From Paraspadella gotoi (Eukaryota > Animalia > Chaetognatha), in contig CM119264.1 of NCBI GenBank assembly GCA_051294375.1, forward strand, positions 24,727,842-24,791,841: a stretch of DNA of 64,000 nt, in the 5' to 3' direction. Positions 1 through 64,000 of the stretch are shown here, in pieces; position 1 is the first letter of the stretch; every line of letters begins with the position of its first letter. The notes below the pieces were generated by a model. That model worked only from the letters and a program-made list of their open reading frames with translations. It was not told the DNA's origin and did no database searches. Both the position numbers and the translations under genes were made by a program.

Positions 1-274
1 CAACGCGGTAAACGCATGTTCCCATGCGCGTGAAGAGGAAAATATCTTCACACTATGTGAATTCTATGTAATGCTTGTAATTGAATAAGATTTAATAATT
101 GTAGACATGTTAATAAGTCATTTTTTAACTTTTTTGTCAGTATTTTTTTTCGTTTTTCGTCATTCCATTTTTTTTTTTGTGTGTTTCTGACACCAAAAAA
201 CAAACGAGGAACGTAAACAGAGATCAAGAAGGGATACAAAGAGAATGGAAGGATCCGCCGCTTGGGACGCTAGC

Positions 275-276
<2 letters not shown>

Positions 277-328
<52 letters not shown>
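277..328. repeat. (AG)n microsatellite
   Basis: Direct dinucleotide run. One of many in the window (others at about 3297-3370, 13137-13208, 19551-19660, 39676-39788, 46404-46503). Confidence 0.97.
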
Positions 329-1727
329 GCAGTGAGGCTTACTTAGCGCGTGGGAGTCAGAGAGCAGGGACAAAACACTCACCCGCTTGGAAAGAGAGAG
401 AAAGAGACAGAGAGCGAGAGAGAGAGACTGACAGAAAGAAAGTAAAGGAGAGAACGAGTTAATATTTTCTTGATTCTCTTCTAAGACTTAGTGACGAGAA
501 ATATTTTAGTGTAACTTCGTATTTTACTCTCTTGTCTTGACGCATTCGTTCGTCCCATTTGACCCTGTCATATATTAAGTATAATATTATGGGAAAAATA
601 AAGAAAGAAAGTTAGAACGAAAAGAAAGTAATCAATGAAAAAAGACATACAAACAAAGAAACAAAATAAATAGAGAAAAAAAGAATTATTCTCCAGATGT
701 CGTCGCGAATAATTAATCCCGGGAAAATTGGCCGGGCAGCCTGTTGTTGCTGTCGTCAATTCCTCCGCAACATCGCGACGCCATTTTCAGGATCAGATGT
801 TTCATTTTCCGCGGAAAAGAATTAATCAAAAAAATGTCAGCGCGCTGTGGACTTGGATTTCGGCGCCGATGTGGTTTTCATATAAAACAAAGCTGCGACT
901 TCAACGTTCAATTTTATTCATTACTTCTACCAACTTCCGAATTTTTAGCGAATGATTTGCTCAGGAATTTGTACATAGACAAAAAAAGAAGTATTTAACG
1001 ATTATTAAACAACGACGATAACAAAATGAGAGAAGATAATAGTAAAAAACAATCAATCAGTCAAAATGAATATAAATGATCGTAGGTCAGCATTGAGGCA
1101 ATTTTAAGAATTGTTTAAATAGTTGTTATCGTTGTTGTTGTCACCAAAAATTAGAGTTGGTTGTTAATCTCACGATTTCGCATTTGCTATTTCAAAATTA
1201 AAAGGCGACCATCGAACGCAGAAGAATCTTTTGGATTTACCCAATGACGAACTTTTCCGCGATCCCCCTGTACGAAATTGTCAAGTTATTCGACCTCAGT
1301 TTGAAAGTCACTGTAATCTGGCAGAATCCGATTCTCGACCGCAAGGGGAGATGATCTCATGGGGCAATGGAGGAATGGGTAGGGGAAGGGGTAGGGGAAG
1401 AGGTGGGGCATGGGGTGGGGAAAGGGATGGAGGAAGAGGGAGATCAAGGAGAAGGGGGGAGAGAAAAAGGGAGGAGGGAGATGGTGGGTGGAAAAGAGGA
1501 AGCCTTCCATGTCGTTGTCGCTGTGGTGCGGTTTTGTTGTTCGTGGTAAATGAATAAAAAGTCAATAGGAAGTGAAAAAAGATGAGAATGTAAATAAAAC
1601 AAAGATAAGTTGAATTTAAAGATGTGAGCTAAAAACGAAGTTGGGAATCGGCAGAAAAAAAGTGAAAAAAAATTTTAAAAAAGTGAAAAAGTGAGAGTGA
1701 AAATTGATGTGAGGATCGGTGAATGGG

Positions 1728-1812
1728 GTGAGAATTAATGTGAGAATCGGCGAGTGATTGTGAGAATTAATGTGAGAATCGGCGAGTGATTGTGAGAATT
1801 TAAGTCAGAATC
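1728..1812. repeat. 32-bp tandem repeat (GTGAGAATTAATGTGAGAATCGGCGAGTGATT) x~2.5
   Basis: Unit visibly repeated back to back. Confidence 0.85.
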
Positions 1813-2196
1813 ATTGAGTGAGGCTGAGGATTGAGAAATGAAGAAAATAGGTTCGACAACAAAACGTGGAAACCCTTCTACTTCTCGCCACAATACGAAG
1901 GTCGTCCAAAGTTAATTGTCTGGAAAGAAAGAAAAAAAGTGGGAATCCAAAGAAATAACTTGTGGCGGCTTCTTGGCTCTTTCTATCCTTCCAATTCCAT
2001 CCTCCTCTTTCTCCTCCTCCTCCACCTCCTCCTCCTTTCTCTCGTCCTTCTCAGCGACCTCCCATGGGAGAGGGTATATCACAACGAAGGCGCAGTTCGG
2101 TGGGCACGTGAACAATGCCAAAATACAATATGCTCAAGAGTTTTTATTTTTTTAAAGATTTTGCAGAGCAATTAGAAATAAAAGAGAAACTCTCCC

Positions 2197-2297
2197 AGGC
2201 ACCCAAAAGCCCCTAAAGGCGCTCACAAGCGCCCAAAAGTCTCCCAAAGGCGCTTAAAGGCACCCAAAGGCGCACAAAGGCGCTCTAAGGCCTCTAA
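2197..2297. repeat. ~11-bp degenerate minisatellite (AAGGCGCNCAA-like) x~9
   Basis: ggcacccaaaa/gcccctaaag/gcgctcacaa/gcgcccaaaa/.../ggcgcacaaa/ggcgctctaa periodicity. Confidence 0.8.
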
Positions 2298-3292
2298 TCC
2301 TTGATTCGTCAACGCTGCTCGCCGCTCGTGTTGCGGCCATAAATCCTAACCTCAATTTGCTGGAGGTGAAGTCGAATGGATGGAAGGAGGATCTTAATGC
2401 CATTTGAAGGGAGGAGGAAAGGGAGGAAAGAAAAGGGTGAGGAGGAAAGGAAATGGGTAGGAGGAAAGGGAGGGAGGAAAGTAGGAAGATCTTAAAGCCA
2501 TTGAAAGGGAGGAGGGAAGGAAGAGTAGAAAAAGTAAGATTATAAAAGCGAAGGAGTATTTAAAAGCCTCATAAAAGTAATAGGATGAGAGGAAAGAATT
2601 GTAACTGAACGAACGAAGAAAGGGAAGAGAAAAAAAGAAAAAAAGTACGAATAAAGTTTTAATTTTTTGGGGATCGCTTTCCTTTAAAATTAATACCGTG
2701 AATAAAAAGTTAGTTTCTGCAGCTTAAAGACACAGAAAATTCAGATACTCTATAAAGAAAACAGCGAGTGAAGAAATATAGAAGAACAAAAGAGAGAGTG
2801 GAAGCGTTTAGAATAAAGTGGAGAATGGGGGAGGGTAGATCACAATGTGGGCTTTTCTCAGAAAAGGGCGGGAAAAATAAACACCATGGATAACTAGATG
2901 AACTAGAAAATAGTTTCTGTCTAGAAAAAAGTGGCGGGAAAAAGATTGCAAAAGAAAGTATAACTAAATATAAAATAAAATATAAAATACATACTCACAT
3001 CTTTATGTTCCCTCGAATTCACAATGAAAATCCTTTGCTCAGCAAATAAAAAAAAATTAAAAATTCTTTTTCTCCTTGAAAGCAATAATTGCAAATCTTT
3101 ATTGCCTTTGGCTTCGCGAGGTTACGGCGTACGAGTTATGGTGTTATGGTGCTATAGTTTGTAATGGGGCTATGGTGTGGGAGCCGCGTAGTGGGATACG
3201 ATTGGGTCGAGAAAAACGACTGTGAGGCCACGAGGAAGTTTTTTGAGTCTAAACTCTTCGAGTATGAGAATTGGGGAGAGAGATGAGGATAG

Positions 3293-3351
<59 letters not shown>

Positions 3352-3501
3352 AGAGAGAAGAGAGAGAGATGAGTAGGAGAGAAAAGTTCCATCACTGCGG
3401 TTTATCGCCTTTTCTTAAAAAGAATGAAAAATCGAAGGGGTCGAATTTTTTTTTTCTTCTCAGAAACGATTTCGCGCGATGCTCATCGGATCTTTGCTTT
3501 C

Positions 3502-3588
3502 GCTGGATAAAAGTTTAATTCACACAATATTATTATACGCCCTCGCTCACGGCTCTCTCTCTCTCTCTCTCCTCTCTCTCTTCTCTCT

Positions 3589-3642
<54 letters not shown>

Positions 3643-3983
3643 TCCCCTCCCACTCTTCGACTCCCTCTTTTCTTCTTACTATTCGAATCTCTCTCGCTCG
3701 CCTAACGAGCTACTTTTATAAAAACTCTTCTCACTCAGTCTCATTAAAACGCCGTTAAGTCCGCCCGTCGGAGACTCCGCCGCCGGAGCCTAATTTGCAT
3801 AACGAGGTTTTCGAGCGAAGCGGTGCCGCCTTTCGAAGATGTCCGCGCCCGGCGCGCCCACTGCCCGGCGCGCCCACTGCCAGGAGCCCCATAGCCGCCG
3901 CTGGGCCCAGCGCTGCCCGACCGAACGGCTTGCCCGCTCTGGCCGGACTGCCACCAGCGCCGCTAGTCGACGCCCGACGTTGA

Positions 3984-4021
<38 letters not shown>

Positions 4022-4089
4022 GAAAAAAAGGCAATGGAAAAAAAAGTACAAAAAGCCTGGAAAATAAAAAAGCGGACAAAAGGCCGCTG

Positions 4090-4126
<37 letters not shown>

Positions 4127-7065
4127 TCTATTTTCATTTTTTCACGCTTCTCCTCAACGACGGCTTTTGTTAAATCCAGGATGAACACTGAACGTAGCTT
4201 AACCTCTGCCTTTTCGAGCTCCACTACCGACAACTTTGCTCAACTACCGACCAAATTTTTTTAACTACCGACTAATTTTGCTCCACTTCCTTTAAACTTA
4301 ATAGCTTCAACCGTGAACCGCAGGGTAGTCTATAATCTATCTCCGCCATCGTGTATCTCCAACTAAGCTCCACTACTCTTAATGCCCCCCTTCCCTTTGT
4401 ACCCCGAGGTTTCGCCACCATAATCCCATTTTACTCCAGCAGATCCAAGCAAAACTCCAGCTCTTAATTCTTCCATCCCACTGTCGAGTTTACCACCCAA
4501 CAACCAAGCGCCTATTCATATGAACAACAAAAGCCACGAGTCAGTTCAGCCTCGATCCTGATACCTAATTATAATTTTCTAGGAGGCAAGGAAAACAAGA
4601 GTCCCCTACTTTAATTTCGTCTTCAACCTCACATCAGTGATGGCTTAAAAATCAGACCAACACTATGGCCTATACTCGTTTCCACATAGAACACAAACTT
4701 TACAATCTTCGCAGCTTTTCAGGAACACAACTCTAACATTCTTTCTAACAATTTCTAACTATTTATTCACCCTGGCACTTGACTAATTGAATTCTCTCCA
4801 TCTCGGCACCACACTAATTAAAATTTCCCTCATCCTGACATGTTAACTTTTAATTTTATCCTCCACTCTCCCCNNNNNNNNNNNNNNNNNNNNNNNNNNN
4901 NNNNNNNNNNNNNNNNNNNNNNNNNNNNNNNNNNNNNNNNNNNNNNNNNNNNNNNNNNNNNNNNNNNNNNNNNNNNNNNNNNNNNNNNNNNNNNNNNNNN
5001 NNNNNNNNNNNNNNNNNNNNNNNNNNNNNNNNNNNNNNNNNNNNNNNNNNNNNNNNNNNNNNNNNNNNNNNNNNNNNNNNNNNNNNNNNNNNNNNNNNNN
5101 NNNNNNNNNNNNNNNNNNNNNNNNNNNNNNNNNNNNNNNNNNNNNNNNNNNNNNNNNNNNNNNNNNNNNNNNNNNNNNNNNNNNNNNNNTTTTCCATATT
5201 TTTGAAGCCAAGAATCTAGAAGATTTTTTGGCGTAAAAACGGAGGAAATAAAAAAAAAGAGGAAAGTAAGATGACAAGAAAAAGATAGAAAGAAATAGAG
5301 AAAAAAAGATAGAAAGAGAAATGAAAGAAATAAAGAAAAAAGAAAAAAAAGAATGAATGAATGAAAGAAATAAAAACGAAAAAAAAGAATGAAGGAATAA
5401 AGAAAGAAGAAACATGTGAGTCTGCATAAGAAAGAGTGATAAGTCCTTCCAAAGCAAAAAATTGGGTTCACGCGCTGAGACAGCGAATCACTGATTTGAC
5501 TCTTTGCGAAATCCTAAGACTTTTTTAAAAAAAAATTTTCCTCGGATTTGTAGTATCTATCTGACTATCACTTTGGCCCAATAGAACAATGTTAATATAA
5601 AAAACTATCAGTCCATCGAATATGAGGTTCTCTCTCTCTATCTCTCTTTCAACATCGGTACACGTCACAATGAAAGAAAACAAAGAAAAACACGTACGAA
5701 AGACCCGCGAACTAATAAAAAGGAAAAATAAATAGGCATTTAAGGCCGGTCACTTCTGTTTCTAGAAAACCACCTGCTCTTCTCAGATAGACTGAATTTC
5801 CTCCGTCGTTTGAATACTGGGTTTTTTTCGATTTGAGGAAGAAAAAAAANNNNNNNNNNNNNNNNNNNNNNNNNNNNNNNNNNNNNNNNNNNNNNNNNNN
5901 NNNNNNNNNNNNNNNNNNNNNNNAAAAAAAACAAAACAAAACGAAATAAAAACAGCGCAGAGTCAAATGCTGAACTGCTGCCGCTGCTGCACCCCTCCGC
6001 CGCCCCACCACAGCCTCCGCCGCAGCTGCCGTCGTTATGTCACATATTGAGCTTTATTTCGTAACAATATTTCCTAATGCGTTGGGTGATCAAAGGCCGA
6101 GTTCTTCATCTCTCCGACGCGAATGTCTTCCCATTTGAAAATATGGATATTGCTTCACCCCCCCCCTCGATCCTTGTTGTTGTTGTGTTTGTCGGCGGTC
6201 GTTGCCAAGTTTTTCTCACGGTATCCATGGAAACGATATGCAAGCCGACTGACCGACCAACCGAATCGGATCCAACTTTTTCGAACTCACTTTGGGCGAA
6301 GATTTTATTTCGATGTGGCGTCCGACGAGTGGATCGGGTAAGGTCGGGGGAGGTCGTTCTTCTTCGTTGTGGGTCAGGNNNNNNNNNNNNNNNNNNNNNN
6401 NNNNNNNNNNNNNNNNNNNNNNNNNNNNNNNNNNNNNNNNNNNNNNNNNNNNNNNNNNNNNNNNNNNNNNNNNNNNNNNNNNNNNNNNNNNNNNNNNNNN
6501 NNNNNNNNNNNNNNNNNNNNNNNNNNNNNNNNNNNNNNNNNNNNNNNNNNNNNNNNNNNNNNNNNNNNNNNNNNNNNNNNNNNNNNNNNNNNNNNNNNNN
6601 NNNNNNNNNNNNNNNNNNNNNNNNNNNNNNNNNNNNNNNNNNNNNNNNNNNNNNNNNNNNNCCCATTATTCTCTCTCTTTCCCAGTTATTAAATCCTAGC
6701 TCCAGTGCTCCATCACTACTTATCTTTGTATTCATCTTCAACTGCTTTGGGATTCGTTGCTGACTCACATTCATCTCACACTGCTCCTCCAATCCAGTTT
6801 CATAAACTTCCTTGCTCCTGCAATTGCTCCAATACTCTCCCGTATTCCCGATGGAGCAAACTCACCCATCTCATTTTTCCCGACAATGTCGTATAGTTCT
6901 TCCCTTCCCCCAGTTACACACAACCCAAGTCAATTATGTACACTCTCCAATTCTTCCTCCACTTTACGTTCACTGATCTTAAAAACGACCACACCACTCA
7001 GCTGGCGATAAAAAGTTTAATTCCAGCCACAAATATTACATACACACCTACGCCTCGCTCACAGG

Positions 7066-7115
<50 letters not shown>

Positions 7116-7118
7116 CTC

Positions 7119-7150
<32 letters not shown>

Positions 7151-7728
7151 TCACCCTCTCCCACTCTCTTCCGAACCTCCCCTTTTCTTCTTACCTATTC
7201 GAATCTCTCTCTGCTCGTCCTAACGAGCTACTTTTTATATAATAAAAAAACTCTTCCTCTCACCAGTTCTTCATCTTTTTTTTTAAAACGCCGTTTAAGT
7301 CCGCCACCAGTTCTCCGGGTTGACTCGCCACGCCCTCGTCCGCGTAGGGCACTCCGCTCCCCGCCGGAGCCCCTAATTTGATAAGAGGTTCTTCGAGCGA
7401 ACGGCGGGTATAGCCGCGCCTTTCGAAGATGTCCGCAGGCCGCCGGCCGCGCCCACTCTGACCCGTACGCGCGCCCACTGCAGGGCCCCATGCCGCCGCT
7501 GGCCAGCGCTGCCCTACCGAACGGCTTGCCCGGCTTCTTGGCCGACTGCCACCAGCCGCCCGCTAGTCGACAACCCGCGTTGAAGAGAAGAGAGAGAGAT
7601 GAAGAGAAGAGGAAAGGAGAGCGCAGAGACCAGAGGAGAAAGGAGAGGAAATAAAGGCAATTGTGGAAAAAAAAGTTACAAAAAGCCTTGGGGGGAAAAA
7701 TAAAAAAATGCGGACCAAAGGCCGCTGC

Positions 7729-7798
<70 letters not shown>

Positions 7799-10700
7799 AC
7801 TTTCATTTTTCATTTTTTTCACGCCTTCTCCTCAACGACGGCTTTTGTTAAATCCAGGCATGAACACTGAACGTTTCTAGCTTAACCTCTGCCTTTTCGA
7901 GCTCCACTACCGACCAACTTTTTGCTCAAACTACCGACCAAATTTTTTATATACTACCGCCGATCCTACTTAATTTTTGCTCCACTTCCTTTTTAACTTA
8001 ATAGCTTCAACCTGTGAAACCGCTCCAGGGCTATCAGTCTATAATCTATCTCCGCCATCGCTGTATCTCCATACAAGCTCCACTATACTCTCTTTAATGC
8101 CCCCCTTCCCTTTTGTACCCGAGGTGTTCCGCCACATAATCCCATTTACTCCAGCAGATCCTAAAGCCAAACTCCAGCTTTAATTCTTCCATTACCCACT
8201 CTGTCGAGTTTACCACCCAACAACCCCAAGCCCCGCCCTTTTCATATGACAACAAAAGCCACGAGTCAGTTCAGCCTCGATCCCTCCCTGATATCCCCCC
8301 TAATTATAATTTCTAGCAGGCCTTCTGACGGCAAGGGGGTTGGAAAACAAGAGTCCCCTACTTTAATTTCGTCTTCAACCTCACATCAGTGCATGCCGCT
8401 TAAAAATCAGACCAAACACTTATGGCCTATACTCGTTTCCACATAGAACACAAACTTTACAATCCTCTTTTCGCGGCTTTTCAGAACACAACTCAACATT
8501 CTTTCTAACAATTTCTAACTATTTATTAACCCTGCGCCACTTGACTAATTGAATCTTCTCCATCTCGGCACCACACTAATTAAAATTTCCCTCATCCTGA
8601 CATGTTAACTTTAATTTTTAATCCTCCCCTCTCCCCCTTCTCTTCCCCCCCTTTCCTCCCTCCTTTCCCCTCCACCATTTTCAGTCCCCTCTCCTCCAGA
8701 CTGAAATGCAAAAAAACAAAATGGTCTCGTCAAAAGGAGGCGCCGACACTTCGGAGGCGATCACCTCCTTCGTATTTTCTTCATTTCTCCTCGAACTCCC
8801 TCTCCTCTCTTTCTCTTCTCTCTTTCTCTTCTCTCTTTTTTTCTTTCTGTTTATTTTCTTTCAACTCTTTTTCTCGTCTCTTCTTTCTTTTGTCTTCTTC
8901 TTTGCTCTTCTTTTCTTACTCTCTTTCGCCATTTTCTAACTTTTCTTCTCGACTTTCTATCCCGTCTGCCTTATCCGGACACATCTTTTTCTCTTCATCC
9001 CGCCGCGCTGTGATTCTCAATCACGCTCTATTTCCCTTCTTCCTCCTTTTTTCTTCTCCCAAACTCCTTTCTCTTTCTTCTTTCCTCATTTTTCTCCACT
9101 TCCTCCCTTCCCTTCCTCTCGCCTACCCATCGTCCGTTCGTGTGTTCCTCTTATGTTTTTCCATTATTTTTTGAAGCCAAGGAATCTAGAAGCATTTTTT
9201 TTGGCACCTGTAAAAACGCGAGAGAATAAAATAAAGAGGAAAGTAAGATTGACAATAATAAAGATTTAGAAATGAAATAGAGAAAAAAGCATTAGAAAAG
9301 AGAATGAAAGAAATAAAGAAAAAAAAGAAAAAAAAAGAATGAATGAATGAAAGAAATAAATACGGAAAAAAAAAAAAAGATCATGAAGGAATAAAGAAAG
9401 AAGAAACATGCTGAGTCTGCATAAGAAAAGTGATAAGTCCTTCCAAAGCAAAAAAATTGCGGTTTTTCACGCGCGCTCGAGACAGCGAATCACTGATTGA
9501 CTCTTTTGCGAAATCCTAAGACCTTAAAAAAAAAAAATTTTCCTCGATTTGTAGTATCTATTCTACTATCACTTGGCCCCAAATAGAACAATTGTTTAAT
9601 ATTAAAAACACTATCAGTCCTATCGAATATGAGTTTCTCTCTCTCATATCCCTCTTCAACATCGGTACACCTCACAATGGAAAGAAAACAAAGAAAAAAC
9701 ACGTACGAAAGACCCGCCGAACTAATAAAAGGAAAAATAAATAGGCATTTAACTGGCGCCGTCAGCTTCTGTTTCTAGTGAAAACCATCCTGCTCTCTCA
9801 GATAGACCTGACATTTCCTCCGTCGGTTTGAATACTGGTTTTTTTTTCGATTTGGAAGAAAAAAAACAAACACAAACGAAATTAAAAACAGCGCAGAGTC
9901 AAATGCTGAAAACTGCTGCCGCCTGGCTTGCACCCCTCCGCCCGCCCCACCACAGCCTCCGCCGCAGCTGCCCGTCGTTATGCTACACATACTTGAGCTT
10001 TTATTTCGTAACAATATTTCCTAATTGCGTTGGGTTGATCAAAGCGCCGAGTTCTTTCGTCTCTCCGGACGCGAATGTTTCCCATTGAAAATTATGTTGG
10101 ATATGCTTCACCCCCCCCTCGATCCTTGTTGTTTGTTGTGTTTGTCGGCGGTCTCGTTGCCAAGTTTTTCTCACTGTATCCATGGAAACGATATGCAAGC
10201 CGACTGCCGACCAACCGAATCGGCATCCAACTTTTTCGATACTCATCTTTGGGGCTGAAGATTTTTATTTCGGAGTGTGGCGTTCCGAGGAGTCGATCAC
10301 GGGTAAGCGTCGGGGCAAGTCGTCTCTTTCTTCGTTGGGGTTCAGGCTGGATTCTGGAGATGAATGAAGCCAACAAGAGATTCGATGCTCGCTCGCTTGC
10401 TTGCTTGCTTGCTTGCTTGCTTTTCTTTTTTTTTTCTTTCTTTCTTCTCTTTCTTTCTTTCCTTTTTTCTTTCTTTCTTCTTTTCTTTCTTTCTTTCTTT
10501 CTTTCTTTGTTCTTTGTTTCTTTGTTTCTTTTCTTTCTCTTCATGTGTCCTGCCCTGCTTCAATCTACAATCTCTATATTTTCCGATGCTACAAAGTTTT
10601 TTTTTGTCTTTCTCCCCATTATTCTCTCTCTTTCCCAGTTTATTAAATCCTAGCTCCAGCTGCTCCATTCACTACTTATCTTTTTGTATTCATCTTCACA

Positions 10701-10990
10701 ACTGCTGATTCGTTGCAGACTTAATTCATCTCCACACTGCTCCTTTCCAATCCAGTTCATAAACTGCCTTGCATTCCTTGGCAATTGCTCCAATACTCTC
10801 CCGTATTCCCGATTGGGAGCAAAACTCACCCATCTCATTTTTTCCGACAATGTCGTTATAGGTTCTTCCCTTCCCCCAGTTAACACACCCAAACCCCAAG
10901 GGTTCCCAAAAAAATTATTGTACACTCTTCCAATTCTTCCTCCACTTTACGGTTCAAACTGATCTTAAAAACGAACTCCACACCACTCCA
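3502..10990. repeat. ~3.5-4 kb tandem duplication (3502-7000 vs 7001-10990), probably an assembly/gap-fill artefact; content unclassified
   Basis: Both copies begin (g)ctgg(cg)ataaaagtttaattc and end actgatcttaaaaacga..cacaccactc. They are colinear throughout and differ mostly by scattered 1-3 nt indels. Copy 2 has sequence where copy 1 has N-runs. Confidence 0.9.
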
Positions 10991-12095
10991 CTCGTCACAA
11001 CACTCACTCGTCACTCCCACTCACTCGTCACTATCACTCACTCGAATCCCACTCTCTCGACACACCACAGTTCTCGCACCCCAAACTGACATTTATATTA
11101 AGCCACTACAGTTTACATCGTTTATTTTGAAGGAGTGGCTTTTTTCATTTTCTCTCTCTCATCTTCTCTCTCTCTCTTTCTCTCTCTCTCTCTCCTCTCT
11201 TCTCTCTCTCTCTCTCCTCTTCTCTCTCTCTCTAAAATCCCTCCCTTAGTCGCCAGAGCTTTGCTCGAAGGCAAAACAAAAAAACTTTGACTTTTTTTAT
11301 TTTTCCTTTTTTTCGTCTAATAAAGAAGAAGAGAGAAGGGGCTTAAATGTGTTGGAGTGAAAGATCTGGCGAGGATTAAACGCAATACGAGCAGAGAGAA
11401 TGAGCAGAGAGAGAGACCGAGAGATGACGGAGGACGAGAGAGAGAGAGAGAGAGGAAGAGATGAGATAAAGACGAGTAACTGAAAGAGAGAGAGAGAGAA
11501 AGAGGTTTTGTGACGGGAGGATGCTCTGTGATCATTTTCGTTGTTATTGTTTTCTAGAACAGATTTCTCACTTGACTAGATTTATGTTACAATCCTTTAA
11601 ACGTTCAAAATTGAGTTCAGGAATAAGTTTCAGAAATTTTTTGGATACATTTTGTCTCTTGCGATAAATTTGAATTTTTAAAAAATGATGTGTTTTAAAA
11701 TAAAGACATCCAGCTCCTTATGGAGAAGATTGTGAATACTTTGTTTTTGAATAACTTAAACATTAATATTGTACGCGAAACAATATTTTCTTGCTGTTGC
11801 CATATGATACGCTACTTAATCGAGAATCATATACATACATTACAAACTAACTTAAAAAAAACCTAAGAACAGGCTCTTATCCAAACGACAGCATCTTTCA
11901 ATTGCATCTCAAACGACGACGTCCAAATGTCATCAAGTTCCTGAACGAAATGCAATGAATTCGTAGTCTAATGATGCAAACGCGGCATTGAATTTTAACC
12001 GAAAAAACTTTTCTTCCTTATGAATACTGCAATTTCTTTAGTATTCCGTCCGATTGTCGTCTGTTTGTAGTCGTCGTTCGTCCGTCGTCGTTGCG

Positions 12096-12221
12096 TCATT
12101 CGTCCTCCTGCTCTTCAATTGAAGTAGGAGTCTTTACGTCGTTCTCTGCAGATCGACGGAAGCACTTTTCAATGCGAGATTTTTCGTTCAAATCTGCCCT
12201 TACCAAACAATATAAACGCTC
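12096..12221 (-). CDS. possible terminal coding exon (ERLYCLVRADLNEKSRIEKCFRRSAENDVKTPTSIEEQEDE*), unassigned
   Basis: Preceded by ttttaaccag acceptor-like site, open for 41 codons to TGA, protein-like composition. No homology recognised. Confidence 0.2.
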   Translation of the reverse strand, partial: ERLYCLVRADLNEKSRIEKCFRRSAENDVKTPTSIEEQEDE

Positions 12222-13134
12222 CTGGTTAAAAATTCTGGTAAAATATCAGTAAAAACACTTTTGGATTCGATTCCTCGTTGCATCTGAAGGGCTCGCATTT
12301 TTTTTCTCTTGTCAATCCATCATCTCTTGCATATCAAACAAGCCAGAACAAATAGACTGTTTCTCGCATGCGAAAAATTTTTCCCATCTCTGTATTGTTT
12401 ATATAGACAATAAAAGGGATTTTTTTCCTTGAAAACGATATAAACGCTGACTTGAGGATAATGTTCCTGTTTTAACAAATGATGGCTAATTTGGGAATCC
12501 TTTGGCAAAGTGTCTGAAGGGGCTCTCCAAATTTTTTTCCTTTTTACAAATTTTTTTGTTATTTCTGATATGATACCGATCACTTGATAAAGTTGAATTA
12601 GTCTATTTTGGTTGAAATTTTTATTTAAAGTAAAAGTAAAAGAGGAGCCTAAACAATCGGAATTCTTAAGAGTTTTCAACCGGGAGTCAGATTCGGAAAA
12701 AAATCTTCTATGGCGAAAATTCTTCCAAAGAAGGGCGCTGGATTTCTAAAGATTTTGCGTTAATATTTTCTATATTTTTTATGGTTGGATTTTTTTCGAA
12801 ACTTAATATTTAACAATATTGCCATCATTCTACCTTGGCCGGCATCAAGAATATATTAAAAAAACCTNNNNNNNNNNNNNNNNNNNNNNNNNACCTCGGG
12901 CTTTGTTCGTCAGAGCTTAGTCCTAATTGAAGAGGAAGAAGAAAAAAGAAAGAAAGAAAGAAAAAGAAAGAAGCCAAAAGTGAATTTTTTTTTCCACCCG
13001 TGCGAAGTTTTATGTCTGTGAGAGGCTTTGACATCAGCCCCTCTATCTCTTTTTCTTTCTTCTCTCTTATTTTTTCATTTTTCTCTTTTTCTTTTCTTTT
13101 TCTTCTTTTTTTTTGACGAATACTAAATTAATTT

Positions 13135-13211
<77 letters not shown>

Positions 13212-13565
13212 GGGATATATATTTTTCCGGACGACTTACATTCAAAACTTTTTTTTTCCTTTAAGTTTTTTAAATTTTTTTTCCGAATTCCTTTCCTTAT
13301 TTAAACATTATCTTTTGAAGAAGAGGAGAATGGGAGTAGGAATCAAAATTTTTATAGATTTCGATTTCTATTAAAATCAAATGTAATATTTTACGAGATC
13401 GTTTCTCGACAACAGTTTTATATTACGCTTCTCAACTTCACTAAACTTCACTGCGTATCGCGTATCACGTATCGCGTATCACTAAACTTCACTGCGTATC
13501 GCTGCGTACCACGCTCAATTGAGACAACATTAAACCATAAATTAAGAAGATATTAAATGTGAGGA

Positions 13566-14240
13566 GTGAGAGAAGGAGACGAGAAGAGGTGGAAGGGAGG
13601 GGGAGAAAGGAGGGAGAGGGAGAGGAGGGAGAGAGGTAAGGGAAGGAGAAGAAGGGGAGTCGGAGGAGCGTGGGGAGCGGGGGGGGAGAGGGAGGGAGGA
13701 GGAGGGAGGTCGGGAGAGAACCGAGGAGAGATGCAGAGAGGGGAGAGGGGGGGGGGAGGCGAGGGGAGGGGGAGAGCAGTGAAAGGAGAGAAAGGAGAAA
13801 GAGAAGGGGAGGCAAGAGGAAGGGAAAGGGGGGGGGGAGGAGGGAGAGGAAGGAGCGGAACCGGGAGAGGAGGGGGAGAGATCGGTGGAGGCGACGCCCG
13901 GGAGCGCGGAGGGGGAGAGGAGGGACGCAAGGGGGCGAGAGGAAGGAGAAGAAGAGGGAGGGGGACGGAGAGGGGTAGCGGGGAAAAGCTGGAGTCTGGG
14001 AGGGAGGGGGATGGGGCGAGGGAGAGAGAGAAGGAGGGGGAGGGGCGAAGAGGAGGGATGGAAAGGGGGGAGGGAGGAAGGGAGGGAGACGGGGAGGGGG
14101 GGGAGAGAGGAGGGGTGAGAGGGCGAGGAGGGGAGGAGGGAGGGAATAGAAGAGAGAGAGAGGAGGGAGAGAGAGAAGAGAAGAAGAGAGAGAGAAGGAG
14201 ACGAGAGAAGATGAGAGAGGACGACGAGAGAGAGAAGAGA
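13566..14240. repeat. polypurine (G/A) low-complexity tract
   Basis: About 670 nt almost entirely G and A. Probably noisy read sequence. Explains the long GRE-rich and PSL-rich ORFs. Confidence 0.9.
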
Positions 14241-15384
14241 GGCCCTGGAGGGAAAGCACAATGGGGGAAAAGAGCCGAGCTTGAGAATCGGGGGAAAGTT
14301 GGGTTAGCGAAGAGAAATNNNNNNNNNNNNNNNNNNNNNNNNNGAGTAGCTCTGGCTTTCAGTGGAGAGATGAGGTGGCGTTGATTCGATTTAGTAGAAA
14401 TCGCAATTGAAGGATTGAGGCTAAAATGAGTTGGTTGTTGTTTTCTTTCGCAACGCGTTCTGAGATTTCGCTTTTTTTTAATTTCTTCTTTGTAATTTAC
14501 TGCAATTTTTTTTTTTCGCGACGGTTGCGCGAGGGGGGGCCTTCGGCGTTGGGAATACTAACCCGCGTCTTTTATCCTGAGAGTTTTATCTAAAGCGGTC
14601 GAGATTATGATGCAAAGCTACCTTTCTGCAAGGCAGCTGAGGGGTTATACAAGATCAAAACGGCGAAATGATGATTATTCATTATTATATTCATCTGTTT
14701 CCTTTTCGAGCGCCCCGTTAGTACGACGGCGCCCTCCTCCTCCAACTCCACCTTGCGTGATAGCCCTTTTATTCAAAATCAAGCAGGGCAGCGTCACCTT
14801 CGGAACGATACTGCAACCCTCCTTTCCACCAAGAAGGGTAAGCCCGAAACCGTCCCTTCAATGGTAATTAGCTTTCCCTTTAAAGTATACTGTACTTGAT
14901 ATTCATTTTTCACTGTTTACAATAACTCACCCATATCCCATAACTAGCCTCCATTTTCCCTTCTCACACTTTTCCGCATTTCTTTCTACTCTTTTTTCTC
15001 CCCCTACCGTCCCACCCCTCGTCATATACGACGTCCACCCCACCACCACAAGTCGGATTTCCCCCACACACGCACTATTCTCTAAACCGCCTCCCACCTT
15101 TTCTGACCTCCCGGGTTTGAATTGAGGATGCGATATTTCTGATTATTTTCAGATTTTACTCCCCAATTAAGAAAAGAGGTTGTTGGGGAAAGCGATGTTT
15201 TTGTATTCCTATTGAATTTATGCGGAGATAGAGAAGATGAGAGAGAGAGAGCAGAGGAGAGAAGAGGAGATGAGAGAGAGAGGAGAGACGAATGAGAGAG
15301 AGAGAGGGCCCTGGAGGGAAAGCACAATGGGGGAAAAGGCGCAGTAGAAATCGGGGGAAAGTTGGGTGTTTGCGAAGAGAATGG

Positions 15385-17787
15385 AATGAGAGATTAAAAG
15401 ACGGTTTATGATTTGAGACTCTAATTTTTTTAATGGAGAATAAAATGCGATGAGAAACAGAAACTTGTATGTGGAGAAAAATGGAGTGGCGCGAAAGCTT
15501 TGTTAAGAAGCGAAATAATAAGTTAAGGTCCCTCAAATAAAAGAATATTATCATTGCTGCTGTTTAATATGAAATGTTGATGTAAAATATGATAGAAGTG
15601 ATGATTAATAACGAAAAAAAGGAATATAAAATAAAAGAAAAGAGAAAGAAAGAAAAAAAAGAAAGAAGAAAAAAATAAGGGAAAGTGGAAAAAAAAAATA
15701 TGTTTAAATTTCAAATACGGGTCCAAACTCCGCCCTTTTTCTCATTCTCTATTCTTTCCCCTTTCGGATCCCTTTACTCCCCTTCTGGCCCCTTATTTTC
15801 TTTTTCCTCTATGGCTCTCCCTCTCAGTTCCATTCTAATTATTATTCTTCTCATTTCTGATAAATATAAAAAAAAAATGATGGTTAAGATTGAATACGGC
15901 TATGGTGGACAAGCTAATGCATATAGAGAGTAGTTCTGAATATGAATGACTCTATAACCTTAATCCATTTAGTTAGTGGATCCGTATTGGCTCATATATG
16001 TAATATTGTTTTAAAAGCTTAATGTAAGGTATTCTTTGTTCTGAATTTACCCAGACCGCTGTGTTCGATCGCGCCGGAATTCTTACAAGTTAAAAAAAAT
16101 GTTACAGATCTCAACAGACACGTTAGTAAACAATAAAAAGCTCAGTACAAATCAAATCCTAGTTGCTTTTTTTATCTCCCTGTCAGAAACCCACAAGAGA
16201 GAAGACGACCTTCGCTCTCCCTCAAGCTTCTCTAATCGTCCGCGCGAGCCCTGGCATCGATGAAGGCAATGATTGACCATCACGTGTCTTACAGCAGTGA
16301 GACGCTGCATACGCAGAATACGAGTTTCTCACCAACTGTATACATGTGTGAAAATTAGGGTATCTGAACTAACTAGGAATGGATTTAGATGTTAGGAATG
16401 GAGAGTAGTCTGATAGTCGTTATTGTATTGTAAGAATAGAAGAACGAAAGAGAGAAGATCTAAATACGACGAGCTCTCTCAGAGTTTTTTGGTGTCTAAT
16501 TGCTCTGATGGAAAGGCGCCAATTCATAAACTGCGCATCCGCGGAGTCACCCGAATTTGGTCCAATGTAATAAACGAGGAAGTTGTGTCTCTCTGTCGTA
16601 ACTTCTCTCTTTCTGACTCCCTCTGCTCTTGTGCTAATTCTCTTGGGCAGGACTTACTCATAATCTCTATTGAAGACAAACAAGGATTCAGTAGCGATAA
16701 TATAGATAATTGGTTTGAAGAGAAGAGCACTTTTTAGTAATCATGTTAGAAATATATATATTGATATATGAGGGATAAGTGGGTTATTTATTTGTATATC
16801 ATAATGACTAGTTGAAAATGTCGCTCATCTCTGCTCTTCTCTCTTATGGAGAAGGAAGTTTGGTGTTATTTGACGTAGAATAATTTTCATTGGTTGAGAG
16901 TATTAGATGAGGAGTATAAAATGACAAAACAATTAAAGTGTTCATCGAGAAGGGATTTGATAGATATTGAATAGATAATGTAAAAATGATAATTTGTAGC
17001 AGTATAGAGATATCTGATGTATAGAAAAATGCGACTCGGGTATTTTTGTTTTCATGGCACCGAGAAACAGGAAAAAACAATTTTCGGACGCATGACGTCA
17101 GCTTTTTGTTTTGACTTTTGTGAGGCAGAGAAAAGAAAAAGAGAGACAAGAAAGAGATCGACTTTACCCCTATTTGCTAAGAGAAGGTGAATTCGATACT
17201 CGAGAGAGTCGCGAAGAGAACATGAGAGAGAGAAATCGAGACTGTTTAGCTCTGAAGGTTTGGTATACATGGCGGTTTCCGATGGTTTTGGGCAGGAAAT
17301 GACTCTATATATTGATGTAAAAAGTTTCATAGTTTAAAAATCTCTCGCTGCGGTTCTTAATACGTATAGTGGGAAAGCTCTGATCTGTGTATTATATATC
17401 ATATTGCATATTTGCACATTGAATATCTCTGCAACAATTTAAGCAAAGATCATTAGAAGATATATGAGTTTTTGCATTATTGACTTTGATTATTAGATTG
17501 GAATCAAGTGGGTACAGTGTTAGATCTCTATCTCCTTCTCTCCTTTTGGAATGAGAGATAAAAGACGGTTATGATTTGAGACTCTAATTTTTTAATGGAG
17601 AATAAAATGGATGAGAAACAGAAACTGGATTTGGAGAAAAATGGAGTGCGCGAAAGTTTGTTAGAAGCGAAATAATAAGTTAAGGTCCCTCAAATAAAAG
17701 AATATTATCATTGCTGTTAATATGAAATGTTAGAAATAAAATAGATAGAAGTGAATGATTAAATAAACGAAAAAAAGGAAATAATGA

Positions 17788-17863
<76 letters not shown>

Positions 17864-19025
17864 AAAAAAGAAAGAAAGAAAAAAAGGAAGTGAGCGTCGG
17901 ATTTAAATTTCAAAACTGGTCCAAACTCCGCCCTTTTTTCTTGTCTCTATTCTTTCCCCCTTTTTCGGTTTTCCTTTTTTTTACTCTTTCCTTTCCTTTT
18001 TTTTCCCCTATTTTCTTTTTTCCTTTTCTCATTGCTCTCCTTCTTTCGGTCTCCTATTTAATTTTAGTTCTTTTTTTCATTTACGAGAAAGAAAAAAAAA
18101 TTGTATGGTTAAGATTGAAATTGCGGATCTTTTTGTTATCCCTTTGGCGATTGGGCACAAGCTTAATGCAAAGAGAGAGTTCTGAAATGTATAGACTGAA
18201 ACAAACCCATAGTTTAGTTGGACCGATTGGCAATATTGTAAATTGTTTTTAAAGCTAATGTTTACGATTGTTCAATTTACCAAGGTCTACGTTGGGAAAT
18301 TCTTACAGTCGTCGACAATGTACAATACAATACAATCAATCTTAACTTTTTTCCCTGTCCACCAAACTCTTCTCATACTAAGTCCCACCCTGACGAAGCT
18401 TACCTCTCTCCTTCCTCACCCTCTCCAGTCGGGAACTGGGTCTGGGTACTGGGTACTGGGTAGGGACGAGAGATCAAATCGAGTCTAGAATTTTTGTGTC
18501 CAATTAATTAGAGGCGAAACTCTAATCCACTCCGATCGAATTTCGGGATTTTATCGGATTTATTTTGACTCCGGATTTTCGCGCGATTCTTTGGGCAGAT
18601 CAAGTTATTTTTAGCGATTATAATTGGTGAGCACAATAGACACATTGTGATTTATTTGTTTGGTACAATTTATTTATTTGTCATATATATGTGTGGTCAT
18701 TGCTTGAAAGGGCGTTTGGTATTTTTACTAATATTTTTCATTGGTTGATATTATGAGGTTTAAATCAAAACAATTAAGTTCATCGAGTTTGATGATATTT
18801 TAGAATTAAATGATAATTTGTAAGATACCTTCTGTTATAGAAAATCGACTCGGGATTTTGTTTTCATAGCGAAAACAGGAAAAAAACATTTTCCGCATGA
18901 CGTCAGCTTTTTGTTTTCTTTCTGACAAAAAGAAAAACAAAGAAAGAGAATCGACTTCCATGCAAGAGAAGAATTCGATCGAGAGTCGAAGAGAGAATCA
19001 CTCTTTGTTTTTAAAAGTTCCATAT
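15385..19025. repeat. noisy tandem duplication (15385-17335 vs 17548-19025), probable gap-fill artefact
   Basis: Both copies start ggaatgagagat(t)aaaagacggtt(t)atgatttgagactc and share tagaaaa..cgactcggg..gacgtcagcttttg near their ends. Copy 1 carries many insertions. 14200-14318 also matches 15225-15383. Confidence 0.85.
17787..17865. repeat. (GAAA)n tetranucleotide microsatellite
   Basis: Direct run. Confidence 0.97.
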
Positions 19026-19056
19026 GTTTTGCCTACGTTTTGTTTAGGATATAATC

Positions 19057-19172
19057 GATTGATTGATTGATTGATTAAATATTTGATTGATTAATTCATT
19101 CATTCATTCATTCATTCATTCATTCATTCATTCATTCATTCATTCATTCATTCATTCATTCATTCATTCATT
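19057..19172. repeat. compound (ATTG)n/(ATTC)n microsatellite
   Basis: Direct runs. Confidence 0.95.
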
Positions 19173-19547
19173 ATTTCCCTCATTTCTTCTTCATTTTCTT
19201 TTTCTTTCGTTCATTCGTTCTATCTTTCTATCATTCTATCATTCAATCATTTATTCTATCATTTAAGATATTCGTTAATTAGCTTTTCATTTACTCGCCT
19301 GAATTTTATATTCCATATAGATTTAGGTTTAATTTAATAACATATTACATGTTATATGTTAAATATGTACAACTGATTCAAACGGTGCTCGAAAAAATGA
19401 TTGCGTCCGATTCTAGCTGATGTGAAGTAGTGTAAACGCCCTGGATACAATTTCTCTTAATAAATTGAAACTTCACACCGCGAGCAGTTAACGAACAGAC
19501 TCTCTGTAACGAGAGAATGTAACGGAAGAAAAATTGAGAGTGAAATT

Positions 19548-19665
<118 letters not shown>

Positions 19666-20365
19666 TCTTCCACCTCTCGCTTTAATTGCAAATTGAGCCT
19701 TGATGCAGTCAGCCCCAGGGGCCCATAAAAATTTCCCCATGAAATCCCGTCATCTACGAGGAAAAAAAATCTTCGAGTTTATGCGAGAGTAGGAAAAATA
19801 TGGGCGGGGGCGGATGAGAAGGTGGGAGATGGCACTTACCTCTAGCTGGCATCGGAGGAGATGGCAGAGATGACGATGATGGGATGGCAAAAAGAAAACC
19901 GTAACGAGATAGAGAGGAAGGGGGATGGAATCTACTTTCCTCTCGACTCTCGACACTTTGGAAAAAAAAAATCTGAAAACTAATTTTCACCTGATGGTTG
20001 AGTTTTTTTTTGTTTTTGTTTTTTTTGTCTTAGTTTTGTTATCAACAGTTTTTTAAAAGGCAAATTAAAATATTTAAAGATATGAATTAATAGATTTTTA
20101 TTAATTTTTTCTCAAAAAAATTTATAAGTTAATTACTGTTATAAGACGAAGAGATTAGGAAGATGTGCTTGGAAAAGAAGCTCATTAACCCAACCCTCAT
20201 TAAAGGATGTAATAATGTAATAATAATGTAATCACAAAAAATAAGTAAAAGTTGGTTTTTTTTACGCCACAAATCGTCAATTTCGGCGACGAACGATTTC
20301 CGGTTGACGAAAATATTGGAGCTTTTTCGAAATAAAGTGATTAACGTCCTTGTTTAATCAGTGAT

Positions 20366-20445
20366 AACGCCGCGGGATTGGCGTAAAGGTTTGGCGCCGC
20401 GGGATTGGCGTAAACGTTTGACGCCGCGGGATTGGCGCCGTGGAC
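20366..20445. repeat. 27-bp GC-rich tandem repeat (CGCCGCGGGATTGGCGTAAANGTTTGR) x~2.7
   Basis: cgccgcgggattggcg occurs three times at 27-nt spacing. Confidence 0.9.
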
Positions 20446-20884
20446 GCCGGCCTCATAGAATTTTATTGTGATTTAAAATTTCGCTTGGGAAGGAAAACGA
20501 AGTCAGATAAGAACGATATTTTTTCTCAAATTTAAAGAATAATATTACGTATTACTGTATTTATACTAGTTAATAAAAAGTGATTGTTTGTATCTTCGGT
20601 CACATCGTCTCCTTTTATATTCAGCTACTTCCATTCGCTGGTATCATTATTTTTTATGCTTTCTCATAAACAATGATTACGCATCACACATTCGACTCAC
20701 GGGGACGAAACGTGTCACTGGTGGTGAATTAGATACAAGCGACGGTTCCCATAGTACGAAGGATGTGTGAAATACGACGTAAGACACTGTGTGTGACACT
20801 ATGGGTCGGATGATTTCTTTCATTAACGCGCTGGCTTTTAAGTTCCCAAAAGGGAGGTTGACATCGTAGTCGTCCTTTTCCTAC

Positions 20885-21260
20885 TTATCTTACTAGAGCC
20901 AAACTTTGTCAATGGGGTGGGTCAGTAGTTTGATTTGGGAACCTTTCCAAATGAAACTTCATACATTTCTGAGAAAACTTTCAATGGACCAAAATTTTCT
21001 AAAATGGCTAGAAGCATTAGTAATTAATTTTTTAATATTTATTTATAGATAGGAAATGTCAAAAATTTTTTTAAAAAGTTGTCTACACAAAGTATAATTC
21101 TTTTTTCAATATTTTGATGATAAGTGGGTCAAAATTGGGAAAAACCTTAAAAAATCATTATCATCATTATCATCCGATGATTTTAGCAGTTTTTATTAAT
21201 TTTTAGTATCCAAAAAAAATTTTGACATTATATAGCAATATAATAATATTAATTAGCGAA
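20885..21260. mobile_element. fragment of an AT-rich non-autonomous DNA transposon (MITE-like)
   Basis: tgataagtgggtcaaaatt...tcattatcatccgat matches, in reverse complement, 26975-27050. The taagtgggtcaaaa motif also occurs in the fold-back at 35.9 kb. Confidence 0.5.
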
Positions 21261-21904
21261 TTACTCATGGTTCGGAACATTTTTGCAAAAAAATATTTTA
21301 ATACAATAATTAACAGCAATTATGGATTAGTTTAATACTGTTCCCATTAAAATTTGAATTTGGTCGGCTACCGCTAATCTTACTATTTTCATTTTCAGTG
21401 CATTTTACTTTTTTGCTGTTGCCATCCTTTTTGCTCGTTGTCGTTGTCTCTGTCTCAGTTTCTGTCTCTGTTTTCCCGAAAATGTTGAACAGAATCGGCT
21501 CGTCACTGTTATTCATGTNNNNNNNNNNNNNNNNNNNNNNNNNNNNNNNNNNNNNNNNNNNNNNNNNNNNNNAAGAGTCTTAGTCTTAGTCGCTTTCGTC
21601 GCGGAAGTTACTGATGTCAAGTAATTAAAACAAGAAGATGACAATGAAGAAGTTGACGGTGATTCCGTGAACTAATTACTAATGTTAAATTCACAAAGAA
21701 TATATTCACCTACGAAAAAAAGTAAAAACGTTTAAGAAAATAAGAGGAAAATATGTTGATGACTGACGGGAACCTGGTTTTGAAAAACGGCGAAGAAAAA
21801 GGTTTTGAGGAGAAAAGGGATACAGGCGTGGGAAATCTAAAAAAGGTAAAATGAGAAAGGGGGATCAGGCAAAATGATTGGGAAAATGGGATCAGGGAGA
21901 GTGA

Positions 21905-22165
21905 TCTGAGAAAGGGGGAGCAGGCGAAGTGGCCTGAGAAAGGGGAGCAGGCGAAGTAGCCTGAAAAAGTTGAAGAGGTGAAGTAGCCTGAAAAAGTTGA
22001 ACAGGCGAAGTAGCCTGAAAAAGTTGAACAGGCGAAGTGGCCTGAGAAAGGGGAACAGGCGAAGTGGCCTGAGAAAGAGGAAACAGGCGAAGTGACCTGA
22101 GAAAGGGGGAACAAGTCAAAAGGCCTGAGAAGGGGGGAACAGGCGAAGTGGCCTGAGAAGGGAAA
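21905..22165. repeat. 27-bp minisatellite (CAGGCGAAGTGGCCTGAGAAAGGGGAR) x~9
   Basis: caggcgaagt(g/a)gcctga(g/a)aa repeated at about 27-nt period. Confidence 0.92.
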
Positions 22166-22744
22166 GGATCGCCGGTTGAAGCTCAAAGCGTTTTATGTCG
22201 ATCATAAAGGTTTTTTTCGACTTCGTCGATGGAGGGAAAAAAGTTGCGAAAGGGCGAAGGCGACGAATGGCAATTGAGGAAGATGGCAGCAAAGTGGCAA
22301 AATATGAGGAGAAGGGGGAAGAGATGGCAGAAGAATGGATGGGGAGAACGACAAAACGAGAGCGGGAAGGTGAAGACGGTAGAAGAATGGATGGGAGAGT
22401 GTCATGTGATGACAGNNNNNNNNNNNNNNNNNNNNNNNNNNNNNNNNNNNNNNNNNNNNNNNNNNNNNNNNNNNNNNNNNNNNNNNNNNNNNNNNNNNNN
22501 NNNNNNNNNNNNNNNNNNNNNNNNNNNNNNNNNNNNNNNNNNNNNNNNNNNNNNNNNNNNNNNNNNNNNNNNNNNNNNNNNNNNNNGGGGGGGGGAGGAG
22601 GAAGCCAGAATCGCGAAGAAGCCATGTTTGTCGAGAAAGAAAAAAATGGATGGCATCGACGGGTTAATCGATGTTGAGAAAAATGCGAGAATCACGAGGA
22701 TGGCCTTCAATCCGAGGGGAAAGTGGAAAATGGAGCGAGAGAGA

Positions 22745-23180
22745 AAATGGAAACGAAAATGGAAAAGAAAATGGAAGAGAAAATGGAAGAGAAAATGGAA
22801 AAGAAAATGGAAAAGAAAGTGGAAAAGAAAATGGAAAAGAAAGTGGAAAAGAAAATGGAAAAGAAAGTGGAAAAGAAAATGGAAAAGAAAAGGGAAAAGA
22901 AAATGGAAGAGAAAATGAAAAATAAAATTTAAAAGAAAATGGAAAAGAAAGTGGAAAAGAAAATAGAAAAGAAAATGGAAGAGAAAATGGAAAAGAAAAT
23001 GGAAAAGAAAATGGAAAAGAAAATGGAAAAGAAAGTGGAAAAGAAAATGGAAAAGAAAGTGGAAAAGAAAATGGAAAAGAAAATGGAAAAGAAAGTGGAA
23101 AAGAAAATGGAAGAGAAAATGGAAGAGAAAATGGAGGAGAAAATGGAAGAGAAAATGGAGGAGAAAATGGAAAAGAAAGG
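22745..23180. repeat. 12-bp minisatellite (GGAAAAGAAAAT / GGAAAAGAAAGT / GGAAGAGAAAAT) x~36
   Basis: Direct tandem array. Produces the (MEKK)n, (KRKW)n and (FLFH)n ORFs. Confidence 0.97.
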
Positions 23181-24762
23181 AAAATTGGAGGGTAGAATGA
23201 ATGTAATAAAAGTGAGGATAAAGGTTGAAGCGGAATTGAGAGAGGCTAAAGTTCAAAAAATGAATTAAAGCATAAACGAATGAATGAACGAAGAAGTGAA
23301 AAATGTTTGAGTGAACGAATGATTGAAGACTTGATTAAAAAGGTGAATGAATGAATGACGAAATAAACAGAGCACGAAACTTACTACGAATCAACTTCTT
23401 TTCCACAAAATCCTGGCATAGTTGCCCTTTTTTTTTCACCATCAACGCCTTTCAATTTGATGTCAGTGAATTCACCCATTTTGACCCCGAAAAGACTTTA
23501 TTTCCTCATCCTTCACTCTCTCCTTTTTTTTCCCTCTGCTAATCGACAAACGCATTATTCGCCAGTAAAAAACAAAACCTTTCCCTCTTTCCAAAACTCA
23601 AAAACGCCGTCCAGATCCGACTTTCATACATTTGTTTTTCTGTATTCAAGAAAACATTTTAAAAAAACAAAAAATAAAACTATGTAGTACAAAAGCTTAC
23701 GAGGATGGAAGAAAAAAACATAAAAGCAAAAAGAGGCAAGCTACTTGATCTGTCAGAAGTAGCTATCGGTCCATTCCTTGCGATCGTAATTATTATTTAA
23801 AACCAAAACCTTCGCTTTTCTTCAAATATACATAAGCACTTACTTTTTTTGAAACGTTGTGAGACTCACGCTTAATCTTTTACGTTTTTTTCTTTGACCA
23901 TTTTAAATAATCTATTTGTGTTGATTTATTTAGTTATTTTTTTAAAGCTTTCTCATGTCTATTCTTAAATCTTTCGTCCTTGCTAAAATTCTTTTCTCCT
24001 CTTTTCTTTTATTTTCTTTTTCCTCCCCTCACTTCCTCTAGAGACGTTAAAACGACCGAGGTGTGGCAACCAATCAAGGGATTAGCTGCCTATATTTCGC
24101 CGCTAAAAATAGTCTCTCTCTCTCGCTCTCTCTCTCGACCTTCCCTCACCCCATTGCTTTATTTCCTCCGCCTTGCCCCGAGCCTGTGGGTCAGAGTCCA
24201 CGACCCCGAGAAACTTCGCGGATTTTCTTTTTGGTTCCTCAGATCCACACTTGTGGCTTCCAACGGGTTGTGGAGGGACTGAGTAAAAGATGTCGTCGGG
24301 ATGTGGACAGAACCGAGACTCATTTTTAATTTATTTCCCAAAAAAATTTTAAAGGTTAAAACTTAAAAATTATTTGTTTATCGACCATTAAAAAAAGTTC
24401 TTTGAACTTTAAGAACTAAATGATTTCCCCATTTTCTGGGTTTCAACGGGAAAACGAAGACGACGACGAAAACAAAGACGACGACGGCGACGAAAACAAA
24501 GACGACGACGACGACGACGACGACGAAGACTTTCTTGACGTTAACGGCCTTCGTGAAGGATTAAGCGGAAAATGAACTTTGTGAACGGCAGAGATTCGGA
24601 AGCCACATGTGAACGCAATCCGTGGGAATATGGTGAGAGACAAGACGATAGTATCTTTTTGTGTGTAGACTTTCTTCCTGTCAATATTTGAAATTCTATT
24701 AGTTTGAGTATTTGAGCTTTTGTTGATATTATGGTGGACTAAAATCCACCAACCGTTCATCA

Positions 24763-24835
24763 GCGGCCATTGGTTCCGGAGGCAAGTCATTCGCCTCCCA
24801 ACCCAAAGGTCCCGGGTTCTAGCCCGGTGGTCGCC
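24763..24835 (+). pseudogene. tRNA-like cloverleaf (SINE head, not a functional tRNA)
   Basis: Acceptor stem GCGGCCA/TGGTCGC (7 bp), weak D stem GGTT/AGTC, T stem CCGGG/CCCGG with GGTTC B-box. The anticodon stem is broken (TTCGC/CCCAA around CTCCCAA) and the T loop has only 6 nt. Confidence 0.8.
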
Positions 24836-24836
24836 T

Positions 24837-24912
24837 AGCAGTTAAGAGGGACGGGGCGCTTAACCCGCCTGTAACTCAGTGTTACAGCCTGATCCGAAGC
24901 TCAGGGACTGCT
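24837..24912 (+). ncRNA. candidate circularly permuted (P5-type) twister-like self-cleaving ribozyme
   Basis: P5 AGCAGTT/GACTGCT; P2 GGG/CCC; T1 pseudoknot CGG(24852-54)/CCG(24894-96); TAA at 24861-63; T2 GC/GC; P3 CTGTAAC/GTTACAG; P4 CCTGA/TCAGG closing loop TCCGAAGC. P1 is minimal and P2/L1 are atypical. Confidence 0.65.
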
Positions 24913-26409
24913 TATATTGAACGGTTCTATCACTAACACATAATAATAATTACTGTCTCTTCAGTCTTCAATATTTTCTTTGTTTCTTTGAGAAAGAACG
25001 TATTAAAATGCTGGACTGTGGAGTGTGGAGTGTGGAAGCTTCCTCGCTGATTCTCTTCTCTCCAAAATGAAGAATCGAAGGTGACAATCCAAGTTGTGAG
25101 GGAAACGTCAAAGGGCCGAGAAAGTCTGAGGTAATGCGGACTTGAGACTGAAAGAAATTTCACTAACGAGATTATTAAAAGTGAAAATTTGAGGATAATA
25201 TTAACCTATTAATTATAATTTATACCGAGTGTTTTAGAATAATAAGTTTGGTTTAAGATGCTAGACGCCCGATTTTCCCCCTTTGTGACGGCAGAGTCAG
25301 GAGTCTTTATAACTTTATAATATATTGGGTGCATCAGTTAATTTCATGACTTGGTTCAAAAATTATAAAATGATTCTTAGCTAATAATGGTTATATATAG
25401 GTTCCTAAAGCTCTATCCAGGCAAGCCTGGTTAAAAAAGTCCTTTGGATGGATCGACTTTTTCGTTTGACCTGCCACTCTTCAGGTAGGTTTCTTTTATT
25501 TTATAATTAAAACCGATAAAAAATGGCGTAGAATGCGTCAAATGTTTAAAGTGAATACATTTTCGGAATCGCCAGGAGCTCAGCTTTTTGAATCAAGTTG
25601 ATTTGAATGACCCTGCCCAGGGCGTACACTGAGTATCTCAGCGATTCCCCGTTTCCTCGCCTAACCAACTCTCTATCCTATCTAACATCCAATCAGTGAG
25701 AGACAATGATTCTTATTATTAATAATCTTTATTACTATCCAATCCAATTAGAACCACAATTAATTATAGGGCGGTATATAGAAAGAGGAACCAGGAATTA
25801 ATATAATTAGTATAATTATTATAGTTTTCCTAGTTTATACACATTATATAAATATGTTACAGTACCTTTTATTAAGTAGTAACCACAATAGTACTTGGGT
25901 ATTATACCACCAATTATTATTGTATAATCTTTACATATGTTACTGTTTACCGAAAGAGAGAGAGACAGAGAGAAAGAGAGAAAAAGAGAGGGACATCCTT
26001 CGTCGCATTCTAACAAGATTTAAGCAGCGTAGGCGTCGTGCTTCTTACGGAATAGTTGTAGAATAGTTTGGAAAAGATTGACAGTTAAAACTGTCTGGCG
26101 CTAGGAGGAGGCACAATATAATTCAATAAGATTCTAATTCTAAATTAGAAACATGGTCATCATATTAAGGTGACAAATATAGTTGATGTTCTTGATATAC
26201 GCAATGAGTCTATTAAAACATTGAATAATTAAATAAAATATTTAAAAAAAAGCTAAATGAAGCGATGTAAAGTCTAAGACGATGTAATGACGGCAGAAAA
26301 AGCGCGTGAAATTTAGTTTTTATTCAATGGAAAATGATCTACTATGATGGAAAAAAAATTGTCACGGTTTCTTAACTTAAATTTAATCTTAATTTATTCT
26401 TAATCTCAT

Positions 26410-27470
26410 GTTACAAGTGTTATAAGTTTTAAACCACCAGAACTTGTCAAAAATTTAAGAAAAAATAATTTATTTATTAAATGAAACATTTTTATATTAA
26501 TTATAAAAATTTTATAATTATTATTTAATCATTAATATAAAAACCATAAAATATTAAAAAATTATAATATTTAAATTTTTTTGAATTACTTTTTAAACAT
26601 ATTAAACATATCCAAGAATTTTAGATATTTATTAGATTTATGATAAAAAATAATTTTTAACAAATAAAATTTTTTTTAAATTTTATTATTATTACACAAT
26701 AGGGTGGAATGATAAAAAGATTGAACATTTTTTACTGCCTATGGACATATAATTAATAAATTTTTAAATACTTTAAAAAATTTTTAAATATAACAGTATA
26801 ATAAATTAAATTATGTAGTAATATCCTAAAAAAAATCATATAATGTAAAAAATTTTTTTTTATATTTAAAATTTTTTAATTGATTCTGATAGAGCTAAAA
26901 AAATTAAACAAAATTATATTACAACTTTTTAAAATTTTAATATTTTATTATTAAAAATTAACAAAAACTACTATATTATCGGATGATGATGATAATAATT
27001 TTTTAAATTTTTCTTAATTTTAACCCACCTATCATTAAAATATTAAAAAATATTAAATTTAACAAAATTTTTAATATGTTTTTTTAAACTTTTTATAAAG
27101 AATCTAAATCTTTATTAAAAGTTTTAAAATTTTTTTTTTTAAATTTACTATTTTATAAAAATATTATTACAAATATATTAGATTTTATTATTCTATTCCC
27201 GAAACTATATGAATAAAATATTTTTTATAATAATTAATCATACTATTTTACATCTAAATATTTTTACTTAATTACCCAAATATTTTTTTAGTTTTAACTG
27301 CTCTACTCTACTGCACAAAGCAATAAAATATAATCTTATGATTTTTATAAATTTTTTAATTTTTTATAAAATTGATACAACCAATATAAAACTTATCTAT
27401 TTATTTAATAAATAAACTATTTTATCCCTGACTTTGAACAGGCTTTAGTAGTTTAAAACCTTTACCATAC
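26410..27470. mobile_element. ~1.05-kb very AT-rich MITE/fold-back element with long imperfect terminal inverted repeats
   Basis: agttttaaaccaccagaacttgtcaaaa...ttatttattaaat (26425-26485) is the approximate reverse complement of atttaataaataa...ctttgaacaggctttagtagtttaaaacc (27400-27460). Confidence 0.6.
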
Positions 27471-28239
27471 TTACAAAATAATAACATAGCAGGTCCTGAA
27501 AACTATTAATCAAAACTTTTAATATTATTAATATATCTAAAAATAAAAATATATTTATTTATAAAAATTAAATTTTATAATTTTTAATACCATTCTTTTT
27601 TGGACATATGAATTAAAATTTATCATTGAATCAATCTTAATAAAAATAATAATCTTTTTAATATTATTATTTTAATTAAAATATATTAAAAAATATATAT
27701 ATATATAAAAAATAAATAATAATTAAACAGTTGCTATAACAATTTTTTTTCCATCATGGTAAAAAAAACGGGATCGAATCCCACACACATGTGACACTAG
27801 ACAAGCGTCAAATTTCTGATAGATTTTTTCGTTTTGTCGTAGCTGCGGCGGTCATCGCGGAACGGAAATTGAAAATTAAGAGAGCCACAGAGAGACGTTG
27901 AAAAAGTTAATTTCAGCGACGCCCCACCAAATGTTTTCACGTTTTTCACAAGTCGATGGCGGCGATGGCGACCTTGGCGGTGCAGAAAATGAAAATTAAT
28001 AAAAAAAACACGTGGCGAATGAATAGGGTCGAGAAATTTCCATGGCAACTGTTAGAAAAGTGATATTGAGACACGATAACACGAGAAATTTGGTTTTGAA
28101 CGAGGACCTGATCACGCATTAGATGATTAGGCGGTGGAAAAATTTCGAAAGCGACTAGTAGCGACGAGGAGCGACGAGTTACGAAAACAGCGAAAAACAG
28201 CGAAAACAGCGAAACCAGTTCCATTAAATAATAAATTTC

Positions 28240-28790
28240 ACGATGAAACCAGGAAAACTACACCTTTGTTCCCCAGATTTGGAAAGTTCAGACACTGAAC
28301 TATCCAGATGTCAAATAATAATGGTAAGTTAACGTCGTCTTCAGGTGCAAATTAATGCCTCCACTAAAAGTTAGTTTAGGACTTTTTTAATGAGATAATT
28401 TTAACAAGCAAAATAGCTTAGCCGCTTGGCAAGACACTAAACTAAATATATGTATTGTGACGAGTTCTCTTTTTAGTATGAGCGCTAGACGAGGGACAGT
28501 TAAACTTGACATAAATTCTTAAATGTAGTATTATGCTTTACTGGCTTTGTTTCATATCAAGACCTTTACAATTTTCTTTGTTCCCGCAAAGGAAGATACC
28601 TAGGACGTTAGAGGTTCAAATACTAATAACACTTTTTAATTTATTTGTTAGGATCAGGTGCAAAATATGTAAAATATAGCAATGACGGACATTTTCGAGT
28701 AGAGGACCGGTTTTAAAATGCTCAATATTGTACCAGGACCATTATTTATAGCTTTTTTTGTATTAGAAATGAGTTCAACGATTGTCTTAG
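28240..28790 (-). mobile_element. highly decayed LINE (L2/CR1-like) reverse-transcriptase remnant
   Basis: Broken-frame translation gives, in the expected order, ISNTKKAINNGPGTILSILK (~K.PGPD.I...LK), IVKVLI.NKASK (~IV.P..K) and LGNKGVVF..WF (~GI.G..L.WF). Many stops and frameshifts. Confidence 0.3.
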
Positions 28791-29684
28791 AGTAGGAAAC
28801 TTGTAATAAATTTAAAAATATTCCTTAGGATTTACAGTAAAGTATGAAAAAGAGACAAATCAAAGGAAAACCGCTCGCGGAGTAATCGTTTTAAATGGCT
28901 TTAAATACTACTAAACTATTTCTGGATTTATGTTGTTCCACCGACTTTAGATACTAAAACCATGTACTATCAAAAACCATTCGTAGTTGGCAAGTATTTA
29001 AAGCGCTACTGGTGCAACTTTCGTCATGAACCAAAAAAGCTGAAAAAAATTTCGATCGCTCGAATTTTTTTTCTTCGCGAAGCGACATATCTAGCCTAAG
29101 CTGAGTATATCTCAAAAACGCGATAGATCTGACGAGTAATTTAATCTTTAAAAGTTTCCTCTTACATGAAAAATCGCTTTATTTCATCTTAATTAGGGCA
29201 GATACCGCATCACGCATAAAACGGCGTATATTTTTTTCGCAATGAGTAAACAAAAAATTCGGAATCTTTTTTACCGTTTTTTTAAATTTCAGAGTTTTTT
29301 AAAAATTCAGATTTTTTTAAATTTCTTTTTCCTTAATTTTTTTCTCAATCCTTTTTTTCTCAATTTTTTTTTAAATTTACAATACTATGCAAAAGTTTTA
29401 TATATCATACAAATCATTGGATTTATTAACTGATTGACACTCAGGAAAAGTAAAAAAGGAGGATAACAGCAGATGAGTAGGGTGAAAAATTCAGAGATAG
29501 AGACAGAATGATTAACGTTAAAAGAAATTATGTCTCATCGTTATTTTGAAGCATAGAAATTCCCCAAGTGAGTTTTTATGTTTATAAGGAGAAGATAACT
29601 ATAGCCAGTCGTTTTTTTAAATAAAGCGTTTTTCATATTCATCAGTGCGGAAAAAAAAGAAACCATAGTTATATAAGTTCAATT

Positions 29685-29831
29685 TCATTGTTGCAAAATA
29701 CCCGGAATAGAATCGCCCATTATCTTAAACTCTCCAACACCTAATGTGAAGTCCTGACTACCATCTGTGACACCAGAGGAATGGCCTGGCTCGGTCAACT
29801 GGGAACCTGTTATCTGCATGTTTGTGCATTC
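29685..29831 (-). CDS. possible coding exon (ECTNMQITGSQLTEPGHSSGVTDGSQDFTLGVGEFKIMGDSIPGILQQ*), unassigned
   Basis: Strong pyrimidine tract plus CAG acceptor (ttttgtttttgcttcttactccag), GC-richer than its flanks, open frame. Confidence 0.25.
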   Translation of the reverse strand, partial: ECTNMQITGSQLTEPGHSSGVTDGSQDFTLGVGEFKIMGDSIPGILQQ

Positions 29832-30920
29832 CTGGAGTAAGAAGCAAAAACAAAATAAAAGATATTTATAAAATATAGCATCAACATTTATGATAGGACA
29901 GACTTCATAACTCATTTTGCACTGACTGGACATGCTGCCTCTTATTTTTTTCCCCTTGTTTATTAGCGGCGAAAGTAAAATTAAGCTCATTTTTTATTGG
30001 TCGGGTTTCAAATGCTAAACTTTAATTATCATCAAATTAAGCATTTTTTGTGTTATTTCATCTTGTATTATTTTTTCAGAAATTTGATATTGAAAAAGAA
30101 CTCGGTCTCCCATGGAAAAAACCGAAAAAGAAAAAGTTATGAAAAAAGATATTTCTCTTTGAATCTGTATTTTTTTATATTCCATATTGGGGAAATTTAT
30201 GTCGCTANNNNNNNNNNNNNNNNNNNNNNNNNAAATATTTTGTCAAGTCTTGTCAGGCGGCGTCGGCGACTTAACCATTGGCCAGTGTCTCCCAATCCTC
30301 GATCTTAACGCTCAACGCGGGTCGTGCCACGCCCACCCTCTCGGGGACGGACGGCGTTTCCGGTGAGTGGACGTTGTTCTGTGTTCCCCCCTTTCGGTAT
30401 GAGTTGTTTAGCTTCATTTACTCCATTATTAATAATATTATATCATTTTATTGATAAGGAAGGTACAGATACTCGGTGAGTTAATAAACTTTAGAATGTT
30501 TTGTTTAGGCATGCAGAGTCCCATGTTATTATATGTCGGGGGCATGTTTATTGAATGATTGGATAGTTTTATGTTGGTTTTACCAATTTCATAACATTTT
30601 TTGAAAATGGTGCAAACGAAGATAAACATTTAAAAAAAAGTTATCTATATCTTAAAAGAAATATTGACACAGCAAAACTCTCTTACAGTTTAGTTTATGA
30701 ACTCATATTCTTTAAATCTATAAAATATGTAGTTTTGTACTATCAGTCCCTATTCCCTTGGTGAAATATTAATATTTTTTTAGTAATTAATTGATTAATG
30801 CAATCATCATTCCTGCCACATTTTCTCCATCTCAGGCCCATGCAAGTCTTCCCTGCCGTCACAGTCTCAAGCTTCAGGATTGTTCAGGAGGGAGACGATA
30901 GCCAAACCTACCGAGCGGGG

Positions 30921-31622
30921 ATGGTTAATAAGCACAAGTTGTTTTCGACTCTCTTCAGCGAGTCAAGGCACCAAGGGACTCAAACCGTCGCCGTCAAATC
31001 TGGCATGATTTGCCTCCATGCTGCACCAAATTGGTGTTTTGGGCGTCTCTTGTCTCGGCTCAAAATTGCTAGAAAAACGGGCGCGCCGTTGCCAAGGTCA
31101 CGCCAAACGGAAAACTAGCCGATAATGTCGACGCCGCTCAATCTCCCTCGGCCACGACGCCAAAGGAATACGTCGCTTCATCTCTGGCACCGACGATATG
31201 GCTCTGCCTCCAGTGCATCTGGGCTGTGACAGTGCCACCAACGGACACGCTTTTTCGCATTTTAAGGCGCGAGCGGTTTGAGGAGAGAAATATTAATTTC
31301 GGGCAATGTAATGGTCTTATTTGAAAGATAATTTTATTAAATTAGAATGTACATAATCCATTTATTGTAGGTAACCCACCATTTCTTCTTCATTGTCCAA
31401 AATCAAGAGAAAGATAGCTTAATTAATAATATAAAAATAAATGGCTAATCTTTGTATTTGTTTTAAACGCTTCTTATTTAATAATGTATAAGTTATAATG
31501 AATAATAGTCTTTTCTTTTACAGGTTCCTCGCTCAGACACTCATGCCCTGGTGATCGTCACAACCCCTTGGATCTTTTACTGTTTTGAATGAGATGATGA
31601 AATTCAACCTCATCTCGGAAAG
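30921..31622 (+). pseudogene. USP16/USP45: disabled 5' fragment of a USP16/USP45-type deubiquitinase (zf-UBP domain), two exon remnants (30921-31266, 31524-31622)
   Basis: Translation ...LAPTIWLCLQC[frameshift]HLGCDSATNGHAFSHFK | intron ending ttttacag | VPRSDTHALVIVTTPWIFYCFE*DDEI matches the zf-UBP pattern WLCLxCGHxGC...HAxxH..PRS..H.LV.....W..WCYxCD.E of USP16/45. Lesions: a frameshifting deletion after CLQC and a Cys-to-TGA stop. Confidence 0.8.
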
Positions 31623-31703
31623 GTGCTTCCAAGTTTTAATTTTATTATTCTATTTTTTATCTGCCAGGTTATTATACAGTCAATTTTCTCATAGTAAATA
31701 ACC

Positions 31704-32397
31704 ATCATCTCTGGCGCCGACGATATGGCTCTGCCTCCAGTGCATCTGGGCTGTGACAGAGCCACCAACGGACACGCTTTTTTGCATTTTAAGGCGCAAG
31801 CGCTTTGAGGAGGGAAAAATAAGTGCTTACGATGATTGAAATATTAATTCTCATAAGTAAATAACCATCATCTCTGGCGCCGACGATATGGCTCTGCCTC
31901 CAGTGCATCTGGGCTGTGACAGTGCCACCAACGGACACGCTTTTTCGCATTTTTAAGGTGCGAGCGGTTGAGGAGTGAAATATTAATTTCGGGCAATGTA
32001 ATGGCTTATTTGAAAGATAATTTATTAAATTAGAATGTACATAATCCATTTATTGTAGGCAACCCACCATTTCTTCTTCATTGTCCAAATCAAGAGAAAG
32101 ATAGCTTAATTATTATATAAAATAAATGGCTAATCTTTGTATTTTGTTTTAAACGCTTCTTATTTAATAATGTATAAGTTATAATGTATAATAGTCTTTT
32201 CTTTTACAGGTTCCTCGCTCAGACACTCATGCCCTGGTGATCGACACAACCTCTTGGATTTTTAATGTTTCGAATGAGATGATGGAAATTCAACCTCATC
32301 TCGGAAAGGTGCTTCCAAGTTTTAATTTTATTATTCTATTTTTTATCTCGCCAGGTTATTATACAGTTCAATTTTCTCATAAGTAAATAACCATTAT
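31704..32397 (+). pseudogene. tandem re-duplications of the zf-UBP exon/intron/exon unit (truncated copy 31704-31867, full copy 31868-32397)
   Basis: catctctggc(a/g)ccgacgatatggctctgcctccagtgcatctgggc occurs at about 31178, 31706 and 31868. The third copy keeps the GT donor (ttttaag|gtgcga). The frameshift is in all three copies and the stop is in both copies of the second exon. Confidence 0.85.
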
Positions 32398-32412
32398 CTT
32401 TCCATTTGAAAT

Positions 32413-33545
32413 CAACAAAGAATGGCCCAAGGTTAATAAATTATTTAAACTGTCTTGAATTAAAATAGATGATAAATTATACAAAAAATTGATTAAAATA
32501 TTTTTAGCTGCCAGTTAAACGAAATTTGCCACAAATCCGAAATCCATGGAACAAAAAGCAGAAGTCAACATCGTGCTTCAGAAGACTGCCTCTTCATCTC
32601 TTCCCTCTCTTCCTCCTCGCTCTTTTCCCCTCGCTCTTTTCCCCTTCCGCTCTTTATACTCCCCCTCCTCTTTCTCCCTCCCTCTTTTCCCCTCACTCTT
32701 TTCTCCCTCTTTCCCCCTCGCTCTTTCCCCTCTGTCTTTTCCCTTCCCATCTTTTCCCCTCCCTCTTTTCCCCTCGCTCTTTCCCCCTCCCTCTTCCTTT
32801 CCTCCTCCCCTTTTACCTCCCACTTCCTTTCCTCCTCTTTCTTTCCCTCATCCAGCTCCTCAGTTTTACTCCGAGCGTACCAATTCTATGCTCATTCTAG
32901 TGTCACTGCTGTTGCTAGTGTCGCAGGTGAATATTTTTAGTTGGAATCTGCTATCTATAATCCACTGTCTGTCCGTCGGTCCTCCACCAAAAAAAAAACC
33001 TTGTTGATAGGTAACTTATATCATTCAGATTCAGAACAAGAACAAATCTTCTAGCTATTACAACAAAGAATGGCCCAAGGTTAATAAATTATTTAAACTG
33101 TCTTGAATTAAAATAGATGATAAATTATACAAAAAATTGATTAAAATATTTTTTAGCTGCCAGTTAAACGAAATTTGCCACAAATCCGAAATCCATGGAA
33201 CAAAAAGCAGAAGTCAAACATCGTGCTTCAGAAGACTGCCTCTTCATCTCTTCCCTCTCTTCCTCCTCGCTCTTTTCCCCCTCGCTCTTTTCCCCTTCCC
33301 TCTTTTCCCCCTCACTGTTTTCCCCCTCCCACTTCCTTTCCTCCCTCTTCCTTTCCTCATCCCGCTCCTCGGTTTACTCCGAGCGTACCAATTTCTACGC
33401 CCATTTCTAGTGTCACTGGTGTCGCTAGTGTCGCAGGTGAATATTTTTAGTCGGAATCTGCTAATCTATAATCCACTTTGTCTGTCCGTCGGTCCCCCAC
33501 CCCCCCAAAAAAAATTATGTTGCTAAGTAACTTATATCATCTCAG
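32413..33545 (+). repeat. tandem duplication (32413-33025 vs 33061-33545) containing an exon-like segment with a C/T-rich expansion
   Basis: caacaaagaatggcccaagg... is repeated. Segment tttttag|ctgccag...gtcgcag|gtgaat may be a further exon of the pseudogene. Confidence 0.85.
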
Positions 33546-33700
33546 AACATCATATTATGATAAATTAAGCAAAAAAAAAGACAAAAAAAAACAAAGTCCG
33601 TCCGTCTGTCTGTCTGAAGGTCCGTCCCACGGTCCGTCCCATTTTTTCATTAAACTCCAATTACTCGTGATTGGATGGATGGATTTAAGGAACATCTTTT
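33445..33700 (+). mobile_element. DINE-1/HINE-like (Helentron-associated) fragment with (GTCY)n microsatellite
   Basis: ttttagtc...tctataatccactttgtctgtccgtcggtcc, followed by gtccgtccgtctgtctgtctg. GTCY repeats near the 5' end are typical of this element class. Confidence 0.4.
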
Positions 33701-34367
33701 AATGTTTATTTAGGTTGCGAACACTTGCCGCTACTAGGAATGCACATAAGAATGTTTTGACAATATTTTTATCATTATTAATGTCTTTTGTGATGCTTAC
33801 CCAATATTTTAATTAAATTGATACAACAAATATAACATTTTTTCAATGAATAATTTTAATTGAGTAATCATTCAGTGAGGTGATCGATTTAAAAATGGCA
33901 GCCTACTTTTGAGCACGTGGAAAAAATTGCGGCAGGAGCAGCGGGATCAGCTGGACTGTTTTTCCTCACCAGGGTGCGCAACAAATGAAAAAATAAAGTA
34001 GCAACCCGTATATGTATATGACGCCATTCACTGCGCATGCGTAAAGACTTATATTTTAAACCCTTTAAACAAAAGACTAATGCTGCCCTCTTACGAGACA
34101 ACTGGTTTCAAATCCCCCGGATTCCACGTAAATAAAATTTAATAAAATAGCAACGCTAGAGTTCGTTGGGGAAATAGTAATGAAAGAGAAGAAAGGAGAA
34201 AGGTGCTGAAAGATTAAAGAAAAGAGAAAAACGAATAGAAAAGAAAGGAGAAAGGCGTTGCTTCATAACCCACAGAAAAGAAAGGGAAAAAAAAGGAAAA
34301 AAGAAAGGAAAAGGAGAAAAGGCAGCGTCTCGCGACCGGAATGACGAGGGTGATGGGGTGAGGAGGT

Positions 34368-34416
34368 CGTCGAGTCGAGAGCGAGTCGAGAGCGAGTCGA
34401 GTGCGAGTCGAGTGCG
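34368..34416. repeat. 10-bp CpG-rich tandem repeat (GTCGAGWGCGA-like)
   Basis: gtcgagagcgagtcgagagcgagtcgagtgcgagtcgagtgcg. Confidence 0.85.
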
Positions 34417-34495
34417 TGGCACTAGAATTATCGACAAAATGACAAAGAGGAAAGCAATAAAAACCCAATGCCGAATCCCACCTTTCTCGCCTAGA

Positions 34496-34545
<50 letters not shown>

Positions 34546-35078
34546 TTTCCCTGCTTCTTTCTCATCCCTTTCTGCTTCTTTTTCAGTCTCACTGGCTTTT
34601 GTTTAACCTTTTGCTTGCCTCTCTCTGCTTTTTTCTTACTTCTCTGCTTTACCTTTGTCCACTTCTCTCTCTTTCCTTTTCTAACTTACCTTTTTTCTTC
34701 TGCGCATTCATCACTTTTCTCCAACTTTTCTTTCTTCCCACTCGGCCTTTTAATCTCTCTCTTACTTTTCCCCTTTCTCTCTTCCTTCTCCCGATTTTAC
34801 TTACTTTTAACTTACTTTTCTCCTCTTAACATCACCCCTCTTTTTTCTCTTCGGCTCGAACCCGTTTTCTGATGTTGGTTTCTCGCGCACTGGTCCGGAC
34901 CGCGCCCGGCTCAGCCCGGCTGTGGGTCAGCCCCGACGGCTCGGGCATAAATCAAAGGAAGAAAGAGAGAAAAAATTTGTTATGTACGTCACTTTGCGGA
35001 TATATGGAGAAAAAATGGGGGAGGGAGAGTGAGAGAGAGAGAGAGAAAGAGAGAGAGAGATAGATATATATATATTAA

Positions 35079-36286
35079 GGCGTAGTAAAATTTCTAAATT
35101 TTACTTTAATTAAAATTCTAAAAGTGAGAAACGAACAACATTATACTAATAAATTGTTAAATAGTTTATAAATATTTAGTTAATTTTCGAAATTAATATT
35201 CGGTTTTATATGGAATACCAATAACGTTACTAGCTTAAATTCTTAAACTCGTCTCTATTCTTTGATTTCATTGGTTATTATTTGGTTCTTAATTCTGATT
35301 GGACGAGACCTTTCTGATCCAATTATGTGTATTATTCTCAAAAGTCGAAAGTCGTTTTTAATTGGTCTATTTAAATTTAAAGAAGTATAAAAGGGCAAGT
35401 AGATGTTAAACTTTTAGGAGATTGCCCAGGAAACATTAGGTAACATGATGAAATATTTGTAACTCTTTGAAATGAATTCTAATCATTGAAATTATTATTT
35501 TGTACAGCTTTGAGCTCTATTTGAGCCTCTCTCTATTTGAGCTCTCTCTCTATCTGTAGCTCTCTCTCTCTGGCTCTCTTTATTTCTCAATAGCTCACTC
35601 TTGTTGCTCTGCTCTGATTATTTTATAAATCTCGTGATTTGGATTGATTCTTATTTTTGAGAGTGAAATGGCTTCGCCCAGTGAAATCTACAAGGTACAA
35701 ATTAGGTTAGAGCTAAGTGCTCAAACAATGTTTTTTAAACAATCTCCCACATAAACATTTATGTAATAAAAAAATTTATAATAAATTTTACAATTTACGC
35801 AGTAGGCCATATTTATACTAGTACTAAACCAATAAATGTTAAAATTTCAAAACAGTTTTTTTCTAAGATTTTTTTTCAGATTCAGATTCGTCATAAAAAG
35901 TTGATGGAAAGAAATATAACTCTTTTTGAAAAATTCCTTCATTAAGTGGGTCAAAAATTAGAAAAAGCTATATTTTAAGCTGAAAATTAACTTTTTATAT
36001 TTTAATATAGTTTTTTTTAATTTGTAACCCACTTAATAAAAAAATTTTTAAAAATGATTTATATTTTCTTTTATCAACTTTTGACGAGGAATTCAAATCT
36101 GCAATCAAAATTAAGAAAAGCCTATTTTGAATTTTTCGATTTATAAGGATAGTTCTATATATAAATATAGCCTACTGCGAAAATTAAAAAAACATAAAAT
36201 CAATTTTTTTTACAAATTAATGTTCACTGATGATATGTTGTTCATAATTGACTTTTAGAATTTTCTTATGTAACTTTCACTACGCC
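35079..36286. mobile_element. non-autonomous TTAA-flanked DNA transposon (Kolobok-like termini) with internal ~600-bp fold-back
   Basis: TTAA|GGCGTAGTAAAA ... TTTCACTACGCC|TTAA (11/12 TIR match). 35680-36286 is an imperfect palindrome centred near 35990 (e.g. cgcagtaggccatatttata / tataaatatagcctactgcg, attaagtgggt / acccacttaat). Confidence 0.75.
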
Positions 36287-36934
36287 TTAATATATATATA
36301 TATATATATAGATTTTTTTAAAAAAGTACCGAGCATTTGACTCCTGTCATTCGGAGTTTAACACTTTTTTGATGGAACAAACATGAACACTGAGAACATT
36401 GAAAATTGAGAGCAAAGTCAACTTTTTGTTAAATTAAATTTTGACGAGGAAAAGAGACAAAACTGGCCCCTGATAAAATTGCTTCCTGACAAAAAAAAAA
36501 ATTGAAGCCTGAAGCCGAATTAACGAAATGCAACAACTTCACCGGCAGCTGAGCAAAAAGGAAAAAAGAAAGAAAGAAAAAGTAGAAAAAAAAAGAAAAG
36601 AAAAAAATAAAGAATCATCGCCACCAGCGACTGAAACCAAAAAACATTTTTTGTTTTTTCGTTTCTCGCGATGATTTGTGTTTTTGCCAGAAAAATGAAA
36701 GAAAAACAAAAGGCAAAGAGAGGGGGGATGGATTGGTGAAGGGGAAGGGGTGGGGAAATGTTTTGGTTGTCAGTAGCAACTCGACGCGTCGTTTTGGAAC
36801 CCGCTTATCTTATCCGTGATTTTTTTTTCTTCTTTCTTTTTTTTTTATTTACGAAGTCAGTTTTTGTTTTGACTTTTGAATAGAGCTACGTCACTCCTGC
36901 GGCTGAGGAGGGATGGTGGCAGGAAAGTGAAAAA

Positions 36935-36972
<38 letters not shown>

Positions 36973-37160
36973 TTTGATCAGCAGCAGAATCTGTCCACCC
37001 CAGTAGCCTCGTTCAAGACTCTCATAAATAAAAGATGAGATAACATCGAGCGTTAAATTCATTCAGGAATTAAAAAAAAAAAAGAAGAAAAAAAAGAAAA
37101 ACCGATTCTCTCTTGACAAAAGAAGTGGCTAACCGTAGACGGCGGAGGTCACGGAAGAAA

Positions 37161-37200
<40 letters not shown>

Positions 37201-38547
37201 ATAGGAACTGATTGACTTTCTATGGAAAAAGGATTCGAGATCGTTATGAACCTCACCAACAGAGAGGAGGAATGAAGTGTGAGAGAACGAATTTTCTCGC
37301 TCAGTAAACAGAGATGTGACTTTTACTCAACACATGCAGACGCCGCTGACTTTCGATGTCTTTGACAAATACAACGAATACATTTTCGTTGGCTTTATGT
37401 TGTTGGGCGACAAGAACGAAAAATAAGATGACGAGTTTTATTCGCGCCATTATTTCTTTCCTTTTTAGACATTTTTATCAATTTTTAGTTTTCGTTTTTC
37501 CTCTTTTTTTAATTTTTAAATTTTGCTTTCTCCTTTTTCCTTCTCAATTTTCCTCTTTTCTCTATTCTCCGGTAAAATTTTCCCTTTCTTTTTCTCTATT
37601 ACTCTTTCTCCTTTTTGATTTTCCTTTTTCTATTCAAATTTTCCTTTCTCCTTTCCTTTTTCTCTATTTCCCTTTCTCCTTCTGGATTTTACGCTTCGAC
37701 TCCTTCGCCCGAACGAAAGTCGCCGCCTAAAGTCGACGCTTTGAAAACTTTGGGGTCTGCAAAAGAGCGGGAGAGACAAAGGGTAAAGGGGGCGGGGAAG
37801 AGGGCGTAAGGGCGGCGACAAAGGGGGCTAAAGATGGCGGCAGGGGTGGCCAAAGGGGGCGCGGAATCCTTCATAACAAATTTCCCTTTTGTTCGCCTCC
37901 GTTCCACTATGATGACAACCTTCCTCACATTTTTTTTCAAAGAGCAAAAAAAAAAAAAATCCTTTATATCACCAAGAAAGGGAGAAAAATTCGCTCAACC
38001 TCCCCCCCTCGAGGTTTTTTTATGTACGCGCCCATTCTTTCACATCACAAAACCCTTTTCCTCAATTTTGCGGCATAATTCACCCGAAAAAGGGAAAAAA
38101 AGGGGGGGGAGTGCTCAACTTGACTCCCTCGCGTCTCCGCGTCACTTGACTCCCCACCTTCGATCTCCCTATTTTTCTATTCTCCATCTTCGACCATCAT
38201 TCCTTCATCCCTTTTCTTTTTCCTCCTTTTCTCTCTATTTCTTTCCTTTCCTCTTTCCCTCACTCCAGGCCTTATTACTCTCCCTTCCCTACGAATGGGA
38301 GTAAAAATCCGGTGTTAAAATCGCGTCGGACTAATTTAAAAACAATTTTTTTGCCTTCTTCCACCTGGCTCCAGGTAAAACTTTTTTAAACTCTCACTTT
38401 TTTTTTCGCTTATAGACCCTAAATCTTTTTTAGGTCATTATTCACTCGGGAGAGCGAATTGGAGTTTTCACGTAAAATATCGCGTTCGTATTGTCGTCGG
38501 GCATTGCCTAAGTTCACCCCGCCTATAAGCATGCCACTTTCAGTTGT

Positions 38548-38750
38548 GACCCGTTAGCTCATTGAGTAAAGCAGTCAGCTCATGACCACTTGGTACCGGG
38601 TTCAACCGTGAGGACGGCCGAAAGCCGCCTTGACGGCGTTGAAAACCCTCAAACCTGGTTCCAAGCCCAGGACCCGTTCCATAACTGCTGAGGGGGCACT
38701 GAATTTACGGATAGTAGTCTTCAGTCCACTTAGCGCCTTATCCACAGTAT
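38548..38750 (+). mobile_element. tRNA(Met-CAT-like)-headed SINE-like element, family B, containing a twister-like ribozyme
   Basis: A-box TAGCTCATTGAG, anticodon-loop-like CTCATGA, B-box GGGTTCAACC, then a twister-like fold and tail gtagtcttcagtcc. TATAA lies about 24 nt upstream. Single copy in the window. Confidence 0.6.
38627..38697 (+). ncRNA. candidate P1-type twister-like ribozyme (degenerate)
   Basis: P1 GCC/GGC; TTGA; P2 CGGC/GCTG; T2 GT/GC; P3 TGA/TCA; P4 CCTGG/CCAGG closing TTCCAAGC (the GGTYCCAAGCCC signature); T1 TCC/GGG. Confidence 0.55.
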
Positions 38751-39357
38751 AAATAACTTTTAAATGAACGGAAATCTTTGTTTCGCTTCCTTAATCCCAT
38801 ATCATCAGGCCGTCCTTCAAGAATGATTATTCTCACCTATGGCTAAAATTGGCTATGGATATTTACAATACCCTAAAATATCTACTCCAATTTTATTATT
38901 TATCTTCCTTCCCTCTTTACAAGCTATAAAATATGTACAATAAAAATAATGTAATTTTTTCCCCCCATTTCCTCCATAGACTTTTTTACCTTATTTATTT
39001 TTCCTTCTTTATTTTCTTACTTTCTTACTCTCTTCATAATTCCTCGCTTGGTTCTCTCTTTTATCAAACGCAACTCATAAACGTGAAAATCTCTCTAGTT
39101 TTTTTATCTGCGCCAAAAGTTTCTCGACTGCGCTCAAGTTTTGTGCGGTGGTGGATAAGACTGTGGGCTGGGTGTGGTTTTAGCTAAAGCGTCTATAAAC
39201 TGTGTTGAAAACTTTCGTTCAAACAGCAAGCTATTACGCTTTAGCACTGCAGTTCCAGTCTGAGTTTAGCCGAGTTCTCTCACGGGTCAAGAGGCTTTCC
39301 ATAAAGACGAGGCACGTACTGTACATGGCTGATCTTGAATCGGGTTGAGACGAACTA

Positions 39358-39505
39358 ATGCCGTGACGCCTTGACTCCCTAGTGCCTTGATGCAATGAGT
39401 CTGTAAAGCAATGGCGCCTTGATGAAATAAGGCAATCACACCATGACGTCTTGATGCAATGATGCAGTGACGCCGTGACGCCACGACGTCGTGACGGAGT
39501 GACAG
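39358..39505. repeat. degenerate 8-bp periodic repeat (TGACGCCG/TGATGCAA)
   Basis: tgacgtcttgatgcaatgatgcagtgacgccgtgacgccacgacgtcgtgacgg. Confidence 0.75.
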
Positions 39506-39675
39506 CCACGTCCGCGTCGTTAGCAGCCGTCGAAAGTAAAAAAGAAAATTCCGGGACGAAATTCGGCGAATGAGATTTCGGAGGAAGAAATTGGGCGAGA
39601 GAAAACGAGAGAGCGAAATCCCTACGCGCCAACTGCTTGAATAACAATCAGCCTTATATGAAACTGGATTCAGCG

Positions 39676-39791
<116 letters not shown>

Positions 39792-40240
39792 CGTAAAAAC
39801 AGTTATGACCAGACGATAAGTTCCGTTGTATCATCCGGGATTATTCTCTAACTCGCACGTGCATTCAGACTGTCACACGCAATTTCGTCTCTTTCAGGTC
39901 GCGATATTTGTTCACCGCGCGCGCGAGGCTCTCTTTCCTAACGTGCGCGTCCGTGCTCGCACGTAGAGTGAGAAGGAAGAAAAGGGGATAAGGATAGGGA
40001 ATGGCAGGAAGAGGGAGAGAGAGAGAGACAGAGAGGGAGAGAGGGAAAAATGGAAAGAGTGAACCGCTGCTGAGGTCGCAAAATTGTTCGCTACTGGCGT
40101 AAAGAAATATTTGAGTGTCATTTGGTGAAAATGATTATTGTTGGAACAAAAAAATATAAAATAAGTACGGTTGTAGTTCGAACAATTAATACCGTGTGCT
40201 ATTCTTAAAAGATTGCGAGCTGTAGTGAGCATAAAATCAC

Positions 40241-40363
40241 TTGTTCGTGCTGGAGTGAGTCTCTCAAAAGTGGTTGGAGCACGTGCTGTAGTGGGATCTT
40301 CGATGGACCGCCGGGCGCCGTCAAAGCGTGATCACATGACGAATGTGAGTCTGCCGATTCCAT
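40241..40363 (-). CDS. possible first coding exon (MESADSHSSCDHALTAPGGPSKIPLQHVLQPLLRDSLQHEQ), unassigned
   Basis: aaaaATGg start context, 41 open codons, followed by gtgatt donor-like site. Locally GC-rich. No downstream exon identified. Confidence 0.25.
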
Positions 40364-40441
40364 TTTTCTAGCCCCTTCCGGTTTAAGGAAAATAAAGGGC
40401 CTTTCATGAGGATAGAGATGAGGAGAGAAGAGAGGAGAGAG

Positions 40442-40479
<38 letters not shown>

Positions 40480-41094
40480 GGGAGAGACGCTTTCTTCGTG
40501 GATCCGTCATGTTTTGATGTTTCCTTAAATGCGTTTTCTTCTTTCTTTTTTCTATTTACAGCTTGACATCTCTCACTCTCTCCCTCTCTCTCTCTATCTC
40601 TTTCCCTTTCTCCTTCTCTTTCTCTCTCTCAAAGAGGCTTTCATTCCGCGCGAAGACAAGGAAATAATTTGCTCTTTTAAAAATCCATTTATAAAACATT
40701 TAAGTTTTAAAAAAATCGTTTTCAGGGCGTGTTGGCGAATGAAGAGGCGTTTCTTTCTCGCAAAATATTTGCTATCTGATCTGCAAACATCTGCAGTAGG
40801 GTGAAGTGAAACGCTTTGGCATCAAAGATTCTGACAGTTAGTTCTTGAAAACTATCATTATTAGTAATACTAATCTGTAGTTTATTTTTCTTTTTTTAAT
40901 AAATATAGATAGCCCAGTCAGCTTATTTTGTATATAGCACTTCCCTATTTTCTTTCTTTTTCGTTCTGTTAATTAAATATTTATATTTTGTTGAATTGTA
41001 AACTGTACAATTTATGCGTTTATCTGTAATGCTGTATGCCCTTTTGAATGTACTGTTTCAACTAATTGTTGGTAAACGAAATAAAACACATATA

Positions 41095-41570
41095 TAATGT
41101 CAAAATCAAATAGTTTTTTTTAATTCTGAGAACTGATTCAGATTCCTCCTTAAAATTAATAAAGAAAGTATAAATCTTTTCAAAAAATTATGTCATTAAG
41201 TAAGTTAAATTACAAAGAACATTTTTAAGCTGGAAATTCAAAATCGGCGTCTTAAATATAGTTTTTTCAACATTTTTGACTAACTTAATGAAATAATTTT
41301 TAAAAAAGAATTGTACTTCTTATAATAACTTTTTGCAGGAATCCAAATCCGATCTTAAAATTTAAAAATTTGCATTTGGAAAATTTTAGACTATTATATA
41401 CTTATTACTATATATAAATATAGCTACTGGTGCCCCACTTATGTATAAAATTAAAAAATAAATTTACCAAAAATATTTTTAAGATGTGTTTTGATGCTCA
41501 ATCGTTTCTTATACCGCTACAATTCTTAAAATTTTGCTAAACATTTTATCATTTTCACATCACTCTAATC
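41095..41570. mobile_element. second, more decayed copy of the fold-back MITE seen at 35680-36286
   Basis: Shares gattcagattc...attaagt...tttaagctg.aaatt...acttaat...ggaat.caaatc...ctatatataaatatagc.actg with the 35.8-36.2 kb palindrome. Confidence 0.7.
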
Positions 41571-44500
41571 TGCAGTTCTGCACCCTTTAATTTTCTTTCC
41601 ATCTTTATCTCTGAGACTCGATCATCTAAAAGTAGATCCACACAGATATGTTTCTTCTCATCTTCCTTCACGTTTATCTTTAAATTTCATTATTTCCAGT
41701 TTCCGACGCACATTGCACAGTGCACAGTGCACAGCGAGTTCTTACGGCAGAATTTCCCGTTTCTCGCCGTGGAAGAAATTTCCGCGTCGACATTTTTCGC
41801 TTTATTTTCGAGATTCTGTGCTGAATTTTAAATCGACTTTTCTTTTGAATTAATTTAACGACTTATTTAATTTTTAAATTTAATTATTCTATCTTGCTTT
41901 TTTTTCTCTTATATTTCCATCTCATGTCTCATTATCTTTCTCATTGAGCTAAAGGGCATGGTTTCTTAAAGCTATTTTTTAAAATTTGACTTATACGGCT
42001 GAGTGCATTTGTACCTCAATAGTCAAAGGGCGAGAAAGGAAAACCTCAATGCGCGATCAAAATTGACCATCCCGCGCGTCAACTAACAAATATTGATTCA
42101 CGTTTCTTTCTCAGCATAATTAACGTTTTCATTTTGTCATTCTTGGTTTACAAATAGCCTTATTTTTTTTCTAGATGAAAACCTTAATTTCTGTTCATTT
42201 TTTTTCTTCTTTTTTTCTTTTAATTTTTATTTTCCCTTATTTGTTTCCCTCTATTGGCCTTCGTTACCTTTTTCTTTCTTCCTTTTTTTCTTCTTTCTCC
42301 AAATATTGGGTCNNNNNNNNNNNNNNNNNNNNNNNNNNNNNNNNNNNNNNNNNNNNNNNNNNNNNNNNNNNNNNNNNNNNNNNNNNNNNNNNNNNNNNNN
42401 NNNNNNNNNNNNNNNNNNNNNNNNNNNNNNNNNNNNNNNNNNNNNNNNNNNNNNNNNNNNNNNNNNNNNNNNNNNNNNNNNNNNNNNNNNNNNNNNNNNN
42501 NNNNNNNNNNNNNNNNNNNNNNNNNNNNNNNNNNNNNNNNNNNNNNNNNNNNNNNNNNNNNNNNNNNNNNNNNNNNNNNNNNNNNNNNNNNNNNNNNNNN
42601 NNNNNNNNNNNNNNNNNNNNNNNNNNNNNNNNNNNNNNNNNNNNNNNNNNNNNNNNNNNNGATCGAAGGAAAACAAAAAGATCGAGAAAATATGAAGGAA
42701 TAAAAAAACAAATTCCCGACCGATTCATCTCTCTCTCCCCCTCATTGCTTAACNNNNNNNNNNNNNNNNNNNNNNNNNNNNNNNNNNNNNNNNNNNNNNN
42801 NNNNNNNNNNNNNNNNNNNNNNNNNNNNNNNNNNNNNNNNNNNNNNNNNNNNNNNNNNNNNNNNNNNNNNNNNNNNNNNNNNNNNNNNNNNNNNNNNNNN
42901 NNNNNNNNNNNNNNNNNNNNNNNNNNNNNNNNNNNNNNNNNNNNNNNNNNNNNNNNNNNNNNNNNNNNNNNNNNNNNNNNNNNNNNNNNNNNNNNNNNNN
43001 NNNNNNNNNNNNNNNNNNNNNNNNNNNNNNNNNNNNNNNNNNNNNNNNNNNNNNNNNNNNNNNNNNNNNNNNNNNNNNNNNNNNNNNNNNNNNNNNNNNN
43101 NNNNNNNNNNNNNNNNNNNNNNNNNNNNNNNNNNNNNNNNNNNNNNNNNNNNNNNNNNNNNNNNNNNNNNNNNNNNNNNNNNNNNNNNNNNNNNNNNNNN
43201 NNNNNNNNNNNNNNNNNNNNNNNNNNNNNNNNNNNNNNNNNNNNNNNNNNNNNNNNNNNNNNNNNNNNNNNNNNNNNNNNNNNNNNNNNNNNNNNNNNNN
43301 NNNNNNNNNNNNNNNNNNNNNNNNNNNNNNNNNNNNNNNNNNNNNNNNNNNNNNNNNNNNNNNNNNNNNNNNNNNNNNNNNNNNNNNNNNNNNNNNNNNN
43401 NNNNNNNNNNNNNNNNNNNNNNNNNNNNNNNNNNNNNNNNNNNNNNNNNNNNNNNNNNNNNNNNNNNNNNNNNCTCCTCTGCCGCGCGCCCATGGGCGTT
43501 CCCGCGAGGCTGTTGCGTTTAGGAAGGGCGTCTTCGGGGCTTCGGTTAATGAGAGAAAAACGAAAAAGCGGACAAAGGTTTCTTTGGGGAAAAAGAGATC
43601 CCTTTTTTTTTTTTAGGGTTTTTTCTTTTTCGTTTTACGAGATACAATTTTCTATCTTCATTTTGAATTAGCATTTGTGTAGCTTTTTCTTTTCAACAAA
43701 CATAAATCCATGAGAATATTCTAAAAAATATCAGTTGTACACTGTTTGTACTTTGGACGATAATTTTTATACGTACAATTTTCTGCGAAAAGAGCATCCT
43801 AAAGACGACCTGATTTAAGACGCGTCCGAAGGAATCCATAAAAGAGGAAAAAAAATCTCAGTTTATTTCTTGGTTCGATCCATGAATATCCCATAGAAAT
43901 TGGAAATAACTTTTTTTTTCTTTCCAAGCAGATTTGAACTGATATGAATGGCACTGTGGAATATAAGCAGACGTTTTCTCAATCTTTATTCCTGCTTTCA
44001 TTACTTTTATTCCTTGCTTGCCACTTTGTTTTTGTTTTTCCCTCCTTTCTAATGTCGAGACATGTCACAACATAATGTTTCAATACATTTCTACTCTCGT
44101 TTAATCTTAATTAAATTTTTTATATTCAGGGACAATTCTCACGTTTTCCTGCTTTTAATATTTTTCTCCTTTCGAACTCTTTTTCTTCCTCCGATCTCAT
44201 TACCATGCAGATCTCAGTTCTTTATATGTTTCCTTATTTTATATCTCCATATTTTTTTCTATTTCTTTTTGTATTTTTCCACTGGCGTCTTTGGCATCGT
44301 TTTCCCTCAAAGTATCAAAACATAAAACCGTCGGAAACAAACCTTGCGGATGCAATCTACCAGAAAGAAAATTTGCAAAAGCGAATGAAAAGGAAAAGCA
44401 CATTTTCTTTTCTTTTTCTTCATTATAATATTTGAACCCGTAAAAATAGTCTACTATAGAATTGACATAGTATTGACATTTCGAAAATCCTTCAGCAACT

Positions 44501-45465
44501 ATCGCAATGGCAGATGCAAATCTGCCAGAAATACATCCATCTGCAATCGAATCCGACAAAAAAAATCAAATCCATCGGATGTGGAGGGAGGAAATGGCGC
44601 ACCTAGAAAATGGCCAATATGGAACTAAGAAAGGAGAAGCTAAGAGGATAAAAAGGATCCTAAAAAAAGAAGGATTTCGTCAGGAGGAAAACATCAAATG
44701 TTTATTTTCTCTCGTTTGTCGTTTACGTTTTAAAATCGATTATTTTGGGTCATGTGTTTTGTCTTTAATTATATGGTATGAATGTTACGAGGGTATTGAA
44801 TAAAATGTCAATATTGTATATTTTTCAGTATTTAATGGCCATTGTTATATATTCTCTTACTATTTTTTAAAATTTTACTCTTTTTTTTTTTATAATGCCG
44901 AACCACCGCGTTCAAACGATTCCACGGGGAAAAGAACGTTTTATTTTATCCCCTGATAAAAAATCAAAGTCCTTGAAAGAAGAAATTGCGTGCGGGAAAA
45001 AATCCTCGTTCGGTAATGAATATAAACGGATATATCGAAATATGAATATGTAAGAATAACAAAAAGATAGTTTAATAAAAAAAAATTACGGAGTATAACA
45101 ACTCCATTAATAAAAAAATTGTGAATGTTCTACATGGTCGTAAGCAGCGTGTAAACTCTAATCCACTCAGATTCGATCATGAGTATATTCGATTTTCGTC
45201 TCGCCAGCGCCAGATTTTCCGACATGGCCGCTCAACAAGATCGCCTTACTAAAGGTCACGAAAATCCTCATGGTTCATAAGATCCGCATCCTCCACTTAG
45301 CCGCAGCAGCTGCGCCCTCGCCTCCGCCGCCGCTTCGCTGCTGGCCGGCCGTCGCTACGGCGTCCACCGACGCGGCTCCGATTTCCGGATAATCAACGCC
45401 GTCAACAAAACTTACGGCCCATTTATTGTCTGTTCATTGCCTCTCATTCTCTCTCCTCTCTCCTC

Positions 45466-45519
<54 letters not shown>

Positions 45520-45615
45520 TCTCTTCTCTCTCTTCTCTCTCTCTCTCTCTCTTTTTAATGTCCGTTCAATGCCCTACTCTCCTCCCATATTCCGTTGGGT
45601 TTTTTTTATCCCAGA

Positions 45616-45665
<50 letters not shown>

Positions 45666-46400
45666 TCCTCTTCCTCTTCTCTTCTCCTCTCTCTCTCTCT
45701 CTTCTCCTCTCTCTTTACCCCTCGTCCTGTGAATTACCCCTCCCATGTCTCTTCCCCTTTTCTCAGGAATTTCTTCCGGTTCTAGATTCCATTATTGTCT
45801 CGTGCCTTTATTTCTTTCTTAGTCTCAGTTAAGAACTCACTCTTGTTTATTTGCAAATTCTTTGAAGATATTTTCAAGCTGGGGCAAAGGATTTCTCCTG
45901 GGAGCTCGTTTCTTGTTTGCCACTTTCTCATTAACGTTCGTTGCGCCTTCGTCAATTAGAAAATAGAAAGTCTTTTAATATTCGTTCAAGAGGGAATAAG
46001 AATTTTTACTCCAATTTGCTAATTTGGTTTGAATACCTAAATACTTTTATTTCCGCTTGTAAGATAATGTAACATGCTAAACTTTTATATAAACTATTTT
46101 TTTTATTCACTGAAAAAAAAATGTTTTGCTTCAGAAATATTTATGACACATAATCATAAAATCGTTCCCAGCGAACTTTGCATACCTTTGCATACTTATC
46201 AATATGAAGGGGACACTTGCGGCATTCGTTCTCATTCTCCTCTTCAATTCAATCTTCTTATAAGAAAAGCAAATCTAATTTCTTAGTCACCGGCTTTTCT
46301 TTTCTCTTTTCTCTTTTCTTTTTTTCCCCTTTTTTTTTCTCCAAAGCCTTTGTTTTCCATTTTCTCGTTTGATCTTTACACTTTTCCTCCTCAAGCTCTC

Positions 46401-46508
<108 letters not shown>

Positions 46509-46806
46509 CCTTTTACTTAATGCTTTTTTTTATCTCACCCTTTTTTAAATTCTCTTATTCACTCTTTTCTCCGTTGACGACAGTTGTTGAATATGCAGCG
46601 ACTTATTCTCTTCTTTGTTTTGTTTTTTTCTAATTATTTTTTATATTTATCTTTTATGAACACTTGGAATGCTTTTAGTTTTAATAGACAAGAGGTGCCA
46701 TTGAGAAGACGTTTCTTAGATTTAGTTGATTATTAACTACTTATTATCTCAGTTCTCAGTTATAACTTGAAATTGTGGCGAATCCTAAATTCGCCTCCCG
46801 TATTGC

Positions 46807-47022
46807 TTGGTAGACTAAAATCCACCAAATGTTCATCAGCCGTCATTGGTGCAGTTGGCAAGCCAGTGGTCGCCTAACATTTCTCGGGACAGGGCGCTTA
46901 ACCCGCCTGTTACATGGTGTTACAGCCTGATCCGAAGCTCAGGGACTGCTTATACAGTTCTGTCACTAACACATAACATTTATTACTGTCTCTTCAGTCG
47001 CCGAGTTTCATATTTTCTTTTG
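46807..47022 (+). mobile_element. family A copy 2 (tRNA head internally deleted, ribozyme fold partly decayed)
   Basis: Same upstream hairpin, A-box TGGTGCAGTTGG, deletion of anticodon and T arms, then gggacagggcgcttaacccgcctg...gttacagcctgatccgaagctcagggactgct and the same tail. Confidence 0.85.
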
Positions 47023-47188
47023 TCAAACCGGTTTTGCAAAGTTCAGTTCTTCCGAGAAATAATTAAGGAGCTTGCATTAAATTTTTCATTTTCCAATTCG
47101 AACCCAATATCCAAATCCTGCCTAAGAGTACGTAGAATTTAGAATTTTAGATTTTCCACTACTAAGTCAAACTGAATCACGTGAAAAA

Positions 47189-47193
47189 ATGAG
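47189..47193 (+). CDS. exon 1 (coding part, ATG AG) of the 147-aa uncharacterised protein
   Basis: aaaaATGAG|gtaagt perfect donor, and phase 2 matches exon 2. The frame is also open upstream to a ttttag acceptor at 47150, so an earlier start is possible. Confidence 0.6.
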
Positions 47194-47378
47194 GTAAGTT
47201 CACGATATAATCGGAAAGGGTTATAGTCAAATAATTCCTTAAGTATTTTTAAAATACTGAATTCCAACCTAAAATTTGCACTGTGCAATATTCTTACTAG
47301 ACAGTCGTCTGCTGAGCTTGTGTAGAGTCTATAGACTTATGTTCAGTTTTATTAAACAATTTTCTTTTTTACTTTCAG

Positions 47379-47458
47379 TACTCGGTTCCCCGAGGCCATT
47401 GATGCCTACCCTGTCTACCGCGCTCTCGTTCAACGAATCGTTCGACCAGATTTTCATG
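47379..47458 (+). CDS. exon 2 (TRFPEAIDAYPVYRALVQRIVRPDFH)
   Basis: tttttactttcag acceptor, gtaaac donor, 80 nt, phases consistent with both neighbours. Confidence 0.85.
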
Positions 47459-47859
47459 GTAAACAGATAAGACATTGCACCATTGCATGGAGAAAGAATT
47501 ATTAAAAATATATAATAATTAATGTCTTATCAGAAAAAAATTGAGCAAAATTAAATACAAAATTTTTTGAAGATGCTCAACTTAAAATTGAAACCTGCCA
47601 GCCCTTTTTTCATTCCAAGTTTTCCCATTGTTATTTCAATATTTTAAAAAAGAGAACAGGTTTTTTTCCGCCAATTAGCTGACAATATCCTCTCAAAATA
47701 GTTATTGTTCCGGATTTCTTCAGTAAAGTTTAGTATTATTCTAACTGCAAGACAGTTTGTACGTACGTAGGACATTTGGAATATGTTTTAACTACATCAA
47801 ATGAATTTGTATTAAAAATGATAATATTTTGTTAATTCTGGGCTTCATATCATTGCCAG

Positions 47860-47990
47860 AGTTGGGACCTCGCTACGGCGACTTCACTCCTGAAACTTGG
47901 TTCGACGTGAAGGTGCAAACACCAAGAGTGGAGAAAATCTTTTTCACTATGAAATGGAGAGATCAAGGCAATGGAAACCAAAAGGGGCAG
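47860..47990 (+). CDS. exon 3 (ELGPRYGDFTPETWFDVKVQTPRVEKIFFTMKWRDQGNGNQKGQ)
   Basis: ttgccag acceptor, cag|gttgtg donor, 131 nt, open and in phase. Carries the W-x-DQG-x-GN-x-KG motif. Confidence 0.88.
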
Positions 47991-48421
47991 GTTGTGTGAA
48001 TATTGAATCTATCAATCGATCATTCGATCAATCTACTATTTATTTATTTTCCCAGACCGCCCCATTTTTTCTTAAATTCTGAAATAAGGAAATTTGTTTT
48101 GTTAAAGATTAGCTTAGAAGTTAAGGTGAGGCATTAAGGTGAGGCATTAAGGTGAGGCATTAAGGTTAGGTATTAAGTTAGTGATTAAGGCGAAGGACTT
48201 AGTTTATGATTAGGGTTAGGGACTAATATTTAGGGTTAGAGGTCATGGTTAGGGTTAGGTTAGGTTAGGGTTGGGTTAGGTTAGGTTAGGTTAGGTTAGG
48301 TTAGGTTAGGTTAGGTTAGGTTAGGTTAGGTTAGGGTTTAAGATTAAGTTAAGGTTAGTGATTAGGGTTAGCAATTAGGGTTAAGGAATAATTTATATTG
48401 TGGCGGTATATTCACACCGCC
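47990..48421 (+). mobile_element. HINE/DINE-1-like non-autonomous element with internal (TTAGG)n array, in intron 3
   Basis: 14-bp inverted repeats GGTTGTGTGAATAT (47990-48003) / ATATTCACACCGCC (48408-48421), 12/14 match. 3' hairpin GGCGGT-N8-ACCGCC, internal ACCGCC at 48056, central tandem repeats. Confidence 0.5.
48121..48385 (+). repeat. interstitial telomere-like array: 13-mer TTAAGGTGAGGCA x3, pure (TTAGG)12 at 48276-48335, flanked by TTAGGG/TTAAGG variants
   Basis: Direct reading of the sequence. Confidence 0.95.
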
Positions 48422-48691
48422 TCACGTCCACCATCGTTCAGCCTAATCCATTGGCTCAGAGGGGGAACACACCATCCCAGGCGTAGTGTTCCATCCATGT
48501 AGGTTAAATATTAAGGTTAAAATTTAATTCTGTAAAAAATACAAATAAATCTCGGAAAAGAGAATCAAAAATTGAATATTTGTATAGTTTTAAAATAATT
48601 TTGTATTCAAACAAAAAAAAAATCCAACTACGGAACATATATATAAATGATCAAATTTAATAAACACTATGTATATTTATTACAATGACAG

Positions 48692-48919
48692 ATTTTTCTC
48701 CGCCTTCTCCGCGGCGGCCGAATCTTGGCCGAGAACGTCAACGCCTGCAGCGGAGTCGCTCCACACAAAGAAGAGGAGAAGGTTGTCTGCGTGCAGTCGC
48801 ACCCTGTCGTGGACCGCGCCGTCGAGGGCGACGTCATCCGGGTCATGAGGAACGTTGGCGGAGGCGGGGGTCACGAACTTCATGTCAGAGATTTCGAGAT
48901 GAATCTCTTCCTCAAATGA
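48692..48919 (+). CDS. exon 4, terminal (IFLRLLRGGRILAENVNACSGVAPHKEEEKVVCVQSHPVVDRAVEGDVIRVMRNVGGGGGHELHVRDFEMNLFLK*)
   Basis: tgacag acceptor, phase 0, 228 nt to TGA, GC3-rich codons against an AT-rich background. Confidence 0.88.
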   Translation: MFLRLLRGGRILAENVNACSGVAPHKEEEKVVCVQSHPVVDRAVEGDVIRVMRNVGGGGGHELHVRDFEMNLFLK

Positions 48920-49439
48920 GTTTGGATAACTCAAAAGTGAGGCGACTTACCACCGGTCTCTCTCTCTAAACCCTTCCTCTCTCCTCTTTCTCCGAGCCGG
49001 TCTATCCACACGGTCACTTTGCCCTAGCTTTGGCTTACTTTGGATTTATTTACTAAACAATGTTTATGAAAAGAAAAAGTTTTCATCAGGTTTGGTAAAC
49101 TTATCATTATAAAGAAATCAACAGAACTTCAACCAATATAAAATTTTACCCTGAATATAAGGATAAATTTTTATTGTTGTACATATTTCATGACGTTTGA
49201 TAAAACTTTTGAGTTGTCTTAATATTTTATAGAAATTAATAAAAAATTAATAGGATATTTATCGGATGATATAAGTTATTTGTAAACATTAATCTAATAA
49301 ACAATTGACTACAATTCTACATGCAAGATCATTAGGCCCAACGACTTAAACAGGGCCGCTTTCTAAGAACTAAAAAGTTTTTGAGGTGCATTATGAAAAA
49401 GCCGAATGCTTTTTCGAGCGGAGTTTATCCATCTAACCG

Positions 49440-49521
<82 letters not shown>

Positions 49522-52500
49522 CTCTTTCTACTCTCTCTCTCTCTCTCTTCTCCTCTCTCTCTCTCCTTCTCTCTCTCCTCTTCTCTCTCTCGACAAAAAG
49601 CCTTCATTTTTCAATTTGAAAAGCCTCCACTCCGAGACAGGGAAAACACCAGCGCAAAATAGAATAATGCATGTCGACTGCTTAAATCCGCCGCCCGACT
49701 TTTTTACGGCTGCTGGAGTGGAAATGGTGAGGTGGTGGGGTAAAAGGAGCAGGGATGGAGGAGCGGTGTTGACGTTACAGTGCAGAGGGAACGGGAGGTT
49801 TGTTAAAAGCTGTGTGTATCCCGAATATGTTAATTTGTAAATCAAACAAAATGAAAGGAATGAAATGAAAAGGTTTGTCAAGCACATATATATTTTTGGT
49901 ATCTTAAATTGACAATTCTGAAAAAAAATCTTAATTTTTTTTTTTGAAAACGAGAATTTAATTTAAAAACGAATGGATCATGAAAAACGAAGATACAATA
50001 TATTTCTACTCGGTTTGAGGGGAATTTTCCCCCTCTCTTCTTATGACATGATACAGACTGTTTTTCGAAATGGGACAGACTGACGCTGGGCAATCGTTTG
50101 TTTGTTTTGCTTTTTCATCGTCGCTCAGAAAAAACGAAAAAAAAAGAATTAAACTGAACATAATTTTGGCGTCTGTGACATCAACCATCGTCGTTGTTTT
50201 CTTTTCCTCGCTTAAACTGACCTACTAATTTGAAAGAAAAAAAATATTGAAGACAAAGAAAAAGAGGTTAGATTTAAGGAAAGCGGAGAGAAGAGAGAGA
50301 GAGCAGAGAGAGAGAGATGAGAAGAGAGAGAGGAAGAGGAGAGACTGAGAGAGACGAGAGAGAGAGAGTTTTTTCTTTTTCTCTATCTTTCTCATTCATC
50401 GCGCATAAATTTCACTTTTGTTCCGAAAAACCTGGAATTCATTTTCTTTGTTTACAAAAGAGGAACCACCAGGATTCCAAAATTCCAAATTCTCTCTCTC
50501 TCTCTCTCTCTCTGCCTTTTTTTTTCCGCAAAAAAATAAATATTCGAGCTCGATTCTCAGTTCCTGGATTATTTAATTAAGTGGGGCGAGTTAATAACTA
50601 CGCGATAAAGTAATACCGCGTTGTTTTGAGGAACGAGAGTGTCATTGTTATTGCAGATTTGTTCTGCGAAATTTTTTTTTAATTAGTTTCGTCATTCATC
50701 TTTTTATTTTAGCTACAGAGTTAAATTTGTAATTTTCAAACTTGCCGCAATCTCTCGACATCGTCTCATGGCTCAATCCCGAAGGAACGCCCTTTTAGCG
50801 CGAGAAACTTGGTGGCCACCAGATGTGAAGTGAAAAACCCAAAAAAGTAAATGTAAACAAAGAAAGTGTGAAAATGATTTGAGGGTGAAGGCGAAGGAGT
50901 GAAGGTCGGAACAGGGTTAAGAACTTTGGGAAAGGATTGAGAGGAGGAGTAGGCGGGGTGCTAAATTTGGGTTTGGTTGAAACAGCGGATAAACAACAGT
51001 AAACATTAAAGTATAGTTAAACAATCAGTAAACAAAAATGAAGATTGGCAATCGCGCTGTCGTTTTCTGTTTACCTGACAAGATAAACAGATCAACCGTG
51101 AATGTGAAAGTTTATTGCACTGAGTACAGTAGTTGTGAGGATAAGGAAAAGCGAGTTAAGGTCATTTGGGTCAAAAGATTAGAAAAAAAAGAAACTATTG
51201 ATAGCAAAATTATCAATTTAAGAAATAAAATCTTTACTATAGCGATTATATTGCATTATATTATGAAAAATTGCAATATTATATTGTATTGTATTATATA
51301 TTATATTATATTGTCCACTAGAAAATTAGAATTGTCCAGTTGTTTAGTACCATTAATGAAAACACCAGAAAACTGTTAATACTTACAAATGATAAGAAAA
51401 GATAGCTTTTTAGGGCAGTTTAAAGAACTTGCCTAAAGCTCGCACTTTCGTTTTTTAATGAAAAAAAAGTTGAGTATTATAAGTTGGTGTATATGCTTGG
51501 GAAGTGAGAGGGTTGGGTGGGTCCAATCGGGAAAAGGAACTGCGATGGGTGAGTCCCATCTGCGTCGGATCTCAATTCTTTTTCCTTTCTCTTTCCTTTT
51601 CCTTCCCCTTCTCATTTTTCGCTTCTGTTAGCATAAAAAAAAAGGGAAAAAAAGAAAAAAAAAAGNNNNNNNNNNNNNNNNNNNNNNNNNNNNNNNNNNN
51701 NNNNNNNNNNNNNNNNNNNNNNNNNNNNNNNNNNNNNNNNNNNNNNNNNNNNNNNNNNNNNNNNNNNNNNNNNNNNNNNNNNNNNNNNNNNNNNNNNNNN
51801 NNNNNNNNNNNNNNNNNNNNNNNNNNNNNNNNNNNNNNNNNNNNNNGAAAAGAAGTAAATCTAGAACCTAAAAATAAAATATTATGATTAAAACGAGAAA
51901 CCAGAAAAAAAAATGAGGTCTAAGTTTTGAAAGTGAAAAGTGAAAACGTCAGAAACAAAAGAAGAGTATGAATTGAAAAAATGGAAAGAATGAACGTTAA
52001 GCCGCAAGTTCATTAAAACGAGCAGACCGGTTTAGCCTGAAAAAATCTTTGATGGGATTTCTTATAAACCGAGTGATTAGCGAAAATAAAATTATAACAA
52101 ACATAACGGAACAATTAAATTTAAAAAATTCGACTAATTAAGTTGAAAAATCTCTCTCTCCCTCTCTATATTTTGTCTCCATCCGGAACTGATATATTCT
52201 TTCATTTTACGTAAACATAGTCTAAACTTTTAAATTGATTAACAATTGTTACATCTCCTAATTCTAATGCCGTAACGGGATTTGGCGACTGGTGAGTGCA
52301 GAGCGCAGAGGCGTTCGTCGTTTTCGCTCTCTTGAGTTTCCCTTTTGTTTTCGTCCAAATTTTCCTCGGTTGATCGAAAAACAAAAGAAGCTCTTGACGT
52401 CGGAGATCGAAAGAGAGATGAGAGGAGCTAAGATCGAGTATAGAAGAAATTAAGGAGCAAGAATAAGGGAGCGAGAAAAAGGAGTAAGGATAAAGAATCA

Positions 52501-53124
52501 AGGATTTAAAGTTAGAATCGAATGTTCGAATACCACTTACCGACGGATTTGGAAAGGTAGCAAGATAAAAAGATGAAAAAGATTAAAATACATTTAATTA
52601 GAATAGGCAATCGGCATTTATTGCACTGAAATCTAAAAAAAAGGCGAAAAGGCAATAAGAGTGGACCAAAATATATAAGTAATAGTTAATGAGTTATTTT
52701 ATTAAAGAAATCGTATTCGTCATCGTTCCGTCATCGTCGTATTTATCGACGTCCCCGTCGTCCCCCGAAATCCCCGGAACCGAAGTCCACGATTCCACCG
52801 GAAGTCAAGAGTCAGTCGGTCTCTCTCGCCGACATTCCGCCTGAGACCGATGACGACGACGACGACGATATAACGGACGNNNNNNNNNNNNNNNNNNNNN
52901 NNNNNNNNNNNNNNNNNNNNNNNNNNNNNNNNNNNNNNNNNNNNNNNNNNNNNNNNNNNNNNNNNNNNNNNNNNNNNNNNNNNNNNNNNNNNNNNNNNNN
53001 NNNNNNNNNNNNNNNNNNNNNNNNNNNNNNNNNNNNNNNNNNNNNNNNNNNNNNNNNNNNNNNNNNNNNNNNNNNNNNNNNNNNNNNNNNNNNNNNNNNN
53101 NNNNNACATGTGAAATTAACGATC

Positions 53125-53577
53125 AAGTAGATCAAAGCAGGGAATATCATTAGCTTAAAAAAAATACTAAGATAACTACTTAATGTGTTTCCTATTTTGA
53201 TGGCTAATAAAAACAGTTTCAAGTCATGGACTTTTCAAAGGCGCTTGGAAAGTCTGACGAACCACGACTTATTTGTTTGTAATAATTGTTTCAGTTTTAT
53301 GTACAAGACTAGCTCGGTGAAATTCAAAATAATTGTCAATGCAAACGTTAATTTCGATGTTTATTTAATTAAATTCACTTTCAACATTAAAACTAATGTC
53401 ACGGTTATTAAAGAATTACGATGCGACTTGTAGAGAAGAATCGGTAATGACCATCTACCTTTACTCTTCGCTCTTTCATTTTGATCTTCAGTTTGATCTT
53501 CTTCCCTCATTTGCATAAACTAAATCTCCTTTTGAGCCTCAGAAATCGAAGACTTTTACGACGCGGATTCTCCCTGG

Positions 53578-53618
<41 letters not shown>

Positions 53619-54440
53619 ATGACGTGTCGGATAAACTTTAGGGCAAAGATTCGAACTAACTAATCAACTATTATCACTAGCCGACGATCTAGCTAGAATT
53701 CCAAATTAGCTTTCAAATTTTACCGCAAAGCTCAATTTCATTTGTAAACATTACGACAGACACACAGCACTGCTGACCACATAACTTACTCACGACTCAG
53801 TAGATCAAACGCAGGGGCACTGTCATCTAGCTACAAAAAAATACTAAGATAACTCCTTAATGTGTATCTTCCTATCTTTGATGGCCGTATCCACAGCCCC
53901 ACTCATAAAACGCAGGTTTCCAAGTCATGCGACTTTTTCCAAAGGCGCTTCGGAAAGCCCTGAAAAGTCGACACCCCGACCACACCGCTCATCTTGTTGT
54001 ACATCGATGTGTCCTTACGTTCTTACTGTACTAGAACTTAGCTCGAGTGAAACTCAACAATAACCTGTCAATGCAAACTTAATCTTCCGATGTTTATTTC
54101 AATTAAATTCACTTCAACATCTAAAACTAGGTCACGGTTATAAAGCATTACGACTGCGACCTTGCTAGAGAACGAATCGGTAATGACGATCTACCTTAGC
54201 TCTTCGCTCTGTTCCACTTTTGATCTTCCAGTTTGATCTCTCCCTCATTTGCATATAACCTACAATCTCTCACTTTGCCACGCCCCTTCAGAAACTCTCG
54301 AAGCCATTCTTATATACCGATCTCGCTCGGGCCTTCTCATCACCCCGATTCTCCCTGGCCTCCATCTCTCGTCTCTCTCTCTTCTCTCCTCTCTCTCTCT
54401 CTCTCCTCTTCCTCTCTCCTCCTCTCTCTCTCTCTCTCCT
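53125..54440. repeat. noisy tandem duplication (53125-53620 vs 53798-54440), probable gap-fill artefact
   Basis: agtagatcaaa..gcaggg...aaaaaatactaagataact... is colinear in both copies. Copy 2 is insertion-rich and is followed by a 25-N gap. Confidence 0.88.
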
Positions 54441-54663
54441 CTCTATCGTTGCGCCATGCTTTTCTCTCTCCAGCGCAAACTCGGTATGTTTTTATCTCAA
54501 TTTTTTTCTTTCTTCTCTTTTTGTTGACTATTTTCTCACTAACTTTCGGTACTCTCCATGCCACAGATATCCTCTCTCATCCTCATCTCTCTCTCTCCCT
54601 CGTCTCTCTCCTCTCTCTCTTCTCTCTCTCTCTCTCTCTCTCTCGTATCTTTCTCTTTGCCCC

Positions 54664-54716
<53 letters not shown>

Positions 54717-56168
54717 TCTCTCTTCCTCTCTCCTCTCTCTCTCTCTCTCTTTCTCTCCTCTCTCAGTTTTCGNNNNNNNNNNNNNNNNNNNNNNNNNTTT
54801 TCACTTTCTTTTAAAACTGATGAGTGGGAGAAATGATCACATTTAGAATATATCTCTAGAGACCTGCGAAAACGTTCGTAAAAAATAATTAAAAATAATT
54901 ATAACAAGTCACGCTAAACTTGTTTTTGATCTTTTATTTCACTTTGAAAAAATAAAATTAATTGTATTTTTTCTTTGAAATTATGTAGATTATTGAGAAT
55001 TTCGAACTCTGCCTCCCAGCCTCCCACGAAGGTTGAATGCCCTATTAAGGTTTTGCAATTAAAGAGGTTTATGAAATAGAATGAACATTCCTTATATCAA
55101 GTTAGTAACGATTAAAACAAATTAAGAAAAAAAAATAATTTGAAAAAAATAAGTCCTACGGATGAAAAAAAAAAAAGAAAACAAATCTAAACTAAAATAA
55201 CTAAAATACTTAAAAAGATATGAAAAGAAATCATAACAAATGAGATTTAAAATAAAAAATAATAATAAAAAAAATAAAATAAAGTAAAATATACGTCATC
55301 GCGACGGATTCGCGCCAACGTTGAAGAAGAACTGAGTTGATGAACGAGTTGTTTTGAGAAAAGAAAAAAAAAACGAAGAAAATCCGTTTGAAGAAGAAAA
55401 AAAAAAGAGAGAAAACTATTAAATCAAAGCTTAAAGTTATTCATCGAATCCAGACATTGTCATTCTCTGAGATGCCTGCACCGATATTTAATAATAATTA
55501 AGTTTTCTTGATCCCATTAGGTTACAGAAGATTTTTGTGTTTGATGTCCAAGGTCCGTTTAATTAAAAAGCATAAGCATGCGCTTATATAAAAGCTTTGA
55601 GGAAGCGTGTCTGGGGGTTGGCCACCTCTTGTAATGAGCAATTATTAACAATTTTAACAACTAACCTACCTTTTCAAAGCCAAAAACAACCTCCAGTAAT
55701 TATAAAATTTTTTGTTTATCATATTTTTAAACTAAAAAAGGGGCGAGAACTTCATTCAAAAACATTGTTTAACAATTTTAAGAATTTAAGTTCTTTCGCT
55801 TTTTTTTTTTTATGTCAATTTGTCGGAAAAAATTAAATAACCAGACCTCCCAAAAAATAAAATAATATAAAAAGAATTGAATTGTTTAAAAAAATAGTAA
55901 TATTTTTGTATTTTCTCGAAAACTTCGCCTCAAATTTTCAGTTGAATATCCTTTCCTAGACACTTTTTATCGGCTAAACCGACTTGTTAATTATCGACGT
56001 CGACGTACGATTCTCGTGCTGTATGGTTACATTCGATCGACGACGACGGACGACGGCGAACGACGACCGGCGACGGACTCGACGAAGTGTTTTACCTTGT
56101 TCGTTAAACACTCCCGAATACTCTTGATAGTTTTAAAATATTTCGACTCAAAAGTCCAGCCAACAAAC

Positions 56169-56367
56169 ATTGAACTGAGACCGGTTTGATTGATGTTGGT
56201 CGTTGTGCTTAGGCTGCGGTGCCTCCTGGTAATTGTAATTGGGGTTGAAAGAAGAAGGGCTGTCTTCGTCGGTCGCAGATAATTGTGACCTGGGAATAGG
56301 TGAAGCTTGACGAAGATAGTTAGTGACAAGATTGTCTGCATATATGTGGCGAGCACTCGATCGAATC
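56169..56367 (-). CDS. possible internal coding exon (IRSSARHIYADNLVTNYLRQASPIPRSQLSATDEDSPSSFNPNYNYQEAPQPKHNDQHQSNRSQFN), unassigned
   Basis: tgtag acceptor and gtttgt donor bracket a 199-nt open, protein-like frame that is not in the ORF track. Confidence 0.3.
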
Positions 56368-58023
56368 CTACATATATATTGTAGTGGGCTTCTAAATGAA
56401 AAACGTTTACTTTAGCTAATATAAAATATAAACATCCCATAACATAATCATATTTCGTCGTGTAAATATCGAGTCTTCTTTAAAACATGCAATCAAATAA
56501 ACTCGCATGGTGTACGTTGCTACCCAATTTTTGGCTATTGTAACCATTTGTAAGACCGAGTGTTATGTAAGTCATCGATATCGAACATAGGTTATCGCGG
56601 CTCCTTTAAGAAACACGAGTCTCGTCTCCTCTCGGAGCGAAACGCTATTGGTGCATCGCTCGCCTTCCGTCCCCCTCCGAAAAAAAAAAAAAACAACCGA
56701 TTTGTAAGAGCCGGGAAAAAAATGTAAAGCCGAAAAATTCGAGAGCCGCTCCGGACCCCAAAATGGGTGACGAGGAGGCTACTCGATTGAACATTCCTTG
56801 GGCCGGGACGAACAAAGAGGAACCCCCACCCCTCTCGCCCGTCCGACCAAAAAACGTATCGTGATATCAACGACCCCAACTATCGCGCTTTACCCTTAAC
56901 ACCCCCCTCACCCTTCGCCCCCTCGCACCTCCCTCTACCTCCCACCTTCGCGGGGAAGAGCGATGCCCGATCAGTTCGACGAGGATCAACCGAATGATTA
57001 ATGGCACGCACCTACCGAGGGGTGTTCAGGGCGAGAGGGGGTGGCGCACAGGAGGGGGTGCTCACTGGTCAGGTGAGTGGCTTACTGAGGGCGGTTTATT
57101 TGACCCGGAATTATTGGGGAGAGTTGAAACGGGACTGCACTCCTTTAGAACCCATGGGGGGCATTTAAAGAAACGGTTTTTTTAATGCGGAGCTGGTGGG
57201 TGACGAACACGCAGGCTCGGTTATGGCATTGCCAGAGTGGAGGATGAAGGTTTTTGTCGGGGAAGTAGAACCAAATCCTTTTGTTTGTTTGGGAGATGAA
57301 GGATGATTGTGGTAAGAGTGACGCGTCGAATTGGGAGAGATTCGAGTGGAGGCCGGAGTTGAAAAATTATGCCGTGTTTTCAATTATAGGAGAGGGAGCA
57401 ACGTTAAAAAAAGTGGAAATAAAAAAAAGGATTTAGAAGAAGAGAAGTAATATCGGAGGTGAAACTCGATATGAATCGACTTTGTCTCCAGAGACTCGAC
57501 GGAATGAGAGAGAGAGAGAGAAGAGAGTTGGATTTTAGTACATGGGATAATATGGATACTAGAGAGAATGTTTGGTCCCTCAGACATCGAATGACTTTGC
57601 TTCCAGGTAATTCGGGAGGGGAGGAGGGGAAACGGGAATGTGTTGGAATGCAGATCCACGAATCAAACGATAAGAACGCGAAGTTCTGACTCGCGGTAAG
57701 TTTTCGCCGCTACACTTTGAGTTTATTCCAAACTCTTTCGTCAGTTAAAATAGTCGATGCTTTCCTTTGCTTTTCGTGTGTGAAAGTACTTTCGATAGTA
57801 ACGATGCACAACAGGTAACCCACTTATTTAAACTATATATTATAGTTATTACATATATAAATTTATGTGTCATTCGTTATTTATGAACATTTTTTAAACA
57901 CCAATTGAATTTGCTCTAAGGGCATATTGTAAAGGATATTTTTTCGGCCTCGTAATGACGCTTTTAAAACCCATTTTACGGTCACCTTCGGGATGGCGCG
58001 AAATTTTCACAGTTCCACGCTCT

Positions 58024-58089
<66 letters not shown>

Positions 58090-59702
58090 TCTCTTTCTCT
58101 CTTCTCGTTTCTCGTCTCTCTCTCTCTCTCCCCTTTTCGCCGACCAAAGCTCTCGATAACGAATCCGCATTATGATGACCATTTTTTTCTTTGCCACCCG
58201 AGAGTATTTGGTGAAAGACCAGAAGAAACGAGGAAAAAACCTAAGTTTTCGATAACAAAGGAGAAAAACAAAAGGCGAGAGAAAATGGAAACGACAGAGG
58301 AAAAAAAATGACAAGAAAAAGATCACATCCTTTTTGCAGCTGAAAAAAAAAAGGGAAAAAAAAGGAAGAAAACAAAAAAGGAAGCGAAATGTCGGAATGC
58401 TTAAAAAAAAAGGGGAGAAGTTTTTCTTCGCCGCCGTGCGCGTTTAAGAGGCTTTCACCCGCTTGCACGAGGCAGGGGAGGGGGAAAGACTAAGATACCT
58501 CTGAATGCCCACGCCCGAAGAAAACCCTGGGTGCATATTGAAGTTTTTCTTTCCCGCGTTTTTAGAAGTTTGTTCAAAAATTTCTTCAAAATAGTTTAAA
58601 TCACTTATTTCTAGATGAGCAGTTATAGTAACATTTTCCCGACATCTCCCGAAATAAACATTAAACATAACTTAAAAATTGAAAAATTTTTTAAAAAATT
58701 TCTGATCCTCAACGCATTCGATCGTTTCATTCAGGATCTGAATTTCCTTGGGAAAATTAAGTTACGATCAGTCGAATTGCCGGTAAGTTCCGGTTAAACC
58801 CAGAGGTTTAAACGGCCCTTAAAAATAGTGTGGAATTAAAAAGGCCATTAGGGGATTTCGTTGGTCGGTCAAAACAGCAAAATATCAAAATTGTCAGTTT
58901 CTTGGTAAAAAATAATTTCCATTACATAAAAGCTCAGTTGATTGAATATAATTTATTTATATTGGTGTACCCAATTTTCACATTCGAAAACACAATATAT
59001 GTATATATACGAGCAAAGCTTTTTTAAATATGGACAACGCGTTTATTCACGATCTGTTTTGGCAGTGTTTTGTTTATTTACTTTTATACTGTCGTTGTCC
59101 TAGCTCATTAGAAAGTCGATAATTTAACTAATATAATATAAGGAAACAATATCGAGCATCGGTTCAAAAAAATTGTTTTGACGTGTAATCTATGCAGGGT
59201 CGGATGACCGATTTCCTCCCGACTCACGAGTGGATTCGCCTTTCGTCTAACACGATCGGGTCGCTCACAAGATACGATCAACATTTTCTTCGCTTTGTGT
59301 TGTTTGTCTCTCCCTCGCTTTCGTTTTCTGTTCCGTCTGTTGTTCTTCTAGAGATGTTCTAGTCATTTCGATTCTGTTTATCAAAATTTGAAACGAGAAT
59401 CAAAATACGATTTAATCGTAAGGTGGATATAAACAACCAAAAGCTGAGATAAACAAAAGAGAATCTTAATTAATGATAGCGACGATAAAGGGGAAATGAG
59501 TCACAACATCCATCTGCTGTGTGCCATTATGTCAATTCACAGTCTCAAAATACAAATAATATTGCATCTTCTTTATAATGTAAAGCACTGGTCATAAGAA
59601 ATAACGGTTATGACTTTTTATTGCAAGAATTTCCAATGATTTTGGTTACCCATTGTTGAAATGAAATGCAATAACTTGATACCCAAATCGAGGGTAAGCT
59701 AA

Positions 59703-60053
59703 TTATACCTCCAATCCCACCTCGACGCCTCTTAATCCACTGTCTCTCCTTTTTCCCTCGCAGGAAGGCCGCATTTTCCGACGGCTGCCAGTGCCGTACT
59801 CGCTGATCCATGCATCGGCGGACGCCACGGTCAATTCGTCTCCGCCCGCGGCCGAGAAAAATTCGGCCTCGCGATTCGGGGGATCCAAATTCCGCGATCC
59901 CGACGACCCCGCCGCGGGCGCAAATTCAAATTCAGGAACGGAACTAAGAGAGACGTGGGGGAAAAGCGGGTAGGATTGAAGGGGATCGAGTAGGGGGCCG
60001 AATCGGCCTGTGAGGAAAGAGGCGCATGAAGAGGACTTCGTATGCGCGGACAT
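59703..60053. other. GC-rich coding-like island, strand ambiguous
   Basis: + strand has a strong acceptor ctcctttttccctcgcag at 59763 with open frames after it. - strand has a 116-aa protein-like ORF. Neither is recognisable. Confidence 0.3.
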
Positions 60054-62479
60054 TGGGAGAGACGTTTTGAAGTAAATTTGGACTGGGAGCAGATGGTGGC
60101 TAATCGCGGTGGAAAGGAAGAGAAGTTTTAGGGAAAGTAAAGGGAAGGAGTGGGAGGGGAATATAAGAATCTAATATATCTATATTATAGATACTGTTAT
60201 TGTGAATGAGGATAGAATAGGAACGAACGAAATAGTATCAGGACCCTGTACCAACCGACAGGACGTTCGTGTGGGTCGTTCCGTTGTCAAACCAGAGCAA
60301 GGGATATATATAACTTCTAACCATTTTCTCGTCCCGCTGGGGATGGCCGCCCAAAGTTGGTTTTTAAGAGATGATTCGTTTGAATCCCAAGAAGCCAAGA
60401 AACGGAAACGGAAGGACTCTCTCTCCAAATCGTCATTAAGATCACTCCCGAAATTAATCAAATCTAGTGTTCGTCGTCGTCGTCGTCGTCGTCGTTCCGT
60501 CGCCCTTTTTCCGTGACGTCACATCGTGATCTCGCGTCGCGACCGCAGACGTCCAGGTTGACAGACGAAATCGTCGCCGTCGTCGTTCGTGCGTCGTCGC
60601 CTACGTTCGTCGCTGTTCGTCGCCGCCGTCGTTCGCGCATTCACGTCCCCTTCTTTCTTCAGTACGATGTTTCCTTCGGTCTCCCGTCGTTTCCCACATA
60701 ACGCATCGGCTTTTCGCGTCCCATGCGCCACCATTCGTTAGATGTGTCGTCGTCGTCGTCGTGTCGTCGTACGTTTCGTTCGTCGTCGTGATTTTTCGTG
60801 TCACGCCGACGGCCACCCTCGGTCTGATGTCTCTCCTCGTCGTCGTCGTCGTCGGTCATTGACCGTCGTCGTCTCGTCGTCGGGTACGTCGTTCGTTCGT
60901 CGTCGTCGTCCAGTGCTGTGGCCCGTTTCATATATTCATGATGAAGATTCAGGACGCGAGAATGGTATTCCGTCATCCGAGAAAAAAAGAAGAATTATTC
61001 TCGTCCATTCCAGATTATCGTCAAAAAAAGCAGAAAAAATAAATGAAAAAAAGGAAAAAGTAATGAAAAGGAAAAAGTGATAGGAACCCGNNNNNNNNNN
61101 NNNNNNNNNNNNNNNGAACGTAATAAGAAATGAGGCAAGATGGAGTAATGTCTAAATAGGTACATAATCTGAAGTTACGTCAAATTTCTTACTTATCATA
61201 GATTAATTTTCATCTATAAAATTGAACAAAAGTAAGAACATGAACAAGAAAGTAAGAAATTGATTGTGAACCAGACAAGACTTGAATGTGCAAAACGTGA
61301 TTATTTATATTGAACAGTATCTGATAGTATGTGTTAAACTTAGTCAATATTGCAAAACTAAAACCCTTTCCCTGAAATTTAAAAAAAAAAACATTTAAAA
61401 AAAATCAAAGTAATAACAATTTTCTCCTCAACGTAACATTTTGACATTTACTATTTTCCCTTTTGTTCGTCGGTGGCGAATTAAATTTACGACTCGATCT
61501 TCGATCTTCGCTGCTAAACGGCGTCACATCGTCGACATTGTTTCGACCATTACGTTTCCAGTTTTGACGAGATTGAAAAAAAAAACAAAAAAAATCCTGC
61601 GGCGAAGAATAATTGTGTTTCCATAACAAAAGCTAAGGTTTTTTTTCTGCCCAGAGGCAGAAAGTACAGAGTGGTTAAGTAAAAGAGCTACGGTAAAGTT
61701 GTCGGCCGGTTTGATATAAAAAAAATATTTAATTACTAAGGTTAAACGATATTGAACACGTTACTCAATTGCCTTGAATACTTTCCTAATTTTATCAGTT
61801 CAATCAATATATCTGAAAAAAAAAAAGAAAAAAAAAACTTATTCAGTCTTTGCTTTTTATTATTATCTTTATTATCTTTCTTTACTTTACATGTATATAT
61901 ATATTATAGTTTTATTAAACGTTATAATATTCGTTTCCCACTAATTTTTTTAGTAGTTTAATAATCTGTGAAAATTACATTCAATTCGAGGTTTGATTTG
62001 ATCAGCACCTTTTAATTATACTTCTTTGTTGTTTTAACAAACGAGTACAGATTCAAAGGAATTTTTCGTTTCCTCAACCGGTTTATTTTTTTTTTTACGA
62101 CGACGACGACGACGACGACGACAACGACGACTACAACAACGACCAAGTTCATCGACCACAGAAAAAAAAACCGTTCTTCGTTAACCGTTCTTCGCCCGAC
62201 CCGTTGACAGACAACAAGAGATTGACCAGCGGCAGTCGATTTTGTAAGCAGCAAACGCAGCAAAAAGACGCGACAGCAGCGCCGCGTTCGGCTGCAGCGT
62301 CCGTCGCGTCTCTCGGCTTTGAATTTTCAATCTCGAATCCGACGTCGAGTGACGAGTGACGTTTAATCTCGACGACGCATCGAAGATGGCGCCTCCGTGG
62401 TGGAGACGGGAAGGAAGTCGGCGGACTTGAGATCTAGGTATGGAAACGGGACGGCGAAGGTCGCGGGATGGGTTCGATA

Positions 62480-63365
62480 GGAATGGGGTACTGGGATAGG
62501 GCAATAAGAACACGGACTGGAAGGTCGGGACTACGGGATCAGTGGATGGGACTGGGATAGTGAAGGGATTCATCGTGATGGGAAGGTCGGAGATTGGGAT
62601 AGGGGACGGGACTGGGATTAGGAAATGGGAAACGGGCACGGGAAGGTTGGGGGACTGAGATAGGAGACGGTCCCCGGACTGAGATAGGGAATGGAAACGA
62701 GACGGCAAGGTCGGGGTATAGGATTAGGGCGAGGGAGGATTGGATAGGAATGGGAAAACGGGACGCGGTAAGTCGCGGCGATTGGGATAGGGCCGGAGAC
62801 TGGGATTAGGAATGGAAAGCGACGCGGGAAGCGTTCGGGGATTGGGATATGCGGAATGGGGACTTGGATTAGGGAATGGAAAGGATGGCGTAAGGGGGGT
62901 TTTCCCCGGGGAGGCGAGGGGATTGCCGGCGACATAGGGACGGGATTGAGGATAGGGAATGTGCGAAATGCGATGGTTAGGTTACGCCGAGATTGGGATA
63001 GGGTATTGGGGAATTGGAATAAGGAATGAAACAGAAAGCGAGCGTTGGGGATTGGCGATAGGTGGTATGCGAGATAGCGAATGGAAATATGCGACGGAAT
63101 GTCGGGTGACTGGCGATACGGGATAGGGCACTGAGATAGGAAATGGGAACGGGACGGGAAGTCAGAGATTGGGATATGGGATGGGGAGTCTGGGATAGGA
63201 ATGGAAACGGGATGGAAGGTCAGGGGATAGGGGACGGCTGGCACTGGGATAGGGAATGGCATCGGGACGGGAAGGCCGGGGATTGGGATAGGGGATGGGG
63301 ATTGGGATCTGAGATTGGAAAGAAAACAGGGATACGGAACGGGAACGAGGAACGGGATAAAGGAC
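62480..63365. repeat. degenerate G-rich minisatellite, ~39-bp unit (GGGACTGGGATAGGGAATGGAAACGGGACGGGAAGGTCG-like)
   Basis: Recurring gggactgggat(t/a)gg(g)aatggaaac and gggaaggtc modules. Source of the Pro-rich minus-strand ORFs. Confidence 0.8.
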
Positions 63366-63519
63366 AGTGGTTGCGGACAGGAAACGCAGAAGGGCGACGA
63401 ACACTAGATAAGAGACAGGGATGGAGAACAAAAAAGACGATAAAAAGAATTTTAAAAACGAGAAACATGGATTTAAAGAATTAAACAAGAAGAAAATAGA
63501 AGAAGACAGCGCCTGACAA

Positions 63520-63790
63520 AAACGACAACAACAACAACAAAACAACAATGACAACGAAGACAGCAAAGTCAAAGACGGACGAAATCTCCCGAGGAGCTCG
63601 GCGACGTCAACGACGACAAGGATGAGAAAGAAGACGTCAATTGCAACGACGATAACGACAACAATGAAAAAAATTCGCCGACGAAGAAAATGGCGGATGA
63701 ACGACGACGACGACGATGACGACGACGTTAATGAAAACGGCAACGACGACGACGACGATAAAAAGGAAGAAGACGACGACGACGAGCACG
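63520..63790. repeat. (GAC)n/(AAC)n trinucleotide-rich low-complexity region
   Basis: Direct runs. Similar tracts at 24455-24530, 60470-60910 and 62097-62142. Confidence 0.9.
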
Positions 63791-64000
63791 CCAATTGACG
63801 CCCTCGCTTCCGCCAGATGGTGACTGCAGAAAGAAAAGAAAAACAGAGGCAACGTGAGTTCACAAAGATTTAAACCGTTTTTATAGTGTGAACGTTGAAC
63901 AAAAGAATGCAATGTGATACGGTTGAACACGGAATGATTACTCAAACTTGCGTCGTTAAACTAACTACGAATGATTTATCAAAAGCCAAGCTATACAAGC

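Follow-up and report, generated by a model that had tools for sequence, protein, structure and literature searches.

The window (the whole 64,000-nt stretch of DNA that was analysed) contains two copies of a dispersed repeat, family A, and a further element, element B, which has the same build: a tRNA-like head, a fold of the twister ribozyme type and a tail (Table 1).

Table 1. Features of family A and element B in the window
Feature	Position	Strand	Details
Candidate 5-bp target duplication ATATT	24726..24730	+	again at 24971-75; of little weight in AT-rich DNA
Whole repeat unit, family A copy 1	24730..24963	+	234 bp, dispersed, very abundant
Leader hairpin	24732..24751	+	7-bp stem, 6-nt loop; sequence, pair probabilities 0.5-1.0
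9-bp inverted repeat, 5′ arm	24751..24759	+	3′ arm 24918-24926
Decayed tRNA-like head	24763..24834	+	Rfam tRNA 11.8 bits, fold z -3.3
Type-P5 twister-like fold	24837..24912	+	pair list and descriptor test
P5	24837-43/24906-12	+	7 pairs, one G-U
P2	C24864-G24849, C24865-G24848, C24866-G24846	+	bulged A24847; P2′ 24846-49
General-base G	24850	+	precedes A and T1′, as in PMC8501958 Table 1 layout and Rfam consensus
T1 pseudoknot	C24852-G24896, G24853-C24895, G24854-C24894	+	all Watson-Crick; T1′ 24852-54
Competing hairpin, predicted off-fold	24849..24869	+	pairs G24850, T1′, T2 5′ strand
UAA	24861-63	+	loop L4 U-CCG-AA-GC 24893-900
Predicted cleavage site U/A	24861..24862	+	analogy with U/AA site of PMC8501958
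T2 pseudoknot	G24867-C24900, C24868-G24899	+	Watson-Crick
P3	24869-75/24881-87	+	7 Watson-Crick pairs
P4	24888-92/24901-05	+	5 pairs
AC/AT-rich tail ending CTTCAGTC	24913..24966	+	weak terminal stem 24916-21/24960-65, fold -3.2 kcal/mol
CCACTT flanks of element B	38534-39, 38726-31	+	6-bp direct repeat, candidate target duplication
Element B (tRNA-like head, twister, tail)	38540..38725	+	about 14 kb from family A copy 1
tRNA-like head of element B	38548..38619	+	read by eye; 8-nt leader before head
Type-P1 twister of element B	38616..38699	+	Rfam twister-P1 22.4 bits
Predicted cut of element B	G38620/A38621	+	at tRNA-like 3′ end
Tail stem-loop of element B ending CTTCAGTC	38698..38726	+	fold -7.0 kcal/mol
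Family A copy 2, older	46808..46999	+	BLAST 82-84% and alignment

A dispersed repeat with a tRNA-like head

The family A unit begins 33 nt upstream of its tRNA-like head, and not at the head as originally predicted. Its ends are fixed: in contigs from three runs, loose ends accumulate at 24726-30 and 24963/65, and the flanks outside them are varied and AT-rich. Summed contig depth in one run is 192 ahead of the unit, climbs to about 4 million across it and drops to 134 behind it. Most copies end ahead of GTC (contigs), and loose ends beyond 24963 start with ATAT (three runs); copy 1 has an added 7-nt repeat of the tail end that reaches 24970. BLAST copies, fixed ends and contig depth thus bear out the prediction of a mobile repeat family, which is short, non-coding, high-copy and dispersed, as tRNA-derived SINEs are. 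In a second organism's contigs, just two 151-nt, low-depth, tail-only matches occur, giving no sign of a wider range. Copy 2 lacks 37 nt of the head and is damaged in T1′ and P5, with a 3-nt P2 as in copy 1; the ribozyme cores of the two copies are identical at 59 of 64 positions.

In the predicted fold of the whole element, the 9-bp inverted repeat encloses the head and the ribozyme fold (pair probabilities 0.82-1.0). The head had been described as a 73-nt tRNA-like cloverleaf. It is tRNA-like, with an A-box-like segment (24771-82) and a B-box-like segment (24815-25), but decayed: ARAGORN calls no tRNA, the Rfam score stays below the threshold of 29, and two of the five anticodon-stem pairs are broken. 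The tail end CTTCAGTC occurs three times on the plus strand of the window and never on the minus strand, each time terminating one of the three elements, while the terminal stem is missing from the tail of copy 2. The Pol III terminator TTTT is absent inside all three (3/3), the first one lying at 24974. Candidate target duplications are short (5 bp at copy 1, 6 bp at element B), and none adjoins copy 2.

Element B shares the tail end of family A and lacks its leader; neither ARAGORN nor Rfam calls a tRNA at its head. Its twister scores 22.4 bits with the Rfam twister-P1 model (E 0.014 on 281 nt, against a threshold of 67.2) and is the sole match of a P1 descriptor in the window, a level not reached in 614 Mb of random sequence. 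The core bases and T2 are present, P1 has 3, P2 3/4 and P4 5 pairs, and T1 contains one U-G.

Among 150 of the 623 stop-to-stop peptides of the window, Pfam gives no match above cut-off, hence no reverse transcriptase, transposase or partner LINE. The Rfam search gives no hammerhead match to the sequence, and minus-strand hammerhead cores were rejected on inspection, as their CUGAUGA and CUGAAGA boxes have no GAAA partners. Inspection also spoke against an HDV-like fold of the leader, where just 6 nt separate the stem strands, and against CryptonS ends: TATGG is present at the left end only, while CryptonS elements have terminal direct repeats (for example TATGG) at either end (PMC3212892).

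The twister-type fold and its predicted cleavage

A pair-by-pair check and a descriptor test agree with the original prediction of a twister in type-P5 order behind the tRNA-like head, and the pair list contains P5, P3, P4, the loop and both pseudoknots as proposed. All core bases are there: NAA at the cut, GA before T1′, GC and the U-NNN-AA-GC loop. The proposed P2 (GGG/CCC), in contrast, is in the wrong register, in which the catalytic G24850 would be buried; the published layout is GGAG GAGGG, with the general-base G ahead of A and T1′ (PMC8501958, Table 1). In the corrected register, P2 consists of two pairs, a bulge and one pair, and is one base short on its 5′ strand: P2′ GAGG complements a 4-nt strand, whereas that of family A has 3 nt. 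P1 amounts to at most one G-U pair (24855/24860). The T1 combination CCG/CGG had been taken for a compensatory change, and mutagenesis shows that twisters tolerate swapped T1 pairs (PMC5113685).

Covariance models, the check proposed originally, lend family A no support. The Rfam model has a 4-bp P2 and a P1 hairpin, which family A lacks, and none of the Rfam twister models matches it at E≤10, placing it below the Rfam threshold; the Twister-P5 model matches 16 of 20 control loci. These models miss family A because its P1 is a single pair and its P2 one base short. Our own covariance model, built from 29 phage twister segments and biased by the search pattern that chose them, finds neither family A nor element B and gives two weak, unrelated matches. 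Pattern scans for the CCG/CGG variant return 4 metagenome, 22 viral and 2 prokaryote loci, and a first canonical scan returned 9; no Rfam twister match was found in the 18 loci checked.

A chance resemblance could be argued from the failure of both Rfam and our own model to find family A, from a descriptor tuned after the sequence was seen, and from a fold z-score of merely -1.9. The type-P5 descriptor, which was written with the sequence known and permits a 3-nt P2, matches the core 33 times when run on 332 Mb of first-order Markov sequence, yet none of these comes with a P4 of at least 4 and a P3 of at least 5 pairs, the level of family A; in a control, it recovers 22 of 31 phage pattern loci. 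None of the 28 public CCG/CGG-pattern loci, which share the core letters, has a 4-pair P4, and none resembles family A or element B by BLAST. Moreover, the Rfam-scored twister of element B, with a near-identical P4-L4, follows a different tRNA-like head elsewhere in the window. Coincidence has a negligible probability, and at the level of sequence comparison the twister-type fold at 24837-24912 is confirmed as real.

Variation at 4% or more affects 8 of the 76 positions of the fold and none of 10 core positions (contigs). The common variants lie in the P3 loop or preserve pairing (24831, G-U to G-C; 24837, A-U to G-U), except for 24896 G>A at a CpG (3-14%), and no indel reaches 4% (contigs). 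Covariation, also proposed as a check, is not seen within family A, where unlinked contig variants contain no two-sided compensatory change at the 4% level. It appears just against element B, in two changes (n=2, aligned by hand): the P4 pair next to L4 is A-U versus G-C and the third T1 pair G-C versus C-G.

The repeat might also be a common tRNA-derived SINE, its body a dead twister without a present role. The fixed P2 defect, the lack of a real P1, of covariance-model support and of two-sided compensation inside family A all fit such a relic. P3, P4, P5, T1, T2 and the core bases are nevertheless intact in the family majority, and the distribution of common variants, save 24896 G>A, likewise speaks against it. 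We regard a relic as unlikely. A young family would look just as intact, which makes the intact core a weak argument here.

Cleavage between U24861 and A24862 may be impeded. The minimum-energy fold contains the competing hairpin and lies 7.5 kcal/mol below the twister-compatible fold, compared with gaps of 2.4-7.1 kcal/mol in phage P5 twisters (n=16) and a gap of 7.5 kcal/mol reached by 2 of 77 phage P1 twisters, in calculations that ignore pseudoknots and use control RNAs picked by our own patterns. This suggests that the competing hairpin damps cleavage of family A. On the other hand, PMC11662667 reports that natural twisters tolerate P1 and P2 defects, so that cleavage may be fast. For the isolated 76-mer, we consider measurable cleavage slightly more likely than not.

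How the elements may be copied

Genomic copies of family A run through the predicted cut site, and must therefore have been copied from uncut or rejoined RNA. Since their commonest ends (24726-30 and 24963-65) also lie elsewhere, cutting of a monomer cannot yield the copied RNA, at odds with the original view of self-cutting as a processing step. Nor would cutting release a clean tRNA-like piece, as had been proposed: the predicted site sits 27 nt beyond the tRNA-like end.

The fixed ends, high copy number, cut-spanning copies and an element B with the same build and 3′ end lead us to favour a SINE-type retroposon (probability about 50%). Its RNA would be copied uncut, by a reverse transcriptase that a partner LINE, probably an RTE-clade element, supplies. 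The lack of internal TTTT, the candidate target duplications and the invariant core positions also speak for it. Against it count that a simple Pol III transcript would start at the head, without the 33-nt leader, that no partner LINE is seen among the peptides searched, that the target duplications are short and that the tail of copy 2 lacks the terminal stem. The twister would derive from an RTE-type LINE, whose 5′ end became joined downstream of a tRNA, and the tail would be the feature recognised by the partner enzyme. Loss of one base from P2 may have allowed the competing hairpin to form, making cleavage slow enough for whole transcripts to be copied, and the fold might have been retained as still useful, in binding a partner protein or in slow cutting. 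Twisters are known to head the RTE-clade Perere-3 (PMC8501958), and 5′ parts of RTE elements supply SINE bodies, where an active ribozyme would truncate the SINE (PMC5786205). Copying of uncut RNA by a borrowed reverse transcriptase is likely for both family A and element B, so that their predicted cutting is probably damped.

A tentative alternative, well short of even odds, is a fully active twister in a cycle like that of retrozymes or Sm-alpha: transcripts of rare tandem master loci would be cut into monomers from A24862, circularised and reverse-transcribed once. Priming at the end of the tail, for which a Penelope-like enzyme might be responsible, would give dispersed monomers starting with the leader. 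Such a cycle accounts for the 33-nt leader, the fixed ends and the intact core, with every catalytic base and both pseudoknots present. In schistosomes, SINE-like elements that combine a Pol III promoter with a hammerhead do work from tandem copies (PMC6765202), and one Penelope-like enzyme uses an AC-rich stem-loop for internal priming and AT-rich DNA as its target (PMC11167929). The first bases of element B, TCAGT, are also the last five of its tail. Yet animal retrozymes are tandem repeats (PMC7229834), whereas both window copies of family A are solitary, no head-to-tail joint is found among the 15 best-supported of 68 joints (rare tandem loci could escape this), and loose ends preceding 24726-30 do not resemble the tail; the strong predicted off-fold is a further objection. 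A broader version, to which we give no greater credence, has active-twister, Pol III-type mobile RNAs in two permutations in one genome, spreading through rejoined circular RNA or a fold switch between cutting and copying. Family A would use the P5 and element B the P1 form, with B cutting at its tRNA-like 3′ end.

A non-autonomous DNA transposon, Helentron-like or otherwise rolling-circle, could instead have captured a tRNA-twister cassette and carry the RNA fold as a passenger, the leader hairpin and inverted repeat being DNA signals. The ends of family A presumably resemble those of Helentron-associated elements, which have subterminal inverted repeats at both ends plus a terminal stem-loop. 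Fixed ends, AT-rich targets and a terminal hairpin beside one subterminal inverted-repeat arm would be explained, along with the leader. However, the second arm lies 37 nt inside the end, and we estimate that chance alone would produce about 0.1 inverted repeats of 9 bp in a 234-bp sequence. Element B has the same tail end without that leader and a 6-bp direct flank repeat, and a passenger fold leaves the compensated twister pairs of two families unaccounted for. We consider such a transposon improbable.

Relation to known systems

Family A shares with the type-P5 twister (RF02684) the strand order, GA before T1′, UAA, GC, the U-NNN-AA-GC loop and both pseudoknots. It differs in P1 (one G-U pair against 8 bp in the consensus), in P2 (3 nt against 4 bp), in P3 (7 bp, absent from the consensus) and in its CCG/CGG T1, and the RF02684 model does not match it. 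As family A shows, abundant eukaryotic twister variants escape Rfam models. The Schistosoma mansoni Perere-3 twisters also belong to a retroelement and have a poor P1, and the P3 strands of family A resemble those of Table 1 (PMC8501958). They are of type P1 at the extreme 5′ end, with copies starting at the cut, whereas the twister of family A is internal, behind a tRNA-like head, with copies spanning the cut. Trimming the 5′ end of RTE-type LINEs is the sole genomic role proposed for twisters (PMC8501958).

Bipartite RTE-derived SINEs combine a tRNA head, an RTE 5′ part and an RTE 3′ tail, and family A is like them in size, in head-body-tail order and in having a body such as RTE elements carry at their 5′ ends. 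PMC5786205 argues that they omit ribozyme-bearing 5′ ends, whereas family A keeps the fold and has a 33-nt leader; a motif search of the SINE supplement found no twister loop in context (PMC5786205). Two different tRNA-headed elements, then, keep a twister fold in a position where, by published reasoning, an active ribozyme would destroy the SINE (PMC5786205). They differ in permutation, and one of them has reached a very high copy number. There are two ways to account for this: cleavage has been reduced and the fold serves another purpose, or a twister drives a circular route of the kind so far described for hammerheads only. Family A may thereby offer a recognisable origin for a SINE body.

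The Sm-alpha SINE-like elements likewise place a small self-cleaving ribozyme behind a Pol III-type promoter in a repeat (PMC6765202), but theirs is a hammerhead spread from tandem copies, in contrast to the twister fold and dispersed, fixed-end monomers of family A. Animal non-LTR retrozymes are similar in unit size (170-400 nt), compact predicted fold and ribozyme within the unit (PMC7229834); they consist of tandemly arrayed hammerheads and are reported to lack promoters (PMC7761336), whereas family A has no abundant tandem joint. We found no published description of a tRNA-like head joined to a twister fold in a SINE-like repeat, nor a twister-bearing SINE in the literature; family A may be among the approximately 1000 new natural twisters of PMC11662667. 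The gut-phage Theta ribozymes (PMC10879173) likewise lie next to a tRNA, and the cut of element B is predicted at the tRNA-like 3′ end; they are, however, HDV-like and adjoin real tRNA genes, while the predicted cut of family A lies behind a decayed head.

Fold of the family A domain

Family A, a high-copy tRNA-headed repeat, contains a real twister-derived fold, and element B, its sister, carries a twister in another permutation. Individual checking of every pair upheld the stems P3 (7 pairs), P4 (5 pairs) and P5 (7 pairs) of the original prediction, together with the UAA, the loop on P4 (U-CCG-AA-GC) and both pseudoknots, T1 being formed by three G-C pairs (CCG/CGG) and T2 by two pairs; P1 amounts to one G-U pair at most. 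The register of P2 had to be corrected. In twisters P2' precedes GA and then T1', both in Table 1 of PMC8501958 and in the Rfam consensus, which makes G24850 the general base; the proposed GGG/CCC register, although favoured by 2.5 kcal/mol in two dimensions, would pair this catalytic G. The P2' strand is complementary to a four-base strand and its 5' partner has only three bases (CCC), and the family A master probably lost one P2 base. The head and the ribozyme fold are predicted to lie between the paired arms of a 9-bp inverted repeat. Downstream, a GA-A-CGG motif provides a second possible T1' for the CCG loop; this site would be hidden by the leader-side arm of the inverted repeat. The motif may descend from a P1-type ancestor or be fortuitous (~3% by estimate).

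The covariance-model search suggested with the original prediction returned no Rfam twister match to family A at E<=10, and a custom model built on 29 phage segments missed it too. The Rfam Twister-P5 model, with an 8-bp P1, a 4-bp P2 and no P3, detects 16 of 20 phage controls, 15 of them above threshold. A type-P5 descriptor, written after the family A sequence had been seen and scoring core letters and pairing (T1 included), recovers 22 of 31 phage pattern loci. Its core matches in Markov sequence numbered 20 in 156 Mb and 13 in 176 Mb, none combining a P4 of at least 4 with a P3 of at least 5 pairs, and a four-pair P4 occurs in 0 of 28 public loci sharing the family A core letters. The fold is therefore not due to chance, though it lies outside curated models. 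No twister-bearing SINE was found in literature judged mostly by title and start of abstract, with most subscription papers, Repbase and the PMC11662667 supplement outside it; further comparison drew on PMC10879173, PMC10085705, PMC13725137 and PMC3212892.

Features of the two elements and of the surrounding window (window positions)
Feature	Position	Remark
Family A, copy 1	24730-24963	
Family A, tRNA-like head	24763-24834	
Family A, P2'	24846-49	GAGG
Family A, competing hairpin	24849-69	
Family A, UAA	24861-63	predicted cut U24861/A24862
Family A, downstream GA-A-CGG	24919-24924	
Family A, copy 2	46808-46999	older
11 bases upstream of copy 2	46789-46799	match 24789-24799
Element B	38540-38725	
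Element B, predicted cut	G38620/A38621	
Element B, type-P5 descriptor match	38610-38666	
Element B, type-P5 reading	38597-38676	
Element B, TTCAGT	38539-38544; 38720-38725	
Imperfect palindrome	35754-36224	part again at 41135-41429
Local duplications	3509-10988; 14152-18957; 31178-33546; 53126-54269	

The family A unit and its predicted cleavage

Contigs from four runs aligned to 24690-25010 (16,479, 2,711, 1,041 and 2). Across the unit, the summed contig depth of one run (X3), which is not a copy number, climbs from 192 to about 4 million before dropping to 134. We infer a copy number in the thousands to tens of thousands, in agreement with the two copies in the 64-kb window. Loose ends (20 of 561 listed) concentrate at 24726-30 and 24963/65 next to varied, AT-rich flanks; the unit is thus ~234 bp long and begins 33 nt 5' of the head, starting with a hairpin. 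The predicted cloverleaf is indeed tRNA-like, but it is decayed: it scores 11.8 bits with Rfam tRNA, its anticodon stem is broken and ARAGORN finds no tRNA there. The head holds A-box-like and B-box-like segments.

Copy 1 deviates from the majority sequence of the family at five positions (24775, 24813, 24876, 24878 and 24929), none in twister stems. Variation of >=4% in some run affects eight of the 76 positions of the ribozyme and 0 of its 10 core positions, and no indel is as frequent. Common variants lie in loops or keep the pairing, the exception being a G>A change at 24896, in a CpG (14%, 3% and 4%); two-sided compensation, expected across copies under the original prediction, is not visible within the family. 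The 11 bases directly upstream of copy 2 match part of the segment absent from that copy, possibly through a template jump during its insertion.

The isolated domain is, by a slight margin, predicted to cleave measurably. T1 pairs are swappable in mutagenesis (PMC5113685) and natural twisters tolerate P1/P2 bulges and deletions (PMC11662667), which count for cleavage. Against it counts the stable competing hairpin, the minimum-energy fold, which pairs G24850, T1' and T2 and lies 7.5 kcal/mol below the twister-compatible fold, in energies that leave out pseudoknots; the same gap is 2.4-7.1 in 16 phage P5 twisters and >=7.5 in 2 of 77 phage P1 twisters. By inspection, this hairpin requires the shortened P2 strand. 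That the domain is a dead twister relic is improbable.

Element B

Element B has a tRNA-like head (read by eye) followed by a type-P1 twister, whose predicted cut coincides with the tRNA-like 3' end. Rfam twister-P1 scores it at 22.4 bits (E 0.014 on 281 nt), below the threshold of 67.2. It is the sole window match of a P1 descriptor that picks up 108 of 127 phage loci; in 614 Mb of random sequence this descriptor yields 155 core matches, none with P4>=5 and P1>=3. Four of five P4 pairs are common to family A and element B, the fifth being A-U in the former and G-C in the latter; the third T1 pair is G-C and C-G, respectively. All three window occurrences of CTTCAGTC are ends of family A or element B units, and a six-pair terminal stem, weak in A, can close in both tails. 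BLAST similarity between the two is absent.

The type-P5 descriptor also matched inside element B, which admits a type-P5 reading with the geometry of family A (GA-GGA, 6-nt spacer, NAA, 3 nt, GC; P5 of 5 pairs), so T1' partners lie both upstream and downstream of L4, the loop on P4. CCACTT flanks the element, and TTCAGT at both ends forms a short terminal direct repeat overlapping its candidate target duplication. Two phage contigs (L057 and L062) each carry two type-P1 twisters in direct tandem, ~50 nt apart, and several others (L130, L132, L193) have two twisters per contig.

Spread of family A and its window setting

Genomic copies hold both sides of the predicted cut and the leader; the copied RNA was therefore uncut or rejoined. 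Depth shows no step at the cut (successive bins 4.6, 4.3 and 3.7 million). With a probability of about 0.5, family A is a SINE-type retroposon whose whole RNA would be copied by a LINE enzyme. Twisters are located at RTE 5' ends according to PMC8501958 and PMC7761336 (there as unpublished), and identifiable SINE bodies usually derive from RTE 5' parts (PMC5786205). An active ribozyme in that position would truncate the SINE, as the latter paper argues, in agreement with a competing hairpin that would damp cleavage and spare the whole transcript. The 33-nt leader is not explained by copying through a LINE enzyme. It would be accounted for by a circular route from rare tandem master loci, with precedents in schistosome SINE-like elements with a hammerhead (PMC6765202) and in animal retrozymes (PMC7229834), and with a Penelope-like partner suiting AT-rich targets (PMC11167929); however, none of the best 15 of 68 joints is head-to-tail, and we consider this route doubtful. 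Carriage by a DNA transposon is less likely still.

The window is rich in microsatellites, contains N gaps and has no recognisable gene, with no Pfam match above cut-off among the 150 of 623 stop-to-stop peptides scanned. Its imperfect palindrome (470 bp, self-match 74%) is MITE-like. Local duplications of 0.2-1.6 kb (73-96% identity), some adjoining N gaps, are either repeats or assembly redundancy.

Follow-up and report, generated by a model that had tools for sequence, protein, structure and literature searches.

A tRNA-like Pol III promoter and a predicted type-P1 twister in a possible Helenus-type solo LTR of Paraspadella gotoi

Helenus TRIMs carry inside their LTRs a tRNA-like part with TRGCY and GGTTC boxes, and they are described with 4-bp target-site duplications (TSDs) in animals, solo LTRs, LTRs of up to 323 bp and a Gypsy partner (Kojima 2024, PMC10886601); the portion of that paper at hand describes no ribozyme in them. 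Plant LTR retrozymes do have a ribozyme inside an LTR of ~300 bp, together with 4-bp TSDs and solo LTRs, but theirs is a type III hammerhead, and the sections consulted describe no tRNA-derived promoter (Cervera et al. 2016, PMC4918200). LTR retrozymes are summarized as mainly plant and hammerhead-based in the available part of a recent preprint (bioRxiv 10.64898/2026.07.22.740005), and PMC7761336 refers to insect elements that have type III hammerheads, from work not yet published. Twisters are abundant in animal genomes, where, according to the consulted part of PMC8501958, the sole function proposed so far concerns the 5' end of a single LINE family. The Perere-3 twister T-variants treated there (Liu et al. 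2021) are likewise twisters in an animal retroelement, but this is a non-LTR RTE that is cut at its 5' end, whereas the cut predicted below is internal. Schistosoma SINE-like repeats combine a Pol III promoter with a ribozyme, but as tandem non-LTR units with a hammerhead (reviewed in PMC6765202, in part at hand), and Cassandra has a Pol III promoter within its LTR, but a 5S promoter and, in the part of PMC7215508 at hand, no mention of a ribozyme. In the literature covered, which is incomplete and consists mostly of titles and listings, we found no twister in an LTR and no ribozyme in Helenus; the consulted parts of PMC10085705, PMC5680766, PMC13570524, PMC7215508 and bioRxiv 10.1101/2022.07.19.500677 hold no case of the former.

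Here we describe an element in a window of 64,000 nt of Paraspadella gotoi DNA (the whole stretch that was analysed), which is likely the solo LTR of a Helenus-type TRIM, with a predicted type-P1 twister behind its tRNA-like Pol III promoter. That it is an LTR we consider very probable, and that it is non-autonomous and of Helenus type, probable; to the explanation as a whole, with a twister that would cut in the mobile form, we give an even chance. Its parts are as follows:

38488..38491, plus strand: left TSD, GTAT (from the sequence; the adjoining family end at 38492 was taken independently from loose contig ends)
38492..38746, plus strand: whole element, a 255-nt LTR-like unit, TGT...ACA, without A tail (from depth and loose contig ends)
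38492..38547, plus strand: 56 nt 5' of the tRNA-like head, presumably U3-like, within the family coverage
38548..38605, plus strand: degenerate tRNA-like head (sequence and family letters)
38555-38566, plus strand: A box (sequence)
38579-38585, plus strand: CTCATGA loop without a paired stem (sequence)
from 38599, plus strand: B box, cut short by a deletion in the window copy (sequence and family)
38617..38697, plus strand: predicted type-P1 twister (Rfam alignment and pair lists)
38698..38746, plus strand: 3' part of the LTR, presumably U5-like (sequence comparison)
38747..38750, plus strand: right TSD, GTAT (sequence)

The family was traced with contigs of four public runs with the same species label, aligned to the element at 80% likeness. 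Matches occur in all four runs (2819, 3308, 32 and 318 contigs), which confirms that the element is multi-copy. One run (X8) shows near-universal G>A conversion and was used solely as a purine/pyrimidine pattern. In run X1 the summed depth is 1e4-1e6 within the element and 18-20 in the flanks; the ratio of peak to flank depth of ~8,000-19,000 is one of summed contig depths and not a copy number, and read as an order of magnitude only it makes thousands of copies likely. Depth is lowest at 38615-29 and 38690-704. Loose contig ends gather at 38492 (61, 68 and 18 contigs in X1, X2 and X9) and at 38746 (61, 71 and 13 contigs), and beyond both positions the contig flanks are AT-rich and agree poorly with each other. 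The extent of 38548-38750 first proposed was therefore too small. A third loose-end site at 38605 marks a segment of ~17-20 nt that is present in the family and missing from the window copy, which is ~7-10% diverged from the family majority. Searches for the element elsewhere gave no further copy within the 64,000-nt window (BLASTN, nhmmer), and pattern scans of viral, metagenome and prokaryote collections returned no member of the family: viral contigs gave 0 matches in four scans, the metagenomes gave two, both bacterial P5 twisters from outside the family, and the single prokaryote-genome match was rejected as chance, since the 5' half of P4 is missing from it.

Among 59,392 window intervals of the same length, 38492-38746 is the only one that combines TG..CA termini with identical 4-nt flanks; the element ends had come from the loose contig ends and not from this interval test. 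The element has no tail and no internal T4 run, and 56 nt precede its tRNA-like head. It had been framed as a tRNA-headed element, but the TG..CA ends and the 4-bp TSD, which were overlooked there, make it an LTR-like unit, and this alters the mechanism to be considered. In fact, all three features of Helenus LTRs that can be tested here were found, namely an LTR with TG..CA termini, the 4-bp TSD of the animal families (GTAT on both sides, in the one copy examined) and, inside the LTR, a tRNA-like part with a TRGCY A box and a GGTTC B box. The assignment to Helenus, known here from a single LTR-like unit, appears likely on these sequence features.

Some smaller observations concern the same unit. 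To the left of 38492 the loose-end consensus has G at -8 and -4 in all three runs that list it; this G-rich tendency is a weak hint of a PPT and may alternatively reflect a target preference or selection against matching letters. A TATAA lies at 38524-38528, 5' of the A box, and we assign no role to it; the TCAGTT at 38540 is presumably initiator-like, with a spacing to the TATAA that we take to be non-canonical for a Pol II TATA-Inr pair. The ratio of X9 to X1 depth is flat along the element (0.047-0.067), where X9 is RNA by guess only. X9 is enriched for 38538C (74%, compared with 33-38% in the DNA runs), for 38545C (44%, compared with 15-19%) and for 38638A, which may reflect a transcribed subfamily or a strain difference.

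The initial annotation was right about the A and B boxes of the head. Across the family the A box is TGGC (38556G at 98-99% of depth), and the B box is complete and lies in a hairpin; part of it is lost behind 38605 in the window copy, whose own promoter, truncated in this way, probably drives no transcription. The "Met-CAT" parentage suggested for the head finds no support, as the anticodon stem is unpaired and no tRNA was called at the head by ARAGORN (default and relaxed thresholds) or by Rfam. The head is best regarded as a promoter relic of uncertain parentage.

Behind the head, the Rfam model of the type-P1 twister (RF03160) aligns to 38616-38698 with 22.4 bits, so that the search proposed in the initial annotation did yield an alignment, but one below the gathering score of 67.2. 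Its E-value is 0.025 in a search of 501 nt and 3.2 for the whole window and 4227 families, and at gathering scores no Rfam family matches in the window. The parts of the predicted fold, all on the plus strand and in the Rfam register where a pairing is named, are:

38617-19/38695-97, plus strand: P1
38620-22, plus strand: L1, G-A-A
38623-25/38687-89, plus strand: P2, 3 bp plus a mismatch in the window copy
38627-28 with 38665-66, plus strand: T2, GC at 38627-28
38629..38653, plus strand: P3 hairpin, 4+2 bp in the window copy and 8 contiguous pairs in the family majority
38654..38671, plus strand: P4 and L4, with some of the highest coverage in the family and no variant among the rows listed
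38660-62 with 38692-94, plus strand: T1
38690..38694, plus strand: GAGGG, with the predicted general-base G (38690) and the T1 partner (Rfam alignment)
38615..38627, plus strand: competing hairpin, which takes in L1, the 5' strands of P1 and P2 and a single base of T2

The window copy shares with RF03160 the order of the blocks, P3, P4, L4, both pseudoknot pairings T1 and T2, the GAGGG and the NAA (GAA) at the predicted cut, 38620|38621, and the 3' strand of its P2 abuts the catalytic G. It differs from RF03160 in its score, in the short P2 with a mismatch and in a P5-like insert, and the family majority differs in a non-canonical P2/L1. A general-base role for the twister G that corresponds to G38690 is described in PMC6154101, and G*AA twister substrates are cleaved in vitro (PMC8501958, both as far as consulted). 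Among the rows listed for the family, no variant affects L4, the GC of T2 or GAGGG, and with the majority letters 38633G, 38634G and 38653G (73-100% in X1, X2 and X9) P3 consists of 8 contiguous pairs, 38629-36 with 38646-53. The 20-mer at 38654-38673 is identical in both metagenome matches, and both of its carriers exceed the gathering score of Twister-P5 (51 and 42.1 bits compared with 37.6). These two, L001 404-471 and L002 404-462, both on the minus strand, are bacterial or phage-like type-P5 twisters in short intergenic gaps; the P2 of L002 likewise has 3 bp. A twister descriptor, designed after both elements had been seen, finds two loci in the window, the present element and the first copy of family A described below; on 100 local shuffles it finds 0.09 loci on average, with at least one in 9 of the 100. 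The MFE z-scores of the twister core are near 0. Taken together, we are confident that the core is twister-derived.

The letters quoted in the initial annotation are present where it placed them, and much of the fold drawn from them holds, namely P4/L4, GAGGG, both pseudoknot pairings and the type P1; the register of the helices does not. In the earlier register (P1 38627-29, L1 TGA, P2 38634-37, T2 GT, P3 38640-42) the family letters, at 73-100% in three runs, break one part after the other: 38633G removes the TGA of L1, 38634G breaks P2 and 38640G breaks P3. This register also pairs the catalytic G38690 away inside P2. Folding alone cannot choose between the registers, because their nested energies are similar (-11.4 kcal/mol for the earlier and -11.9 kcal/mol for the Rfam register), and we rejected the earlier one for the family letters and the loss of an unpaired catalytic G. 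The supposed TGA for TAA and GT for GC were thus misread, as the Rfam register gives G-A-A at 38620-22 and GC at 38627-28, and the reasons given for calling the copy dead fall with them; likewise, the cut and 5' end expected at ~38632 move to 38620|38621. The competing hairpin over the P1 5' strand is, on the other hand, real: 38615-18/38624-27 has a probability of 0.84-0.99 in a nested-only ensemble that ignores both pseudoknots, and in such nested-only folding the probability of P2 is near 0.

Whether the ribozyme would cut depends on letters around P1 and P2. In the family majority, position 38621 is T (88-100%), while 38683 (58-66%) and 38684 (76-85%) are both G; a single additional A precedes GAGGG in the main loose-end consensus. 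With T at 38621 the canonical drawing of the window copy loses its +1 A, and twister variants with 0 or 1 A showed no cleavage (PMC8501958, in the part consulted). The family majority can alternatively be drawn with TAA at 38621-23 and P2 at 38624-26 with 38683-85, which leaves 4-5 extra nt between P2 and the catalytic G; an NAA followed by a P2 that abuts this G does not result from the unphased majority letters in either case. The depth at 38621 is only 0.9% of the peak, the letters are unphased and the bulk-family sequence is poorly resolved there. The minority letters of the window copy (A at 38621, 38683 and 38684) are all nearer to a canonical twister than the majority, and they may point to a competent subfamily that is older or separate. 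The competing hairpin lowers the expected activity but leaves room for it, since the hammerheads of plant retrozymes are likewise predicted in a blocked conformation (PMC4918200, in part at hand). A further blocking helix of 7 bp (38613-19/38683-89) was dropped, as it rested on splicing loose ends of different runs. Since no canonical P2 can be drawn from the majority letters of the family, we judge the prospects that the predicted ribozyme cuts in the mobile form to be roughly balanced.

The closest parallel is found in two elements of Synergus wasps, Helenus-2_SyJa and Helenus-2_SyUm, which are listed with an LTR of 277 bp, a 4-bp TSD, a PBS and a PPT (PMC10886601 DataS1, in part). Their TGT..ACA LTRs resemble the present unit in length (255 nt plus the ~17-20 nt lost here), and common to both are degenerate tRNA-like A/B boxes ~60 nt into the LTR, the 4-bp TSD and the occurrence of solo LTRs. 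By eye, and without scoring, the Synergus LTRs in that file have a type III hammerhead directly behind the tRNA-like part, with a CUGAUGA + GAAA core, a GUC triplet, three stems and a 12-nt loop-loop complementarity or pseudoknot. A ribozyme-like motif thus sits in the same slot, but it is a hammerhead there and a twister here. The main text of the Helenus paper, in the sections at hand, makes no mention of a twister, of self-cleavage or of this hammerhead; the accessible supplement holds no twister L4 string, although line breaks or variants could hide one, and no member of the present family by three 9-mers (PMC10886601). Two short stretches of the 3' part match between the two by eye in the available file: 38729-38743 is identical to Helenus-2_SyUm-LTR at 13 of 15 positions, and the loose-end consensus behind 38689 agrees with the 3' part of the Synergus LTR at 13 of 17, for a rough joint chance of 0.005-0.08 over ~234 families. 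This suggests a shared LTR ancestry with the Synergus Helenus-2 elements, in which the ribozyme would have been swapped.

The window contains a second kind of tRNA-headed twister-like element, family A:

24732..24966, plus strand: family A copy 1 (A1; sequence, ARAGORN and pair lists)
24763-24835, plus strand: tRNA-Gly(CCC)-like gene of A1 (ARAGORN -ps95)
~24838-24910, plus strand: P5-type twister-like fold of A1 (pair lists)
46808..46999, plus strand: family A copy 2 (A2), with an internal deletion in the tRNA part (sequence comparison)

The twister-like fold of A1 has a 7-bp P3, its loop CCG pairs with a CGG in T1, and both this pairing and the loop-closing A-U pair are compensatory relative to the consensus; A2 has a change that breaks T1. 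No Rfam twister matches A1 at E<=10, and no TG..CA with a TSD of 4-6 bp was found at the family A ends. In agreement with the initial annotation, family A shows no significant alignment to the element at 38492-38746 (scores as good came from 23 and 13 of 300 shuffles), but A1 and A2 both end in a 9-nt motif that recurs at 38718-26. The further claim that a tRNA head and a twister were assembled at least twice stands in so far as two topologies lie behind tRNA heads in one window, but not as to independent origin: with a 9-nt 3' motif in common, the two could equally well belong to a single LTR lineage in which the ribozyme was swapped. Family A also has a terminal hairpin (24732-24751) and a 9-bp inverted pair, between whose arms lie both its tRNA-Gly-like gene and its P5-type twister. 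The 5' start of the family is similar to 38720-38729 when the latter is reverse-complemented. A minus-strand hammerhead around the shared 3' motif was rejected by eye, as it has no GAAA and no stem II.

By analogy, we infer that the element may work like a plant LTR retrozyme, and the following route is modelled on the cycle described for these (PMC4918200, PMC7761336, the relevant parts). In a full element with two LTRs, transcription by Pol III would begin at the tRNA-like head of the 5' LTR and, as there is no T4 run in the LTR to stop it, continue beyond. A single cut by the twister in each LTR would yield a unit-length RNA with a 5'-OH and a 2',3'-cyclic phosphate, which would then be circularised; the circular RNA would be primed at the PBS, reverse-transcribed and integrated by a Gypsy-type partner or integrase. 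Solo LTRs would arise by recombination or from short cDNAs. Were the element a SINE, its template would be split by the ribozyme, which lies 70 nt behind the promoter, and the 56 upstream nt would be left uncopied; the LTR route solves this problem. A missing terminator does not in itself call for a ribozyme, because the fish Helenus LTRs examined likewise have no T run, and inspection by eye reveals no ribozyme in them (PMC10886601). Circular RNA has been demonstrated for the plant elements (PMC4918200, as far as consulted) and is a prediction for the present element, a single solo LTR in which one twister is predicted; LTR retrozymes as so far defined, with a ribozyme per LTR, carry a hammerhead. 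Among the 148 of 225 filtered window ORFs that were scanned, no protein family scored above the curated Pfam cut-offs, and no reverse transcriptase or integrase was seen.

The strongest competitor accepts the Helenus-type LTR and takes its twister for a captured relic that no longer cuts, in an element that follows the ordinary TRIM route, with the stems kept for other reasons or through recent amplification. The non-canonical P2/L1 that results from the majority letters at 38621 and 38683-84 and from the extra A before GAGGG would fit such a relic, as would the dominance of the competing hairpin in nested folding and the fact that most Helenus LTRs examined have no ribozyme by eye, in a supplement without a twister L4 string (PMC10886601, in part). 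A relic would, however, hardly be expected to keep L4, GC and GAGGG free of variants among the rows listed while P3 gains pairs in the family; moreover, family A retains twister pairings by compensatory changes, and the Synergus LTRs have, by eye, an intact-looking hammerhead in the same slot. We therefore hold a relic to be possible but rather unlikely. Chance resemblance within an ordinary repeat could account for an Rfam score of 22.4 against a gathering score of 67.2, a window-wide E-value of 3.2 and core MFE z-scores near 0, but not readily for an exact 20-nt identity to two bona fide twisters, for all blocks in order where shuffles average 0.09 descriptor loci, or for a second twister-like element that follows a different tRNA head elsewhere in the window; we consider it extremely improbable.

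The remaining alternatives concern the carrier and not the ribozyme. A tRNA-derived SINE or non-LTR retrozyme moved by a LINE or Penelope element would have models in the Schistosoma Pol III/hammerhead repeats, where promoter and ribozyme are known to occur together (PMC6765202), and in the 5' twisters of Perere-3 and other RTE ends (PMC8501958, PMC7761336; all in part at hand). A SINE should start at its tRNA head, end in a tail and have a TSD of variable length; here, however, 56 nt of the element precede the head, no tail follows, and TG..CA termini stand between the two copies of an exact 4-bp duplication. The predicted cut is not 5'-terminal but lies ~130 nt inside the element, the 15 joints listed (of 68) include no head-to-tail one, and no contig fit in two places, all of which makes this carrier quite improbable. 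TGT..ACA ends and 4-bp TSDs are also features that we take to be typical of Ginger-like DNA transposons, and the termini of the element do show a loose inverted similarity over ~20 nt, so that a non-autonomous DNA transposon might carry the tRNA-twister cassette by chance. Yet the termini are far from a proper TIR and the layout fits Helenus LTRs, and we regard such a transposon as very improbable.

With the Helenus-type LTR as the preferred reading, a more general proposal can be put forward tentatively, and with less confidence than the reading itself. Animals may have LTR retrozymes in the form of Helenus-type TRIMs with a ribozyme slot behind the tRNA-derived Pol III promoter, which would be filled by twisters (type P1 here, P5 in family A) or by the type III hammerhead of Synergus; the ribozyme would set both RNA ends and yield circular Pol III RNAs, and its class would be swapped within one LTR lineage. 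If this is true, a twister in a Pol III-driven LTR of thousands of copies would give twisters a second, testable role, and LTR retrozymes would extend from plants to animals. It would also provide a route by which some Pol III TRIMs form their template for reverse transcription, and an example of interchangeable ribozyme classes within one element lineage.

The surrounding window is rich in repeats, among them numerous AG microsatellites, and has a eukaryote-like character. It includes a degenerate tandem segmental duplication of ~3.5 kb (3509-6999 and 7011-10988, 78-88% identity) and AT-rich dispersed repeats with palindromic ends and a MITE-like look (35879-36177, 41135-41429, 21102-21208 and 26949-27050). 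An interstitial (GGTTA)n array of 17 units at 48247-48335, beside TTAAGG-type repeats, has what we take to be a resemblance to the arthropod telomere repeat.
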